This document shows, in pieces, positions 1-64,000 of a DNA stretch of 64,000 nucleotides. The notes below the pieces were generated by a model. It was not told the origin of the DNA and ran no database searches. It saw only the letters and a program-made list of their open reading frames with translations. The stretch is from Clostridia bacterium (GTDB taxonomy: Bacteria; Bacteroidota; Bacteroidia; Bacteroidales; 4484-276), in the NCBI GenBank assembly GCA_009928785.1, contig SABY01000002.1, positions 10,147 through 74,146 of the forward strand, read 5' to 3'. The position numbers were made by a program, and so were the translations under genes. Position 1 is the first letter of the stretch, and each line of letters opens with the position of its first letter.

Positions 1-1
1 T

Positions 2-418
2 TTGGTAGAGAAAGCCTCTAATACGCATCTTGATTTTGAAAACGAAATTCGTAAAAAAACGGCTCCCTTCACCGATTATGAAATCGTGTTTACCTCGGTC
101 ATCAAGAAGCAGCGCATCTTCAAAGCACTGGAAGCCGCCAACGAGGCGTATCAAAACAGCCGCCGACGCATAGCCACTTCCAAGCTCAACGACCTCCTGC
201 TTCCCATTATCGAAACCTCGCCGCCTCCTGCTATTAAAGGTAAGTATGTGAAGATAAAATACATCACACAATTGCCAACTAAATTTCCTGCGTTTGCTTT
301 TTATTGCAACTCGCCGCAGTACATTAAGGAGCCTTATACGCGGTTTATGGAAAATACGATTCGCAAGCACTTCGACTTCAAAGGCATCCCGGTGCAAATT
401 TATTTTAGAAATAAATAA
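2..418 (+). CDS. der: GTPase Der/EngA, C-terminal KH-like domain (5' end outside window)
   Basis: ORF is open at the window start. The C-terminal sequence KGKYVKIKYITQLPTKFPAFAFYCNSPQYIKEPYTRFMENTIRKHFDFKGIPVQIYFR matches my memory of the conserved Der C-terminus. Confidence 0.8.
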   Translation: MVEKASNTHLDFENEIRKKTAPFTDYEIVFTSVIKKQRIFKALEAANEAYQNSRRRIATSKLNDLLLPIIETSPPPAIKGKYVKIKYITQLPTKFPAFAFYCNSPQYIKEPYTRFMENTIRKHFDFKGIPVQIYFRNK

Positions 419-433
419 ACCGTCGTCAGTGGT

Positions 434-817
434 ATGTCCGAAGGGGTGAGAATAGATAAATGGCTGTGGGCTGTGCGGGTTTTCAAAACAAGAAGTATGG
501 CCTCAGAGGCTTGTCGCACTGGTAAAGTGACCATTGCCGGTCAACCGGTAAAACCTTCGCGCGACACCAAATTAGGCGACGAAGTGGCAATAAAAATAAG
601 CCCGCAACTAACGCGTACGCTACGCGTGAAGGAACTTTTGCAAAACAGGGTTGCTGCGCGTTTGGTTCCCGAATTTGCCGACGACCTCACTCCTCCCGAA
701 GCATACGAGCATCTCAAAATGATCAGTCAGCTCAACTACGAGCGCCGTGACCGGGGAGCCGGAAGACCTACCAAAAAGGAACGCCGCGACATCGACAGGC
801 TCAAAGAAGAAGAATAA
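434..817 (+). CDS. S4-domain RNA-binding protein, Hsp15/HslR-like
   Basis: N-terminus VRIDKWLWAVRVFKTRSMASEACRTGKVTIAGQPVKPS is a typical S4 (Hsp15-like) motif. The C-terminal tail is basic. Confidence 0.75.
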   Translation: MSEGVRIDKWLWAVRVFKTRSMASEACRTGKVTIAGQPVKPSRDTKLGDEVAIKISPQLTRTLRVKELLQNRVAARLVPEFADDLTPPEAYEHLKMISQLNYERRDRGAGRPTKKERRDIDRLKEEE

Positions 818-1040
818 AGAAAATCCGCAAATGACTATTAAACAAATCACAAATTGAAATAAAGCAAATCACAAATGAATTCCAGTAGCCAATTTTTAAA
901 ATTTCAAGTGGCGCGTCAGTGATTAACATTGCTTATCCGGAGTTTGTATTAATTGATATTTGTAATTTATTTGCTTTTTGAAATTTGCTTTTTGATGTTT
1001 TTTAGTGAACACTGACGCTCATCTACAGGACTTTAGAACT

Positions 1041-2231
1041 ATGCTTACGCAACGACAGCTTTTTTTTGAACATGTGGCGCTACCCTCGCTCTTTCCGATG
1101 GGACTTGAGATAGTTTCGGCGGAAGGCATCTATATGACCAACTCCGATGGAAAACGCTACACCGATCTGGTTTCGGGCGTATGCGTTACCAATCTGGGGC
1201 ATCGCCACCCGGCTATAGTGCAGGCGGTAAAAGAGCAGGTGGACAAATACATGCACCTGATGGTGTATGGCGAGTTTATCCAGTCGCCACAGGTAAAGCT
1301 GGCACATTTGCTTACGCAGATGTTGCCACCGTCGCTCAACTCGGTTTATTTTGTCAATTCGGGCAGCGAAGCGGTGGAGGGCGCGCTAAAGCTTGCCAAA
1401 CGCACCACTGGGCGCTCCCGCCTGGTCGGCTTCCTGGATAGCTATCACGGCGGAACCCACGGCGCTTATAGCATGTTGGGCAACGAACAACTCAAAAACG
1501 CCTATCGCCCGCTGCTGCCCGATATCGAATTTCTTCGTTTTAATAATCACGACGACCTAAAAAGGATAGACCCAAAAACAGCTTGTGTGCTGGCAGAGCC
1601 TGTGCAAGCCGAAGCCGGCATCATCGTGCCCGATCAGGAATATATGGTGGCTTTGCGCCAACGCTGCAACGAAACCGGCACACTGCTGATTTTTGACGAA
1701 ATACAAACGGGCTTTGGCCGCACCGGAAAACTATTTTGTTTCGAACATTACGGCATCGTGCCGGATATCATGTGCCTGGCCAAGGGCATGGGCGGCGGCA
1801 TGCCCATCGGCGCCTTTGTAGCCGACAAAAAGTTGATGCGCGCATTTACCAACAATCCTGATTTTGGTCACATCACCACTTTTGGCGGACATCCTGTGAG
1901 TGCCGCGGCCGCTCTGGCCAACCTGCAAGTGCTTACCGAAAACCCTGAACTGATAGCCGAAGCGGACGAAAAAGGAGCGCTGTTTGAGAGAGTGCTAACT
2001 GCACATCCGGCTGTTATAAAAGTTCGCCGCAAAGGCCTGCTGATGAGCATTGAACTGAAATCGACAGAAACGAATGCCCAAGCCATGAAACTCCTTCTCG
2101 AAGAAGGCCTCATTACCGACCCTTTCTTTTTTATGCCGCAGGCCTTTCGCATAGCACCGCCGCTCATCATCACCCGACAACAGATCGGCGAGAGTATCGA
2201 TAAGATTCTGCAAGTGCTCGACAAATTGTAG
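1041..2231 (+). CDS. class III PLP-dependent aminotransferase (acetylornithine/aspartate aminotransferase family)
   Basis: Motifs FVNSGSEAVEGALKLAKR, FDEIQTGFGRTGK and LAKGMGGGMPIGA. I prefer the ATG at 1041 (MLTQRQLFFEH) over the GTG at 1005 listed in the ORF track. Confidence 0.85.
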   Translation: MLTQRQLFFEHVALPSLFPMGLEIVSAEGIYMTNSDGKRYTDLVSGVCVTNLGHRHPAIVQAVKEQVDKYMHLMVYGEFIQSPQVKLAHLLTQMLPPSLNSVYFVNSGSEAVEGALKLAKRTTGRSRLVGFLDSYHGGTHGAYSMLGNEQLKNAYRPLLPDIEFLRFNNHDDLKRIDPKTACVLAEPVQAEAGIIVPDQEYMVALRQRCNETGTLLIFDEIQTGFGRTGKLFCFEHYGIVPDIMCLAKGMGGGMPIGAFVADKKLMRAFTNNPDFGHITTFGGHPVSAAAALANLQVLTENPELIAEADEKGALFERVLTAHPAVIKVRRKGLLMSIELKSTETNAQAMKLLLEEGLITDPFFFMPQAFRIAPPLIITRQQIGESIDKILQVLDKL

Positions 2232-2308
2232 TGGAATACGCGGCAGAATTTGAGGCTTTATGGCGAACATTTGCAGAACGAACAAAATTGGGCGATTGTG
2301 AAATTCAT

Positions 2309-2567
2309 GGCTCTGATATAAAATTTTGTGGCCATCTGATCACTAACCCCGGCCTTTAGGCCGGAGCCAATAATAGGCAAAAACATTTCAGTAAGCTCTA
2401 TTCCAAATAAATAGAAATGCTATGATGGGTTCATGGAAAGAAATTGATATAAAAATATTGCGGGCTAAAGCCCGCAGGTTTCTGACCGGGCTATCTGACT
2501 CCGCCCTGAAGGGCGGGATTATTGACATGTTGCAGATGAGCTACACACAATAGGTAATATCTGAGCT
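2309..2567 (+). mobile_element. MITE-like / structured repeat element, copy 1
   Basis: About 259 bp and highly similar to 16274-16528. Ends GGCTCTGATAT ... ATATCTGAGCT form an inverted repeat (9 of 11). It is flanked by identical AAATTCAT at 2301-2308 and 2568-2575. Internal GC hairpins: CCGGCC-TTTA-GGCCGG, GCGGGC-TAAA-GCCCGC, CCGCCC-TGAA-GGGCGG. Confidence 0.6.
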
Positions 2568-2654
2568 AAATTCATTGCTGTTGAGTAAAAACCGAAATCT
2601 TATCGACAGCACTAAAACAGTATTTTTGCACCGGAATATTCAAAAATTGAAATT

Positions 2655-3077
2655 ATGAACTGGTTGTTGCCGGCAATACTTACGGCCATATTTTATGGCA
2701 CTTACAACGTCTTTATCAAACTCGCCTCCGGACACATTCATCAGATCGCCGGGGCGCTGATTCTGCAAATCGTAGCAGCGCTGCTGGGAGCCGGCGTGTT
2801 GTTATTTTTAAAAGTAAAAGAAGTTCCGCTCGAAATTTCTTCCCGTGGCGTGTGGTATGCGGTATTGGCGGGAGTATTCGTTGGTCTGGCCGAGATATTT
2901 TCGTTTGTGGTTTTCGCTAAAGGCGTCGATGCCTCTACCGGTATTCCTATCATCATAGGAGGATCGGTGGTGGTAGGAGCTGTGATAGGATTTCTGTTTC
3001 TCAAAGAGTCGCTGCCTCCCACGCAATTGGTCGGACTACTTTTGATAGTGGCAGGCGTGGTTTTGGTATCACGATGA
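2655..3077 (+). CDS. small EamA/DMT-superfamily membrane protein
   Basis: 140 aa, entirely hydrophobic helices, with glycine-rich helix ends (IIIGGSVVVGAVIGFLFLKE) typical of a single EamA domain. Confidence 0.55.
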   Translation: MNWLLPAILTAIFYGTYNVFIKLASGHIHQIAGALILQIVAALLGAGVLLFLKVKEVPLEISSRGVWYAVLAGVFVGLAEIFSFVVFAKGVDASTGIPIIIGGSVVVGAVIGFLFLKESLPPTQLVGLLLIVAGVVLVSR

Positions 3078-3130
3078 AAACAGGTGTAGCTCATCCTAAA
3101 CCAATAGCGCTTCTTGTTGTTACATACAAG

Positions 3131-3321
3131 TATTTCTAAATTCCAATTTCCAAATTCCAATTTCTAACTTCTAAATTCTAATCTCTAACTTCTAACTTCT
3201 AATCTCTAACTTCTAATTTCTAATCTCTAACTTCTAATCTCTAACTTCTAAATTCTAAATTCTAATCTCTAACATCTAACTTCTAACTTCTAACTTCTAA
3301 CCTCTATCCTCTTATTAATAT
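3131..3321. repeat. G-free tract containing about 20 tandem heptamers (TCTAANN), abutting the RND operon start codon
   Basis: No G on the + strand from 3131 to 3321. TCTAA recurs every 7 nt from 3163 to about 3306, preceded by TTCCAA(A)T variants. Confidence 0.9.
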
Positions 3322-4456
3322 GTTAACAAATCGACAATCAGGAATCATTTTTATGATATTCATAGCGCTGCTGCTGGTCACTGCGTGCCACCAGGCCGGC
3401 AACCAAGGCCAGCAGCGTGGTGGCAACAACCAACCCCAACCCTACCCAGTAATAGAAATCCCACGCATGACGCTTACCACCTTCCGCTCGTACCCGGCCA
3501 ACATCGAGGGCATTAGCACCAGCGAAGTACGCGCCAAGGTGCCCGGATATATCACCAATGTTTTGGTGGAAGAAGGCCAGCAAGTGCGCAAAGGACAAGT
3601 ACTTTTTGAGTTGGAAACGCAGTCGCTGTCGGCGGAAGCTGATGCGCTGAAAGCCAATGTGGACGCCGCCCAGCTCGAAGTGGACAAGCTAAAGCCGCTG
3701 GTTGAGCAGGACATCGTAAGCCCTGTGCAATTGCGCACCGCCCAGGCACGGCTGGCACAGGCTGAGAGCAGCTACCAGAGTGCCATAGCCAGCATCGGCT
3801 ACGCCCGCATCAAAAGTCCGGTTGACGGCGTGGTGGGAACTATCCATTACCGCAAAGGTTCGCTGGTAAACGCACAAGACCGGATGCCACTCACACGCGT
3901 ATCGGCCATAGGAAAAGTTTTTGCGCGCTTTGCCATGAATGAAAAGGATTTTCTCACATTTATGAATTCCGCCGACGGCAGCACACTCGATGAAAAAATT
4001 AATAATAAACCAAAAGTGAAGCTGCTGCTTGCCAATGGCATGACGTACAATCATGAAGGCGTCATCGAAACCGTGTCTGGCGACATCGACCCACTTACCG
4101 GTACCGTGTCGTTCCGCGCCACTTTCGACAATCCCGAAGGTTTGCTGCGCGACGGAAGCAGTGGCACCGTGCTGGTTCCGGAATACTTTAAAAATGCCCC
4201 CGTGGTGCCAGCCTTATCTACTTTTGAACAACAAAATAAAACGCTTGTGTATGTTGTAAAAGGCGACACATTGGTGGCGGCTGCTATCGACGTCCTGGCT
4301 GAAGTTGATAAACTCTACGTGATCGGCCAAGGCACAGTGGGCGCCGGTACTATCATCCTGGCCAAAGGCGCCAACAAGCTGCGTCCCGGCACCCGCATCA
4401 TACCGCAGCAGGTGCCCATCGACAGCATCACCCAATCTTTTACAACCGTTTTTTAA
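3320..4456 (+). CDS. RND efflux periplasmic adaptor (membrane fusion protein), lipoprotein
   Basis: Lipobox-like LLLVTAC. Coiled-coil hairpin and beta-barrel regions typical of the HlyD/AcrA family. Lies immediately upstream of the RND pump. Confidence 0.85.
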   Translation: MLTNRQSGIIFMIFIALLLVTACHQAGNQGQQRGGNNQPQPYPVIEIPRMTLTTFRSYPANIEGISTSEVRAKVPGYITNVLVEEGQQVRKGQVLFELETQSLSAEADALKANVDAAQLEVDKLKPLVEQDIVSPVQLRTAQARLAQAESSYQSAIASIGYARIKSPVDGVVGTIHYRKGSLVNAQDRMPLTRVSAIGKVFARFAMNEKDFLTFMNSADGSTLDEKINNKPKVKLLLANGMTYNHEGVIETVSGDIDPLTGTVSFRATFDNPEGLLRDGSSGTVLVPEYFKNAPVVPALSTFEQQNKTLVYVVKGDTLVAAAIDVLAEVDKLYVIGQGTVGAGTIILAKGANKLRPGTRIIPQQVPIDSITQSFTTVF

Positions 4457-4465
4457 AACAAGTCT

Positions 4466-7400
4466 ATGTTAAAATTTTTTATCGACAGGCCGGTTTTCTC
4501 CACCGTCATCAGTATCCTGCTGGTAATTTTGGGATTGTTAGGACTGGAGCGTTTGCCTGTAACACAATATCCCGACATTGCTCCGCCTACGGTGCAGGTG
4601 TCGGCAGGTTATCCGGGCGCCAACGCCGAAACCATCCTTGAAAGTGTTATCATCCCCCTCGAAGAAGAGATCAATGGCGTGGAAGGCATGACCTACATCA
4701 CCTCCAGTGCCAGCAACAACGGGCGCGCCAGCATTCAGGTTTTTTTCGAGCAGGGCTACGATGCCGATATAGCTTCCGTTAATGTGCAAAATCGCGTTTC
4801 GGCGGCCAACTCGGTGCTGCCTGCCGAAGTAATTCGTTCCGGAATCACCGTTTCGAAAAGATTAAACTCCGCGTTGCTTTACGCTGCACTATATTCGTCC
4901 AACCCTGACTACGACGACACGTTTATTCAGAATTATCTTAACATCCATGTCAAACCGGAGCTTCAACGTATCAAAGGCGTTGGCGAAGTAGGCGTTTTTG
5001 GCGGGAAAGATTACGCCATGCGGGTGTGGCTCGACCCGACAAAAATGGCCAACTACGGTTTGATTCCCGCCGACGTGATCAATGCCATCGGCGAGCAAAG
5101 CCTCGAAGCTGCTGCCGGCGCGCTGGGACAAAATGCCGGCGAATCGTTTGAGTATGTCATCAAATACAAAGGGCGTTACAAAACTGCCGAAGAATATCAG
5201 GACATCATCATCCGCGCACTGGGCGATGGACGATATTTGCGTGTAAAAGATGTGGCTACCGTGGAGCTTGATGCTTTTAGCTACAGCACCCTGTCGCAGG
5301 CACTTGGCAATCCATCCATCAGCTTTGGAATTTACCAGACGCCCGGCTCCAACGCACAGGAAATCATTGAGGAAATCCACGAAACGCTACAGGAGCTGCG
5401 CAAAGATTTCCCGGAAGGAATCGACTATGTGGTGAATTACGATACCAATCGTTTTTTGACGGCTTCCATCGGCAAAGTACGCACCACGCTCATCGAAGCT
5501 TTTTTGCTGGTGTTTCTGGTGGTGTTCGTGTTCCTTCAGGATTTCCGTTCTACGCTTATCCCGGCCATAGCCGTTCCGGTGTCGATTATCGGTACCTTCT
5601 TTTTCCTGGGGCTTTTTGGCTATTCCATCAATCTGCTCACACTTTTTGCGCTGGTGCTGGCCATCGGTATTGTGGTGGACGATGCCATTGTGGTGGTGGA
5701 GGCGGTACATGCCAAGCTCGAAGGCGGCGCCACCAGTGCACGCGATGCCAGCGTGAGCGCCATGAACGAGATTTCCGGCGCCATTGTATCCATCACATTG
5801 GTAATGGCCGCCGTTTTTATCCCCATCACTTTCATAAAGGGACCGACGGGAGTTTTTTATGAGCAATTTGGCGTTACGCTTATCATAGCTATCCTCATCT
5901 CCGCCGTAAATGCACTTACACTTAGCCCGGCGCTTAGCGCAATATTTTTGAAACCTCAGCATGAATCCCGGCAAAAGAAAAAATTCCTGCGGCGGTTTTA
6001 TGAATTGTTTAATGCAGGTTTTAATGCAGGAAAAGCAAAATATGGACGCACGCTGGGATTTATAACGCGCCACAAATGGATTGTTCCTGCAGTGCTTATC
6101 ATCGCGGCTGCTTCGATAGTATTTCTCGACAGCAGCCTGCCCAAGGGATTTGTACCAACAGAGGATCGGGGTGTTATTTTTATGAACGGAGAACTGCCGC
6201 TGGCGGCATCGCTCGATCGTTCTTATGAAGTAACGCAGCAGCTTTACGAACGCATCAAAGATATCGAAGGCATCAATTCGGCCACACTCATTGCCGGACG
6301 AAATTTCTTTTCGGGTGCCGGCAGCTCCTACATCATGGGATTTATAAATCTAAAAAACTGGGACGAACGCGAAACCGAGGAAAGCTCTGTGGAAGGCATT
6401 CAGGGGCAATTGTTCCGTGCTGCTGCCTCGCTGAGCGACGCCAAAATCATCTTTTTTACGCCCTCAAGCATTCCCGGCTTTGGCAGTGTGGATGGTTTTG
6501 AGATGCAACTCCTCGACCGCACCTCCGGCGATTTGAAAGACCTCGATGAAACGGCTGGCGCTTTTACCAGAGAATTGATGCAGCAACCCGAAATCGGCTT
6601 TGCCTCCGATCCATTCAGCACCGACTATCCGCAACTACAAATGGAGATAGACGTGGCGCGCGCCAAGGAATCAGGCGTATCGGTGAACGACATCCTACGC
6701 ACCCTGCAAGGTTATGTGGGTGGATATTACACTACAAACTTCAGCCGCTTTGGCAAGCAATTCCGTGTGCAGGTGCAGGCGCTCCCCGAGGACAGGGTGA
6801 ATACCGAAAGTCTCAACAGCATGTTTGTAAAAACCCGCGACGGCAGCATGACGCCGGTGTCGGCATTTGTGACGCTGCAACGCATTTATGGCCCACAAAC
6901 TGTTACCCGCTTCAACCTTTTTAATTCGGTAGCTATTAATGGCACTTCCGCTCCGGGCTACAGCTCCGGCGACGCCATCGATGCCATCCGGCGTGTGGCT
7001 GAACGCTCACTTCCCAACGAATATCAAATAGCTTTCTCCGGTCTTACCCGCGAAGAAATCGCTGCCGGCGGACAGGCCATCCTTATCTTTTTCCTGAGCA
7101 TCTTGTTTGTATATTTCCTTTTGGCGGCGCAATACGAAAGTTACATTCTGCCGTTGGCGGTAATTCTTTCGCTGCCCATAGGGGTGGCCGGAGCTTACGC
7201 CAGCACCTGGATTGCCGGGTTGGAAAACAATATTTATTTTCAAATTGGATTAATAATGCTGGTGGGCTTGTTAGCCAAAAACGCAATCCTCATCGTGGAA
7301 TTTGCGCTGCAGCGACGCCGCCAGGGCATGAGTATCGTCAAGGCAGCCATCGACGGCGCTACGGTGCGTCTGCGCCCCATTTTGATGACTTCGTTTGCTT

Positions 7401-7606
7401 TTATTTTTGGGATGTTGCCGCTGGTATTGGCCGGTGGCGTGGGCGCCCAGGGCAACCGTTCGATAGGCACGGGTGCTGCCGGTGGTTTGTTGGTAGGAAC
7501 CGTTATCGGAATATTGGTGATTCCAACGCTTTTTGTCGCCTTCCAGTGGCTACACGAAAAGCTGGCAAAGAAACCTATGATACAATCTGTAAAAACTGCT
7601 GACTGA
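4466..7606 (+). CDS. RND multidrug efflux permease (AcrB/HAE1 family)
   Basis: 1046 aa with the 12-TM RND layout. N-terminus MLKFFIDRPVFSTVISILLVILG and the motif AIGIVVDDAIVVVE. Confidence 0.95.
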   Translation: MLKFFIDRPVFSTVISILLVILGLLGLERLPVTQYPDIAPPTVQVSAGYPGANAETILESVIIPLEEEINGVEGMTYITSSASNNGRASIQVFFEQGYDADIASVNVQNRVSAANSVLPAEVIRSGITVSKRLNSALLYAALYSSNPDYDDTFIQNYLNIHVKPELQRIKGVGEVGVFGGKDYAMRVWLDPTKMANYGLIPADVINAIGEQSLEAAAGALGQNAGESFEYVIKYKGRYKTAEEYQDIIIRALGDGRYLRVKDVATVELDAFSYSTLSQALGNPSISFGIYQTPGSNAQEIIEEIHETLQELRKDFPEGIDYVVNYDTNRFLTASIGKVRTTLIEAFLLVFLVVFVFLQDFRSTLIPAIAVPVSIIGTFFFLGLFGYSINLLTLFALVLAIGIVVDDAIVVVEAVHAKLEGGATSARDASVSAMNEISGAIVSITLVMAAVFIPITFIKGPTGVFYEQFGVTLIIAILISAVNALTLSPALSAIFLKPQHESRQKKKFLRRFYELFNAGFNAGKAKYGRTLGFITRHKWIVPAVLIIAAASIVFLDSSLPKGFVPTEDRGVIFMNGELPLAASLDRSYEVTQQLYERIKDIEGINSATLIAGRNFFSGAGSSYIMGFINLKNWDERETEESSVEGIQGQLFRAAASLSDAKIIFFTPSSIPGFGSVDGFEMQLLDRTSGDLKDLDETAGAFTRELMQQPEIGFASDPFSTDYPQLQMEIDVARAKESGVSVNDILRTLQGYVGGYYTTNFSRFGKQFRVQVQALPEDRVNTESLNSMFVKTRDGSMTPVSAFVTLQRIYGPQTVTRFNLFNSVAINGTSAPGYSSGDAIDAIRRVAERSLPNEYQIAFSGLTREEIAAGGQAILIFFLSILFVYFLLAAQYESYILPLAVILSLPIGVAGAYASTWIAGLENNIYFQIGLIMLVGLLAKNAILIVEFALQRRRQGMSIVKAAIDGATVRLRPILMTSFAFIFGMLPLVLAGGVGAQGNRSIGTGAAGGLLVGTVIGILVIPTLFVAFQWLHEKLAKKPMIQSVKTAD

Positions 7607-8994
7607 TGAAACGACAGATAACTTTTGGAATAGCAATTTTGGGGTTAATAACGCAGCAGGCCTGTTTTGTGGCGCGCGATTACACACGTCCCGAAATGTT
7701 CGACGAAATGGGTTTCCGCGCCGATACTGCTAACATGGACACGCTTACCATGGCCGCCATAGCGTGGCGCGACTTTTTCAACGACCCCATTTTACAATCT
7801 TACATCGAAGAGGGTTTACAAAACAACCTGGACATACGCACAGCGCTTGCGCAAATAGCTGCTGCCGAAGCCTGGCTGCGACAGGGAAAGGCCGGCAGTC
7901 TGCCCACCCTCAATGCCAATGCTACGGCGTCGCATTTCGAATTTTCAGAAAACGGACAATCACGCGGTGCCGGGTCTGTAAATGTTTTTGAGCTTGGCGC
8001 GGGACTTTCGTGGGAAGCCGACATCTGGGGGAAGATTCGCAGCACGCGCCGGGCTTACCAGGCGCGCTACCTCCAAAGCCAGGCCGCTCACCAGGCCGTA
8101 AAAACCCGACTTATCGCCGGTATCGCCACACTGTATTACGATCTGCTGGCCATCGACGAACAGATGGACATCACCCGGGCCACCATCGAAAACCGCAAAA
8201 GAAGCCTGGCGACAGCCATCGCACTTAAAAATGCCGGACTGGGAACTGAAGCAGACGTAAAGCAAACCGAAGCTCAGCTTTATACCGCACAAGCCATACT
8301 TATCGATTTGCAAAAGCAAGCGCGCCTTTACGAAAGTGCATTGTCAATACTGCTGGGGAGTTCTCCCCGCCCGCTGGCTCGCAGTACTTTCGACGAGCAA
8401 ATTGTAGATACCGTTTTGCTCACCGGTGTGCCGCTGCAACTGCTGGCCAACCGCCCCGACATCTTGGCTGCGGAATACAATCTCATCAATGCTTTTGAAC
8501 TTACCAATGTAGCACGCAGCAACTTCTACCCGTCGCTTACCTTATCGGCAGCGGGAGGATTAGAAAGTCTGGAGCTGCAAAATCTTTTCAGCCTCAACTC
8601 ACTGTTTGCTTCTGTGGTCGGCGGCCTAACGCAGCCCATCCTCAACGGACGGCGCATACGCACCCAATACGAGGTGGCGCAGGCCGAGCAGGAACAGGCG
8701 CGGCTCTATTATCTCAAAACATTCCTCACCGCTACCGCCGAAGTGTCGGATGCGCTTTATTCATTTGACGCTACAACACGCAAAATAGAAGTAAGACAAA
8801 AGGAATACAAGGCATATAATGATGCTGTGCAATACTCGGAAGCACTCGTCAACAATGGCCTGACCAACTATCTGCAGGTGCTCATCGCGCGCGAACGTTC
8901 GCTGGCGAGCAGCCTCACGCTGGCCGAGAACAAAGCCACCCGCCTGAAATATCTGGTGCAGCTTTACGAAGCCTTGGGCGGAGGATGGAAATAG
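7606..8994 (+). CDS. efflux outer membrane factor (TolC/NodT family lipoprotein)
   Basis: The start overlaps the pump stop (ATGA). Signal with QQAC lipobox. Two OEP repeats, ending LYEALGGGWK. Confidence 0.9.
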   Translation: MKRQITFGIAILGLITQQACFVARDYTRPEMFDEMGFRADTANMDTLTMAAIAWRDFFNDPILQSYIEEGLQNNLDIRTALAQIAAAEAWLRQGKAGSLPTLNANATASHFEFSENGQSRGAGSVNVFELGAGLSWEADIWGKIRSTRRAYQARYLQSQAAHQAVKTRLIAGIATLYYDLLAIDEQMDITRATIENRKRSLATAIALKNAGLGTEADVKQTEAQLYTAQAILIDLQKQARLYESALSILLGSSPRPLARSTFDEQIVDTVLLTGVPLQLLANRPDILAAEYNLINAFELTNVARSNFYPSLTLSAAGGLESLELQNLFSLNSLFASVVGGLTQPILNGRRIRTQYEVAQAEQEQARLYYLKTFLTATAEVSDALYSFDATTRKIEVRQKEYKAYNDAVQYSEALVNNGLTNYLQVLIARERSLASSLTLAENKATRLKYLVQLYEALGGGWK

Positions 8995-9093
8995 TGCCAA
9001 TAAATTCCAAACGACAATAATTCAAATCTCAAAGGTGGCGGCAATGAATTCCAACCGCACCAAATGCCAGTTATCTTCTTTGCTGTGATCCGG

Positions 9094-10266
9094 CTATTTT
9101 GCTATTTCCATTTTATAAATAGCTACCTGATAGGGCGCAAGCTCGCCCGATAGCCTGTGGTTTTTAACAGATAAACTATCGGGCCGTTTGGGAAAAAAAT
9201 TAACAGCTTCTCCAGCCACATCGTCGGGCAAAGGTATTTCGTACTGCTGATTATTTTCTGCATCTGCATTTACAGCTATCAGATAAAATGCGCTGTTGTA
9301 GCGCCAGGTAGCATAATATTTAAACTGGTAAATATTATGGTATTCGTGCAATCCATGGAGGATAACATCTTTCCACTCGCTCTGAAGTATCTCGTTTGCT
9401 ACATTTGAAGCAGCCCCAAACACTTCCGGTTGCGTAACGTCGATGGTGGAGTTGTTGTCGTAATCTTTAAAAGTATAATACAAAATCCCTTTCATCCCCG
9501 TGACGAAAGCCAGATAAGTCTGGCAGTCGATGTGGGCAGCAGAAGGATAGGTTTGGTTGTCCCAGTTGTAGGTTTGGGGCGTCGCCATCGGGAAAATATG
9601 TTTCTCGTTACAATCCAAAACAAGATTTCGAAAATAGAAATTAGAGCGGTCGAGATTGTGACCTTCGCCTTGAAGCCCCCACGGATACGACTGCATTAAA
9701 GCTACGTCGGTAAAAGGCAGCATGTAGGGAACGGGAGGCTCAATATCGGCAAAGCTGGTAGTGGTAACCCTGCTATGGTCGAGCGCCATGAGATGGTTTT
9801 TTTGGTTTTCTACTTCCGAAATTTCCATATAGTTGGCATCATCCATCAGATTCCAGGCCACCAAAGCAGCGTGCTGCCTGAAAGTATTAATATACAAGTC
9901 GAACAATTCGGGCGTAACTGATTGCCACAGCAAACCATTCACTACACGCACCTGCTGCGCTTCACACTTTTGTAGAAAGGTTTCGTAATTAGCCAGGTAT
10001 TCTGCTAATTCTTCCGGGCTTTTCAAATAGCTTTCGGCAAAAAGGAAATTAAATCCTCCCGAAGCAATTTGCTCTGCCAGATCGGGATATTCGTCAAAGG
10101 GAATTGCTTCACAATAAAACCCAAACGGAAGGAAAGCCTCGTCGTAAACGATGAGGTTGAGATCGTCATCCACATAACTTATTGTCTGCGTGGCAGCGCT
10201 AAGCGCAAATCCGATTAACAACCAAAACAAACCCATACTTTTACAAATCCTGCCTAACGTTTTCAT
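9094..10266 (-). CDS. secreted hypothetical protein, paralog of 10269-11747 (no T9SS sorting domain)
   Basis: Has a signal peptide. Collinear similarity to the upstream gene (ISYVDDDLNLIVYDEAFLPFGFYCE vs VSYVNDDGNLVVDEEAFLPVGFYCE; ...SPYQVAIYKM in both). Fold unknown; a TIM-barrel hydrolase-like fold is only a guess. Confidence 0.6.
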   Translation of the reverse strand: MKTLGRICKSMGLFWLLIGFALSAATQTISYVDDDLNLIVYDEAFLPFGFYCEAIPFDEYPDLAEQIASGGFNFLFAESYLKSPEELAEYLANYETFLQKCEAQQVRVVNGLLWQSVTPELFDLYINTFRQHAALVAWNLMDDANYMEISEVENQKNHLMALDHSRVTTTSFADIEPPVPYMLPFTDVALMQSYPWGLQGEGHNLDRSNFYFRNLVLDCNEKHIFPMATPQTYNWDNQTYPSAAHIDCQTYLAFVTGMKGILYYTFKDYDNNSTIDVTQPEVFGAASNVANEILQSEWKDVILHGLHEYHNIYQFKYYATWRYNSAFYLIAVNADAENNQQYEIPLPDDVAGEAVNFFPKRPDSLSVKNHRLSGELAPYQVAIYKMEIAK

Positions 10267-10268
10267 GG

Positions 10269-11747
10269 CTAATATTTTATGATTTTAATGGTTTGAATTT
10301 GCTTGCCCGCTTTCGCGGAAATGCTGAGCAGGTAAATGCCATCGGGCAGCGCTACCAGATTTATCGATTCGCCGGGCATTACTTCCGTCAACGCCATTAC
10401 AAGCCTCCCATGCGGATTAAAAACCCTGTAACTAAATTTATTTTCCACACCCGAAATTGAAAACCTTCCTTTTGTCGGATTGGGAATAGCAGTGATTGTT
10501 GCTTTAGTGGCCTGCTTTTGAGCAAAACCGGTATTGATATCCATTTTATAAATAGCAACCTGATACGGTGATAAACTTCCGGTGAGGTGATTGTTAATCA
10601 ATGATAAGCTATCGGGGCGGTAGTCGAAAAGGTTAACCGGCTCACCGATAACATCGTCGGGCAGGGGAATATCGTACGCAAAGCAAATATCCGCGCTGGC
10701 GTTGGCGGCCATTACGTATAAATTATTGTTATATCTCCAGGTGGCATAGTGGCGATACTGACCAATGTTGAAATATTGATGCTCGCCGTGCAGAATAACC
10801 TCCTTTAGTTCACTTTGTAATATTTCTGCGGCAATATCGCAAGCAGCCTGATAAAGCTCCGGCTGTGTAATGTTGATGGTAGAATAGTTGTCGGAATCGA
10901 GAAAGGCATAAAAGAGAATACCTTTGTTACCGGCAATAAAACCCAGATAGCTCTGGCAGTCGAGATGGTCAGCCGATGGATAAGAATTATTTTCCCATGT
11001 ATGCGTCTGCGCTATTATCATTGGAAATACGACTTGATGGGCTGTTGTTTTTTTATGAAAACGGTATCTGTACGCCACCATGTCGAGGTCGGGCGTGCCC
11101 CAGGGATAACCCCACGGTCCCTGATAAAAAATGGAACTTTCCAGATGTTGTATCATATACTGAAAAGGGGGCGTAATCAATTCAAAATCGGCCATGCTTA
11201 TCCTGGTAGTGTCGAGTTGCTGCAATTGCTGCTTTTGCTGTTCCATCACTGCAAGCTCGGCGTAGTTGGCATTAAACAGCAAATTGTAGCCAATCAATGA
11301 CGGGAAGATTTTCAGGGCATTTACATAATCATCAAACCGTGAAGGGTCGTTGAGATATTGTGGCAACACAATGATATTTTTGAGTTTTAAGCCATTGCAT
11401 TGATTGAGAAACATCTCGTAGCTAATGATATCCGGGACGTAAGTTTCGGTAACGATTGTATTAAAACCTCCATCAGCAATATCCTGAGCCAGGGCAGGCC
11501 AGGTATAAAAGTTCATGTATTCGCAATAGAAACCGACAGGCAAAAATGCCTCTTCATCCACCACCAGATTCCCATCATCATTTACATAGCTCACCAGTTG
11601 GCCAAAGGCTGCGCTGCTTAAAATCATCAATACAGCCAAAAATGCCCGGCGCAGCGACAGGAAATTATTACCTGCTGGCAGAGCTTTCGGAGCGCAGAAC
11701 TGACTGTTTTGCGTCAATTTTATAAATAGATTCATATTCTCGGCCAC
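10269..11747 (-). CDS. secreted hypothetical protein with T9SS C-terminal sorting domain
   Basis: Paralog of 9094-10266 plus a C-terminal extension of about 90 aa, IPNPTKGRFSISG...LPDGIYLLSISAKAGKQIQTIKIIKY, typical of a type A Por/T9SS sorting domain. The exact start is uncertain. Confidence 0.7.
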   Translation of the reverse strand: MAENMNLFIKLTQNSQFCAPKALPAGNNFLSLRRAFLAVLMILSSAAFGQLVSYVNDDGNLVVDEEAFLPVGFYCEYMNFYTWPALAQDIADGGFNTIVTETYVPDIISYEMFLNQCNGLKLKNIIVLPQYLNDPSRFDDYVNALKIFPSLIGYNLLFNANYAELAVMEQQKQQLQQLDTTRISMADFELITPPFQYMIQHLESSIFYQGPWGYPWGTPDLDMVAYRYRFHKKTTAHQVVFPMIIAQTHTWENNSYPSADHLDCQSYLGFIAGNKGILFYAFLDSDNYSTINITQPELYQAACDIAAEILQSELKEVILHGEHQYFNIGQYRHYATWRYNNNLYVMAANASADICFAYDIPLPDDVIGEPVNLFDYRPDSLSLINNHLTGSLSPYQVAIYKMDINTGFAQKQATKATITAIPNPTKGRFSISGVENKFSYRVFNPHGRLVMALTEVMPGESINLVALPDGIYLLSISAKAGKQIQTIKIIKY

Positions 11748-12043
11748 TTAAGTAAAATGGCAAAGGTAAGGCATAATTGTGTCGGTAAAAAATAAACCGC
11801 GCAACGCACCGGAAAACGGACATTCAGAATACCTGACCAGTTGATTGTTTTTCAACGAGCCATAATTTCTTTATCCCAATTCACATTGTCGCTAATACAA
11901 GTTTCTACTAAAGAAATATTTACAGATTTTATTTTTGTATTTTCAAGCTGATAAGGATAGTTATTTGGATGGTTTTGGGCGAAGGAATAAAAACCTTATT
12001 TCTAATCCATTAACCTTAGTAGAAAATTTCAACAACTCGTAGC

Positions 12044-12087
12044 AACCTTATTACCTTATCAAATGCCGACAATAAGGTAATAAGGTT
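12044..12087. other. perfect 16-bp inverted repeat (stem-loop) in a long intergenic region
   Basis: AACCTTATTACCTTAT - 12 nt - ATAAGGTAATAAGGTT, read directly from the sequence. Confidence 0.8.
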
Positions 12088-12282
12088 GGGTAATCGTTAT
12101 TAAACCTCGTTCTCTACTAAGTTTTTAGGAAACAGGATAAGGTTTTCAATGTCAAAGACCTCCTCCCACGACTACTCTTGCACTCTTGCCGGAAGAGACC
12201 CTGAGTTTGTTGTTGTCGCCTTTGTTAGGTAATCAAGATTTGTGTGTAAACCCCCGGACATCCGGGGTTAATGATTAATTGG

Positions 12283-13563
12283 CTAAAGACCGATGATGAC
12301 CGGGTCGTCGCCATCTTCTAAGGATATTAATTGCACATCCGCAAAAGTGTTGGGCTGTGCCTGATGCGCCGGAAATTTCACCGGAACGTATAATTCTCCA
12401 TACCCCTGCGCCATGCCATCTTCGATTTTTTCGATTAGTACCCGTTGCCTTTTCCCGATAAGGGATTTGCGAAAGCATCGCTTTTCGGCATCAGCTACTT
12501 GCCGCAACTGCTCGCTGCGATGGGTTTTTTCTTTTTCACTTACGTGATCGGACATGCGCTCGGCGCGGGTATTTTTTCTTACAGAATATTTAAAAGTGTG
12601 AACGTGGCCGAGGTTTAAGTCTTTTACAAGCCGGAGTGTGTCATCAAAATCCTGCTGCGTTTCGCCGGGAAATCCAACTATTATATCTGTGGTAAAATTG
12701 AAAAGCGGATAGCGCGTACGTACCTTCTCTACTATTTGGCGAAAGCCGGCAACGGAATACATGCGCCGCATGGCAAGCAAAATCTTGTCGGAGCCGCTTT
12801 GCAGGCACAGGTGCATGTGGGGGGTAAGTTTGGGATGATCGAAAAGATCGAACAACTTGTCGCCAAAGCCGTCGGGTTCGATGGAGCCGATGCGCAGGCG
12901 AAAGTCGCCAGGCAGCTCCAAAATGCCCGCCACCAGGTCTTCAAAATTCAAACCTTCGGCATTGTATCTCCCAATGTTGACACCGGTGAGCACGATCTCT
13001 TTATAACCAAAATCCACCACGCGGCGGATGTTGTCATAGACCTCCTGCGGTTTGCGGCTGATGGCACGTCCACGCACGCGCGGGATAATGCAAAATGTGC
13101 AGAAGTTGTCGCAGCCATCCTGAATCTTTATCCAGCTACGTGTATGAAAAGTTTCGCGTGCCGGCTCATAATCGAATAGCGCGGCGTCGTAGCTGTCGGG
13201 ATGCACCACCTCGCCTTTGTAGTGGCCGTCGATAAGTTCGAAGATGGAGCTTTTGTGTTCGTTGTCCACAAACCAGGTAACGTTGGGCTGCTGCTGTTCG
13301 AGCTGCTCGCGGTGATTGTTGACCATGCAGCCCGTCACCACCAGCATGGCATCCTGATGTTTTTTGGCTGCCTGGCTAATCACCTGTCGCGACTTGCTGT
13401 CGCTTTGGTTGGTAACGGTGCAGGTGTTGACCACCACCACGTCGGCGGCATCCTCAAAATCGACCACCTGGTAGCCGCTGCTGCTAAAGCGCGATGCCAG
13501 CGAGTCGGTTTCAAATTGATTGAGGCGGCAACCCAGGGTTTTGAAAGCTATTTTTTTCATCAA
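12283..13563 (-). CDS. mtaB: radical-SAM methylthiotransferase, MtaB-like (tRNA ms2t6A)
   Basis: N-terminal UPF0004 domain (IAFKTLGCRLNQFETD), radical SAM CxxxCxxC (CDNFCTFCIIP) and a C-terminal TRAM-like region. Confidence 0.65.
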   Translation of the reverse strand: MMKKIAFKTLGCRLNQFETDSLASRFSSSGYQVVDFEDAADVVVVNTCTVTNQSDSKSRQVISQAAKKHQDAMLVVTGCMVNNHREQLEQQQPNVTWFVDNEHKSSIFELIDGHYKGEVVHPDSYDAALFDYEPARETFHTRSWIKIQDGCDNFCTFCIIPRVRGRAISRKPQEVYDNIRRVVDFGYKEIVLTGVNIGRYNAEGLNFEDLVAGILELPGDFRLRIGSIEPDGFGDKLFDLFDHPKLTPHMHLCLQSGSDKILLAMRRMYSVAGFRQIVEKVRTRYPLFNFTTDIIVGFPGETQQDFDDTLRLVKDLNLGHVHTFKYSVRKNTRAERMSDHVSEKEKTHRSEQLRQVADAEKRCFRKSLIGKRQRVLIEKIEDGMAQGYGELYVPVKFPAHQAQPNTFADVQLISLEDGDDPVIIGL

Positions 13564-13572
13564 ACTATATTG

Positions 13573-13668
13573 TCATCCACAAAAGTCAAGGTCTTTTGTG
13601 TATCGCTTTATTTTTTGCGAGGCTTGGAACATATCGTCCAATAGCAGCCGGGTATCACGTTTAGACAT
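13573..13668 (-). pseudogene. truncated HEPN (DUF86-type) toxin remnant, 31 codons
   Basis: The ATG overlaps the MNT stop (TATGTCTAA). Translation MSKRDTRLLLDDMFQASQKIKRYTKDLDFCG* resembles the N-terminus of DUF86 HEPN proteins. It stops 9 nt before the mtaB start, so the Rx4-6H region is absent. Confidence 0.55.
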
Positions 13669-13951
13669 AAATTAAGTCGGAATTGATAGTTGCTAAATAT
13701 TTTTCTTTAATTCCTCTTTTTGAAACTAAATCAACTTTAAGACCGATAATCTTTTCCAGATCATCGGCCAAATCAACGAACCTGATCCCTATTCTATCTG
13801 AAAACTCTATTAGAATATCCAAATCACTGGAGTCGTTTTGTGTTTTGCGTGTGTATGAACCAAAAATCGTCATTGATTTTATGGGATAGTCACTAAACAA
13901 TCTGTCTTTATGACTATTCAAAATGGTTTTTATTTCTGATAAAGTTTTCAT
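13661..13951 (-). CDS. nucleotidyltransferase-domain protein (MNT/MntA-type antitoxin)
   Basis: 96 aa with the minimal NTase motif FGSYTRKTQNDSSDLDILIEF. Confidence 0.85.
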   Translation of the reverse strand: MKTLSEIKTILNSHKDRLFSDYPIKSMTIFGSYTRKTQNDSSDLDILIEFSDRIGIRFVDLADDLEKIIGLKVDLVSKRGIKEKYLATINSDLIYV

Positions 13952-14013
13952 AATCCAAAAATATCAAAATTTAATCATCCATAAAAATGATTTTTAAAAC
14001 ATTAGCGCATTGC

Positions 14014-15372
14014 CTAATGCCCTTCGCTTAGCACAGCCACCGCCACGCGCTCGCCTTCTACCGAGAAGTCGGTGGCGCTGGTGATAACGATGTCGGTGAA
14101 CTTACCAATGAGTGTTTCTTCGGTGGCGGCAAAGCGGCAAACGATTTTTCCTTCGGTCAATGCCGAAAGAAATCCCGGTTTGCGGTCGTGGCCGGTCACC
14201 AGCACACGATAGCTTTTCCCGACCATATTTGTATTGTGCACCAGCGCATGCTTACGCAAATCGTTGCTCAGCTCGTGGTAGCGGCGGCGCTTGATGTCGG
14301 GCGCGATGTCGTCGGCCCACCGGGAGCTGGCCGCGCCGGGTCGGGGTGAATATTGCGCAATATACGCCATGTTGTATTTAAACTCCTCCATCATGTGGCG
14401 GGTATTTTCATGCTGCTCTTCGGTTTCGCCCGAAAAACCGGTGATGATGTCAGTAAAAATAGTGGCATCGGGAATCATCCGGTGGATCGAGTGAATGATC
14501 TGGCGGTATTTTTCGACCGTATGCTTGCGGTTCATGTGGATGAGCACTTTGTCGTCGCCGCTCTGTACGGGCAAATGAAACTGCCGCGCCAGGCAACGGT
14601 AGCGCGCCACCACTTCCACTACTTCGTCGGTCATGTCGCGCGGGTGTGGCGAGGTGAAGTAAACCCAAAATTCATGTCCCAGGTCCTCCCCCATCCTTCC
14701 CACAGCTTCGAGCAATTGCGGAAACGAAAGCTCCTCGCCTTTTTTATCCAGACCATACGAATTTACATTTTGCCCCAGCAAAGTAATGGATTTATAACCC
14801 TGCTCCACCAGTTGCTGCACTTCATGGATTATCTCGCCGGAAGGACGCGACACTTCACGTCCGCGGGTGTAGGGTACGGCGCAAAAGGTGCAAAATTTAT
14901 CACAGCCATTTTGTATGGGTACAAAAGCCTCGAAGTCGGAGCTGTAGTGGGGCGTGATGCGCCAAAATTCGTCGATGCTGTCGTTGGAAGGCATGCGTTT
15001 CAGATCACCAAATAGCGAGGCTGGCGTCACCACACCATAGTGGCGAATCATCTCCGGCAGCTTTTCCAGCTCGCTCATTCGGAAAACGATGTCGAAGAGT
15101 TTCAGGAATTTCTCCATGTCGGCGGGCAGAATACACCCGGAGATAAAAGTGATGAGGTTGCGGCGGCTCTTCCACTTGTTCCAGCGGGTGATGCGCGAAT
15201 AAACCTTGTCGATGGCCTTTTGGCGCACCGAGCAGGCCAATATCCCCACCAGGTTGGCTTCTTCTTCGTGGTCGGTCCACTGGTAGCCGGTTTGCGTTTC
15301 GATGATGGTGCGCACCCGTTCGCTGTCCGACATATTCATTTGGCATCCGAGGGTTATCAGATGATATTTCAT
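14014..15372 (-). CDS. miaB: radical-SAM methylthiotransferase, MiaB-like
   Basis: HLITLGCQMNMSDSE N-terminal cluster domain, CDKFCTFCAVPYTRG radical SAM motif and a C-terminal TRAM-like domain. The family is certain; the MiaB versus RimO assignment is tentative. Confidence 0.55.
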   Translation of the reverse strand: MKYHLITLGCQMNMSDSERVRTIIETQTGYQWTDHEEEANLVGILACSVRQKAIDKVYSRITRWNKWKSRRNLITFISGCILPADMEKFLKLFDIVFRMSELEKLPEMIRHYGVVTPASLFGDLKRMPSNDSIDEFWRITPHYSSDFEAFVPIQNGCDKFCTFCAVPYTRGREVSRPSGEIIHEVQQLVEQGYKSITLLGQNVNSYGLDKKGEELSFPQLLEAVGRMGEDLGHEFWVYFTSPHPRDMTDEVVEVVARYRCLARQFHLPVQSGDDKVLIHMNRKHTVEKYRQIIHSIHRMIPDATIFTDIITGFSGETEEQHENTRHMMEEFKYNMAYIAQYSPRPGAASSRWADDIAPDIKRRRYHELSNDLRKHALVHNTNMVGKSYRVLVTGHDRKPGFLSALTEGKIVCRFAATEETLIGKFTDIVITSATDFSVEGERVAVAVLSEGH

Positions 15373-15420
15373 TTTATAAAAGTCTAAATATTAAAAAAGA
15401 AATCCATAGCGCACAGGTCA

Positions 15421-16098
15421 TCAGAAATAGACCTCGGCGTGCATGTTTTCGGTAGGCACACCTTTTTGTGCGAGAATCTCAAAAGCTTCATGGATCATTT
15501 TTACGTTGCCGCAAAGGTAATATTGTGTGGTGGTGTCGATGGCCGTCTGGCGCAGATAATCCGTTACACGGCCGTTGAAGTTACTGCTGGTGTCGCCGGT
15601 TGTGCAAAGGATGTAGCGATCGGGGTGGTACTGGTCGCGTTCGTAAGCTTCATTACTATATCTAACGCCGTGCAGCAACGTGTAGTCGAGCTGCGGATAG
15701 CTACGCACGAAGCTGCGGAATGGCGCTATTCCCGTGCCGCTGGCGATAAACACGAAGCGGGCAGTGTTGATTTCGTCGGGTCTTAATGTAAAAAATCCCA
15801 GGGGGCCATCCATCTGAAGTTGCGTGCCGGGCTTGAGTTTTTTCAGGCGGCGGCTTACATCGCCTTCGAGCACCTCTTTGATGAGCACCTCGAAATATTC
15901 GTCGTTCTCGCCACTATAAACCGAATATTCGCGGGCATTGTTTTCGTCTTTTATGCCAAGAATTACATGTTGTCCGGCCAGGAATTCCCGCTGGTGCCGG
16001 TCGAAGCGCAGCACGTAAGCGGCGGGAGTAAGATTCCTGATTTCCTGCACAGTGATGGCTTTGGTGGCGGCAGGTGTGTGAGTTGTCAGTTGCGTCAT
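15421..16098 (-). CDS. FAD/NAD(P)-binding ferredoxin/flavodoxin reductase-like oxidoreductase
   Basis: REYSVYS (RxYS FAD motif) and FIASGTGIAPFRSF (NAD(P) binding). 225 aa, the plant-type FNR-like two-domain size. Confidence 0.75.
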   Translation of the reverse strand: MTQLTTHTPAATKAITVQEIRNLTPAAYVLRFDRHQREFLAGQHVILGIKDENNAREYSVYSGENDEYFEVLIKEVLEGDVSRRLKKLKPGTQLQMDGPLGFFTLRPDEINTARFVFIASGTGIAPFRSFVRSYPQLDYTLLHGVRYSNEAYERDQYHPDRYILCTTGDTSSNFNGRVTDYLRQTAIDTTTQYYLCGNVKMIHEAFEILAQKGVPTENMHAEVYF

Positions 16099-16273
16099 GT
16101 CAAAAGTAAATTCTCAAAATTAATCCTCCTGCAAGGCGGAGTTTTTTTATTAAGAAGGATTAACAGGCGCCAGGCGGGGTTGTTCATCATAATAAAGCGT
16201 CATTCATCAAAGTAAACAACTGAATCTGGTGGCTAAGGTTTGTCAGTTAGATTGCCCAATTTTACTTCGGCAT

Positions 16274-16528
16274 GGCTCTGATATAAAATTTTGGAGCCAG
16301 GCTGTTCACTAACCCCGGCCTTTAGGCCGGGGGTCAAGGCATAAGTATTTCATTGGGCTTTAGCCCAAATTAATAGAATGTTATGTTGAGTTCATGGAAA
16401 GATATTAATGTAAAAGTATTGCGGGCTAAAGCCCGTCGGTTTCTGACAGTACTTTCTGACCCCGCCCTGAAGGGCGGGGTTATTGACATGTTGCAGATAA
16501 ACTACACACAATAAGTAATATCAGAGCC
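16274..16528 (+). mobile_element. MITE-like / structured repeat element, copy 2
   Basis: Perfect 11-bp terminal inverted repeat GGCTCTGATAT ... ATATCAGAGCC. Flanked by TTCGGCAT (16266-16273) and TTCGACAT (16529-16536). Shares the same internal hairpins as copy 1, plus an extra GGGCTTTAGCCC hairpin. Confidence 0.6.
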
Positions 16529-16691
16529 TTCGACATTTAAAAGTTGCTTAATAGCACCGATTTTATGGAAAGCTCGCCGGAGTTTTTAGAATAGAAAACA
16601 ATTAGTGGCAGCGCCTCCAGCCTCTTGCGACCTCATGCTTTCTGCTTTTTTGGATTATCTTTGCAGGAATTTTAAACATAAAGATTTAGAT

Positions 16692-17396
16692 ATGAACATC
16701 ATTGTAACAGGAGCCAGCAGAGGGATTGGTAATGCCCTGGTAAGAAAGTTATCTGCCGATCCTGCACATCATATCATAGCTCTGGCACGCGACGCTGAAA
16801 AGTTGGATGCATTGGCAAAAGCGTGTATCAAAAGCAACAGCGAAGCGCATGTGCACCCTATTGCCTTCGACCTGCTCACACCCGATTATTCCTTTAGCCT
16901 TATACCCAAAATCGTAGAAGTCTTCGATAGCATCGATGTGCTGGTTAATAATGCCGGCCTGTTGATAAAGAAAGATTTTGCAGCGTTTTCCGATGCAGAT
17001 TTTGATGCCTTGATGAACGTCAACGTAAAAAGTGTTTTCAAACTCACGCGGACGTTGCTCTCCTTTTTTGCCCGTCCGTCACACATCGTCAATATTAGCA
17101 GCATGGGCGGCATGCAAGGTACCGCCAAGTTTCCTGGATTGTCGTTATACAGCGCTGCCAAAGGCGCTGTATCAGTGCTCACTGAAGCGCTGGCCGAGGA
17201 GCTGTCCGACAGAGAGATTGCGGTGAACTGTCTGGCTTATGGCGCCGTGCAGACGGAGATGCTTGCACAGGCTTTTCCGGGCTATACGGCGCCGCTCAAC
17301 CCCGATAAGATGGCGGAATTTGTAGCCTGGTTTGCCACCAACGGGCACCATTTTTTTAACGGAAAAATACTCCCGGTTTCTTCATCAACACCCTAA
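16692..17396 (+). CDS. SDR-family oxidoreductase
   Basis: MNIIVTGASRGIGNALV Rossmann motif; NNAG; YSAAK catalytic motif. The ATG at 16692 is preferred to the upstream GTG at 16605. Confidence 0.85.
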   Translation: MNIIVTGASRGIGNALVRKLSADPAHHIIALARDAEKLDALAKACIKSNSEAHVHPIAFDLLTPDYSFSLIPKIVEVFDSIDVLVNNAGLLIKKDFAAFSDADFDALMNVNVKSVFKLTRTLLSFFARPSHIVNISSMGGMQGTAKFPGLSLYSAAKGAVSVLTEALAEELSDREIAVNCLAYGAVQTEMLAQAFPGYTAPLNPDKMAEFVAWFATNGHHFFNGKILPVSSSTP

Positions 17397-17413
17397 AAAT
17401 GTAAATCTGAATA

Positions 17414-17836
17414 ATGGATCACCAGGACATCATAACACACAGCGGCATCATCACACGGCGCGAAGGCGGAACCATTTACGTAAGCATCATAGCTGAGTCG
17501 GCTTGCTCGGCCTGCCATGCCAAAGGTGTCTGCGGCATGTCGGAGATGCAGGAAAAGGTTGTGGAGATAAACGACACCAGTCATACGGAACTTGCCGTGG
17601 GCACTCCTGTGACGGTAGCCATGAAGCGATCCACCGGACTTAAAGCTGTTCTTTACGGATATTTCCTGCCTTTTGTGCTGTTGCTGACAACACTTTTCGT
17701 TGCTTTGGGTTATGTGGATAATGAAGGCAAAGCAGGTTTGCTGGCATTGGCCATTCTGCTGCCCTACTATCTTGGGCTTTACATGCTGCGCGACAAAATG
17801 AAATCAGGATTTGAATTTTCGATACTCGACACATAA
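17414..17836 (+). CDS. RseC/MucC-family (SoxR-reducing system) membrane protein
   Basis: N-terminal cysteine motif ACSACHAKGVCG followed by two TM helices, about 140 aa. Confidence 0.7.
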   Translation: MDHQDIITHSGIITRREGGTIYVSIIAESACSACHAKGVCGMSEMQEKVVEINDTSHTELAVGTPVTVAMKRSTGLKAVLYGYFLPFVLLLTTLFVALGYVDNEGKAGLLALAILLPYYLGLYMLRDKMKSGFEFSILDT

Positions 17837-17871
17837 TTATCAAACTACTTCTTCATTTACACTACAATCAC

Positions 17872-20208
17872 ATGAAACAACTACTCCTTTATTTTTTACT
17901 CCTGGCATTTGTTCCTTCACTTGCGATGGCACAGCAGCCGCTCTCCCCGCACACGGTTCGCAAAGCGGCCTTTGCCGACAAAACTCCGCCCCTGCGCGAA
18001 ATGACCGTAATACTTCCCGGCGAACGCAAACGCGCCTGGAAAGATGGCATCATTAAAAATGAATCGGTGGAGATGCTTCCCAAAAACGAAGCAGGACACC
18101 AACCGGGAACATACGAAAAGCTACAGGAAACAAAAGGCACAATAAAATCGCGCGGCCCAATGGTGAACGTGGACGGCGTGGGCAACGTTAATGGCGTCTA
18201 TCCTCCCGACACCGATGGCGACGTGGGCCCGAATCATTATTTTCAGATGATCAATCTTTCTTTTGCCATCTGGAACAAGAGCGGCACCAAGCTATATGGC
18301 CCTGCCGACAACAGCACGCTGTGGCAAGGATTTATAGGTCCGTGGACTGGCACCAACGACGGCGACCCCATAGTAATTTATGACGAAGATGCCGACCGTT
18401 GGATAGCTTCACAATTTGCCATCCAACTTTCTAATGGCAAAAGCTACGAGCTGGTTGCCGTATCGGCCACAGGCGATCCGCTGGGCGAGTATTATCGTTA
18501 CGCTTTTGAATTTGACGATTTTAATGATTACCCCAAACTAAGCGTGTGGGGCGATGGCTACTACTGCACCTTCAATTTTTTCAGCGGCGGGTTTATCGGT
18601 TCTGGTGTGGCAGCCTTTGAACGCGAAAAAATGCTTGTGGGCGATCCCGATGCCAACATGGTATTTTTTGGATATTTCCAAAACAAATTCAGCCTGCAAC
18701 CCTCCGACTTCGATGGCGACCTGCCGCCCGAAGGCTCTCCGGCCTATATTGCTACAGCCAATATTTTTAATAATAAACAACTGGAGATTTACGAATTTTC
18801 TGTGGATTGGGACGAACCTGCCAATTCAACTTACCAGCTCGGCGTGTCGCTGAATCCGGGATATTTTAATGCAGATGTTGATGGCATCCCGCAACCGGGC
18901 ACCAATGTAAAACTCGATGTGCTGGCGCAGATGCTGATGTTCAGACTTGCTTATCGCAATTTTGGCACCTACGAAACTATGCTGGCCAACCACACGGTAA
19001 AAGTAGGCAACCGTGCCGGCATAAAATGGTACGAGCTGCGCAAAGACAACACCACCGATTGGTACATCTATCAGCAAGGTGTATATGCCCCCGACGACGA
19101 CCTGCACCGCTGGATGGGCAGTATAGCCATGAATGCCGATGGCACCATCGCATTGGGATTTTCGGTGAGTAGCAGCAGCCATTCGCCTTCGATACGTTAT
19201 ACCGGCCGCACCGCCGACGCACCACTGGGTGAAATGAATTTTGAGGAGGTAGAAGCCGTGACCGGAACAGGAAACCAAAGCAGCCTCTCACGCTGGGGCG
19301 ACTACGCCAATATGAGCGTGGACCCGGTTGACGATACCACCTTTTGGTTTACCACCGAATATTGCCGCTCCGGCTGGAAAACCCGCATTATCTCCTTCAA
19401 CTTCGACCCGTTGTTGCCTCCGGTGGCCAATGCCGGCGAAGATGCCTCCGTTTGTCAGGATACGCTCTTCAGGGCTTTTGGCAGCGTTACCAATGCCAAG
19501 AGCCACCTATGGACTAAATCGGGCGACGGCATTTTGCCCAACCCGCAAAATTTATCGGTAGTATATTTTAGAGGTCCCGGCGACCTGGAGAATGGCGAAT
19601 TTTGGCTTACGCTTACAGCCACAGGCTACGGCGAAGGAATGACCGCCTCCGACAGCATCCACGTAGAAATTGTTTACACCGCCATCGTCAATGCCGGCAA
19701 CGACACCACCATACATCTCGAATCAGTTTATCAGGCCGATGCTCAGGCACTCAACTATGAGAACTTGTTGTGGAGCACCGATGGCGACGGCATCTTCAGC
19801 AACGACAGCTCATTGCAAACGATATACACGCCCGGCGAACAAGACAAAATAAACCGCACTGTAGAGCTTACGCTAATGGCCTCGCCCCTATCGCCCTGTT
19901 CTTTCGGCGACAGCGACGACCTGGACCTGGCGCTCGATCCCACAATCGGCATTGCTGTGCCGGGCTTAGAAAATTTTTCAATCAGTCCAAATCCTTCGTC
20001 CGGAAAATTTACCATCACCGCCAGTGGCATCAACCGTAATGCAACCATCAATATTCTGAACAGCTCCGGCGACATCGTTTTTACAGAACACACGCAGTCG
20101 TCCGAATACTCCCGAGCATTCGACCTGCGCTACCAGCCGGCAGGCATTTATCTGGTACAAATCAACACAGGAAAAACTACGCTGGTAGAAAAAGTGCTTA
20201 TCCAATAG
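17872..20208 (+). CDS. large secreted protein of unknown function with T9SS C-terminal sorting domain
   Basis: Has a signal peptide. C-terminus ISPNPSSGKFTITASG...PAGIYLVQINTGKTTLVEKVLIQ is a type A sorting domain. I do not recognise the N-terminal domain. Confidence 0.7.
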   Translation: MKQLLLYFLLLAFVPSLAMAQQPLSPHTVRKAAFADKTPPLREMTVILPGERKRAWKDGIIKNESVEMLPKNEAGHQPGTYEKLQETKGTIKSRGPMVNVDGVGNVNGVYPPDTDGDVGPNHYFQMINLSFAIWNKSGTKLYGPADNSTLWQGFIGPWTGTNDGDPIVIYDEDADRWIASQFAIQLSNGKSYELVAVSATGDPLGEYYRYAFEFDDFNDYPKLSVWGDGYYCTFNFFSGGFIGSGVAAFEREKMLVGDPDANMVFFGYFQNKFSLQPSDFDGDLPPEGSPAYIATANIFNNKQLEIYEFSVDWDEPANSTYQLGVSLNPGYFNADVDGIPQPGTNVKLDVLAQMLMFRLAYRNFGTYETMLANHTVKVGNRAGIKWYELRKDNTTDWYIYQQGVYAPDDDLHRWMGSIAMNADGTIALGFSVSSSSHSPSIRYTGRTADAPLGEMNFEEVEAVTGTGNQSSLSRWGDYANMSVDPVDDTTFWFTTEYCRSGWKTRIISFNFDPLLPPVANAGEDASVCQDTLFRAFGSVTNAKSHLWTKSGDGILPNPQNLSVVYFRGPGDLENGEFWLTLTATGYGEGMTASDSIHVEIVYTAIVNAGNDTTIHLESVYQADAQALNYENLLWSTDGDGIFSNDSSLQTIYTPGEQDKINRTVELTLMASPLSPCSFGDSDDLDLALDPTIGIAVPGLENFSISPNPSSGKFTITASGINRNATINILNSSGDIVFTEHTQSSEYSRAFDLRYQPAGIYLVQINTGKTTLVEKVLIQ

Positions 20209-20281
20209 CGCAAGGCGCGAGATGCAGAGCGCAGTGCGCAAGGCGCAATACAATTCCATTATTACCTGAATTTCCGAAAAC

Positions 20282-20313
20282 AAAAAAGCCTCAGATGACT
20301 GAGGCTTTTTTTT
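20282..20313. terminator. bidirectional rho-independent terminator
   Basis: AAAAAA-GCCTCAG-ATGA-CTGAGGC-TTTTTTTT between the convergent genes 17872-20208 (+) and 20411-20920 (-). Confidence 0.8.
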
Positions 20314-20410
20314 GTTTTGGCGGTATTGCGGCAGAAACGCCCAAATTGGGCGTCTTTTCGGGTTTTGTATTTTCGGGGGGAGCGCTTTTCGCCAAGCGCG
20401 TTGCGTAAAA

Positions 20411-20920
20411 TTACTTAAACTCTTTCTTTAGCATTTTTACCCAGGCGTTGACGCGCTCGGGGGTTTTTTCTTTTTGGTTGTCTTCGTCGATGATCAGGCC
20501 AACGAATTTGCCATCTTTAATTGCCATCGACTTAGCGAAGTCGTAGCCCTCGGTTGGCCATGCACCAACAACTGTAGCTTTTTCGGCCACTGCCTCGTAT
20601 AAGCGTCCGGCGCCATCGGCAAAGCTGTCGGCGGAGGCTTCCTGGTCGCCGAGGCCAAAGATGGCTATCTTTTTTTTCTTTAAATCGGCCTTTTTAAGCT
20701 CAGCAATAAAATCCAGCCAGTCTTCCTGCATCTCACCAATTTCCCAGGTAGGCGTTCCGAGCACCAGGTACGCAAACTTGTTGAGGTCGGCTTTTGAGGC
20801 ATCTTCAACATTTATCACCATACATCGCTCCTGGCCGAAGGCGTTGCAAAGAAGCTCAGCCACCTTTTCGGTGCTCCCCGTTGAGGAGCCGTAGAATATT
20901 CCAATATTTTTTTCCATCAC
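20411..20920 (-). CDS. fldA: long-chain flavodoxin
   Basis: GIFYGSSTGSTEKVAE FMN-phosphate loop; 169 aa; acidic. Confidence 0.9.
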   Translation of the reverse strand: MMEKNIGIFYGSSTGSTEKVAELLCNAFGQERCMVINVEDASKADLNKFAYLVLGTPTWEIGEMQEDWLDFIAELKKADLKKKKIAIFGLGDQEASADSFADGAGRLYEAVAEKATVVGAWPTEGYDFAKSMAIKDGKFVGLIIDEDNQKEKTPERVNAWVKMLKKEFK

Positions 20921-21009
20921 AAATAAATTTTAGTTAATGGCAGTATCGTGCCGACACATTGAGTATCGACGAAAAAACACGTTGTGCGCGGCTTTGTTCA
21001 ACTTCGGTT

Positions 21010-21786
21010 TTATCCAAAGATGCCTTGCATCACACCGCCATCCACGCTCAGGGTCTGGCCGGTGATGTAGCCCGACTGTGGAGAGAGCAGCCACGCAGCC
21101 AGCGAGGCAAATTCTTTGGGATCGCCCATACGGCCAACAGGGATGTGCTGGACGATCTGCTGCTGCGCCTGCTGTTCGCTCACTCCCGATGTTTCGCTAC
21201 GTTTTTTCACCACACGCTTTACGGCCTCGGTTGCGTGATAGCCCGGAGCCATAATATTTACGGTGATACCATCGGCAGCAACTTCCTGAGCCAGCGTTTT
21301 GGCATAACCCACCACCGCCAGACGCAGCGCATTGCTGAGCACCAGATTTTGGATGGGTTGCTTCACCGACACACTTTCGATGAAAACGATGCGCCCGTAG
21401 CCATTCTGACGCATTTGCGGCAACAGCCTGCTCACCAGTTCTATCTTCCATCGCGCTACCGACAGCCAGGCGTCGTCCCACTGTTGCATGGTGGTGTCGG
21501 TGGCAGCGGTAGGCGGCGGGCCGCCGGCATTGAGCATCAGCCCATCAATGTGACGGGAGGCTACCTTTTCTGCTATTTTATCGATGGTTGTACTTTGCGT
21601 AATGTCGCCGCTGATGGTTTCAACTTTTCCTGGAAATTCTTTAGCGAAAGCGACCAGTTTATCGGCATTGCGAGCTATGGCCAGCACGTGTGCCCCTTCG
21701 GCAAGCAGTGCGTGGGCAGTGGCGCCGCCAAAACCAGCGGTAGCGCCACCGACAATGAAAAATTTGTTTTCGAGATTCAGATTCAT
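21010..21786 (-). CDS. SDR-family oxidoreductase
   Basis: FFIVGGATAGFGGATA glycine motif, NAGG, and C-terminus YITGQTLSVDGG. The ATG at 21786 is preferred to the TTG at 21804. Confidence 0.85.
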   Translation of the reverse strand: MNLNLENKFFIVGGATAGFGGATAHALLAEGAHVLAIARNADKLVAFAKEFPGKVETISGDITQSTTIDKIAEKVASRHIDGLMLNAGGPPPTAATDTTMQQWDDAWLSVARWKIELVSRLLPQMRQNGYGRIVFIESVSVKQPIQNLVLSNALRLAVVGYAKTLAQEVAADGITVNIMAPGYHATEAVKRVVKKRSETSGVSEQQAQQQIVQHIPVGRMGDPKEFASLAAWLLSPQSGYITGQTLSVDGGVMQGIFG

Positions 21787-21802
21787 AACTATATTTATAA
21801 CC

Positions 21803-21938
21803 AATCAGTCCGAAGTTCAAGATTAGCAATTGCAAAAAAAGCGTTCAAAATGTTTTGATTATTATTAACAACTGTATGTGCAATTGAGAGTAGGATTGCA
21901 AAACTTGCTGTTCCTTCAGAAGATTTAAATTGTGCCCC
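21803..21938. repeat. 136-bp direct repeat, copy A (pairs with 27772-27907)
   Basis: Hand alignment at a constant offset of 5969 nt gives roughly 100 of 130 identical positions with no gaps until the last few bases. Lies 16 nt upstream of the SDR start. Confidence 0.8.
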
Positions 21939-22025
21939 AATGGCTTTTAAGGTAATCTTATCAAGCAAATAAAAAATGAAAACGCAGGAAAATCATATTC
22001 TTGTCTTTTTCTGAAATGAAATATT

Positions 22026-23318
22026 TTACCAACCTGTCGTATAATCATACCTGTAAATACGGATTGTAGCGCTTTTTCCGGTATTGACCGAATTGTACAT
22101 GATGGAACCATTAAGTTTTAAAAGTGAGTTGGTCGCTGTCGAAATTTCTGAGATGGGCATATCCTGTGGAATTTCAAACCTAAGCTCATGCTGGCCTTTG
22201 CCTTTATAAACCTCATTAAGTGGCACCTCAACTACAACACCGCTTTCTTTCCATTCCAAATTTACTTTGGTAACAGCCACCGGACTATCAAATTTTGAAA
22301 GCAGCGGAATTACACAAACTGCTGATGAAACCAGGTCGCCATTTACGTTACCGCCCTCAATGCGGATGTTTCCGCTAATGACGAGTTCGGCTTTGTTTTC
22401 GGCAACATCAAAATAAAATTCCTTTTCGGCTTTATTGTTGGCGATTGTATATGAAACCTTTATACTATTTCCGGGTTCGGCGTAACATTCGTCATAAAGA
22501 TAGCTTACCTCGCAAACAATTTCGCCCAATTTTCTGTCGCCAATCCTGGCGCAGTTCGAATTGATGACCGGCTTTTTGGCATATCGCACTGCCCTTTCGC
22601 CAATTTTAAGGCTGTAACGTACCAACCCTAATTCGCTGCCTGCATTGGCCACATGTACAGAAGCCAGCAACGCCTTGCTTTTTTCAATACCTGTCTCACA
22701 GGTAGCTTTTCGCTCATCAATAAAAATTCCCAGCAGTTTTCCAAGCTGGCTTTGCGATTGGTTGATTTCTTCGACCGAAGTAAAATCATCCAGCAAATCG
22801 AGGGCTTTGTTCATTTCGGCAGTTAATTGCTCATTTTTTGCGCGGAAATCGGCTACCAATTCTTCTAAATCAAAAGTAGTGAATGGGTATCTCACAAAAT
22901 ATTGATATTTAACTTCTTTGGTTTTTCGGTCGGTTAATTTTTCCCAATAAAAATCATCAACTTTTGCAGCCGAAATCCCCTGAAGATAATCGCGTTTCCC
23001 TGACTGCGTGGTAATAACCTCAGAATAACTTTGATAAAGCTGTGAAAACTTGTCGGCAGTAATTTCCTCACTTTTCGAAACCGAAGAGGCAGAAATATAA
23101 TCAGCCACCGAAGTTACAATCTGGGCTTTAACATTTACCAAAGCGTTAGCTTTTGCATCTTCGATGGTTAGCCCGTTTCCGATGCCAATAATCGAACCGC
23201 GCTCCATGCTCATTGTCCAGTCGGGTTTTTTACCGCTGTCTTCGACAACTTTAAATTGCGCCAGAACTACCGTCGAAAGACAAAGTAGAAACAGGGCGAA
23301 AAGTGATCTTTTTTTCAT
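22026..23318 (-). CDS. secreted/periplasmic hypothetical protein (430 aa), last gene of the five-gene operon
   Basis: Signal peptide MKKRSLFALFLLCLSTVVLAQ. The N-terminal region EDAKANALVNVKAQIVTSVADYI is faintly LPP20-like; no other motif recognised. Confidence 0.6.
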   Translation of the reverse strand: MKKRSLFALFLLCLSTVVLAQFKVVEDSGKKPDWTMSMERGSIIGIGNGLTIEDAKANALVNVKAQIVTSVADYISASSVSKSEEITADKFSQLYQSYSEVITTQSGKRDYLQGISAAKVDDFYWEKLTDRKTKEVKYQYFVRYPFTTFDLEELVADFRAKNEQLTAEMNKALDLLDDFTSVEEINQSQSQLGKLLGIFIDERKATCETGIEKSKALLASVHVANAGSELGLVRYSLKIGERAVRYAKKPVINSNCARIGDRKLGEIVCEVSYLYDECYAEPGNSIKVSYTIANNKAEKEFYFDVAENKAELVISGNIRIEGGNVNGDLVSSAVCVIPLLSKFDSPVAVTKVNLEWKESGVVVEVPLNEVYKGKGQHELRFEIPQDMPISEISTATNSLLKLNGSIMYNSVNTGKSATIRIYRYDYTTGW

Positions 23319-23327
23319 GGTGCGGAA

Positions 23328-24404
23328 TTAATTAGTTATTGGAAGGTTTTTGAATTTGAAGATGTTTTCTTTGATAAAGAATTTGATATACTTCACTTCC
23401 TTCACTTTTGGAAATTCACAAATAAGTTCTGTGTTTACATCGGGAATCAGGGTTGCTTCAATCCAATTGGAGCCTTCTTTTGAGGCAATCTTCATCAGGT
23501 CAATTTTCACCTCATCACCCTTTTCGTTGATGAGCATGGTTTGATATATCCGGTAAATTTTTAAGTCAACATCTTCTTCATTTTTGTTGATGAGTTCAAA
23601 ATACAGTATGGTTTTTACACCTACATTTTTGCCGTTTTTATATCTCAAATACAAATTATCGCCCAGATCAACAGCGTCAAGCGACGAGTAAACCGGGCCA
23701 TCGCCATCGGGCTTGTTACTTTCGGAAGTAACCGCGACTTTGGTTTCGGGCATGTTGGCGCCAATTATCGCAGCAGCTTCGTTGGCATTGTCGAAACACT
23801 CACGGCAAACCGGCGGAACAGAATTTAACAATGCCAGCGCATTGGTGTAATTTTTCTGTGCGGCAAGGCTGTTGGCTCTCGAAATCACGAGGTCGCATTG
23901 TGTGTTATAATATTCGATGATGGCTTCTTTGCCTTTTTCGAGCATCACTTTGTATTTCCCGCTGCGCGGATCAATTTGTTTAAATGCCGAGTTGTAGGCT
24001 GCCGTTTCGGTATTTCCGGCACCTTTGAGGGCTTGCGTCGCAGTGGCATAAACATTTCCGGTGTATCGGTCGGCTATATTTAAAACCAACTCCATGTTGT
24101 AGGTGTACAAAACTGGTGTTGTTGGCGTAACGTCGCTGCTGATAATCATCAGTTCGGGATTCATAATAAAAAGCGGGGCGTCATCCATGGCACTCAATCC
24201 GTTTAAGCCAATCATTTGTCGCATTTTTCCAAGTAACATTTCCTGAGCACCCTGTGGCATTTTCATCAATTCTTCGGGAATAACCGGAGCAATGGCAATT
24301 CTGGCGTTGTCATCACTTTTTCCTGAACTGTTTTGTGCATGAGCAAAGTTGAAAAGCATCAAAGCTATCAAAATGGCCGGCAAAATATTTTTTATCGTTT
24401 TCAT
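23328..24404 (-). CDS. secreted hypothetical protein (358 aa)
   Basis: Signal peptide ...LFNFAHAQ. ARIAIAPVIPEE is faintly CsgG/LpoB-like. Cys cluster QCDLV...PPVCRECF. 9 nt upstream of the next gene. Confidence 0.6.
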   Translation of the reverse strand: MKTIKNILPAILIALMLFNFAHAQNSSGKSDDNARIAIAPVIPEELMKMPQGAQEMLLGKMRQMIGLNGLSAMDDAPLFIMNPELMIISSDVTPTTPVLYTYNMELVLNIADRYTGNVYATATQALKGAGNTETAAYNSAFKQIDPRSGKYKVMLEKGKEAIIEYYNTQCDLVISRANSLAAQKNYTNALALLNSVPPVCRECFDNANEAAAIIGANMPETKVAVTSESNKPDGDGPVYSSLDAVDLGDNLYLRYKNGKNVGVKTILYFELINKNEEDVDLKIYRIYQTMLINEKGDEVKIDLMKIASKEGSNWIEATLIPDVNTELICEFPKVKEVKYIKFFIKENIFKFKNLPITN

Positions 24405-24422
24405 ACTTGTAATTTTTAAAAA

Positions 24423-25391
24423 TTATTTTTCACCAAGAATAAGCCAGGCTTCGCCCAGCCCGCGCTGATAAATTTTCGATTCGATATTAAAAGGTTCGGC
24501 AGCAAGGTACTTCGACAGGTTTGAAGCAAATCTCCGTGTATCCATAGCTGTTTCGCGGTTATTGTTTATAAAAGTCATCGGGATACGAACCTGCTCAAAT
24601 CGCATCATGCTTTCGGTGGCATCCACAGTCGAAAACCTCCCGGAAACGGTGTTTTCGACCATCCAGTTTTCGATGTGAAAACTCAGCATGTCGGTGGTTT
24701 CATTTACATCAAAATCCTGTTCGAGGTCAACATCGGCGTTATCCCAAACCCTTATTACAAGTTTAACTTCACGACCATTTTTAAACATATCGTCAAAAAA
24801 TGTCATCAACTGGCCATTAAAATCATCCATGTGGCTCAGAACGGCTTCTTCGAGCAATAGGTCAACAGAGGCTGATGAAGACGGCGCACCAGCACCTGCC
24901 ACCCCTGCAACTTGTTTGTTTGTGTATGCGTCTAACCCCTTCAGGGTAAAGGTGATGTAATAATTCGGGCCTTGCCGCTTTACGATGAAATCGAGGTCGA
25001 GGATAATATCGGCCTTGGCGGTTCTTTTCAAAATATCAATTGGGGTTTCGTCGATGGCAGCCCCTGAACTTTTGGATTGCAGCATCGAAATTTCGGCGCT
25101 TTCGCTCTCGATACTTTTAAGCGCTTGCTCTAAATCTTTTAACGGGAAACCTCTTTCGGCCATGATTGCACCCATTTTAATCATTACCAGGCGTAGTTCG
25201 TCACTTTGCTGCAAAGCCATTTTGTAATCGGGCAAAACCTGATCTCTTCCGTTGGCATTTACCGTCATGGTGTATCCATTTTGAACGCAGAAATTATCGC
25301 TTGGAACAACCATGATGATTGGTTTTTTGGCCTGACCAAACATCATTATTGCCACCAGGACAAATGCAATCGTAAATATAATTTTCTTCAT
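24423..25391 (-). CDS. secreted hypothetical protein (322 aa)
   Basis: Signal peptide MKKIIFTIAFVLVAIMMFGQA. No recognised domain; possibly a Bacteroidota DUF family, which I cannot verify. Confidence 0.6.
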   Translation of the reverse strand: MKKIIFTIAFVLVAIMMFGQAKKPIIMVVPSDNFCVQNGYTMTVNANGRDQVLPDYKMALQQSDELRLVMIKMGAIMAERGFPLKDLEQALKSIESESAEISMLQSKSSGAAIDETPIDILKRTAKADIILDLDFIVKRQGPNYYITFTLKGLDAYTNKQVAGVAGAGAPSSSASVDLLLEEAVLSHMDDFNGQLMTFFDDMFKNGREVKLVIRVWDNADVDLEQDFDVNETTDMLSFHIENWMVENTVSGRFSTVDATESMMRFEQVRIPMTFINNNRETAMDTRRFASNLSKYLAAEPFNIESKIYQRGLGEAWLILGEK

Positions 25392-25440
25392 ATTTTTTAT
25401 CTTTTAATAGAATAGAACGATTTATGAGTTTTTATCCTGC

Positions 25441-25950
25441 TTAAAATCCGGCATCCATTTTTTTGGCAATTCCCTTTTCTTCGAGGTATTTGCGCAATTG
25501 GTTATAATTTACTGATGCACTGAGTGCCACTTTGTAACCTTTATTCATTTTTACGCGGTCGGCTCCGCCGGGCATACCGTCGGTGGTGCTGTTTACAAAA
25601 CTCAGATACATTCCGCCGGCCTTAAAAAAGTCGTCGAAAAAATCCATGTTTGTTTCATAACCATCAATCGGAAGTATTGAAGGTGTTGGAGCAGCGCCGT
25701 TTCCGCCAGGAACGCCTCTGAAGATAACAGCAGCAACTGCATTTCTCTTGGCCTCGTAAAGAGCATCATCAGCCTTTTTTCCATAACCCCATATTTTTAC
25801 CAGCTTGGTACCATCCTGACCAACGCCAAGACACTGTATCTCATAATTAAATTTGCTATCGTACATAGCTTTGCGCTCTTTACGCGATTGAGCATTTACA
25901 CTTGTAAAGGCAAAAATTGCCAGAAATGCGATGAGTAGTGTTTTGTTCAT
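25441..25950 (-). CDS. small secreted hypothetical protein (169 aa)
   Basis: Signal peptide MNKTLLIAFLAIFAFTSVNAQ. DALYEAKRNAVAAVIF is a faintly LPP20-like helix. Confidence 0.6.
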   Translation of the reverse strand: MNKTLLIAFLAIFAFTSVNAQSRKERKAMYDSKFNYEIQCLGVGQDGTKLVKIWGYGKKADDALYEAKRNAVAAVIFRGVPGGNGAAPTPSILPIDGYETNMDFFDDFFKAGGMYLSFVNSTTDGMPGGADRVKMNKGYKVALSASVNYNQLRKYLEEKGIAKKMDAGF

Positions 25951-25969
25951 AATTTAGATTTTTATAATT

Positions 25970-27625
25970 TTAGAATTCAAGTCGTAAGCCAAACATCAGG
26001 CTCATGCCTGAGCGGTCGGTAAATTGATCGGTCCAGGTAAAATCTTCTGTTACTTTGTCGCCATCTTCTGTTTCGGTATCAACATTGCCAAAGGGAGCAT
26101 AAAAATTAAGATGGCCCATTATCGAAAGATTATGGGTAATATTTATACCTAAGATGCCTCCGCCTTTCATGTAGCTTGTGCTGATGTCTTTGTAATGATC
26201 AGTGCTTGTTGATTCGATTCCATAAGCTGCATAAGGTGTTAATTCGACAATTCTTGCCAAGCGGATTCCTTTTCCAAGTCCAAATGAATATCTTAAGAAA
26301 GTGAAATCATCTTCAGTAAAATAAGTGTCCTCGTACGTTTGGGCATCAAAACCAATATCAGCCATCAGATATAGTGAAGGAACATTTAAAAACATACCGG
26401 CCCTAAACCAAAGCTGGGCATCAAATCCGCCAATGCCGCCTACTTCATAGCCGGCGATCAGCGAAAGTCCGAAATCGTTGCGTTGCTGCATCACCATGCC
26501 CTGGCGCACTGTGCCGCCGTAAACCTGATAAAACTTGCTTTCGCCGCTTGCACCGGTGGCTACACCACGGTTATCGGTAATTTTTCCCGTGGCTCTTACG
26601 ACGGCTTTCCGGTTCTGATCGGCTGTTCCGGTTTTCTCATTCCACACATATTCGTAAACAAAATATCGTTGGTCGCATCTCAGACCCTCTTTTTTACCAA
26701 TTTTCGATCGGATAGGATGCGTCCCCGAAACGTTCATTTTAACACGGAAAGGTTCCAGGTCTTTGTCGATGTTGAATAACGCATCATCGTACATTTGTTT
26801 GACTGCTTCATCTAAAAGCTGGTCGGAAGTTTTAGGGTTTTTCGTGAGCGCATAAATCTCGGTACTCGTTGCCGACATTCCTTGTTTTCCGTAAAATGAG
26901 GATAATGAAAATGAAAGAGTATCGAAAGCTGCAATTTTTGCATCTTTAATATTGGCAGGGTCATCATCAAACGGCCATTGCTCGTAAAAGCGGCTCACAA
27001 CCTCACTGTCGAAATTGAGTTTGTACAGAAAAACATCAAAAGTCGAACTCCAGCCATGTGATGTTTTGTCGTCGCTGTAGATTAATTCTTTTGGTGAGAT
27101 TACAAGGACGTAGGTTTTATTCACCAGCTTTTCGCCTGCGTCAAATAATACTGCTTCGCCTCGTTTGGCTGCACCCGACATCATAACATCCTGGTCGGAA
27201 GCATTGTAAAGCCCGCATTGATGGATATAATCGAGATTAAACATCCCGTCGGGCTGCCTGCTAAACCATTTGGCAATCATTTTTCTACCGATACCTTCCT
27301 TATCGAGATACTTTTTCAGTTCAATTTTTTTTGCGTCATAGCTTAAGTCTTTAAAATTCTTATTTAGTTCGATGGAAATTTCGTTCAGGTTGTGATTGAA
27401 ATACTTGTCGGTGAAGGCAATTTTTTTGGCCGATAAAGCTGCTTTCTCGCTGTTGTTGTCGCCCGGAAAAGTCGTAAAAAACAAGGTAACTGATGGTCTT
27501 GAGTATTCACTTTCAGATTTTTGCGGGTTATCCTGGCCAAACGCATCCTTTGATGACATGCCGTAAGTAAGGAACAGAAAAACAATCCCCAAAACATAAT
27601 GTAATGATGTTTTCATAAAAAGCAT
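25970..27625 (-). CDS. signal-peptide protein with C-terminal outer-membrane beta-barrel (551 aa), first gene of the operon
   Basis: Has a signal peptide. The last ~170 aa show an alternating hydrophobic beta-strand pattern ending FGLRLEF (C-terminal Phe, the outer-membrane protein signature). Confidence 0.65.
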   Translation of the reverse strand: MLFMKTSLHYVLGIVFLFLTYGMSSKDAFGQDNPQKSESEYSRPSVTLFFTTFPGDNNSEKAALSAKKIAFTDKYFNHNLNEISIELNKNFKDLSYDAKKIELKKYLDKEGIGRKMIAKWFSRQPDGMFNLDYIHQCGLYNASDQDVMMSGAAKRGEAVLFDAGEKLVNKTYVLVISPKELIYSDDKTSHGWSSTFDVFLYKLNFDSEVVSRFYEQWPFDDDPANIKDAKIAAFDTLSFSLSSFYGKQGMSATSTEIYALTKNPKTSDQLLDEAVKQMYDDALFNIDKDLEPFRVKMNVSGTHPIRSKIGKKEGLRCDQRYFVYEYVWNEKTGTADQNRKAVVRATGKITDNRGVATGASGESKFYQVYGGTVRQGMVMQQRNDFGLSLIAGYEVGGIGGFDAQLWFRAGMFLNVPSLYLMADIGFDAQTYEDTYFTEDDFTFLRYSFGLGKGIRLARIVELTPYAAYGIESTSTDHYKDISTSYMKGGGILGINITHNLSIMGHLNFYAPFGNVDTETEDGDKVTEDFTWTDQFTDRSGMSLMFGLRLEF

Positions 27626-27771
27626 TTTAGTTAATATTTATCTTTTTTGATTATCAGGACCAAATGGTTTCGCTTAAAACAATGCAAAAACAGCATAGGC
27701 AAAATTAACTTTATTTTAACAGTTGAAAAGATTAAGCTAAAAAAAATGATTTAACATGATTTTTCGTAACT

Positions 27772-27907
27772 AATCCGTCTGAGGTTCAAGTATAGCAATG
27801 GAAGCAAAAGCATTCAAAATGTTTTGACCATTTTTTAACAATTGTATCTGTTATTGAAAGTAGGATTGAAAACCTTTCTGCGCTTTCAAAAGGTTTGAAT
27901 TGCCCGG
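27772..27907. repeat. 136-bp direct repeat, copy B (pairs with 21803-21938)
   Basis: Same alignment as copy A. Lies 146 nt upstream of the operon start at 27625. Confidence 0.8.
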
Positions 27908-28169
27908 ATAATTTTTGTTTTAGAAATATATATCAGCTTTCCAATGTCGGGTATTGTTGATTACAATCAGTTTCCCAACTGCCGGGTCATTTTCGTTGAG
28001 CACTAACAATCAGTGAAATTTTATTTCATTTCAGGACTGATTAGTTTCCTCTATTTTATTAATAAAAAAACAGGGGATGACGCACATAATTGGTATATTA
28101 TCAGCCCAGGTTTCCCTGATGCCTATGCGATCCCCTGTATTTTGTTTTACAACGAAATGATGATGGCGG

Positions 28170-28646
28170 TTATGCCTCGTCGTCCTCGTCTTCTTCTTCC
28201 AAATCCATCATCATACCCCAACTGATGGCTGTAAGCGCACCTTCGTCGAAATAGAAGTCGATGAGAGCATCGTCAAACGAAACACGTTTTTCGTTTTCGT
28301 ACTCTTCGTCTTCCATCATCTCGGTGTCCATGTCCACGTAGTCGTGGTCGTTCATCAGCTTGATGATTTCGGCCTCGTTGAGGTCGAAAAGTTTTTTGCC
28401 GAAGAGGGTAATGCCACGATTTTCGGTCTCGAACTGCGTGAGTACGGGTTCTTCGTCCACTTCAAAGAAAAGCGACAGTTCCATGTCGTCGTAATGATAG
28501 ATCATGCTATCACCCATGTCTTCGTCTTTGATTTCTTCTTTGTCGTCAGGCTCGCCCAATTGGGCAACGATTTGTTTGGGTGTACTACCAAACTCAAGCG
28601 CACCAAATCCCTCCAGTGGCTTAATCTCGAATGACATTTCTTTCAT
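28170..28646 (-). CDS. highly acidic hypothetical protein (158 aa)
   Basis: Long ORF with coding-like composition, D/E-rich, with tail DLEEEDEDDEA. No recognised domain. Confidence 0.5.
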   Translation of the reverse strand: MKEMSFEIKPLEGFGALEFGSTPKQIVAQLGEPDDKEEIKDEDMGDSMIYHYDDMELSLFFEVDEEPVLTQFETENRGITLFGKKLFDLNEAEIIKLMNDHDYVDMDTEMMEDEEYENEKRVSFDDALIDFYFDEGALTAISWGMMMDLEEEDEDDEA

Positions 28647-28669
28647 AATTTGTAATAGTTTTTAATGAA

Positions 28670-29482
28670 TTATTTTAATGGTGAATTTGGTTCGTGCAAA
28701 AAATGCCTGAAAACCATTTTGTTGAGAAAATGCGGTACAAATTTATTAAGATAAACGATTGCCTTGCCCTGGGCTGTGAGGATAATATTGTTTTTGCGTT
28801 TGTAAATGGCGCGTGCAATTTTATGGGCAACTGTGGTGGCGCTCATGAGTTTGTTTTCGTTGAGTGGCGATTCGCCTTGTCGGGAGCCATCGGCTGCCAA
28901 GGCCACATTCCGGATGTTGGAACTGGTAAAACCCGGACAGGCTATGAGAACATGTACGTTGGTGTGTAGGTTTTCGATGCGTATTACTTCCATCAGTCCC
29001 TGTATGGCGAATTTGGAGGCAGAGTAACCGGTGCGTCCCGGCAGCCCTTTGTAACCCGCCACCGACGATACTGCTACCAGCGAACCCTGCGAAGCTTGCA
29101 GATGTGGCAGTGCGTATTTGGAACAATAGGCTGTTCCCCAAAAGTTGACATCCATAACTTGCTTTAGCACGTCGATGTCCACATCCTGAAAAAGTGCGCG
29201 CATAGAAATACCCGCATTGTTGATAATCACGTCGATTTTTCCATACTTATCAATGGCAGCCTGTATTAGATTTTGGCAGTCGGTTTCGCGGCTCACGTCG
29301 GTAGCCACAGCAAGCATGTGTTGGCCTTTTTGGTGCAGTGATGTTTGCATTTGCTGAAGTTTGGCTGTATTGCGTGCGGCGGCTACCACGCGTGCACCCT
29401 GACCGGCAAATTCGATCACCAGCGCCTCCCCTATTCCTGAAGAGGCTCCCGTTATCACAACAACTTGGTCTTTAAAATTCAT
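28670..29482 (-). CDS. SDR-family oxidoreductase
   Basis: VVVITGASSGIGEAL, NNAGI and YSASKFA motifs; 270 aa. Confidence 0.9.
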   Translation of the reverse strand: MNFKDQVVVITGASSGIGEALVIEFAGQGARVVAAARNTAKLQQMQTSLHQKGQHMLAVATDVSRETDCQNLIQAAIDKYGKIDVIINNAGISMRALFQDVDIDVLKQVMDVNFWGTAYCSKYALPHLQASQGSLVAVSSVAGYKGLPGRTGYSASKFAIQGLMEVIRIENLHTNVHVLIACPGFTSSNIRNVALAADGSRQGESPLNENKLMSATTVAHKIARAIYKRKNNIILTAQGKAIVYLNKFVPHFLNKMVFRHFLHEPNSPLK

Positions 29483-29582
29483 GATTGCGAAAACAACGTT
29501 ACAAACTGCATCTAATTTTACCTAGTGAAAAACTATTATCAAAAAACACTTTATTTGCCTTCTTCGTCATTTGCCCGGCAAG

Positions 29583-29936
29583 ACTACCAATTACTACCAA
29601 TTACCACCAATTACCCCCAATTATCATCAATTACTACCAATTACCACCAATTACCCCCAATTATCATCAATTACTACCAATTACTACCAATTACTACCAA
29701 TTACTAAATTACCACCAATTACCACCAATTACCACCAATTACCATCAATTACCATCAATTACAACAAATTACTACCAATTACAACAAATTACCACCAATT
29801 ACCATCAATTACCATCAATTACAACAAATTACCACCAATTACAACAAATTACCACCAATTACTACCAATTACCACCAATTACCACCAATTACTACCAATT
29901 ACTACCAATTACTACCAATTACAAACCAACAACCCC
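29583..29936. repeat. G-free tract of about 35 tandem 10-bp units (CCAATTAC[CT]A and variants)
   Basis: No G on the + strand across 354 nt. AATT recurs every 10 bp, with one 3-bp phase slip near 29705. Confidence 0.95.
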
Positions 29937-29940
29937 GTGT

Positions 29941-32862
29941 CTAATTCCCGCCCAGGGTTTTGTCGGCTTGCTGCTGTGCGTCAGCTTTTATTTTGTCGGC
30001 CTGGCGACGGGCAGCATTCATAATATTATCTGAATTTTTCTGAGCTTCTTTCACCAGATTATCGGCGGTATCGTCGGCTTGGGCCAGCAGGCTTTTGATG
30101 GTAGCTTTGGCGGCAACCTCGGCAAGCGGTCCGTTCTTTTTGGCTTCAGCCATAAGTTTGTCGGCTTGTTTGCGGGCCTCTTCTTTGGCCTTTTCGGCAC
30201 TTTGGCGCGCGGTAGCCATCAGTGCGTCGGCTTGTTTCTGCGCATCAGCAATAACTTTTTGCGCCTGCTTGTCGGCATCGTCAATAATCTTTTGTGCCTT
30301 GGCTCTGGCTTCAACTTTGCCCTCTTCCAGTTTCTGACGCGCTTCCTGTTCGAGTTTTTCTTTTTGTCGCTGCAATTCTTCGAATGCTTTATTTTTCAAA
30401 TCATCCACCATCGATTTTCCGGAGCCATCGCCCGGAAAAAGTCTTACGACCGGGTCAGTTAGTGTTCCGCCAATGTTGGCCTTTACTGTAACAGTTTCGC
30501 CCAGGCTAAAGTTGGTTCCCACCTTGTTGGCTTCCTTCACCAGGTTGTCGAGGATGTCGTTGGCTGCACCGCCAAATTTGGCGCGCGGAATTGTCAGAAT
30601 CATGTCGTAGCTTATGGTTTCATCCAACGCTGTCCAGCCGCCGACGCTGGCGTTGATGTCGGCATATTTGATATCAAAAGGTTCTACAAGCAATTTCCCG
30701 TCGATAAATTCAAATGAAATATCTACCGGTCCCATCAGCAATCGCTTTAGGTCGGGCATTTTGAGCAGGTCGGCTAATTTGTTAAAGGTGTTTACATTTT
30801 GGATGGTGATGGTGGTAGTTTGCAGGCTTCCTTTTCCGTTGAGGCTGCTGTAAATGGGCATCATTTCTTTGTCGAGCAAAGTAGTCATGTTGAAGTTGGT
30901 GGTAAATCTGCCCTCTGTTTTTTCGGCTATGGGAGTAAACTTTTCGATGGTGCCAAAGCTTTTGTAAGCCGACTGGATGTCGATGTCAGCAATGCGCATG
31001 TCGAGCTGAGCTTGTGGCCGTGCGGGGTTTTTCGCATCGTACTTTCCTGACAGGTTTGCCGTCCCCTCCAAAACGCCCATGTTGAGATTGTCGAGCGTGA
31101 TGGCTTGATTGGCCACTACCATCTTTCCGTTAACATTCGTCAGTTCCAAATTATCATAAATCACTTTATCGAAATGTGTAGTAAGCGTGAAGTCGATATT
31201 GGCGGGAACCTCGATAACGCCCATCGAAGCGGTATCTGCCGTGGGCGGAGATTGTGCAGGATTAGCAGATTCAGTGGCCGGAGCAGAAGTATCGGCGGGC
31301 ATCAGATCGGTGATGTTAAGATACGCCGACTTAAGGTCGAGCTGTCCCAGGAGCGTTCCGTCGGAAAGGACGTAGGGCAAAAAGTTCTCGATGCGTCCGG
31401 TAGCCGAAAAATCGTTGCGGCCAATATTCATAGCAAAATTGACCAAATCGAGATAGGCCGGCGAAAAGTTGAGCTGTGCGCTGGTGATATGCACCGGCTC
31501 TGTGAGATATTCGGTTGGATATTTAAAATCCTTCATCAGCAGCGAACCGATGAATTTAAAATCATCATAACGTTCATTTTCGATAGCCGACATCGCGCCC
31601 TCAAAAGAAACATCGGCTGTGACGGTTCCGCTAAGCGATTCGGTTTCCTGGAGCGGATACACCTCGCCAATGCGCGACAAATCGGCTTCGCCTTCGATGG
31701 CTCCTTTTAGGTGCAGGTCGCTCATTGGATTTTTAATAAAAAGATTAGCTGAAATTGCGTTGCCAGCCATCACCAGGTCGAAACGGGAAACATCGACGGT
31801 AAGATTGTCGAAGTCGCCGCCGGGGAAGTTGATGCGCGTGTCGATATTTACATCGCGCACGGCCTGCGGCAGGTCTGGATATTGGAAGAAGCCATCCTTC
31901 ACTTCCAGATTGACAGCAAAAGCAGGATAATCCGTTTCGGTGTACATTCCTTTCACGTTGCCGTTGATAGCCAGGGTACCGGAGGTTTTCAAGCCGTCGA
32001 AATTGTTGCTGTAGATTGCCGGCACCATCGAAAGGAAGTTTTTGAATTCCGATTTTTGGGATGCAAAGGTCAGCATCAGGTTCATATCGCCATTATCCTG
32101 CATTCCCACTGAGCCATCAAAGCCAATAAACAATTGATTGAGGCGCAATTGGTTTTCCTTTAAAGTGTAGATGCTGTTGGCCAAATCGGCATCGATTCTG
32201 GCATCCAACACCGCCTCCACATTGCGAAGATATTTTACACCATCATAAATTACAGTTACATGTTCGATGCTTGTGTAGGTATTTAATGAAGTGAAATCGA
32301 GCGTAAAATCGCCGGACATTTTAAAATCGACGCCATCAAGCAGGGCATAGGTGGTAAGGCTTTCGTCGTTGTAAATGATGCGCCCTTTATTGATGGTCAC
32401 ATTTTGCAATTCGATGACGAAAGCCGCAGAAGGTTCTTCACCAGCAGGTTCGGGTGCAGGTTCAGAAGGTAGCGCTATGTCGTAGTTGGCGATTCCCTCT
32501 TTAGTTACCAGCACATTTATTAATGGTTCGTTGATGTGTACTTTGCGCAACTTATAGTTTTCGCCTTTGATTACGCTCATCAGGTCGAGTGTAAGATCAA
32601 ATTGAGGAATCCACGCCAGCGTATCGCCCTCGAAAGGCGCTTTATTAGCCACCGAGAGTCCTTCGAGACGGAAGTTGAAGTTGGGAAAACTTCTGAATAA
32701 CGATAGGCTAAAGTCGGTGAAATCCACCTGGGCATTCACATTTTTATTAATCTCCACTTTTACTTTTTCCACGATCTGGTCGCGGAAAAAATAAGGAATG
32801 GCCACCATTGCAAGGATTATCACTAAAAAAATGATTCCGATAATTTTAAGAAATAGTTTCAT
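29941..32862 (-). CDS. AsmA-family protein with N-terminal membrane anchor and C-terminal K/A/Q/D-rich coiled-coil tail
   Basis: N-terminal TM MKLFLKIIGIIFLVIILAMVAIPYFF. The long beta-rich body is typical of AsmA-like proteins. The tail has repeated ADKQA/AQKQAD-type motifs. Confidence 0.7.
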   Translation of the reverse strand: MKLFLKIIGIIFLVIILAMVAIPYFFRDQIVEKVKVEINKNVNAQVDFTDFSLSLFRSFPNFNFRLEGLSVANKAPFEGDTLAWIPQFDLTLDLMSVIKGENYKLRKVHINEPLINVLVTKEGIANYDIALPSEPAPEPAGEEPSAAFVIELQNVTINKGRIIYNDESLTTYALLDGVDFKMSGDFTLDFTSLNTYTSIEHVTVIYDGVKYLRNVEAVLDARIDADLANSIYTLKENQLRLNQLFIGFDGSVGMQDNGDMNLMLTFASQKSEFKNFLSMVPAIYSNNFDGLKTSGTLAINGNVKGMYTETDYPAFAVNLEVKDGFFQYPDLPQAVRDVNIDTRINFPGGDFDNLTVDVSRFDLVMAGNAISANLFIKNPMSDLHLKGAIEGEADLSRIGEVYPLQETESLSGTVTADVSFEGAMSAIENERYDDFKFIGSLLMKDFKYPTEYLTEPVHITSAQLNFSPAYLDLVNFAMNIGRNDFSATGRIENFLPYVLSDGTLLGQLDLKSAYLNITDLMPADTSAPATESANPAQSPPTADTASMGVIEVPANIDFTLTTHFDKVIYDNLELTNVNGKMVVANQAITLDNLNMGVLEGTANLSGKYDAKNPARPQAQLDMRIADIDIQSAYKSFGTIEKFTPIAEKTEGRFTTNFNMTTLLDKEMMPIYSSLNGKGSLQTTTITIQNVNTFNKLADLLKMPDLKRLLMGPVDISFEFIDGKLLVEPFDIKYADINASVGGWTALDETISYDMILTIPRAKFGGAANDILDNLVKEANKVGTNFSLGETVTVKANIGGTLTDPVVRLFPGDGSGKSMVDDLKNKAFEELQRQKEKLEQEARQKLEEGKVEARAKAQKIIDDADKQAQKVIADAQKQADALMATARQSAEKAKEEARKQADKLMAEAKKNGPLAEVAAKATIKSLLAQADDTADNLVKEAQKNSDNIMNAARRQADKIKADAQQQADKTLGGN

Positions 32863-32878
32863 GACGTTTTATTTTTAA

Positions 32879-33976
32879 TCAATTATTTTTAAGTCGAAAA
32901 GATTCATAGACCAAATTTCTAAGATAAAAATCGGCGATTACCAGTGCTGCCATTGCTTCCACCACTGGTACCGCCCGTGGCACCACGCAGGGATCGTGAC
33001 GGCCGGTAACGGATATTTGCATCTCCCGGCCGCTTTTGTCCACCGTCGTTTGTTGCCGTGCAATGCTCGCCGGCGGCTTAAAGGCCACCCGAAAATTGAT
33101 GGGCTGCCCGTTGGAAATTCCACCCTGGATACCTCCGGAGTGGTTGGTGCGCGTAGTGATTGCGTTGTTTTCAACCACAAAAGCGTCGTTATGTTCAGAG
33201 CCTTTGCGCAAAGCAGCGGCAAAGCCCTCTCCCACCTCAAAACCTTTGGCTGCATTTATGCCCATCATGGCCGATGCCAGTGCAGCACTGAGTTTGTTAT
33301 AGACAGGCTCGCCCAATCCGGCGAGAACCCCTGAAATGGTGCAAGCCACCACACCACCCACCGAATCGCCGTGCTCGATGAGTTCTTCGAGGAGTTTTTT
33401 CATTTGCAAAGCAGCAACTGCATCAGGGCACCGCGTGGGATCTGCGTCCACAATTGCCTGGGTTATGTTTGGAAATTGCTCATTTGTAGTAATATTTCCA
33501 ATCTGATGGGTATAGGCCAGCACCTGAATCCCCAGTGGTTTTAACAGATGCATGGCAAAAGCGCCTGCTGCCACACGCACCAGCGTTTCGCGCGCCGAAG
33601 AACGTCCGCCGCCCCGTAGGTCTGCATGTCCATATTTTTTGTCGTACGTATAATCAGCATGAGAAGGCCGATAAATATTGGAAAAGGCGTCGTAATCAGC
33701 GCTGCGCTGGTCGCTGTTGCGGATGATGAAAGCAATGGGCGATCCTGTGGTTTTGTTTTGAAAAATGCCGGAAAGAACTTCAATTTTATCTGCTTCACGC
33801 CGCTGGCTCACGACGGCAGACTGGCCGGGCTTGCGCCGATTGAGATATTGCTGCACAACATCCAGGTAGATGGTGACGCCGGGAGGAAACCCGTCGATAA
33901 CGCCGCCCATGGCTGTGCCGTGTGATTCGCCAAAGCTGGTGATGCGTAATATTTCTCCGAAACTGTTTGAGGCCAT
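32879..33976 (-). CDS. aroC: chorismate synthase
   Basis: FGESHG..., GGGRSSARET and GRHDPCV motifs; 365 aa. Confidence 0.95.
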   Translation of the reverse strand: MASNSFGEILRITSFGESHGTAMGGVIDGFPPGVTIYLDVVQQYLNRRKPGQSAVVSQRREADKIEVLSGIFQNKTTGSPIAFIIRNSDQRSADYDAFSNIYRPSHADYTYDKKYGHADLRGGGRSSARETLVRVAAGAFAMHLLKPLGIQVLAYTHQIGNITTNEQFPNITQAIVDADPTRCPDAVAALQMKKLLEELIEHGDSVGGVVACTISGVLAGLGEPVYNKLSAALASAMMGINAAKGFEVGEGFAAALRKGSEHNDAFVVENNAITTRTNHSGGIQGGISNGQPINFRVAFKPPASIARQQTTVDKSGREMQISVTGRHDPCVVPRAVPVVEAMAALVIADFYLRNLVYESFRLKNN

Positions 33977-34144
33977 AGCGTTTGGTAATTCCCAATAATA
34001 AAAAACAACAGCAAAGGTCGGTGTTTATAGTGTTACAAAAAGTTAATTGACAAAAAAGATGATAGAAGTTAGAGGTGAGAATTGAGGAAATCCATAGCCC
34101 AGGCATTTATGCCTGGGATTAAAATGATTGAAATGAAGGGTTGT

Positions 34145-34189
34145 CAAAAACCCCCGGTGGAATTGGTGTTACAATCTTACCGGGGGTTT
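34145..34189 (-). terminator. rho-independent terminator of the DUF349 gene
   Basis: 11-bp stem AAACCCCCGGT / ACCGGGGGTTT, followed on the minus strand by TTTTTG. Lies 25 nt past the stop at 34214. Confidence 0.7.
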
Positions 34190-34213
34190 GATTATGATGC
34201 TGCTAAAGAGCTG

Positions 34214-36781
34214 TTATGCGTCGTTAAGCAGTTTGAGTTTAGATTCGAGAACTTGCAGTTCTTCTTTGGCCTTATTGATTTTCTTTTCAAACTCATCTTT
34301 AAATAAGTTGGCCTTTTTGCTGTCGGCCAGGAAACCAATGTTGTTTTCCCACACGTGGATGTCGTCGCGCAGGGTGTTGATTTTTCCCTGTATGAAAATG
34401 CGCTCTCTGGAAAGTGTTCGCTGTGCATCGGGCGCCTCTTTTACTGACTCCATGCGGCTGCGGTAAGACGACAGCGAAATCTCGCGGTTGCTGATGTTGA
34501 GCTTGTCGAGTTGTTTGTTTACGATGTTTCTGAAAGCATTCTGCAACCGGTCTTTGTCTTTGAAAGGCACATGGCCAATGTCGGTCCACTGACGCTGGAA
34601 GTCTTTGAGTTTGTTGAGGTTTTCTGATTTATCTTCACCAAATTCGGTTTCCTCAAGCAGCTTTATAAGTTCCTCTTTGCGGCGCAGGTTTTCGCCTTCG
34701 TCCTCACGAATGCTGCCAAAATGTTTGGTTTTGGTGTTGAAAAAGGCGTCGCAGGCAGCGCGGAAACGTCTCCATATTTTGTCAGCGTTTTTGCGTGGTA
34801 CCGGGCCTATCTCTTTCCACTCTTTCTGCATGTCGATAAGCTCGCGGGTGGTTTGCTTCCAATCAGTGCTTTCGCTGAGCGCTTCGGCACGCACACAAAG
34901 ATCAAGTTTTTGATTGTAGTTGTTGATTTGCTGATCTTTGAGTTTTCCAAAATACTCTTTCTTTTCGCTGAAGAAGTTGTCCATGGCGGTGCGGAAGCGC
35001 TCCCATACTTCGTCGTTCTGCCGTTTGGCAGCGGGACCCATGGTTTTCCAAACTTTGAAAAGCTCATTGAATTGATGGGTTTTTTGCTGCCATTGTTTCA
35101 GCGATTCAACCTGACCTTCGAGTAACTGCTCGGCTTTTTCGCACAGCGCTACTTTTTGCTGGTAGTTGATGTCGTGCTGATCTTCCATCAGCTTATAATG
35201 ATCGCGCCGACGCTGATTGATTTTGTCGGTAGTAGATTTGAAACGTTCCCAGATTTCTTCGTTTTTGTCGGCTGGCACCGGCCCCACCTCTTTCCACTGT
35301 TCGTGGAGTCGTTGTAGTACTTTGAACGATCGGATGATGGACGATTCGAGCAAAAGCTCCTCGGCGCGTTCGCAAAGCTCAATCTTTTGTTCCAGGTTTT
35401 TCTTCAGGTCCAGGTCTTTTAGCTCTTTGTTGATCTTTACTTTATCAAAGAACTTTTCCACCAGGAAATGATAGTTCTGCCACAAATTGTTTACTTCGGC
35501 TTTGGGCACTATTCCCAGCGATTTCCATTCTTCCTGCAAGGCGCGGAAATCGTCGTAAGTCTTTTTGAGGGTTTCTTCAGAAGCGATAAGTTCTTTCAGC
35601 TCATCAAGTATCTGTTGCTTGCGCGCAAGGTTTTGATGTTTCTGTACCTCAAGCTGATCAAGATATACACTTCGTTTTTGTTTGTAAATGGCAAAAAGAC
35701 CATCAAATTTTTCCTGGAGCGCATCGTGCAACTGCTCAGGTTGTTTGTCGGCAACTTCCTCCCCACTCTCTTCACCCTCTTCATGTTCGGTGGTGGCAAG
35801 GCTTTGCTGAATTTGATCTTCTTTGTGGGCTTTTGTTTTTTTGATAAAAGCGACTTTTATCAAAGCTACCTTCGATTTTATCTCGTTCACGTCGTCGGCA
35901 GCCACCAGTTTTTCAAGTTGATCGATAAGCTCCTCGCGTGATAATTCTTCGTAGTTGGTAATCTCATCCTCGTCGTGATCCTCCTCTTCATCTTCTTCTT
36001 CGTCATGGGTTTTCTCCAGTACTTTGTCGGCAGTTTTTGCTGATGCAACTGCTGTTAGTTGCGCCCCTGGGTCAACCTCCGCTTCGGTTTCAGTTTCAGC
36101 AGCAACTTCCGGCTCTTTAGCAGCTTCGGCTTTGCTTTCGATCTCAGTTTCAGCAGCAACTTCCGGCTCTTTAGCAGCTTCGGTTTTGCTTTCTGGCTCT
36201 GTTTCAGCAGCAACTTCCGGCTCTTTGGCGGCTTCGGTTTTGCTTTCTGGCTCTGTTTCTGCAGCAACTTCCGGATCAGCAACAGCTTCGGGTTCCACGG
36301 GAGATTTTGTTTCGGCCTCAGCCAATGCTTCGATTGGTTTTTCTTCAACGATTTCCAAAACTGGTTCAGCGGCTGGTTCTTCCGTTTTCGCGGCGTCATC
36401 GGGAGTAAACTCAGTTGATGCATCCACCGTGGCAGGCTCAGTTTCGCCTTGCGGAGTAGCTGCCGTTTCGATAGCAGGCACTTCCCCGGCTACTCTTTTC
36501 TCTACTGCTGATGCAATCAATTCGACACCTCTTTCAGCTTGAACTTCAGGGGTAGCATCAATTTGCTTTTCATCGCTGATTCCGCTTTCAGCAGCCTCTT
36601 CATCCAGTGGTGGTTTTGCTTGCGCAACGGTGCTTTGGGTTTGTTCGTCGGTAGATTCCTGAACCTGATCTACTGTTTGATGGGTTTCTTGCTGTGGTTG
36701 GTCGGCCTGGAGCGTCTTCTCATCCTGCGTCCCGTTTTGGGATTCATCAGGAATTTGATTGGTTTGATCTTTTGTTTCCAT
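34214..36781 (-). CDS. DUF349 repeat protein with acidic repetitive N-terminus
   Basis: Multiple repeats of the W..F......F type (EEWKSLGIVPKAEVNNLWQNYHFLVEKFF, EVWERFRTAMDNFF, KIWRRFRAACDAFF). The N-terminal third is E/A/T/P-rich. Confidence 0.8.
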   Translation of the reverse strand: METKDQTNQIPDESQNGTQDEKTLQADQPQQETHQTVDQVQESTDEQTQSTVAQAKPPLDEEAAESGISDEKQIDATPEVQAERGVELIASAVEKRVAGEVPAIETAATPQGETEPATVDASTEFTPDDAAKTEEPAAEPVLEIVEEKPIEALAEAETKSPVEPEAVADPEVAAETEPESKTEAAKEPEVAAETEPESKTEAAKEPEVAAETEIESKAEAAKEPEVAAETETEAEVDPGAQLTAVASAKTADKVLEKTHDEEEDEEEDHDEDEITNYEELSREELIDQLEKLVAADDVNEIKSKVALIKVAFIKKTKAHKEDQIQQSLATTEHEEGEESGEEVADKQPEQLHDALQEKFDGLFAIYKQKRSVYLDQLEVQKHQNLARKQQILDELKELIASEETLKKTYDDFRALQEEWKSLGIVPKAEVNNLWQNYHFLVEKFFDKVKINKELKDLDLKKNLEQKIELCERAEELLLESSIIRSFKVLQRLHEQWKEVGPVPADKNEEIWERFKSTTDKINQRRRDHYKLMEDQHDINYQQKVALCEKAEQLLEGQVESLKQWQQKTHQFNELFKVWKTMGPAAKRQNDEVWERFRTAMDNFFSEKKEYFGKLKDQQINNYNQKLDLCVRAEALSESTDWKQTTRELIDMQKEWKEIGPVPRKNADKIWRRFRAACDAFFNTKTKHFGSIREDEGENLRRKEELIKLLEETEFGEDKSENLNKLKDFQRQWTDIGHVPFKDKDRLQNAFRNIVNKQLDKLNISNREISLSSYRSRMESVKEAPDAQRTLSRERIFIQGKINTLRDDIHVWENNIGFLADSKKANLFKDEFEKKINKAKEELQVLESKLKLLNDA
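36090..36275. repeat. in-frame 54-bp tandem repeats (about 3.4 copies) inside the DUF349 gene
   Basis: Encodes EVAAETEPESKTEAAKEP x3 plus a partial copy. The nucleotide units are nearly identical. Confidence 0.85.
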
Positions 36782-37143
36782 TAACTAAAGAAATTTTGTC
36801 GTACGTAACGTTTTGTTTTTACAGTATTCCGGTTTTTATACTGAAATAAAAACCTGATAATTAGATGTCTTTTTTTAAAAAAATGAGTGCAAAAATAGCA
36901 TTTATTCGATGGCAGAATCATTCGGCAGAATTTTAACTTTTACCGCCTGCCACCGGGCAACAAACTGCGCACATGAATCTACGATTTGTAGAGTTTTTTA
37001 TCCACAATTCATTCATAGTTTCAAGCGGTGGTTTCGATAGAAATCCAACGCCAATCGGCATTACCCATATTCAATATTTCCGCCCAACCAAGTTGGCACA
37101 TTTTTAAAGCATAAGTGATGTTGAAATAAATAAAATTTGAATT

Positions 37144-37356
37144 ATGCGTAAGGCAGGATTTGTAATGTTGTTTTTGGGGATTGTTGGTGTAGCCGTATTC
37201 GGTATTCAAACACTAAGCCATGCCGAAAATTTTTCTTTTTTGGGAATTATGATCGGGCGTGATGTGGCTGGGGATATGCCATTGATATTAAGCGCGCTGT
37301 TGCTGGTAGCAGGCATTTTAATATTGAAACTTATCAAACCATCCTTAAATAAATAA
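37144..37356 (+). CDS. small two-helix membrane protein (hypothetical)
   Basis: 70-aa ORF with two hydrophobic helices. Weak support only. Confidence 0.3.
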   Translation: MRKAGFVMLFLGIVGVAVFGIQTLSHAENFSFLGIMIGRDVAGDMPLILSALLLVAGILILKLIKPSLNK

Positions 37357-37381
37357 CCAAACCTTTTTAAAACCTAAAATT

Positions 37382-37633
37382 ATGGCAAAAAATCATGGAT
37401 CACAAATCAAAGACGACAAGCAATACGAAGCGCTCAGAGACGAGGGCTATAGTAAAGAAAAGTCGGCCAGAATAGCAAACACACCACGCAAAGAAGCCGG
37501 CCGCAAAGGTGGCGAACATGGCAAATACGAAGACTGGTCAAAACAGGAACTTTACGACAAAGCCAAAGATATTGGCATCAAAGGGCGCTCGGAGATGAGC
37601 AAAGATGAGCTAATAAAGGCGCTGCGGAAATAG
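37382..37633 (+). CDS. small basic protein with C-terminal Rho-N/SAP-like motif
   Basis: WSKQELYDKAKDIGIKGRSEMSKDELIKALRK resembles the Rho termination factor N-terminal (SAP-like) helix-extended-helix. Confidence 0.55.
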   Translation: MAKNHGSQIKDDKQYEALRDEGYSKEKSARIANTPRKEAGRKGGEHGKYEDWSKQELYDKAKDIGIKGRSEMSKDELIKALRK

Positions 37634-37670
37634 GTCATCTTCTTCATCGAGGTAATGTTATTTGAGCTGA

Positions 37671-37725
37671 AAAATGATGTGACTGAGTAGATTTCCATTT
37701 GCTCATTACATCATTTTTGTTTTTC
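37671..37725. terminator. bidirectional terminator hairpin
   Basis: AAAATGATGT...ACATCATTTT 10-bp stem extended by TGAG/CTCA, flanked by an A-run and a T-run. Lies between convergent genes. Confidence 0.65.
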
Positions 37726-37765
37726 GTAAAGTCTTTACAGTTGCCCTACTGTATGCGCAATGGTT

Positions 37766-38254
37766 TTAAAAAAAGAAGACATTACTTTGTTTGGATTTTT
37801 TACCTTTAACAACGGGCAAACCAAGTGTAATCCAACAATGCATGCCACCGCGGTAGTAGAGGATTTTGTCGGCGGGATAACCATTTTTGAGTAAAGTACG
37901 AATGGCTTTGGGCGACTGCGGACACTGTGGCCCGTTGCAGAAAAATATTGCCGGACGGGTTTCGTCGAGATGATCTTTTAGCTCAGCGATGCGATCGTGT
38001 GGCAGATTAACAGAGCCGGGGATGGTGGTCTCAACAAAGAAATCAGCGGTGCGGGCGTCGATAATCTGCCCGCCTAAATCCTGAAAGCGGCTCACAGTGA
38101 GTTCGTCAACGGTTTGCACCCCTTCAGCAACTTGCATAGGTTGTATTTCGCCCCAGGTGGTATCAACCTCCACTCGTGTCGGATTGTTGAGTACCGGCTT
38201 CGGGATCATTTGCACCTTGTTGCTTTTGGGAACGCGTTTTTCCTTGATATCCAT
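37766..38254 (-). CDS. rhodanese-domain protein
   Basis: IDARTADFF...IFFCNGPQCPQSPKA active-site loop and YRGGMHCW. Confidence 0.75.
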   Translation of the reverse strand: MDIKEKRVPKSNKVQMIPKPVLNNPTRVEVDTTWGEIQPMQVAEGVQTVDELTVSRFQDLGGQIIDARTADFFVETTIPGSVNLPHDRIAELKDHLDETRPAIFFCNGPQCPQSPKAIRTLLKNGYPADKILYYRGGMHCWITLGLPVVKGKKSKQSNVFFF

Positions 38255-38273
38255 AACTTATTATTTTATGTTT

Positions 38274-38630
38274 TTAAACACTTCGTTTAATGGTCGTTTC
38301 ATTACCCGTGTCTTCAAAATTGTCAGGCTCGCCGGGGATCCCTTTTATGGATGAGGTGCTGTGCTCAAGCGCTGTGGGGTCTTTGTGAAGACGCGGCTCA
38401 AGATATTTTTCTTTCTCACTGTTGAACTCGCTCTGTGTGATTTCGCCACGGCGGTAGCGGTCTTTGAGTTCGTCGAGTGTTGATTTGCCATCGGGGCCGC
38501 GACCCTTGCCTCGTGGGCGCAGCCGGGTGATCATCACTATTATTCCCACCACTATGGCGAGGCCAAGCAGCCAGGCCCACAGCATATCGAGATTGTATGC
38601 GCCGTTTTCGTTCAGCATTAAAAATATCAT
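38274..38630 (-). CDS. SHOCT-domain membrane protein
   Basis: N-terminal TM helix, then LDELKDRYRRGEITQSEFNSEKEKYL (SHOCT motif). Confidence 0.7.
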   Translation of the reverse strand: MIFLMLNENGAYNLDMLWAWLLGLAIVVGIIVMITRLRPRGKGRGPDGKSTLDELKDRYRRGEITQSEFNSEKEKYLEPRLHKDPTALEHSTSSIKGIPGEPDNFEDTGNETTIKRSV

Positions 38631-38875
38631 TGTCCTTGGTTTAATAAAGTTTGATTTTTAAAAAAAATAGAATCGTATTGTTTGTATTGAAATTATTATT
38701 CCAATTCATTGCTGTAACTTGTTTTGATTAGGAATAGCACGCTGCTGCCGCTAAAATGGATTATCCATCAAGAATAGTTGGATCATGCGATGGGTAGATA
38801 CCTACACAAATTTGTTGCTGCGCTTCCACGAACAAATCAGATACACAGATGGAGCTTCGTGGAAATAACCGCAAC

Positions 38876-39772
38876 TTAGCATCCGGGGTCACAGCCTTCG
38901 CTGATGTCGTGCAGCTCAATTTGAAAAGTAGTATGGCCAATACCGAAATGATCTTTCAGCTCTTGCTGTAGGTTACTGATAAAGGAATCATCATAGCCTG
39001 CGGGCATTATAAGATGTGCGGTAAGTGCAACCGCTGTGGTACTCATGGCCCAGATGTGCAGATCGTGAATATCCATCACTCCCTTCTGATCCAGGAGGAA
39101 ATTGCGGACATCCTCCAGATTAATATGCCGGGGCACTGCGTCGAGTGCCAGATCGATAGAATCGGTAAACAGGCGCCAGGTGCTCCAAAGCACCACGACG
39201 ATGATCATAAAACTAATGAGCGGATCAATCCACATTATCCCCGTAAGGGTAATGAGCAAACCGGCTATTACCACCCCCACCGAAACGCCGGCATCGGCAG
39301 CCATGTGCAAAAAAGCTCCCCTTATATTTAGGTCGTCCTTTTGACCTTTGATAAAGAGCAACGCGGTGAGGGTGTTGATGACCACGCCAACGCCAGCCAC
39401 CCACATCACCTGAACGGAAGCCACCGGCTCAGGATTCCTGATACTTCCGATTGCGTCCCAGCCAATGGCAGCCATGGCACCAAAGAGCAGCAGGGCGTTG
39501 AGAATGGAAACCAGGATGGTGGTTTTGCGCAAGCCGTAAGTATATTTTCCTTTTGGACGACGCGTAGCCAGCCAGGTGGCCAGCCAGGCAAAAACCAGGC
39601 TCAGCACATCGCTGGCATTGTGCACCGCATCGGCAAGCAGCGCCGACGAATTGGCCAGCAAACCATAGATAACTTCCACAGCAACGAAACCAACATTGAG
39701 CGCAATGCCAATGGCAAAGGCGCGCCCGTGTGATACGGTAGCAGGATGTGCGTGTGAATGATTGTGCGACAT
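38876..39772 (-). CDS. cation diffusion facilitator transporter (CzcD/ZitB-like)
   Basis: His-rich N-terminus MSHNHSHAH, six TM helices with the LADAVHNASD and HMAADAGVS metal-site motifs, and a C-terminal cytoplasmic domain. Confidence 0.9.
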   Translation of the reverse strand: MSHNHSHAHPATVSHGRAFAIGIALNVGFVAVEVIYGLLANSSALLADAVHNASDVLSLVFAWLATWLATRRPKGKYTYGLRKTTILVSILNALLLFGAMAAIGWDAIGSIRNPEPVASVQVMWVAGVGVVINTLTALLFIKGQKDDLNIRGAFLHMAADAGVSVGVVIAGLLITLTGIMWIDPLISFMIIVVVLWSTWRLFTDSIDLALDAVPRHINLEDVRNFLLDQKGVMDIHDLHIWAMSTTAVALTAHLIMPAGYDDSFISNLQQELKDHFGIGHTTFQIELHDISEGCDPGC

Positions 39773-39881
39773 GGGGCAAAGATAATTCGTTGGCGGTAAA
39801 ACAACGGTAGCATGAAAAGGTTTTGATGGATTTGGTCGAAAAGCATTACTTTTAGCCGTTTATTTCTTATCGAAAAGCGTT

Positions 39882-41492
39882 ATGATCCGTTTGTTATTTC
39901 TATTAATTTCATCCATAATTTTTGTATCGATATCTCTTTACAGCCAGCCGAACGATACATTGTTGCTGCAACTCGATAAGATGATTTTGCAAAAAGAAAA
40001 CTTTAGAAACCAAAAATACCACCAGATCGGTCAACTCAAAAGCCAGCTTACCGAAGCCCGTCTCACTAAAGATTTGGAACAGGAATACCAATTATGTCAG
40101 CAGCTTTTTGATGAGTATGGCTCCTTTATCTACGACTCGGCATTTCATTATGCCATGTGTATGCAGGAGCTGGCGCATGCTTCCGGGCAACCCGAAAAAA
40201 TAGTGACCGCGCGCCTCAACATGAGTTTTGTTTTGCTTTCGTCGGGGATGTTTCGCGAAGCACTCGACACACTCCGAAGCATCGATCCGGGCTATCTCAC
40301 CAACGATCAACAGGTGACCTGGTACAACCATCAGGCACGCGCCAACTACGATATGGCGGAATATGCCAGCGACCCTTATTTTACACCAAATTACACCTCG
40401 CGTGGCAATGCCTTTATCCGCAAAGCCATTGCTGCTGCCGACTCGGCTACTTATCGCAAATGGGTGCTGATGGCTCTGCTCAACCTCAACAAGGGAAAAA
40501 TTGACAGCGCCCGTTTTTTTTACCACAAAGTGCTCGATCAGTTCGAAATCAGCACACACGAAAAAGCGATGATTTACGCCAGCCTGGCCATCCTCGACCT
40601 TAAAGAAACCGATACCTCAGCAGCCATCGGCAACCTGGCACGCAGCGCAATGAGCGACATCCGGGCCGTGGTGACCGAAACCATTGCTTTGCGCAATCTG
40701 GCCACTTTGCTTTATCGCCAGGGCAATATGCTGCAGGCATACAATTACATCCTCGATGCCAACAACGACGCAGGTTTCTATGGCGCCCGCCAACGTACTT
40801 TCCAAATTTCGGAAGTGCTTCCCCTGATAGAAGGCGAAAAATTGAAACTTACCGAAAACCAAAACCAACAACTCCAGCTTTATGTAATCTTTTTGGCAAT
40901 ACTTGCCGCACTGGTTCTGGCTTCGCTGTTGGTGATCATCAACCAGCTCGTCAAATTGCGCAAAGCACGCGAAACCATTTTACAGGCCAACCTTAATTTG
41001 AAAGCCCTCAACGAAACTTTGAGCGAAGCCAACAAAATCAAAGAAGAATACATTGCGTATTATTTCAATATCAGCACCACCTACGTCGATAAGCTTGAAT
41101 TGCTACGCGACAGCCTGCAGCGCAACATCGACAACCGGCGCTACGAAAACCTGCAACAGGCCGTGGATAAGCTGAATATTAAAAAAGAAAGACTATTACT
41201 TTTTCAGAATTTCGACAAGATTTTCCTAAGCATCTTCCCTGATTTCGTCGAAGGTTTCAACGCACTGTTCAAACCCGAAGACCAGGTAGAGCTTACCGAA
41301 GACGGCGCCATGAACACCGATCTGCGCATCTTTGCACTCATCCGCATGGGCATTACCGAGAATGAGGCCATCGCCAAAATCCTCAACTTTTCTATCAACA
41401 CCATTTATTCGTATAAGAATCGCATCAAAACGCGGTCGATCGTCACCAACAACGAATTTGAGGACTACATCATGGCCATCCGATCAGTTTAG
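39882..41492 (+). CDS. TPR-like / single-TM / C-terminal HTH regulator (DUF6377-like)
   Basis: Signal-like N-terminus, helical repeat region, TM LYVIFLAILAALVLASLLVII, and C-terminal HTH LRIFALIRMGITENEAIAKILNFSINTIYSYKNRIK. Confidence 0.6.
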   Translation: MIRLLFLLISSIIFVSISLYSQPNDTLLLQLDKMILQKENFRNQKYHQIGQLKSQLTEARLTKDLEQEYQLCQQLFDEYGSFIYDSAFHYAMCMQELAHASGQPEKIVTARLNMSFVLLSSGMFREALDTLRSIDPGYLTNDQQVTWYNHQARANYDMAEYASDPYFTPNYTSRGNAFIRKAIAAADSATYRKWVLMALLNLNKGKIDSARFFYHKVLDQFEISTHEKAMIYASLAILDLKETDTSAAIGNLARSAMSDIRAVVTETIALRNLATLLYRQGNMLQAYNYILDANNDAGFYGARQRTFQISEVLPLIEGEKLKLTENQNQQLQLYVIFLAILAALVLASLLVIINQLVKLRKARETILQANLNLKALNETLSEANKIKEEYIAYYFNISTTYVDKLELLRDSLQRNIDNRRYENLQQAVDKLNIKKERLLLFQNFDKIFLSIFPDFVEGFNALFKPEDQVELTEDGAMNTDLRIFALIRMGITENEAIAKILNFSINTIYSYKNRIKTRSIVTNNEFEDYIMAIRSV

Positions 41493-41496
41493 ATTT

Positions 41497-41572
41497 ACGA
41501 TTTTGGATTGACGATTTTGGATTGACGATTTCGGATTAACGATTTTGGATTGACGATTTTGGATTTTGGAAT
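41497..41572. repeat. 14-bp tandem repeat (ACGATTTTGGATTG), about 5 copies
   Basis: Read directly; begins 5 nt after the stop of 39882-41492. Confidence 0.9.
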
Positions 41573-41576
41573 GTAG

Positions 41577-41621
41577 AGACGCACAGCCTGCCCCGCCCCA
41601 GCGGGCGACGTGCGTCTTTTT
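41577..41621 (+). terminator. candidate rho-independent terminator
   Basis: AGACGCAC ... GTGCGTCT stem with an inner CCGC/GCGG stem, followed by TTTTT. Confidence 0.5.
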
Positions 41622-41722
41622 CCCCACGCCAGTGTGATTTTAATTTCCACGGACATGCGTCTATTTTTTCACGCCAGTGTGGTTTTTATTTTTAAATAAG
41701 GCATAGGGAAGGTTTTTAAGTC

Positions 41723-43804
41723 CTATTTCGGATATTCTATGCGGATATGATAGATATTCATCAGTTTCTTTTTCAGAATTTTCTTCACTTTATTAATGTC
41801 GCGCAGGGTGATGTTGGAATTGATAAACTGATCGGTTTCCATCTGTTTGTTGATGATGTTTTCGACCAGATTGTCGATGGTCACCTCGTCGATAATTTTC
41901 AAACTGCGTGAAGCAGCTTCCACCGAGTCCGACATCATCACCACGCTGGTTTCTTTGCTAAAAGGAATCGGCCCCGGATAGGTAAAGCGGCGCGGATCGA
42001 CTTTTTCATCGGGATTATCTTTTTGCTGCATGGCATAGAAATATCCTACTTTGCTCGTTCCGTGGTGGGTGCGGATAAAGTCGATGATCTGCTCCGGCAG
42101 TTTGGCTTTTTTAGCTTTTTCGATACCATCGATTACATGATCGATGATGATGCGGGCACTCTCTTCGTAGGTGAGTTCGTCGTGGGGATTAACACCCGTT
42201 ACCTGATTTTCGATAAAATACATCGGGTGATTCATTTTACCAATGTCGTGGTACAGCGCCCCAGTGCGCGTTATCAGCGCGTCGCCGCCAATTTCGTAAA
42301 TACATTCTTCGGCCAGATTGGCTACCTGCAGCGAGTGCTGAAAAGTTCCCGGCGCGCGCATGCTCAGCTCGCGCAGCAATTTACTATTGGTATCCGAAAG
42401 CTCCAAAAGCGTAACATCCGTCACCAGCGAAAACATACGCTCGAATAGATAAATGAGCGGGTAAGCTACCAGAATGAGCAATGCGCTGCCGCCAAACATG
42501 GCATAATCCACCGGACGAATCGTGGAGAAATTCCCTTCCTGAATAAGATTAAGGCCTGTATAAATTGCCGAATACGACAGGAAAACCACGATGGCTGTAA
42601 AGAGAAACTGGGATCGCTTTTGCAAATTGACAATACTAAATATGGTGATGATGCCAGCGATTAGTTCCATAAAAAGAAACTGAAAACTATTGGGAACCAG
42701 AAACCCGATGAGTATAATCATGATGAGATAAACGTAGAGCGCCAGCCGCGTATCGAAAAATACGCGTATGAGTATGGTGCCAATACACAAGGGCACCAGA
42801 TAGATAAACTGCGGATCGATGCGTAGCGCCACGCTGGTGAGAAATACCATGAGAATGAGCACCAGCAATATCAGGATTACCTTTTTGTTGTCGCGCAATA
42901 TGTCGCGGCGGAAGAAATAGAGAAAAAACACCAGCACCATCAGCGAGATGGCCACCAGCAGCACCTGTCCGGCAAGGATCAGATAATAGTTGCTGTCTTG
43001 CCCCAGCCGCGCCTCAAACTCTTGTCGCAGCGATTCGAGTACCTGAAACTTCGCTTTGTTGATGAGTTCTCCTTTTGAAATAATACGCTCGCCCTCTTGC
43101 ACCATGCCGCGTGTGGATGAAATCTGATTCAGATAATTCTGAAGTTCTTTCTGCGTCATCGATTCGTTGAACGAAACGTTTTGCGTCATCGTTTCTTCGA
43201 GTAATTGCTTGAGCAGCTCTTTGTCCACACCTTCCGATTGCGCCAGCATATTTTTAATTTTTTCGTATGCCGAATGGATATTGTAGAGATCGCCCAGGCG
43301 CACCTTCTCGGCGGTGTTGTTGATGATAAGGGTAATCAGATAGTCGGGTGGCTTATTTTCGATGGCAGGGATGGTTTGGACAATGCCCCGGTTGAGCGTG
43401 GATGAAAGAATTTTTAAACCGCGTTCGAGCGAAGCCTCCTTGAGATTCTTGTTGGTAGCAGACGGGCCGTACTTCAATGCCCAGTAATTGTTGAAATTGT
43501 CGATAAATTCGGTGCGGATGGTTTCGCTTTTCTGGATGTTAAAATCGAAAAATAGCTCGCGATTGGCCATTATTTCGTTGCGTTCCTTTTCGGCTTCTTC
43601 GGGAGCTTTCAGTATCGGGAAGTCGAAAGGCGCTATCAGATCGTCGTGCTGCCAGGGACGCCCTTTGGCGTATTCGTATTTAAACTTGGCCTCTTTCGGA
43701 AAAAAAGAAACCAATATCACCAGGCTCACCAGAAAAAGAAAAACCTTGTAAAAAATAGAATAATGCTGACTGAGAAATTCCCAGATTCTGTTCATGGTCA
43801 TCAA
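41723..43804 (-). CDS. 7TM-receptor HD/HDIG phosphohydrolase (PgpH/YqfF-like)
   Basis: N-terminal extracellular domain, seven TM helices and a C-terminal HD domain (HSLQVANLAE...ALYHDIGK...HHG). Confidence 0.8.
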   Translation of the reverse strand: MMTMNRIWEFLSQHYSIFYKVFLFLVSLVILVSFFPKEAKFKYEYAKGRPWQHDDLIAPFDFPILKAPEEAEKERNEIMANRELFFDFNIQKSETIRTEFIDNFNNYWALKYGPSATNKNLKEASLERGLKILSSTLNRGIVQTIPAIENKPPDYLITLIINNTAEKVRLGDLYNIHSAYEKIKNMLAQSEGVDKELLKQLLEETMTQNVSFNESMTQKELQNYLNQISSTRGMVQEGERIISKGELINKAKFQVLESLRQEFEARLGQDSNYYLILAGQVLLVAISLMVLVFFLYFFRRDILRDNKKVILILLVLILMVFLTSVALRIDPQFIYLVPLCIGTILIRVFFDTRLALYVYLIMIILIGFLVPNSFQFLFMELIAGIITIFSIVNLQKRSQFLFTAIVVFLSYSAIYTGLNLIQEGNFSTIRPVDYAMFGGSALLILVAYPLIYLFERMFSLVTDVTLLELSDTNSKLLRELSMRAPGTFQHSLQVANLAEECIYEIGGDALITRTGALYHDIGKMNHPMYFIENQVTGVNPHDELTYEESARIIIDHVIDGIEKAKKAKLPEQIIDFIRTHHGTSKVGYFYAMQQKDNPDEKVDPRRFTYPGPIPFSKETSVVMMSDSVEAASRSLKIIDEVTIDNLVENIINKQMETDQFINSNITLRDINKVKKILKKKLMNIYHIRIEYPK

Positions 43805-43941
43805 AAATTTGAAGCGAAAGTAATTTATTTTTCGCCTTTCGGAAAATTACCCGACACCTTTTCGGTTTAGTGCAATAAGTTTTGCATGGGTTGAACGCTT
43901 ATTGCCGCATAATTGTTAACATTGCCAAAAAAAAATATCGT

Positions 43942-44730
43942 ATGGAAACTTATGGATTTTGCAATTTGAGCTGTGTGCCTTTGCGCGCCGCTGCCAGCCA
44001 TCAGAGCGAGATGGTGAGCCAGTTGCTTTTTGGCGAAACCTTTGAAATTCTGGGCAACGAAGGCGCCTGGTTGGCGGTGCAATGCAGCCACGACGACTAC
44101 CAGGGATTTATTGATGAGCGACAATGTTTGCTGATCTCTGACAAAGATTACCAGCATTTGCAGCAAGCCCACAACCAATACGCCGGCACTGTGAATAATT
44201 ATGCCACAGACCAGGCCGACAATCGTATCGAAATTTTCCCGGCGGCAAATATGCGGGGCTTTCGCAATGGCAAATTAGTGTTGGGAGCCACTACCTTTTC
44301 CTATGATCATCCGTTACAAAAGCCTTTGCCTAATGCCGCAGGTGCAGAAGTAATAAAATCTGCGCGCCTCTATCTCAATGCACCATACTTGTGGGGTGGC
44401 CGCACCACAGCAGGCATCGACTGCTCGGGGCTTACGCAAAATTCTTTTAATCAAAATGGAATAGCGCTTCAGCGGGATGCCTCCATGCAGGCTACTCAGG
44501 GCAAAACTATTCATCTTATTTGGGAAGCTAAATGTGGCGACCTGGCTTTTTTCGACAACACCGACGGACAGATAACCCACGTGGGAATTATCACCGGCGA
44601 AGGCACCATCATTCATGCTTCCGGTTTTGTCCGCATCGACGAAATAGACCACCAGGGCATCTTCGACAGCAAAACCCGAAAATACACCCACAACCTGAGA
44701 ACCATCAAGCGGCTGATTGACGAAGGGTAA
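43942..44730 (+). CDS. NlpC/P60 (C40) peptidase with N-terminal SH3-like domain
   Basis: YLWGGRTTAGIDCSGL catalytic Cys motif and HVGII His motif. The ATG at 43942 (METYGFC...) is preferred to 43882. Confidence 0.85.
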   Translation: METYGFCNLSCVPLRAAASHQSEMVSQLLFGETFEILGNEGAWLAVQCSHDDYQGFIDERQCLLISDKDYQHLQQAHNQYAGTVNNYATDQADNRIEIFPAANMRGFRNGKLVLGATTFSYDHPLQKPLPNAAGAEVIKSARLYLNAPYLWGGRTTAGIDCSGLTQNSFNQNGIALQRDASMQATQGKTIHLIWEAKCGDLAFFDNTDGQITHVGIITGEGTIIHASGFVRIDEIDHQGIFDSKTRKYTHNLRTIKRLIDEG

Positions 44731-44911
44731 GTTTGTTTGTTGTTTGTTGTTTGTTGTTTGTTTCCCGAATCGCTGCGCTCTCGGGATTTCCCCGATGGGT
44801 CGGGGCAGGCAGCTGCGCTCAAGTTTGTTGTTCGTTGTTCGTTGTTTGTTGTTTGTTGTTTTTTGTTTGTTGTTTCCCGTATCGCGGCGCACCAGCGTTT
44901 TGCATCTCAAG
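44731..44911. repeat. two tandem composite units: GTT-rich tract followed by TTTCCCG[A/T]ATCGC...CTCAAG
   Basis: (GTTTGTT)n blocks at 44731-44763 and 44823-44875, each followed by a GC-rich segment containing short hairpins (TCCCGA/TCGGGA, CCCCGA/TCGGGG). Confidence 0.8.
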
Positions 44912-45005
44912 CAGTTCAAAATTTATTAAATCGTTTTAATATCACTATTTCATTAAAAGGTTTATTTTTGTGCCGTTTTTTAAATCACATTAATAATACA
45001 ATCAA

Positions 45006-45353
45006 ATGATACTTCAAACAAATTTACAACACGTCACCTCTGCCGATCAATTTCAAAAAATTCTGACTGAAAATAGCAATGTAATGATTTGCTGTGGGCG
45101 CATGGGGCCGATGTGCATTCCCGTGTATCAAACCATGAAAAAGATAGAAGGCGAATATGATCACGTAGCTTTATATGATTTTCTTTTTGATCATCCCGAT
45201 GCACATCTTATCAAAAATCTGCCCGAATGCGCCGGCTTTATGGGATTACCTTTCACTGTTTACTACAAAAATGGCGAAGTAACTGCGGCCACCACCGGCA
45301 TGCAAAATGAGGGGCAGATTCGTCAGGTGCTCGATGCACAATTTGGCGGGTAG
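45006..45353 (+). CDS. thioredoxin-fold protein with atypical active-site region
   Basis: 115 aa with thioredoxin-like layout, but CCGRMGPMC where WCGPC is expected. Confidence 0.6.
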   Translation: MILQTNLQHVTSADQFQKILTENSNVMICCGRMGPMCIPVYQTMKKIEGEYDHVALYDFLFDHPDAHLIKNLPECAGFMGLPFTVYYKNGEVTAATTGMQNEGQIRQVLDAQFGG

Positions 45354-45461
45354 GAATATTAATTGTAAACAGCCTGACGGAAGTTCCGTATGGGTTATCC
45401 CATGATGCCGGCAGATGGAGTTTCTTGTCTGCCAACTTACCAGGATGTTCCGGTGAGAAAG

Positions 45462-46067
45462 CTATTTCTGCTCTATCTCTACTTTGCGTAAATCTGTAAA
45501 GCGCTGCTGTACTTTTTCTGAGAATTTTTGCCTTACGGCGAAAGTAAGACGGCAGGTCATCTGGAAGTCCTGCGCCACAATTTCCAAATCTTCTTCTTTG
45601 ATGATACGCATCACATCGTTCATATCGGCGTAGTCGAATTTTACTTCAAACGTATCTTTGATGATGCGCGTCACAATTTCGTTGTTGGCGATGGCGTCGG
45701 CAGCGGCAAATTTGTAAGCGTTGATAAGACCGCGCACGCCGAGTTTGATGCCGCCAAAATAGCGCACCACCACGATGAGGCTGTTGGTAAGCTCATTGGA
45801 AAGCAGTTGGCCGTGGATGGGTTTTCCGGCGGTGCCCGAAGGCTCACCGTCGTCGTTGGCACGGTACTCGTCCTGGTGGTGGCCCAGAATCCAGGCGTAG
45901 CAGTGATGGCGCGCGTCGTAATAATGTTTGCGCAGCAGCTCCAGCTCCTCTTTTATTTCGGCCTCGCTTTGCACCGGCAGCGCATGCGCTATAAAACGGC
46001 TGCCTTTGTCTTTGAAGCTGCCTTCCGATTTTCGGCTAAAGGTTCTGTATGTATCTTTTATTTCCAT
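45462..46067 (-). CDS. yigZ: IMPACT/YigZ-family protein
   Basis: KGSRFIAHALPVQSEAEI...ARHHCYAW...DDGEPSGTAG motifs and a C-terminal DUF1949-like domain. Confidence 0.85.
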   Translation of the reverse strand: MEIKDTYRTFSRKSEGSFKDKGSRFIAHALPVQSEAEIKEELELLRKHYYDARHHCYAWILGHHQDEYRANDDGEPSGTAGKPIHGQLLSNELTNSLIVVVRYFGGIKLGVRGLINAYKFAAADAIANNEIVTRIIKDTFEVKFDYADMNDVMRIIKEEDLEIVAQDFQMTCRLTFAVRQKFSEKVQQRFTDLRKVEIEQK

Positions 46068-46132
46068 GATGAAACCTGGGAGTACTGTTTTTCAGCGTGT
46101 TTTAAAAATTCATTCATAAATGCAAATGTATC

Positions 46133-46819
46133 CTATTCAAAACCTTTTAGCAGGTCAGGGCGGCGGGTTTTGGTTTTCTCGATGGCTTTCTCCATCGACC
46201 ACTGGTAGATGGCTTTTTCGTTTCCCGACAAAAGTATTTCCGGAACCTTCCAGCCGTTGTAATCCGCCGGGCGTGTGTAAACCGGCGGGCTAAGCAAATC
46301 ATCCTGAAAAGAATCGGAGAGCGCCGAAGTTTCGTCGCCCAGCACGCCGGGGATAAGCCGCACGATGCTGTCAGTGACTACGGCTGCTGCCAGCTCGCCA
46401 CCCGAAAGCACATAGTCGCCGATGGAAATTTCGAGGGTGATGTAATGCTCGCGCAGCCGCTCATCGATGCCTTTGTAATGTCCGCACAGCAAGATGATGT
46501 TTTGAAATGTAGAAAGCCGGTTGGCGGTGGGCTGATCGAAGAGCTGGCCGTCGGGCGTAAGAAAAATCACCTCGTCGTAATCCCGCTCGCCGCGGAGTTT
46601 ATCTATCAGGTCGGCGATGGGTTGAATGGCCATCACCATGCCAGCGCCGTGGCCATAAGCATAATCATCTACACGCCGGTGCTTGTCGCGGGAGTAGTCG
46701 CGGATGTTGTGGATAAGGATTTCGGCCAGCCCCTTGTTCTTTGCCCGCTTGATGATGGAGTGATCGAACGGGCCGGCAAAAATCTCCGGAAAGATGGTAA
46801 GTATGTCGATGCGCATCAC
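46133..46819 (-). CDS. trmD: tRNA (guanine37-N1)-methyltransferase
   Basis: [12 protein letters not shown]..., [14 protein letters not shown] and [18 protein letters not shown] motifs. Confidence 0.95.
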
Positions 46820-47132
46820 AGTTCAGTTTTGAAATGGTTAATGCGCTGAATTTCGTTTGATCTCCCGCTGCAGGATTTGATCTGTAACTTCATAAACCGG
46901 CTGCTGTGCGTTTTAAAATTTTGCATCATCCGGCAAAAGTAGCAAAAACGCGTCTTTGGAGCGGGAGGAGATTATTCTTGGAGGAGTGGTTTGGGGAGTA
47001 ATAGGTGGCAGAATGGTTAGTTGCCGTTTTTAAAGTACTTTCATTTAAGGTTTCAAGAAAACTAGAGTGGGCTACAACCCTTGATTTCACCACTGAACCG
47101 GCTAATATTTTATACATTGTTGCCAGTAGTGC

Positions 47133-48092
47133 TTATTCGAACATATTAAAATCTAACACTCTGTCTTCATAAATACTCGAGGCTGATTCTTGAAATATTT
47201 TATTAATACTTTTCTCTCGCGGTTTAATTTTTTTGGTGTAAAAACTTTCTGAACACGCCCACATTTCAGACCTACAAAGTAATAAATCATTCAGTTTTTT
47301 AAATAATGTATCTTCATCACAATCAAAAAAAGACTGAACAAAACCTCCGCAATTCGATTTATGTTCTTTCAGATAACCCACTATTAAAACATTCCCATCT
47401 TCAATTGGGAAAAATGAAATAAATATATCTGTTAAAATTTCGTAGTCTTTACCTGTTGACTGAATTTGATTCTTTCTTTCACTTGTAGTTTCATAGGTAA
47501 AATGTGAGGCAAGACAAATTTCACAATGTTTAGTATATTTAAATTTAAAGACGAAATTTTGAGTGTTACTATTTAAGTCTGATTCAATTTTTCCCTGATA
47601 ATATTCAATATCTTTAATCCCAACTCTTTGCTGCTTGTCCAAATCATCAATTAACTCAATGTCAATTTCTCCTGACAATATTCTAGATTCTTTTTGATAT
47701 TTATACCAATCTAATAATATCTCTTTCTTAACTTTTTCATTTAATAATGTTCGATACGCAAAAAGTAATTGGCTTTTATAATTTTCAAAATCTATTTCAA
47801 AATCTTCAATCGGAGAAAATATGTTTTTGTCATGTACTGTACAAAAACCTTTAAAAGAAAAGGCCTGGTTAATACCGACTCGTTTAAAATGGAATAAGTC
47901 GGTTTTAAAGAAATCAGATTCTGAGATTCGAATATGACCATTTTCTGCTATCTCATTCAGGATTCCATTTTTCTGTAATACATGCGAATTTATAGCTTGC
48001 TCATTACAATTTTTCACATTACATATTCTCTGTTTTGCAGAAGCTCTTCTAAATGTTTTATTAAGAACCTCTTGTATTTGCTTGCTTTTCAT
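47133..48092 (-). CDS. hypothetical Cys/His-rich protein (319 aa) downstream of the helicase-PLD gene
   Basis: AT-rich ORF co-directional with 48264-51443. Motifs CNVKNCNEQAINSHVL and GFCTVHD; no family recognised. An alternative upstream start is at 48182. Confidence 0.55.
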   Translation of the reverse strand: MKSKQIQEVLNKTFRRASAKQRICNVKNCNEQAINSHVLQKNGILNEIAENGHIRISESDFFKTDLFHFKRVGINQAFSFKGFCTVHDKNIFSPIEDFEIDFENYKSQLLFAYRTLLNEKVKKEILLDWYKYQKESRILSGEIDIELIDDLDKQQRVGIKDIEYYQGKIESDLNSNTQNFVFKFKYTKHCEICLASHFTYETTSERKNQIQSTGKDYEILTDIFISFFPIEDGNVLIVGYLKEHKSNCGGFVQSFFDCDEDTLFKKLNDLLLCRSEMWACSESFYTKKIKPREKSINKIFQESASSIYEDRVLDFNMFE

Positions 48093-48263
48093 TATTATAT
48101 TTTTGCCTATCATTACTACCAACGGATGTATCTGTATGTCCAATAAGGAATTCTCACCTAAATTACATACGAAGTATTGCACTTCAATTTATTGTTTTCC
48201 TGTCCTAAATAGCACGAACTCCCAACTTGCGAGTAAATGTTGTTATGCGCATACTCTTCTCTT

Positions 48264-51200
48264 CTATTTTGGCTTCCACCATGCATTTCTCCTATTAGAA
48301 TATTTATAACCTCGCATTTTAACCGAACTCCAAAGTAACTTTTCTGATTCCCACTGTCTGCCTGCCGTTTCATTGTCAAATAGGTCTAATGCAGTTTCGG
48401 TTGTTGGCGTATTTGTATTATTTATTCTGGCTGGCCGTCTTGGGGGATTTGGATTTCTTCTTGCCTGGCGTCTTTCCAATTCTTCCAAAGCCTTAATTCT
48501 AATGTCGGCTGTAAATCTGCAATTAGGATAACCTGAACATCCATAAAATGACCTGCCGTAATAATTCTTGGGGCGGATAAAGTTTATCTTGTCCAACTTT
48601 TTACATTCAGGGCAAAACTCACCATTTAGATTAGGATTGTAAAGTAATTCTTCTAAGTCAAACCTTTTAAACAATTCTTTCACTGTGTTTTCTCCCTCAA
48701 ATCGCTTCATGTATTCTTTCCTGCTGTTGTGACTCAAAATATTTAAGCTACCAGACCATTCGATTTTCCTGTCAATTATCGCAATTTTTTCGTGCATTCC
48801 ATCTCGAAACTTAACAGTGACACCCATTTCTTTCAATTTTGAAACCACTTCTGTTGCGCCTTTTAACTGAAGTCGGTCATTGGGAGAGAGGGTTATTACG
48901 GAAATTCGGATTCCCTTTGAAAGCAACTGTGAAAACTTCATTTGAAGTTTTCCTAACCTATCACTTGTGAGATAAGGAGAAAAAATTATCAATTCGGAAT
49001 TTGCTTTTGCCAAATCGTTATGGAACGCCACCCAAAAATCAATGTCGTCATAATTAGAACCGATGTTCTCTGGACTATCTTCAAGTGAATTGAGTTTGGC
49101 TGCCCAATAATCAAAATTTTCGTCACGCAAATCAGCAATGATTTCAGTTGAACTGATTTCCTTTCCTTTTTCAATGATGTGATCCAGCACATCAATGAAA
49201 AAAGTATTTCTTTCAAAAGATTTCTTGATGTATTTGTGGTTTGCAACAACAAACAATTTTGTTTTCGCTCTTGTCAAAGCAACATTGATAAGTAGTTTAG
49301 CACTTTCGGTGTTGTTGTACTCATTTATCATTGACCATTTCTTTGCTCCTTCTCCTTCAACACTATCAAAAATTATTGCTGTCTCTTCACCTCCCTGAAA
49401 ACTGTGAATAGTGTTTACTCTTATTATAGCTTTTTCGTTTTTTTTATTTTTATCAATCAGCCCTTTGTCCTCTGCAATTTTCAGAATAAGTCGTGCCTGA
49501 CTTCTGTATGGTGTAATTATTCCGATGGATTCGTTTTGTTCAAATGACTTTGATAATTTTTCAGCAAGTGAAACGCAAATCAAAGCACTAATAAGATTAA
49601 ATCTGCCGCGAGCCTCTAACTGACTGCACCAAGGATTATGAATTGAAGTGTCAATGAGACAAACTGCTGAATTACCTGCAACGCTGTCGTATTTAATTTT
49701 GCTTTTTACGGATTCATCATCTTCAAGTCGGTTTTCGTAAATTCTTTTGTTTACTATTTCCGAAATGTGTGGGTGCATTCTGTATTGTATGTAAAGTGGT
49801 TGCACTCTTTTTTCCGCTTGGCTTATTTCAGAAATATGCAGTTCATCAAATATGCTTCTGCCTAACCATTTCTTTGCAAGTTCATCATCAGAAATGCATA
49901 TAGGTGGAAGCTGTTTGAAGTCGCCTACAATTGTAATTCCCTTTTTGATTTTTGAAGCTGCCCAATAGAGCATAGGCATTGGAGCCATGCTCACCTCATC
50001 AACAAGCAAGATATCAAATTCAACATTCTCAATCTCCTTGGAAATGTAGGATTTAGTTAAAGTGGTTGCAACGAGTTTTGCATCTTTCAGAACCTGGATT
50101 TTTATTTCCTCAAGAGCCTTGTTGATTTCATTCAACCGGATTTGCAATTGCCTTACCTTATTGTCAAACTCATTTACTTCACTTTGAATTTCTGAAAGTG
50201 ATTTGCCAACTTTAGAAAGCTGTTTTGATAATTCAGCTTCGCTTTTCCTATACGTTGTTGCAAGTGTATGAGCATTTTGATTGGCTTGCGTTAATTTTTT
50301 CTCAAGGTTTTTAAGTTGATTTGTCCAGTCAGATAGATTTAAGTTAGCAATTTCAAGATATGCTTCAATCCTACAAGGAGCAAGTCCTAAAAGTATTCGT
50401 TTTAAAACTCCTGAATTCTGTGCCTTAATTAATTCTTTCTGCAGCTCTGATATTCGCTTTTGAGTTTGAGAAATGTCATATTTTAATGGGTTTGCTAGTA
50501 AAAAAAGAGCTAGTTGTTCAGCTCCTAAATTTGATAGCTGTGAATTTATCTTGCCCATTTCGAGATTCAGATTTATAATGTCGTCGTTAGTTTGTTTTGC
50601 TTCTTTGATATTTTCAAGCCTACTATTCAATTCCTGTTTTTCTTCTAAAAGATATTTTGATTTGAACTCGGCAATCTTGTCAATCATTACCAAAGTGCAA
50701 TCTTCCTGTTCATATTTATCACTCATTTCAGGTTTTGGAGTTCCTAACCTTAACAGTTGCCCTTCTTTGTAATAAGTTTTTCTCATTTGACCCGCTACTT
50801 TCAAAAGTGCTTGGTCAACAGCATTGTTTGAATGTGATAAGAGTAAAACCTTTCTGCCTAAGTTCAAATGACTTTCAATTGCTTTAGCAATCGTTTGAGT
50901 TTTTCCTGTTCCAGGTGGCCCCCAAATTATCGAAAGGAAATCGTTGATTGAAGATTCAACTGCTTTATGTTGATATGGATTCGGGTGGTCTTTTCCGTTG
51001 ATAGAATATGATGTGCTGAAATTCCCTCCATCAATTTGAGAACGGTCGTCTTGAAATAACTTGTTGCTGTTTTCAAATCGGCTTTGAGTGTTTAGGTTGT
51101 CCTCATATTTCTTTTTTAATCGTTCAAGCAAATACCAAGTGTTAGTTTTAATTTTTGCAATCGGAATTCTTTCTCCTAATTTCTGCTTGATAGAAATTTG

Positions 51201-51443
51201 AACCTGTAGTCCTGTTACGGAAATAATGTCGCAATCATATTCTTTGCCGTTTACTTCAATGTTGGCTGGCGTGTCGTCAAGGGCAACCAGAAAACTTTCA
51301 AGAGTAAATTGATAAATAAAAAGGTCAAGAGTGTGTCTAATCAGCTCTCCATTATAAACTGTTGCAATATTGCCGCCTATCCCATTTTGGAGGACCTCAA
51401 TTTCAATTGCTAAAGCATCTATGAATTCATTTACAATGGCCAT
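48264..51443 (-). CDS. SF1 (Upf1/DNA2-like) helicase fused to a PLD-family nuclease and a topoisomerase-type C4 zinc ribbon (Mokosh type II-like)
   Basis: Helicase motifs: Walker A IWGPPGTGKTQT; LLVDEVSM; GDFKQLPP; QYRMHPHI; TPYRSQ; HSFQGGE; NVALTRAK. HKD motif GMHEKIAIIDRKIEWSGSLNILSH. Zinc ribbon CPECKK...YGCSGYPNC. Confidence 0.85.
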   Translation of the reverse strand: MAIVNEFIDALAIEIEVLQNGIGGNIATVYNGELIRHTLDLFIYQFTLESFLVALDDTPANIEVNGKEYDCDIISVTGLQVQISIKQKLGERIPIAKIKTNTWYLLERLKKKYEDNLNTQSRFENSNKLFQDDRSQIDGGNFSTSYSINGKDHPNPYQHKAVESSINDFLSIIWGPPGTGKTQTIAKAIESHLNLGRKVLLLSHSNNAVDQALLKVAGQMRKTYYKEGQLLRLGTPKPEMSDKYEQEDCTLVMIDKIAEFKSKYLLEEKQELNSRLENIKEAKQTNDDIINLNLEMGKINSQLSNLGAEQLALFLLANPLKYDISQTQKRISELQKELIKAQNSGVLKRILLGLAPCRIEAYLEIANLNLSDWTNQLKNLEKKLTQANQNAHTLATTYRKSEAELSKQLSKVGKSLSEIQSEVNEFDNKVRQLQIRLNEINKALEEIKIQVLKDAKLVATTLTKSYISKEIENVEFDILLVDEVSMAPMPMLYWAASKIKKGITIVGDFKQLPPICISDDELAKKWLGRSIFDELHISEISQAEKRVQPLYIQYRMHPHISEIVNKRIYENRLEDDESVKSKIKYDSVAGNSAVCLIDTSIHNPWCSQLEARGRFNLISALICVSLAEKLSKSFEQNESIGIITPYRSQARLILKIAEDKGLIDKNKKNEKAIIRVNTIHSFQGGEETAIIFDSVEGEGAKKWSMINEYNNTESAKLLINVALTRAKTKLFVVANHKYIKKSFERNTFFIDVLDHIIEKGKEISSTEIIADLRDENFDYWAAKLNSLEDSPENIGSNYDDIDFWVAFHNDLAKANSELIIFSPYLTSDRLGKLQMKFSQLLSKGIRISVITLSPNDRLQLKGATEVVSKLKEMGVTVKFRDGMHEKIAIIDRKIEWSGSLNILSHNSRKEYMKRFEGENTVKELFKRFDLEELLYNPNLNGEFCPECKKLDKINFIRPKNYYGRSFYGCSGYPNCRFTADIRIKALEELERRQARRNPNPPRRPARINNTNTPTTETALDLFDNETAGRQWESEKLLWSSVKMRGYKYSNRRNAWWKPK

Positions 51444-51594
51444 GTTTTGTCAGTTATTTTGAACTTGTTCCGTACTTTAAAGAGTTGTAGCGTTTTACAA
51501 TACAAACCGGTTAGGTTTTCGAGCGCGTCTGTATCCACAGTTGGGAAAGTTGATTTCAAAATCTAAGTCCCGCAAACCACCGCATTGCACGTGC

Positions 51595-52074
51595 TTAATG
51601 TGTGTGTTGTGGTTTCGTGGTTTTGCTTTTCCTGGATTCGCCAACATTATAGAGAAACTCCGGGGCGAAATCTGCTCCATTTTCCCATTCAATCGTAAAT
51701 GGATTTAATTTGAAGTTTTTGAAATACTCTTCGTTTTTTAAAGGAACAAACATTCCGCCCCATAATTGATCTTGAAAGTCAATGACTTTAGTTTTTCCGT
51801 CATTAAATCGGAATTCGATTTTGTATCCTTCAATGTATTTTGCGCAGATTACTTTTATTGGATAGATTTCTTGTCTTACACTTTCTACTTCTTCTGTTAT
51901 AGTTTTTAGATCAAGGTCTTTTGTTTTAAATGTCTTTAGTAAACGAGACAATTTTGTATCAATAGCCTCTTTTTCCAATTCTTTGGTCAACATAATTTTT
52001 TGTTGCCGTGGAAGCTGCTTAACCACCGAAAGGATTTGCTCAAACGTAATATCTATTTGCAATGCTGTTTTCAT
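51595..52074 (-). CDS. antitoxin-like N-terminal region fused to a DUF2442-like domain
   Basis: N-terminus ITFEQILSVVKQLPRQQKIMLTKELEKE...ITEEVESVRQEIY resembles small addiction-module antidote-like proteins. The C-terminal half YKIEFRFNDGKTKVIDF...IEWENGADFAPEFLY is DUF2442-like. Confidence 0.55.
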   Translation of the reverse strand: MKTALQIDITFEQILSVVKQLPRQQKIMLTKELEKEAIDTKLSRLLKTFKTKDLDLKTITEEVESVRQEIYPIKVICAKYIEGYKIEFRFNDGKTKVIDFQDQLWGGMFVPLKNEEYFKNFKLNPFTIEWENGADFAPEFLYNVGESRKSKTTKPQHTH

Positions 52075-52312
52075 CTTTCAAGCTGTTTTTATTGTTTCGC
52101 AAATTTAAAAAATAATCATTGTAGTCCGCAATTTTATTCATGTGTTCACCTCGTTGGGAAACACACTTTTTTATAAGTCAAAAGTTGTTCATGGTATTTT
52201 TACGAATTGAAGGTCGGCTGTTTTTGACCAGACTACTTTTCGTTTAGCCTTTCTATATTTCGTTTATCCTTCCGGCAATTCTTACTTGATATCATATTTT
52301 AAAATACTACCA

Positions 52313-53686
52313 TCACTCCTTCACCCAAATAGTTTTAATATTAACAAACTCCTTGATGCCGTAATGCGAAAGCTCGCGGCCGTAGCCGGAGTTTTTGATG
52401 CCGCCAAAAGGCAGGCGGGGATCGGATTTTGTCATCCCGTTGATGAACACACCGCCCGACTCGATCTGCCGCGCCAACTGCTGCGCCTTTTCGATGTCGC
52501 GGCTCCAGAGGCTGCCGCCCAGTCCGTATTGGCTGTTGTTGGCAAGCAGGATGGCGTGTTCTTCGCTGTCGGCTTTTATCACCGCCATCACCGGGCCGAA
52601 AGTTTCTTCATCAAACAGCGGCATTCCGGCCGTAACGTCCGTAACTACAGCCGGAGCAAAATAAAATCCTTTTCGCTTTAGCGGATGTCCGCCCATGCGT
52701 AGTTTGGCGCCCATGCGCACCGATTTGTCTATTTGCTGCTGCAATGCGTCCATCAGGTCGGCGCGTGCCAGGGGGCCATAGTCGATGTGGTCAGTGGCGG
52801 GATCGCCGGTTTTCAGAGTTTCCATTTTGTGGATGGCGCGCGCCACAAAATCGTCGTAAACTTCTTTGGCCACGATAAAACGCTTGGCGGCAATGCAACT
52901 CTGGCCAGTGTTGATCATGCGGGCAGTTACGGCTGTTTCGACACATTTTTCCATATCGGCATCAGCCAAAACAATGAAGGCGTCGGAGCCGCCAAGTTCC
53001 AGCACGGTTTTTTTGAGCAGGCGTCCGCAGGTGGCGGCTACTTTGCTTCCGGCATGTTCGCTGCCGGTAAGTGTTGCAGCGCGGATGTTCCGGTGTTGTA
53101 ATATCTCCTCCACTTTGTCGGAACCCACCAGAAGCGTACGAAACAGATTTTCCGGGGCACCGGCCTGCTCAAAAACTGACTCTATGGCCAGTGCGCAGCC
53201 GCTTACGTTGGAAGCGTGTTTGAGCACCCCCGCATTGCCAGCCATGAGCGCCGGAGCGGCAAAACGGAATACCTGCCAAAACGGAAAATTCCAGGGCATT
53301 ACGGCCAGCACCACCCCTATCGGCTCAAAAGAAACAAAGCTCCGTGAAGCATCGCTGGCGATGGTTTCGTCTGCAAGAATCTTTGCTGCATTTTCGGCGT
53401 AATAGCGGCACACCCACGCGCACTTTTCTATCTCGGAGCGCGCCTCGCTTAGCGGCTTGCCCATTTCGTTGGTCATCAGCAGCGCCAGCTCATCCCGGCG
53501 TTTCTCTAAAACATCGGCCACGCGCAGCATCAACTCCGAGCGGTGATCTATGGTGGTGGTTTTCCAATGATTCCAAGCCTCGTAAACCTGATCGACGATC
53601 CGGTTGCATTGTTCGATAGTGTAGGGTTCGTATTCGAGAATGAGCGCTTCGGTGGAAGGATTGATACTTTTCATAATGGTTTTCAA
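52313..53686 (-). CDS. NAD(P)-dependent aldehyde dehydrogenase (succinate-semialdehyde dehydrogenase-like)
   Basis: VLELGGSDAFIV and NTGQSCIAAKRF (catalytic Cys) motifs; 457 aa. Confidence 0.9.
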   Translation of the reverse strand: MKTIMKSINPSTEALILEYEPYTIEQCNRIVDQVYEAWNHWKTTTIDHRSELMLRVADVLEKRRDELALLMTNEMGKPLSEARSEIEKCAWVCRYYAENAAKILADETIASDASRSFVSFEPIGVVLAVMPWNFPFWQVFRFAAPALMAGNAGVLKHASNVSGCALAIESVFEQAGAPENLFRTLLVGSDKVEEILQHRNIRAATLTGSEHAGSKVAATCGRLLKKTVLELGGSDAFIVLADADMEKCVETAVTARMINTGQSCIAAKRFIVAKEVYDDFVARAIHKMETLKTGDPATDHIDYGPLARADLMDALQQQIDKSVRMGAKLRMGGHPLKRKGFYFAPAVVTDVTAGMPLFDEETFGPVMAVIKADSEEHAILLANNSQYGLGGSLWSRDIEKAQQLARQIESGGVFINGMTKSDPRLPFGGIKNSGYGRELSHYGIKEFVNIKTIWVKE

Positions 53687-53731
53687 ATTATTTTTGCGAA
53701 TTTACAATTTCCCATTAATCCGCCAACAATT

Positions 53732-54394
53732 TTGAAACGGACAAAGCCCATAGATTTCACAATCGTCAAAGCCATCGTCTGGGACTGGAACGGCACACTG
53801 CTCGACGATACCGCCATGAGCCTTAGCGCCATGAACCAGATGCTCGCCAGACGCCAGCTCCCGCTGCTGAGCCAGGAGCGCTACCGCGAAATTTTTACGT
53901 TTCCGGTGCGCGATTATTACGAAAAAGCAGGTTTGTTTTTTAATGAAAAAGACTGGGATACTGTGGCAATGGAATTTATAGAAAACTACAAGGCTCTGCT
54001 TCCCGGCTGCGGCATCCATAGCGGCACCAGCCAAATTATCGGATATTTACAGACCCGTGGCTACCGCCAATTTATCCTTTCGGCCATGCAGCAGCAGTTG
54101 CTTCTGGCCTCTGTGGAAGCGTGTCTGGATGCCAAATATTTTGAAAGTATCAATGGATTAAACGATCACTATGCGCACAGCAAAGAGGAAAATGCTCAGC
54201 AGTTGGTGACTAAAAGCGGATTGCTGGCTAACGAGCTTTTGATGATTGGCGACACGCTGCACGACTGCGAAGTGGCCATGAGTGCCGGCATGCAATGTAT
54301 CTTGTTTTCGGGTGGGCACCATGCCGCTCACCGGTTACGGGCCAGCGGAACGTTGGTGATTGACAGGCTGGAAAGACTTACGGAATTGCTTTGA
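53732..54394 (+). CDS. HAD-superfamily hydrolase (phosphoglycolate phosphatase-like)
   Basis: Motif I IVWDWNGTLLDD; SAM... motif II; GDTLHD motif IV. The only in-frame start after the convergent ALDH gene is the TTG at 53732. The ORF-track start at 53543 would overlap the ALDH gene. Confidence 0.65.
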   Translation: MKRTKPIDFTIVKAIVWDWNGTLLDDTAMSLSAMNQMLARRQLPLLSQERYREIFTFPVRDYYEKAGLFFNEKDWDTVAMEFIENYKALLPGCGIHSGTSQIIGYLQTRGYRQFILSAMQQQLLLASVEACLDAKYFESINGLNDHYAHSKEENAQQLVTKSGLLANELLMIGDTLHDCEVAMSAGMQCILFSGGHHAAHRLRASGTLVIDRLERLTELL

Positions 54395-54419
54395 GATTTT
54401 AGAAACACATCATTCACTC

Positions 54420-54645
54420 CTACGCCAGTTTCACAAAGTTACCCTCAAATTTAACATTGAAGTTTATTTCAGCTTGCAATGCTTTGAAAACGCTGATGAT
54501 GGTATCGACGGTAGCGCTGTTAGCACTTCTTTCAAGTTTTGAAATTTGCGCTTTCTGATATCTGGTAAAAACGGCCACTCCCTGAGTCCCCTTCTCACTT
54601 CTTTGTCAGGCGACGGAAAGAATGCAAACATACAGACCGCTGCAT
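54420..54645 (-). pseudogene. XRE-family HTH gene, apparently frameshifted
   Basis: Frame A runs from the ATG at 54645: MQRSVCLHSFRRLTKK*. The adjacent frame continues SEKGTQGVAVFTRYQKAQISKLERSANSATVDTIISVFKALQAEINFNVKFEGNFVKLA*. Joined, they read like a ~74-aa HTH_3 protein. The total length of 226 nt is not a multiple of 3. Confidence 0.4.
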
Positions 54646-54657
54646 TGGCTGGTTCAA

Positions 54658-55431
54658 TTATCTCGCATCGCCATCACCCTCAATATCGATTGGCTCATAA
54701 TTTTCGGAAGGCAGCTCAATCATCACTTCCTGCCCGGTTTTCACACCATTTACAAAATGCTCTATGCGTTCCACCTCACCGCTTTCGATGTAATAGACCC
54801 AAGCGCCGGTTTTAAGTCCGTGGTTGTATTTGCCGGCAGCGCGCACTTTGCCGTTGGGCTGGTAAAAAGTGATGGTGTCGTTCAGGGTGTCGTTTACAAA
54901 AAGGCCTTTGGTTTTCAGTTTCCCATCTTTAAAATACTGAATCCATTCGCCATCTTTTAAGCCGCTGTCGTAGTGGAGGATTTCTGCCGTATCACCATTT
55001 TGATAAAAAACAAAGAAGTCGCCTTGCAGCGTGTCGTTGACGTAATTTTCGGTGGTGAGCAGTTGGCCGTATTGGTCGTAATATTTCCATTCACCAGTTT
55101 TCAACCGGTTGAGATAAGTGCCTTCGGATTGTACTACTCCGCCGGGATGAAATGATGTGGTCGCAGCCCGTGTTCCGCTGTCGCTCATCAGTTGCCGCAC
55201 TTTTATACGTGCTGCATCGTCATAATAAATAAACTCGCCCACCGGCACATCATCCACAAACTGTCCATGGTAGATCAGCCGCCCGGAGGCATCTGATTTT
55301 TTCCAGACACCCTGCCGGCGTCCCTGCGCGTCGGTTTGGTTGAGTGTGTCGCTGTGCTGCGCTTTGGCCTGAAAGCTCCAGACAAACACTATGCACATCA
55401 TCAGCAAAAGGGTTTTCATTTTCTTTCTCAT
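54658..55431 (-). CDS. MORN-variant / YwqK-family repeat protein, secreted
   Basis: Signal peptide, then repeated G.W..Y...G motifs (GEWKYYDQYGQL, DGEWIQYFKDGKL, TGAWVYYIESGEV). Confidence 0.75.
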   Translation of the reverse strand: MRKKMKTLLLMMCIVFVWSFQAKAQHSDTLNQTDAQGRRQGVWKKSDASGRLIYHGQFVDDVPVGEFIYYDDAARIKVRQLMSDSGTRAATTSFHPGGVVQSEGTYLNRLKTGEWKYYDQYGQLLTTENYVNDTLQGDFFVFYQNGDTAEILHYDSGLKDGEWIQYFKDGKLKTKGLFVNDTLNDTITFYQPNGKVRAAGKYNHGLKTGAWVYYIESGEVERIEHFVNGVKTGQEVMIELPSENYEPIDIEGDGDAR

Positions 55432-55570
55432 ATAATTAAGCGGGAAATTCTTACGCTATAAAAAAGTGTTATTTTTCTTGACTGCACCAAAACAACGGAA
55501 AAAATTGGTCATTATTTAGTACAAAAAACCAAAGCACTACTTTTGCAAAAATACTACACGATCAAAACCA

Positions 55571-56191
55571 GTGAATAATTACTCATCCAAACTCCTCGAA
55601 AACGCTGTTGACGAGCTTTCGCGCCTGCCGGGCATCGGTCGTCGCACGGCGCTGCGCCTGGCGCTGCACCTGCTGGGCGAAGAAACAAGCACCGTAGAAG
55701 CGCTGGCCAACGCATTGACCACGCTTCGCAGCGAAATAAAATATTGCCGCACCTGCCACAACCTCTCCGACAGCGAATTGTGCGACATCTGCCGCGACAC
55801 CCGCCGCAACCGCGAAATCATCTGCGTGGTTGAGGACGTCCGCGACGTGATGGCCATCGAAAAAACCAGCCAGTACCGCGGCTTATATCACGTGCTGGGC
55901 GGCATCATCTCACCCATGGACGGCATCGGTCCCAAAGACCTCACCATCGACAACCTGGTGGAACGGCTTCGCAGCGACGAAGCGAAAGAGGTGATTTTTG
56001 CGCTGGCAGCCACCATCGAAGGCGACACCACCAATTATTATTTGTACAAACAAATTAAGGATTTTGATGTAAAGGTAACCACCATTGCGCGTGGTGTGTC
56101 GGTAGGCGATGAACTGGAATATGCTGACGAGGTTACGCTGGGACGCTCTATTATTACACGCTTCCCCTACGAAAATGCCATGGCGCGCTGA
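55571..56191 (+). CDS. recR: recombination protein RecR
   Basis: [17 protein letters not shown] HhH motif, [16 protein letters not shown] zinc finger and a Toprim region. GTG start. Confidence 0.9.
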
Positions 56192-56261
56192 TGGATTATT
56201 AACTCTATCTTTTTTTACCACGCAAGGGAACCAAGGGCACGAACGCTAAAAATCTTTTTTC

Positions 56262-56650
56262 CTATTTTTCCTCTGTGTCGCCGTGCCTCCGTGGTTTATG
56301 CTTTTGTTTTCCACCACAAAATATTTCTTCTGTGTCGCTGTGCCTCCGTGGTTTATTCTTTGCTTTTCACCACAAAATATTTCCTCTGTGTCGCTGTGTC
56401 TCCGTGGTTTATTCTTTGCTTTTCACCACAAAATATTTCCTCTGTGTCGCCGTGTCTCCGTGGTTTATGCTTTTGTTTTTCACCACAAAATATTTCCTCT
56501 GTGTCGCTGTGCCTCCGTGGTTTATTCTTTGCTTTTCACCACAAAATATTTCCCCTGTGTCGCTGTGTGTCCGTGGTTTATGCTTTTGCTTTTCACCACA
56601 AAATATTTCCTCTGTGACGCCGTGTCTCCGTGGTTCATTCTTGTTTTTCT
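56262..56650. repeat. tandem array of about 7 units of 56-57 bp
   Basis: CTGTGTCG recurs at 56273, 56330, 56386, 56442, 56499 and 56555, with CTGTGACG at 56612. Units are about 90% identical over their whole length, in two alternating sub-variants (TATGCTTTTGTTTT vs TATTCTTTGCTTTT). Confidence 0.9.
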
Positions 56651-56934
56651 ACAGCGCTCCCCTGATACACTTCTTCGGCTTCGCTGGCACGCAACGCTTC
56701 TTCAAAAAGATCGAGCTGGTTGGGTGAGATAAACAACCGCGGCGCCGCTTGTTCGTCGGGAAGAGCCAGGTAGTCTTCGATGGCTCTTTTGATGAGCTTT
56801 ATCCGGGTCAATCCCTGCGCCTTGCAGTGTTTGTCGAGCGACTTTTTTTGCAACCGTCCGAGCTTAAAGGTAATGGTGCTGAATTTATGCGGAGCTTGTT
56901 TTTTCTGTTTTCGGCGCGCCATAGTTTTGATCAT
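56635..56934 (-). CDS. ribbon-helix-helix (CopG-like) small protein
   Basis: FSTITFKLGRLQKKSLDKHCKAQGLTRIKLIKRAIEDYL fits a beta-strand plus two-helix RHH pattern. Start at 56934 or 56922. Confidence 0.5.
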   Translation of the reverse strand: MIKTMARRKQKKQAPHKFSTITFKLGRLQKKSLDKHCKAQGLTRIKLIKRAIEDYLALPDEQAAPRLFISPNQLDLFEEALRASEAEEVYQGSAVEKQE

Positions 56935-57099
56935 TTTATTTCGGCCATAAAAGTAGAAAAACCACAAGCACCCCGGCAAAATGCCTGATAATTATTATCC
57001 ACAATTGGCTTTTTTTGTTAACAAAATGAAATTACAATAACTATGAGTGGCGATAGGTGTTGCACTCGGGTATTTTTTATTCACCAACAACACACTAAT

Positions 57100-58032
57100 A
57101 TGTCTTTCATTTTTCGTCTGTTTCTTATTTTCTCCATTACTATTTTTATTAATAACCAAACTCAACTTAGGGCGCAGGGCTGTAGCGATGCGGGCGTTTG
57201 CACCGCCGGAATTATGACCGGCGAAACTTCCAATTCCTCCGCTAACAACAAATTCTACCTTGAACCAGGCATCCATTTGGCCGGTGGCGACGATGGCACC
57301 CAAATTATATCAGCAATGCTTGAGGCGGCTTATGCCATTTCACCGCGTTCGTTGTTGCAGGTCAAAATTCCGTATCACATCATCAGCGGAAATCTGGGAA
57401 AGACTTCCGGAATCGGCGATATAACTGTAACGTTCAGCTACCATCAGAAAACCGAAACACAGCATCAATTTGGCTACTTTGCCGGTTTTCGTCTGGCTAC
57501 CGGCAAAACGAATCTGCAGGACGATGGACTTTCGTTGCCAATGGTATATCAAACCGGACTGGGAACTACCGACCTTTTGCTGGGTGCGCGCTGGGACTAT
57601 CTCGGATGGGCTGCCTCGCTGGGCTATCAGCAGCCGCTGGCGCAAAACAATGAGAACGAGTTTTTGCAGTCGCGATGGGAGGACAATCCGGATGTGATAC
57701 ATTACCACGATTCCCGTCAGATAGAGCGGAGTGCGGATATTGTTGCCAGAATTGAAAAGACAATTCCTGTTGCTGATTTTGCCTTTACCGGCGGACTGGT
57801 GCCCATTTACCACCTTGCACAAGATAGTTTTCTTGAGGACAATGATGTGCGTACCGAAATTGAAGGCTCCGATGGTTTAACGCTGAATGTAGCAATTCAA
57901 GCGCGTTACGCTGCCGGAGAGCGCTTACAGATAAAGGCTTTTTACGGGTCGCCACTTATCACCCGCGACGTGCAGCCTGCCGGGCTGGCGCGAAGCTATG
58001 TGGCAGGGCTTTCAGTAGGCTTTAGTTTTTAA
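57100..58032 (+). CDS. outer-membrane beta-barrel protein (Phenol_MetA_deg-like, tentative)
   Basis: Signal peptide MSFIFRLFLIFSITIFINNQTQLRAQG, alternating beta pattern and terminal GLSVGFSF. Confidence 0.45.
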   Translation: MSFIFRLFLIFSITIFINNQTQLRAQGCSDAGVCTAGIMTGETSNSSANNKFYLEPGIHLAGGDDGTQIISAMLEAAYAISPRSLLQVKIPYHIISGNLGKTSGIGDITVTFSYHQKTETQHQFGYFAGFRLATGKTNLQDDGLSLPMVYQTGLGTTDLLLGARWDYLGWAASLGYQQPLAQNNENEFLQSRWEDNPDVIHYHDSRQIERSADIVARIEKTIPVADFAFTGGLVPIYHLAQDSFLEDNDVRTEIEGSDGLTLNVAIQARYAAGERLQIKAFYGSPLITRDVQPAGLARSYVAGLSVGFSF

Positions 58033-58048
58033 TCCTGTTTGCAGTGAA

Positions 58049-58084
58049 GTTCGCTGCTTTGCAGCGGAACGCTTGGATTTTTTG
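58049..58084 (+). terminator. candidate terminator hairpin
   Basis: GTTCGCTGC-TTT-GCAGCGGAAC (one bulge), followed 6 nt later by TTTTTT. Confidence 0.4.
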
Positions 58085-58144
58085 ACCTGAATAGCCGGGA
58101 AAACTTATCGAGGCAATTTCGTTATTAATGGTCGCCATATTTTT

Positions 58145-58726
58145 TCAAGAAAATATTTCATTTCTTCGAAAGCACTTCTCCATGTGGTCGTTTACCATCC
58201 CCACCGCCTGCAGGTGCGCATAAATGGTGATGGCTCCAAGAAATTTGAAGCCTCTTTTTTTGAGGTCTTTGGCAAAGTCCTCGGCTTCTTTGATTTTTAC
58301 GGGTAAGTCTTTTGCATCTTTAATGGTATGATGAATTTGCCGATTACCGATAAACTGCCAGGAGTAGCCGGCAAATGAGCCAAATTCCTTCTGCACTTCA
58401 AGGAAACACCGGGCATTGTTGATGGCAGCCATAATTTTCGCTTTGTTTCTGATAATTCCTACATCGTCCATTAAACGCTGCACCTCTTTGTCGCCAAATT
58501 TTGCCACTACTTCGGGATCGAAATTGGCAAATGCTTTTCGATAATTTTCGCGCCGGCTCAGTATTAGGCGCCACGACAGTCCGGCCTGTGCACTTTCGAG
58601 TACAAGAAACTCAAACAATTTCCGGTCATCTCTGGTCGGAACGCCCCATTCGTTATCGTGATAGGTTTGCATCAGCGCATCGCCTTGCGCCCAGGTGCAG
58701 CGCTGTTTGTTTTGTGTTTCACTCAT
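58145..58726 (-). CDS. tag: DNA-3-methyladenine glycosylase I
   Basis: YHDNEWGVP, ESAQAGLSW and the C-terminal Zn-site residues; 193 aa. Confidence 0.9.
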   Translation of the reverse strand: MSETQNKQRCTWAQGDALMQTYHDNEWGVPTRDDRKLFEFLVLESAQAGLSWRLILSRRENYRKAFANFDPEVVAKFGDKEVQRLMDDVGIIRNKAKIMAAINNARCFLEVQKEFGSFAGYSWQFIGNRQIHHTIKDAKDLPVKIKEAEDFAKDLKKRGFKFLGAITIYAHLQAVGMVNDHMEKCFRRNEIFS

Positions 58727-58749
58727 AGCATCGGTTTTTCGGGTTTTTC

Positions 58750-60141
58750 TTAAATCCCCGCCATGGATTTGATTTCGTCGATAACGCTTTTTGCCAGCGC
58801 CGTTGCCTTTTCTGCTGATGTACTTTCGGCATAGATGCGGATGATCGGCTCGGTGTTGGATTTACGCAAATGCACCCATTCCTTATCAAAATCCACTTTT
58901 ACGCCGTCGATGGTAGTAACGCGTTCATGGCCATAGCTGTCGGCCACTTTTTTCAAAACATCGTCAACATCCAGCGCAGGCGACAATTCGATTTTATTTT
59001 TAGAAATAAAATAGGCAGGATACCGCTTGCGGATTTCGGTGGGTGTAGCTTTTTGTTTGGCCATGAAAGTAAGGAAAAGCGAAATGCCCACCAGCGCGTC
59101 GCGACCATAATGCGCCGCAGGATAAATGATGCCACCGTTGCCTTCACCGCCAATTACAGCGTGGGTTTTCTTCATCAGCTCCACCACATTCACCTCGCCC
59201 ACCGCCGAAGCCTGGTAGCTTCCGCCCGCCGCAACAGTAATATCGCGCAAAGCCCGCGACGACGACAGGTTGCTCACCGTATTGCCGGGCGTGTGGCTTA
59301 AAACCCAATCGGCAACAGCCACCAGCGTATATTCTTCGCCAAACATTTCGCCGTCTTCACAAATGATGGCGAGCCTGTCCACGTCGGGGTCCACCACAAA
59401 GCCTACATCATAATTGCCTTCCCGCAATACTTTGGCAATTTCGGTGAGATTTTCGGGCAAAGGTTCGGGATTGTGCGGGAAATCTCCATCAGGATCGCAA
59501 TAGATTTTTTTGATCTCTTTCACGCCAAGTGCCTCCAGCAATGCGGGAATGGCTATACCTCCGGTAGAATTTACGGCATCCACAGCAACTTTAAAATTTG
59601 CTTTTCGTATAGCCTCCACATCCACCAGGTCGAGAGCCAGCACCTGCCGTATGTGCTCGTCGATGGTGTCGATGCGCTCGATGAGAGTTCCCACGGCAGT
59701 GGCCTCGGCAAATTGGATTTCATCGGAATCGGCAAGCCGCAGAATTTCTTCACCATCGGCAGCCGAGAGAAATTCGCCGCGATGGTTGAGCAACTTCAGC
59801 GCATTCCACTGTTTCGGATTGTGGCTTGCAGTGATGATGATGCCACCATCAGCTTTTATATTAATAACCGAAACCTCCACAGTAGGCGTGGTAGAGAGTC
59901 CCGTATCGATTACCTCCACGCCCATCGCCATCAGGGTGCCGGTTACTAATTTATTGACCATAGCGCCGGAGATGCGGGCATCGCGTCCAACAACCATGGT
60001 GAGGCGTTCGGTATCGCTCTGCTGCCGTATGAAATGGGCGTAAGCCGCCGTAAATCGTACAATATCCAACGGTGTGAGCGCAGTGCCTGCCGCCCCGCCA
60101 ATGGTGCCGCGGATACCTGAAATGCTTTTGATAAGTGCCAT
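58750..60141 (-). CDS. glmM: phosphoglucosamine mutase
   Basis: Start MALIKSISGIRGTIGG and active site ITASHNPKQWNALK. The ORF-track extension to 60501 is read-through upstream of the real ATG at 60141. Confidence 0.85.
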   Translation of the reverse strand: MALIKSISGIRGTIGGAAGTALTPLDIVRFTAAYAHFIRQQSDTERLTMVVGRDARISGAMVNKLVTGTLMAMGVEVIDTGLSTTPTVEVSVINIKADGGIIITASHNPKQWNALKLLNHRGEFLSAADGEEILRLADSDEIQFAEATAVGTLIERIDTIDEHIRQVLALDLVDVEAIRKANFKVAVDAVNSTGGIAIPALLEALGVKEIKKIYCDPDGDFPHNPEPLPENLTEIAKVLREGNYDVGFVVDPDVDRLAIICEDGEMFGEEYTLVAVADWVLSHTPGNTVSNLSSSRALRDITVAAGGSYQASAVGEVNVVELMKKTHAVIGGEGNGGIIYPAAHYGRDALVGISLFLTFMAKQKATPTEIRKRYPAYFISKNKIELSPALDVDDVLKKVADSYGHERVTTIDGVKVDFDKEWVHLRKSNTEPIIRIYAESTSAEKATALAKSVIDEIKSMAGI

Positions 60142-60204
60142 AATTACTTTTTTTGCAAAAGTAAAATTATCGCTAATTTTGCCGGGTTTATTAAATAAAG
60201 TATT

Positions 60205-61617
60205 ATGACAGAAGATTTTGATCCTTTCAACCATGATGTGAACGACCTGGTCGGCAAGTTTGATGAAATGATCAGGCAGAACAAGATGTATTTTTTTGAT
60301 GTTGAGGAATTTGAAGAAATTATAGATTTTTATCTCGAACAAAATATTACCAAAAAAGCACGCAAGGCCATCGACTATGCCATGCGGCAGCATCCTTCGT
60401 CCACAGTATTCATGTTGCGCAAAGCCCAATATTATGCTGATGTAAACAACACCATCAAAGCGCTGGACATCCTGCACAAACTTGAGCTGCTGGAGCCGCA
60501 AAATCCAGAGATATTAGCAACCAAAGGCGCCGTTTACAGTCAACTGAAGCTCTACAAAGAAGCCATCGGTGAATACGAAAAGGCCATCCTATATTCCGAC
60601 GACAAAGATGATCTCTATACCCGCATAGCTTTTGAATACGAAGAAATTAAAGACTACAATCAAGCCATTGATTATCTGGTAAAGGCGTTGGAGTTTAATC
60701 CCGAAAACCAGGCGGTGATTTATGAGCTGGCATTTTGTTTTGAACTGGCCGGTCGTGAGGAGGAATGCCTTGCTTTTTTTGGAGATTTTCTTGATAAAAA
60801 CCCATACTCAGATATTGCCTGGTTTAATCTGGGCATTGCCTATTCCAACAAACAGCTCTACGAAAAAGCTATTGATGCTTATGAATTTGTAATCGCCATT
60901 TCGCCCGATTTTTCGTCGGCATATTTCAACAAAGCCAACGCTTTGGCCAATCTGGAGCGTTACCAGGAAGCAATTGCCTATTATCTGGAGACCCTGGAGA
61001 TGGAAACCCCCGACGGGATGACCTATTATTACATTGGCGAGTGCTACGAAAAACTGGATGATTTGGAAAATGCCTACAGCAGCTACCGCACCGCCGCCCG
61101 GCTCGAACCAGCGGTTTCGGATGTGTGGGTAGGACTGGCAATAATTTCTGACCGCACCGGCAATGGAAAAGCCGCGCTGAAATACATCCGGAAGGCAGTT
61201 TCGCTTGAAGAGGGCAATCTCGATTACCTGCTGATATATGCCGACCTATGTGCCCGCTACGACCAAATTGACGAAGCCATAAAACAATATCACCTGGCCA
61301 TCCACCGCGAGCCGGAACATCCCGACGTGTGGCTCGAATTTTCGGGTATGTGGTATAATTTACAGAATGTAAATGAAGCCATCGAGGTGATTATGCGTGG
61401 CATCGAAGCACAACCCTCCGCCGCTGAGCACTACTATCGTCTGGCTGGCTATCTGGCGCATAAAGGCCGCACCAAAGAAGCCTATCAGAATTTTGAAACT
61501 GCGCTGCACATCGACGCCACAACGTACGAGCAATTCTTCGAGTTTTTCCCGGAATTTAAGCAAGACGTTCAATTTTATAATCTTATCGATCAATACAAGA
61601 AAAATACAGGCGCATGA
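60205..61617 (+). CDS. tetratricopeptide (TPR) repeat protein
   Basis: Repeated A..Y..A/L...P 34-residue pattern throughout; 470 aa. Confidence 0.8.
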   Translation: MTEDFDPFNHDVNDLVGKFDEMIRQNKMYFFDVEEFEEIIDFYLEQNITKKARKAIDYAMRQHPSSTVFMLRKAQYYADVNNTIKALDILHKLELLEPQNPEILATKGAVYSQLKLYKEAIGEYEKAILYSDDKDDLYTRIAFEYEEIKDYNQAIDYLVKALEFNPENQAVIYELAFCFELAGREEECLAFFGDFLDKNPYSDIAWFNLGIAYSNKQLYEKAIDAYEFVIAISPDFSSAYFNKANALANLERYQEAIAYYLETLEMETPDGMTYYYIGECYEKLDDLENAYSSYRTAARLEPAVSDVWVGLAIISDRTGNGKAALKYIRKAVSLEEGNLDYLLIYADLCARYDQIDEAIKQYHLAIHREPEHPDVWLEFSGMWYNLQNVNEAIEVIMRGIEAQPSAAEHYYRLAGYLAHKGRTKEAYQNFETALHIDATTYEQFFEFFPEFKQDVQFYNLIDQYKKNTGA

Positions 61618-62525
61618 TAAAATACCTCACCCTGGTGATCAAAGGCATGGCCATGGGCGCTGCCGATGTGGTACCGGGGGTTAGCGGCGGAACGATAGCC
61701 TTTATTACCGGCATCTACGAAGAACTGATCTTCTCGATCAAAAGCATCAATTATCAAAGTTTAAAACTTCTCGTCCGGGGCAAAGTCGCTGCCTTCTGGA
61801 AAGCCATCAATGGCACTTTTCTGGTGAGCATCGTTGTGGGCATCGGCATAAGCATCCTATCGCTGGCGCGGCTGCTTACATTCATTCTCATCAATTACCC
61901 GGAACTTATCTGGTCGTTTTTCTTTGGACTCATCGTTGCTTCGGCCATTTATGTAGCCAAACAAATAAAGGTGTGGAGTGCACCAACCTGGATTTCGCTC
62001 ATCGCGGGCGTGGTGGTTGCTTACGTCATCACCGAAATCACCCCCGCCGAAACCACCAACGCCTGGTGGTTTATTTTCCTTTCGGGCGCCATTGCCATTT
62101 GTGCCATGATATTGCCCGGAATCTCCGGCAGCTTTATCCTGCTGTTGCTCGGGAAATACACCTACATCATTGGCGCTGTGGGCGAATTAAAAATCGGCAT
62201 CCTGGCTATTTTTCTCGCCGGCGCCGTAGTGGGTATTGTTTCGTTTTCGAATGTGTTGGCTTTTTTATTAAAAAAATATCATCACCAAACCATTGCGCTG
62301 CTGGCGGGATTTATGGTTGGCTCGCTCAATAAGGTGTGGCCCTGGAAAAACAACATCGAGATGTTCACCGACCGACATGGCATAATAAAACCGCTGGTGC
62401 AGGAAAATGTGCTCCCCCATAATTTCCAGGGCGATCCGCATCTTTATGGCGCTATTGCGCTGGCCATTATAGGCTTTGTGCTGATATTTGCCATCGAATG
62501 GCTTGCCACCCGCCGCAAAGTATGA
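61614..62525 (+). CDS. DUF368-family membrane protein
   Basis: GMAMGAADVVPGVSGGTIAFITGIYEEL and ILPGISGSFILLLLG motifs; polytopic. Confidence 0.8.
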   Translation: MIKYLTLVIKGMAMGAADVVPGVSGGTIAFITGIYEELIFSIKSINYQSLKLLVRGKVAAFWKAINGTFLVSIVVGIGISILSLARLLTFILINYPELIWSFFFGLIVASAIYVAKQIKVWSAPTWISLIAGVVVAYVITEITPAETTNAWWFIFLSGAIAICAMILPGISGSFILLLLGKYTYIIGAVGELKIGILAIFLAGAVVGIVSFSNVLAFLLKKYHHQTIALLAGFMVGSLNKVWPWKNNIEMFTDRHGIIKPLVQENVLPHNFQGDPHLYGAIALAIIGFVLIFAIEWLATRRKV

Positions 62526-63262
62526 AGACCTATGCCCTTATCGGAAAAACGCTGACGCACTCGTTTTCGAAGGCTTTTTTTGATGAAAAAATCCTGCGCG
62601 AAAATATTACCGGTTGCCGGTATCTCTTGGTTCCATTGCCTTCCATAGATGGGCTGGTTCCGTTCATAAAATCCAATCCTGACCTGCAGGGTTTCAACGT
62701 AACCGTTCCCTACAAAGAAGCAATACTGCCGTTGCTATATGCCGTAGATCCCGTGGCGGGCGAAGTGGGTGCCGTTAATACAATTGTGATAAAACGTCAT
62801 CAGAAATCCATCTGGCTCAAAGGCTACAATACCGATGTTTTTGGATTTGAAAATAGTTGTATCGGATTACGCCATGCTCAGCGCGCTTTGATCCTTGGAT
62901 CGGGTGGCGCGGCAAAAGCTGCCGGTTTTGTCTTACGAAAAAACGGAATCGACTATCTGACGGTTTCACGAAATCCAAAAAATAATGATGAAATCGCTTA
63001 TCGCGATGTGGATGCTGAACTACTTAACCGGCACAAGTTAATTATCAACACCACGCCATTGGGTATGTTTCCGGATGTGAAATCTTATCCTCCCCTGCCC
63101 TATCAGCAGTTAAGCCGGCATCACATTCTTTTTGATATGATTTACAATCCTGCCGAAACCGAATTTCTGAAAAGAGGAAAAGCCGCCGGAGCCGCCACAC
63201 AAAATGGTTTGCAAATGCTCGCCCTTCAAGCCGAAAAGGCCTGGGAGATATGGAATAGCTGA
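62522..63262 (+). CDS. aroE: shikimate dehydrogenase
   Basis: MKTYALIGKTLTHSFS..., NVTVPYK, NTD and GSGGAAKA motifs. The ATG overlaps the upstream stop (ATGA). Confidence 0.85.
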   Translation: MKTYALIGKTLTHSFSKAFFDEKILRENITGCRYLLVPLPSIDGLVPFIKSNPDLQGFNVTVPYKEAILPLLYAVDPVAGEVGAVNTIVIKRHQKSIWLKGYNTDVFGFENSCIGLRHAQRALILGSGGAAKAAGFVLRKNGIDYLTVSRNPKNNDEIAYRDVDAELLNRHKLIINTTPLGMFPDVKSYPPLPYQQLSRHHILFDMIYNPAETEFLKRGKAAGAATQNGLQMLALQAEKAWEIWNS

Positions 63263-63320
63263 GGCAAAACAATTTCACGTAAAGCATTGTTAGATAAGCT
63301 AACTGCAAAAACTTCTAACC

Positions 63321-64000
63321 ATGAAAAATTCCCTTCAGCTTCTCGCCATACTTTCCGTTTTCTTTTTATTAAAAACATCTCCTGCCAGCAGCCAGGTAAT
63401 GGTGGGCAATACCCAACTCGATACCACCACGATTATTACCGGACTCGACATTCCGTGGGAAATACAATATGGCGCCGACGGCTGGCTTTGGGTAACGGAA
63501 CGCTACGGCAGGGTGAGCCGTATCCATCCCGAAACAGGCGAGCAGATTGTAGTGCTCGACCATACTTCCGTAGTTTCGCAGCAAGGCGAATCGGGTATGT
63601 TGGGAATGGCCTTGCATCCCGACTTCCCTTCTGATAGTCGCGTTTACATCGTTTACACCTATAATAATAATGGAATAAAGGAACGGCTGTCGTATTTTAC
63701 CTACAACGGACAAAATCTCACCAACGAAACCATCCTCATCGAAGGCATCGCAGGCAACAGCACGCACGACGGCAGCAGGCTACTCTTTATGCCCGATGGC
63801 AAATTGATGATGACCACCGGCGATGCACAAAACCAGTCGTTGCCACAAAATCCCGGCAGTTTGTCGGGCAAAGTTTTGCGCATCAACACCGACGGAAGCA
63901 TTCCTGCCGACAACCCCACGCCGGGGAGCTACGTTTATTCGATAGGTCATCGCAATGCGCAGGGGCTTGCCTTATCTGCTGATGGAACCATACTTTACAG
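63321..64000 (+). CDS. PQQ-dependent sugar (glucose/sorbosone) dehydrogenase, 3' end outside window
   Basis: My own translation from the ATG at 63321: MKNSLQLLAILSVFFLL...GLDIPWEIQYGADGWLWVTERYGRVSRI...GESGMLGMALHPDF...HDGSRLLFMPDGKL...GKVLRINTDGSIPADNP...IGHRNAQGLA. Open to the window end, hence missing from the ORF track. Confidence 0.8.
   Translation, partial: MKNSLQLLAILSVFFLLKTSPASSQVMVGNTQLDTTTIITGLDIPWEIQYGADGWLWVTERYGRVSRIHPETGEQIVVLDHTSVVSQQGESGMLGMALHPDFPSDSRVYIVYTYNNNGIKERLSYFTYNGQNLTNETILIEGIAGNSTHDGSRLLFMPDGKLMMTTGDAQNQSLPQNPGSLSGKVLRINTDGSIPADNPTPGSYVYSIGHRNAQGLALSADGTILY

Follow-up and report, generated by a model that had tools for sequence, protein, structure and literature searches.

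A helicase-PLD protein with the domain layout of Mokosh type II in a horizontally acquired low-GC island

The low-GC island and its genes

The window, the whole stretch of 64,000 nucleotides that was analysed, contains a low-GC island at positions 46900..52300 that carries the gene for a helicase-PLD protein. The GC content of the island was 0.347, as opposed to 0.54 in both flanking genes (trmD on one side and an aldehyde dehydrogenase gene on the other, each 54% GC), which confirmed its description as a low-GC island. The island was horizontally acquired. The same block was found in another contig, L084, at the same site and with 98.3% identity, while the flanks were about 92% identical and an additional 3.9 kb of toxin-antitoxin (TA) cargo was present. 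All three island genes lie on one strand, with GC contents of 0.285, 0.36 and 0.34.

The neighbours of the helicase-PLD gene are a 159-aa DUF2442/VapB15-like gene and a gene of about 319-349 aa with no assigned family, neither of which carries a PLD domain. The first-pass annotation had regarded these two linked genes as possible members of a system, and a three-gene system would fit their shared strand and island as well as the retention of the trio in L084. They are indeed adjacent to the helicase-PLD gene, yet neither was present in the six other helicase-PLD loci, and L084 is not independent evidence because it holds the same island at the identity given above. In L084, the 159-aa gene and a ParE-like toxin gene overlap, which makes the former the antitoxin of a separate TA pair; here it is an orphan ParE-type antitoxin. 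The 319-aa gene is an independently mobile passenger, whose family was found at four loci lacking helicase-PLD, near pAgo, PIN_4, a UvrD+Zn-ribbon helicase and DUF2971. With the differing GC contents of the genes also taken into account, a three-gene system is highly improbable, and it would be wrong to clone the trio as a single 'system'.

Domain architecture of the helicase-PLD protein

The helicase-PLD gene is a complete ORF at 48264..51443 on the minus strand, which starts with ATG and encodes 1059 aa according to the ORF list and translation. The bounds given in the first-pass annotation (48264-51443) matched exactly, and all motifs quoted there were found in the translation. Pfam searches detected AAA_11 (E = 8.4e-31, aa 155-518), AAA_12 (E = 3.3e-35, aa 528-736) and PLDc_2 (E = 4.3e-10, above the gathering score, aa 810-929), as well as Zn_ribbon_Top1 below the gathering cut-off (E = 1.8e-4, 21.7 bits versus 32). 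The AF2 model of the whole protein showed a pLDDT of 85.4. All features described below lie on the minus strand.

The N-domain (aa 1-135, 51039..51443) consists of a helix, a six-stranded β-barrel and two helices in the AF2 secondary structure. Earlier, an unknown N-domain of about 170 aa had been proposed; the domain is present, but as judged from its topology and weak Foldseek matches, it is most likely the ordinary stalk and 1B β-barrel of Upf1-like helicases. Sequence searches with the N-domain gave neither a Pfam nor a PDB match. Its order of helix, six strands and helices agrees with a stalk plus 1B barrel in AF2 models, and Foldseek with the N-domain alone returned weak matches to Upf1 (E 9.5e-3) and IGHMBP2 (E 1.7e-2), ranking behind ATPase barrels, and also a weak match to Dna2.

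The N-terminal half of RecA1 (1A) was assigned to aa 155-262 (50658..50981) by Pfam AAA_11 and AAA_19. The segment IWGPPGTGKTQT at aa 173-184 (nt 50892-50927; the Walker A had been placed at about nt 50898-50930) contains the Walker A motif GPPGTGKT (aa 175-182) with the catalytic lysine intact. The long K/E/L/Q-rich insert reported previously corresponds to aa 263-454 (50082..50657). In the AF2 model, this coiled coil of about 190 aa appears to occupy the 1C position of RecA1, with three long predicted helices (263-343, 356-412 and 416-454; pLDDT about 90), and its apex carries the motif LKRxxLGLxPxxI (aa 346-359), with conservation of at least 90% at K348, L354, P356 and I359. The translation places LLVDEVSM (motif II, aa 478-485) and GDFKQLPP (motif III, aa 507-514) in the C-terminal half of RecA1 (aa 455-520, 49884..50081). 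RecA2 (2A; aa 521-745, 49209..49883) was recognized by Pfam AAA_12, PDB sequence matches and Foldseek, and contains QYRMHPHI (aa 553-560), TPYRSQ (aa 644-649), HSFQGGE (aa 680-686) and NVALTRAK (aa 720-727). Motifs I-VI of SF1, together with the AAA_11/AAA_12 signature, identify an Upf1-like SF1B helicase. The PDB sequence matches of the helicase were Upf1/NAM7, Dna2, IGHMBP2 and Sen1, and Foldseek comparison of the AF2 model with SETX, IGHMBP2, Upf1 and Dna2 gave E values of 1e-28 to 1e-25 (1e-28 to 1e-24 for the structural matches of the motor), the full-model alignments being about 790-820 columns long for targets of about 600 aa.

A helical linker (aa 746-800, 49044..49208), defined by AF2 secondary structure and lower alignment conservation, leads to the PLD nuclease domain (aa 801-935, 48639..49043). 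The HKD segment GMHEKIAIIDRKIEWSGSLNILSH (aa 882-905, nt 48729-48800) includes the catalytic residues H884, K886 and D891 and the GSLN sequence at 898-901. Only one H-x-K-x4-D occurs in the whole protein, in agreement with the single HKD noted earlier, and the extended motif H-x-K-x4-D-x6-G-S-x-N (aa 884-901) is thus present in a single copy per chain, as in Nuc/Zucchini-type single-HKD nucleases.

A four-Cys Top1-type zinc ribbon follows at aa 942-980 (48504..48620), with C944, C947, C969 and C975 forming the CPEC...C...C pattern. Despite the sub-gathering score of the protein itself, this is the CxxC...C...C arrangement of PF01396, and the same profile passes in relatives with 37-58 bits, down to E 6.8e-16 (58.2 bits for L001). 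A basic, Pro-rich linker (aa 981-1016, 48396..48503) is predicted to be disordered from its composition and a pLDDT below 50 at residues 997-1017. The C-terminal tail module (aa 1017-1059, 48267..48395; WES..WSS..GYKYS..AWWK), delimited by alignment and AF2, had no match in the Pfam search. It is rich in R, K, W and Y, as the earlier mention of a basic, aromatic tail implied, and AF2 predicts short strands with a pLDDT of about 84.

Spread of the family and its genomic surroundings

We collected 113 near-full-length homologues and assessed motif invariance in sets of 88-113 homologues that were 36-82% identical. All 113 kept the N-domain, the coiled coil and the HKD motif, and 112 of them kept Walker A. 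In the alignments, Walker A, motif II and the HKD motif with GSxN were invariant, as were D482, E483, G507, D508, F509, Q511 and L512. The zinc ribbon was detected by the family HMM in 109/113 homologues, with conserved Cys columns in the alignments and precomputed PF01396 listed for most homologues, and the tail motif was found in 67/113, its conservation being confined to the family's closer half. The N-domain had 455 matches at E<=1e-10 among 50%-identity cluster representatives; across the 1017 matches to cluster representatives, it was always N-terminal to a helicase of the same type. The zinc ribbon and N-domain are thus not peculiar to this locus but family-wide, being shared by hundreds of homologues. 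The phyletic spread is patchy (Bacteroidota, Ignavibacteriota/Chlorobi, Calditrichota, KSB1, Deinococcota and archaea), and PADLOC 2.0, NCBIfam and Pfam hold no dedicated model for the family.

The neighbours all differed among the six other homologue loci, and no conserved partner gene was found across them. Most of these loci lie among defence or mobile-element genes: AIPR with an integrase and HsdM; an N6_N4 methylase with MutH, NucS/EVE and SLFN_AlbA_2; ThiF/E2/Multi_ubiq with ImmA-like and Mrr_N genes; and, at one locus, a transposase. The remaining two of the six (P0024 and P0066) have metabolic or housekeeping surroundings with no adjoining defence or mobile-element gene. One of these two loci has a PIN/PhdYeFM pair nearby.

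N-domain plus helicase proteins lacking the PLD were found in Bacillus, Peribacillus and Balneolaceae (L010-L014 and L024; 660-748 aa), where they are annotated as an unnamed 'AAA domain-containing protein'. They share the helicase core (31% identity, 191 bits) and the N-domain (E 2e-5) with the helicase-PLD protein, but have no coiled-coil insert, PLD or zinc ribbon. They adjoin housekeeping-looking metabolic or regulatory genes, and thus the helicase lineage as such need not be defensive. These relatives, the surroundings of P0024 and P0066, and the fact that the nearest solved structures are Upf1, IGHMBP2, SETX and Dna2 would be compatible with a housekeeping helicase-nuclease of DNA repair, replication or RNA decay, Dna2- or Upf1-like in role. 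Such a role is nonetheless improbable for the PLD-bearing protein, given its 35% GC island in 54% GC surroundings, the different cargo at the same site in the closely related strain (L084), the patchy distribution over bacteria and archaea, and the defence or mobile-element genes in most contexts. Both domain types named in the first-pass annotation, PLD and SF1, were found, and with its patchy spread, its location on islands and its variable context, the family that bears the PLD is not of a housekeeping kind.

Plasmids and ICEs commonly carry Nuc-type PLD nucleases and Top1-type zinc ribbons. The protein might accordingly serve a mobile element, in plasmid or ICE processing, competitor exclusion or addiction, and not anti-phage defence of the host; the transposase and integrase fragment near some loci and the TA modules in the same hotspot would fit this role. 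However, no conjugation, replication or integrase genes were found in the island, neither flanking repeats nor a tRNA were found around it, and the only substantial phage-family match was a helicase-only PHROG of unknown function. We consider service to a mobile element about as improbable as a housekeeping role.

Relation to Mokosh and a proposed mode of action

Of the defence systems described in recent years, Mokosh is one of the more frequent, and little is known of how it works. Millman et al. described Mokosh type II as a COG1112/Upf1-type helicase N-terminal to a PLD nuclease in one polypeptide. Defence by Mokosh depends on the ATPase as well as on the PLD site. The Pfam domain order of the 1059-aa protein follows this layout, with an Upf1/COG1112-type SF1 helicase and a C-terminal single-HKD PLD, and the Walker A lysine and HKD residues are intact. 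As in type II, moreover, the gene stands alone in variable, island-like surroundings and a big insertion separates Walker A from motif II, and weak colinear homology extends from RecA2 through the PLD.

The PADLOC comparison used raw hmmscan scores against the PADLOC models. The MkoC profile (PDLC03924) matched with 109.5 bits (E 3.4e-32), aligning residues 554-913 with positions 777-1109 of 1136, about 30% of the model in its C-terminal part, colinear from RecA2 into the PLD. In contrast, a genuine MkoC (Vibrio coralliilyticus p337, WP_064487259, from a plasmid) scored 1413.7 bits over positions 5-1135, and the family relatives P0066, P0117 and L001 reached 100-138 bits, likewise over part of the model. 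The top PADLOC match was not MkoC but MkoA (E 1.1e-60, 204 bits over the helicase core); this score is generic, as a Bacillus-type helicase that lacks the PLD reaches 181 bits against the same model.

The protein could be a true Mokosh type II (MkoC) system, already known and callable by automated tools, as its helicase-then-PLD order and colinear MkoC match would suggest. YjhR, the E. coli Mokosh II remnant, also shares 26% identity with it over 318 aa across the RecA2-PLD junction. Nevertheless, the MkoC match is partial and low, and the C-terminal part is only 23-26% identical. The helicase core is nearer to another lineage, scoring 191 bits against the PLD-less N-domain helicases versus 45 bits against MkoC. 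The N-terminal regions are unrelated, with a barrel and stalk of about 135 aa here, whereas in MkoC about 270 aa precede Walker A, and no similarity to MkoC was found for the N-domain. Furthermore, MkoC has neither the zinc ribbon nor the C-terminal tail, as opposed to the zinc ribbon of the helicase-PLD family, and none of the best 120 YjhR/MkoC-like matches lists PF01396. Membership in Mokosh type II is thus unlikely. Similarity to Mokosh type I comprises the MkoA match and the biochemical combination of Upf1-like helicase and PLD, but type I consists of an MkoA helicase-kinase and a separate MkoB PLD, whereas here the PLD is fused, no kinase Pfam match (Ser/Thr kinase) was found on the helicase and no MkoB-like gene is adjacent.

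The earlier designation 'Mokosh-II-like' consequently holds for the layout and for MkoA and MkoC as the best defence-library matches, but does not extend to membership in the MkoC family. The suggestion of a distinct variant was borne out by the differences from genuine MkoC in the zinc ribbon and N-terminal region. The sequence comparisons point to a widespread, unnamed family separate from MkoC that resembles Mokosh II in architecture only, and transfer of function from Mokosh is by analogy only, as the MkoC score is partial and low. The same partial, low-scoring match means that defence-system finders may well miss this second helicase-PLD lineage, which spans many bacterial phyla and archaea.

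We consider it probable that the protein is a self-contained, single-gene, nucleic-acid-targeting defence protein of a widespread unnamed family, with the Mokosh type II layout but not of its sequence family. By analogy, it is best read as a single-gene defence nuclease acting on single-stranded nucleic acid, and the family may have an anti-phage function. The Upf1-like SF1B motor, made up of RecA1, RecA2, the N-terminal stalk/1B-like barrel and the long coiled coil at 1C, would bind single-stranded nucleic acid and translocate along it in an ATP-dependent manner; its substrate would be ssDNA intermediates of replication or recombination, or RNA, from an invading element. The zinc ribbon and the basic/aromatic tail may supply extra single-strand binding, and the Zucchini/Nuc-type PLD would cut the strand. 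As one HKD is half an active site, the strand should be cut only where two protomers, or two PLD domains, meet on the substrate, and this pairing requirement may keep the enzyme quiet on host DNA. Dimer-dependent activation is a prediction, against which it counts that purified EcMokosh II, which cuts ssDNA only, nicks plasmid and protects against ssDNA phage, is monomeric in solution.

A more tentative possibility, with lower probability than the single-gene defence protein as described above, is an independent single-protein immune nuclease that converged with Mokosh II and did not descend from it. The coiled coil with its apex motif, the zinc ribbon and the tail would then be a new sensing and licensing device, and the PLD-less Firmicutes cousins would represent the housekeeping ancestor of the defence enzyme. 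Substrate-induced dimerisation via the coiled coil might build the split PLD site solely where the nucleic acid of an invader is long and single-stranded. The family is a natural experiment in which the same effector and motor class are combined with different accessory modules (zinc ribbon, coiled coil and barrel), and comparison with the PLD-less relatives could show how the PLD is licensed and which single-stranded substrate is sensed.

The helicase-plus-PLD logic was noted for Mokosh by Cury et al. (cf. MOV10L1-Zucchini), and through this family the helicase-PLD fusions of prokaryotes are tied more closely, in structure, to the Upf1/MOV10L1-Zucchini pairing of eukaryotes. The motor fold resembles Upf1, IGHMBP2, SETX/Sen1 and Dna2, with a TMt of up to 0.75 to the Upf1 core; a stalk and 1B barrel are probable shared elements, as is an insertion at 1C. 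Unlike the eukaryotic helicases, the protein is prokaryotic and island-borne, joins helicase and PLD in one covalent chain, has a 1C element that has grown into the coiled coil, and carries the zinc ribbon and tail in addition. In the Foldseek alignments, it was only 13-18% identical in sequence to the eukaryotic Upf1-like helicases. As in the MOV10L1-Zucchini/PLD6 piRNA pair, the nuclease is of Zucchini type: among solved structures, the PLD region is closest by sequence to Zucchini/PLD6 (4ggj, E 9.4e-4).

Domain architecture and predicted structure

The helicase-PLD gene was an ORF on the minus strand (48264..51443 in the ORF list of the window) with an ATG start and a product of 1059 aa. 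All the motifs quoted in the first-pass annotation were found in its translation, namely the Walker A motif IWGPPGTGKTQT (aa 173-184, nt 50892-50927, minus strand), motif II LLVDEVSM, motif III GDFKQLPP, the helicase motifs QYRMHPHI, TPYRSQ, HSFQGGE and NVALTRAK, a single HKD motif (HEKIAIID and then GSLN, aa 884-901; nt 48729-48797 for MHEK...SH), a four-cysteine ribbon (C944, C947, C969 and C975) and a basic, aromatic C-terminal tail. Pfam HMMs matched the SF1 helicase (AAA_11, residues 155-518, E = 8.4e-31; AAA_12, residues 528-736, E = 3.3e-35), the PLD nuclease (PLDc_2, residues 810-929, E = 4.3e-10, above the gathering score) and the zinc ribbon (Zn_ribbon_Top1, residues 942-980, E = 1.8e-4). 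The last match was below the gathering score in the window protein, a cut-off that its relatives passed. With these motifs and Pfam matches present, the helicase-PLD-zinc-ribbon ORF is real and far beyond chance.

We built an AlphaFold2 model of the protein on 88 homologues, with a mean pLDDT of 85.4. The predicted N-domain (aa 1-135) comprised a helix (2-22), a six-stranded beta unit (25-100) and two helices (102-130). It was followed by RecA1 (aa 155-262 and 455-520), into which a coiled coil was inserted (aa 263-454, with long helices at 263-343, 356-412 and 416-454), and by RecA2 (aa 521-745), a helical linker (aa 746-800), the PLD fold (aa 801-935), the zinc ribbon (aa 942-980), a disordered basic linker (aa 981-1016) and a small beta-rich tail (aa 1017-1059, nt 48267-48395, minus strand). 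The homologue alignment showed at least 90% conservation of K348, L354, P356 and I359 in the motif LKRxxLGLxPxxI at the apex of the coiled coil. This conserved apex motif (nt 50376-50408, aa 346-356) had no known counterpart, and neither had the WES..WSS..GYxYSKKKNAWWK module of the C-terminal tail.

A Foldseek search of the PDB with the whole model returned only Upf1-like SF1B helicases (SETX, IGHMBP2, Upf1, Dna2, Sen1, Aquarius and ZNFX1), with E-values of 1e-28 to 1e-21 and target-normalised TM-scores of up to 0.75. The alignments spanned ~790-820 columns for targets of ~600 residues, a length consistent with an alignment that runs from the modelled N-domain onward and skips the coiled coil. 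The N-domain had been called unknown in the first-pass annotation, and by sequence it indeed matched nothing in Pfam, PDB profiles or PHROG. Modelled separately (pLDDT 87.1), it had no strong structural neighbour in Foldseek; the best matches were weak ones to F1/V1 ATPase beta-barrels (E ~1e-3), followed by ones to Upf1 (9.5e-3, 128 columns) and then IGHMBP2 and Dna2. Upf1-like helicases have a stalk/1B arrangement in which, as the structures of Upf1 and IGHMBP2 show, a helix, a barrel and further helices precede RecA1 in that order. Because the model has the same order and places the coiled coil at the 1C position of this fold, the N-domain is likely the family's own 1B/stalk module. The best solved-structure match of the PLD region was Zucchini/PLD6 (4ggj, E = 9.4e-4), a single-HKD nuclease that acts as a dimer. 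The coiled coil also matched the LmuB, JetC and SMC-like models, which we attributed to compositional coiled-coil similarity and not to homology; the protein's matches to DrmC, GajB, Hhe, ProA, PLuB and RecD were generic P-loop/PLD matches far under the family cut-offs.

The protein family and its relation to Mokosh

A homologue search with the helicase-PLD protein yielded 567 proteins at E<=1e-10 among 8000 candidates scored, with source names from Bacteroidota, Chlorobi/Ignavibacteria, Calditrichota, KSB1, Trueperaceae, Thorarchaeota and other archaea. The matches listed in a scan of genome contigs were distant relatives, with at most 35% identity over extended matches, and did not include the close family. 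Among the 113 listed homologues of at least 900 aa, the N-domain, the coiled coil and a PLD with HKD+GSxN were present in every one, GPPGTGKT in 112, at least one zinc ribbon in 109 and the C-terminal tail in 67. An N-domain profile gave 1017 matches at E<=1e-3 (455 at E<=1e-10) against 1.84 billion cluster representatives. In the 51 long matches within the best 150, the same helicase was always C-terminal to the N-domain; 42 of them carried a PLD and 12 carried two zinc ribbons, and a minority lacked the coiled coil and/or the PLD. The zinc ribbon and the N-domain are therefore family traits, and not peculiarities of this locus.

Five family variants of 860-915 aa from the representative library (P0233, P0247, P0284, P0298 and P0303) had the N-domain, a helicase without the coiled coil, ~200 aa in which a domain was undetected or very divergent, and then a zinc ribbon; P0233 gave a weak PLDc_2 match (8.6e-4). 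Some other variants had two zinc ribbons. Together these forms hint at swapping of effector or accessory domains. Shorter relatives of 660-748 aa (match at ~8001-9900) were seen at loci L010-L014 (Bacillus, Peribacillus, Guptibacillus and Cellulosilyticum) and L024 (Aliifodinibius). They had the same N-domain and helicase core at 31-33% identity, lacked the coiled coil, PLD and zinc ribbon, and adjoined housekeeping-looking genes (PepF, luciferase-like monooxygenase and GntR). They possibly represent a non-defence ancestor lineage.

Mokosh was defined by a COG1112 RNA-helicase domain with a PLD nuclease, in type II a single gene encodes both, the helicase in the N-terminal and the PLD in the C-terminal part of the product, and its defence was lost on mutating the ATP-binding site or the PLD active site (Millman et al.). 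The window protein matches the type II architecture, with helicase then PLD in one polypeptide, so the architectural part of its earlier description as Mokosh-II-like holds. Membership of the family of MkoC, the fused type II protein, does not. The PADLOC MkoC profile scored 109.5 bits on the window protein, over only positions 777-1109 of 1136, compared with 1413.7 bits over positions 5-1135 for the 1172-aa MkoC of Vibrio coralliilyticus plasmid p337, the reference that we reached via YjhR, the E. coli Mokosh II remnant. In piecewise BLAST, the helicase core with its coiled coil removed aligned with a PLD-less Bacillus-type helicase at 191 bits and with MkoC at 45 bits. The N-domain matched Bacillus-type and Bacillota relatives and had no match in MkoC, and the two PLDs aligned at 35 bits. 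We found no zinc ribbon in p337 MkoC, and PF01396 was listed for none of the 120 best YjhR-like matches, which were fragments of at most 588 aa and uninformative on architecture. Judged by these profile, core and accessory-domain comparisons, the window protein lies outside the MkoC sequence family, and the reading that it is plainly an MkoC is unlikely. Its top PADLOC match was MkoA, the helicase-kinase of type I (204 bits), a match that is generic because a PLD-less helicase also reached 181 bits on that profile. The alignments to MkoC and YjhR were colinear across the RecA2-linker-PLD junction; the helicase-PLD fusion of the two families may be either anciently shared or convergent.

No model specific for the family or its N-domain was present in PADLOC 2.0, NCBIfam or Pfam, and a literature search found no paper describing a helicase-PLD-zinc-ribbon defence protein. 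Defence proteins that unite an Upf1-like helicase with a PLD nuclease are nonetheless a known kind, and a specialist is unlikely to find the protein very surprising. The family is useful for the annotation of defence systems and offers a comparison from which to approach the mechanism of Mokosh. E. coli yjhR itself (L081-L083) was truncated or disrupted in every record inspected, by an internal stop or an IS1 or ISEc23 insertion, and the Vibrio plasmid homologue served as full-length reference in its place. Next to yjhR were the topAI-yjhQ toxin-antitoxin pair and a fragmentary phosphorothioation-dependent restriction gene.

Genomic island and neighbouring genes

The gene lay on a 5.4-kb island of 34.7% GC, flanked by trmD (46133-46819) and an aldehyde dehydrogenase gene (52313-53686), both of 54% GC. 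Neither a tRNA nor an integrase was found, the island was not flanked by convincing repeats, direct or inverted, its promoter and terminator counts did not exceed those of shuffled sequence, and an exact look-up of the window TrmD for empty sites returned nothing on record. The same island was found on a second, metagenomic contig (L084), whose helicase-PLD protein differed at 3 residues. The island block including trmD (46120-52074; L084 5269-11225) was 98.3% identical, and the flanks were 91.6% and 92.5% identical. L084 carried an extra 3.9 kb at this site, with two Gp49/HTH_3 toxin-antitoxin pairs and a ParE-like toxin, and the site next to trmD thus behaves as a variable hotspot. The comparison suggests recent exchange there.

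The neighbour sets all differed among six other homologue loci: a transposase; AIPR, an integrase fragment, HsdM and a 2626-aa helicase; N6_N4 methylase, MutH, NucS/EVE and SLFN_AlbA_2; ThiF/E2/Multi_ubiq, HTH/ImmA-like and Mrr_N; tRNA-synthetase and two-component genes; and metabolic genes, close to which lay a PIN/PhdYeFM pair. Contexts that vary in this way are characteristic of a defence-type gene that stands alone and moves horizontally. A housekeeping helicase-nuclease would accord with the ordinary genes beside the PLD-less relatives, but it is made very unlikely by the location on an island, by a site that varies between strains and by the patchy distribution. A function for a mobile element is just as improbable, since the supporting genes are absent.

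The two adjacent genes had been proposed as part of a distinct variant, and the context argues against this. The 159-aa gene (51595-52074, minus strand) encodes a VapB15-like antitoxin (aa 6-71) fused to DUF2442 (aa 78-143). It belongs to a separate toxin-antitoxin pair and is now orphaned, because in L084 (4961-5748) its start shares 4 nt with a ParE-like toxin gene that is absent from the window. The 349-aa ORF (47133-48182, minus strand) most likely starts at Met31 (nt 48092), which gives 319 aa and makes it as long as its homologues and the gene called in L084. The 319-aa protein had 50 homologues and no match in Pfam, PADLOC, NCBIfam or PHROGs. At four other loci its family lay beside pAgo (Piwi), a PIN_4 protein, a UvrD+Zn-ribbon helicase or DUF2971, and at none of them beside a helicase-PLD gene; its GC content was 28.5%, against 36% for the helicase-PLD gene. 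Possibly it is a defence-island gene in its own right, as yet uncharacterised. Neither of the two adjacent genes belongs to the helicase-PLD system: a conserved operon was rejected on the differing contexts of the loci examined, and a three-gene system, which this context contradicts, is hardly credible. The 319-aa protein also had conserved-looking Cys/His clusters (CNVKNC..SH and FCTVHD). Elsewhere in the window, GC fell to 0.40-0.44 at ~9000-13000, ~22000-30000 and ~36000-38000, compared with ~0.48-0.52 around them, and these stretches may be further acquired islands.

Proposed action on single-stranded nucleic acid

The window protein has an intact Upf1-like motor, a single-HKD Zucchini/Nuc-type PLD and a Top1-type zinc ribbon, all strongly conserved and encoded by a single mobile gene. 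We consider it fairly probable that the protein provides defence on its own, as a nuclease that acts on the single-stranded nucleic acid of invaders; our confidence in each mechanistic detail is well below that in the whole. The motor would load on single-stranded nucleic acid and then translocate along it; SF1B Upf1-like helicases typically move 5'->3'. The zinc ribbon and the basic tail would contribute to the binding of single strands, a role played in bacterial topoisomerase I by its C-terminal zinc ribbons. Only once two copies meet on the substrate, possibly aided by the coiled coil, would the half-site of the PLD become active. RNA targeting, originally proposed for Mokosh (Millman et al.), is possible as well. 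EcMokosh II was monomeric in solution, cleaved only ssDNA among substrates, nicked plasmid and protected against an ssDNA phage; in the paper that describes this biochemistry, the figure legends list it with systems active only at 1 μM, although the main text places it with those active at all concentrations tested. These data, the only biochemical ones on the analogue, fit a single-strand target.
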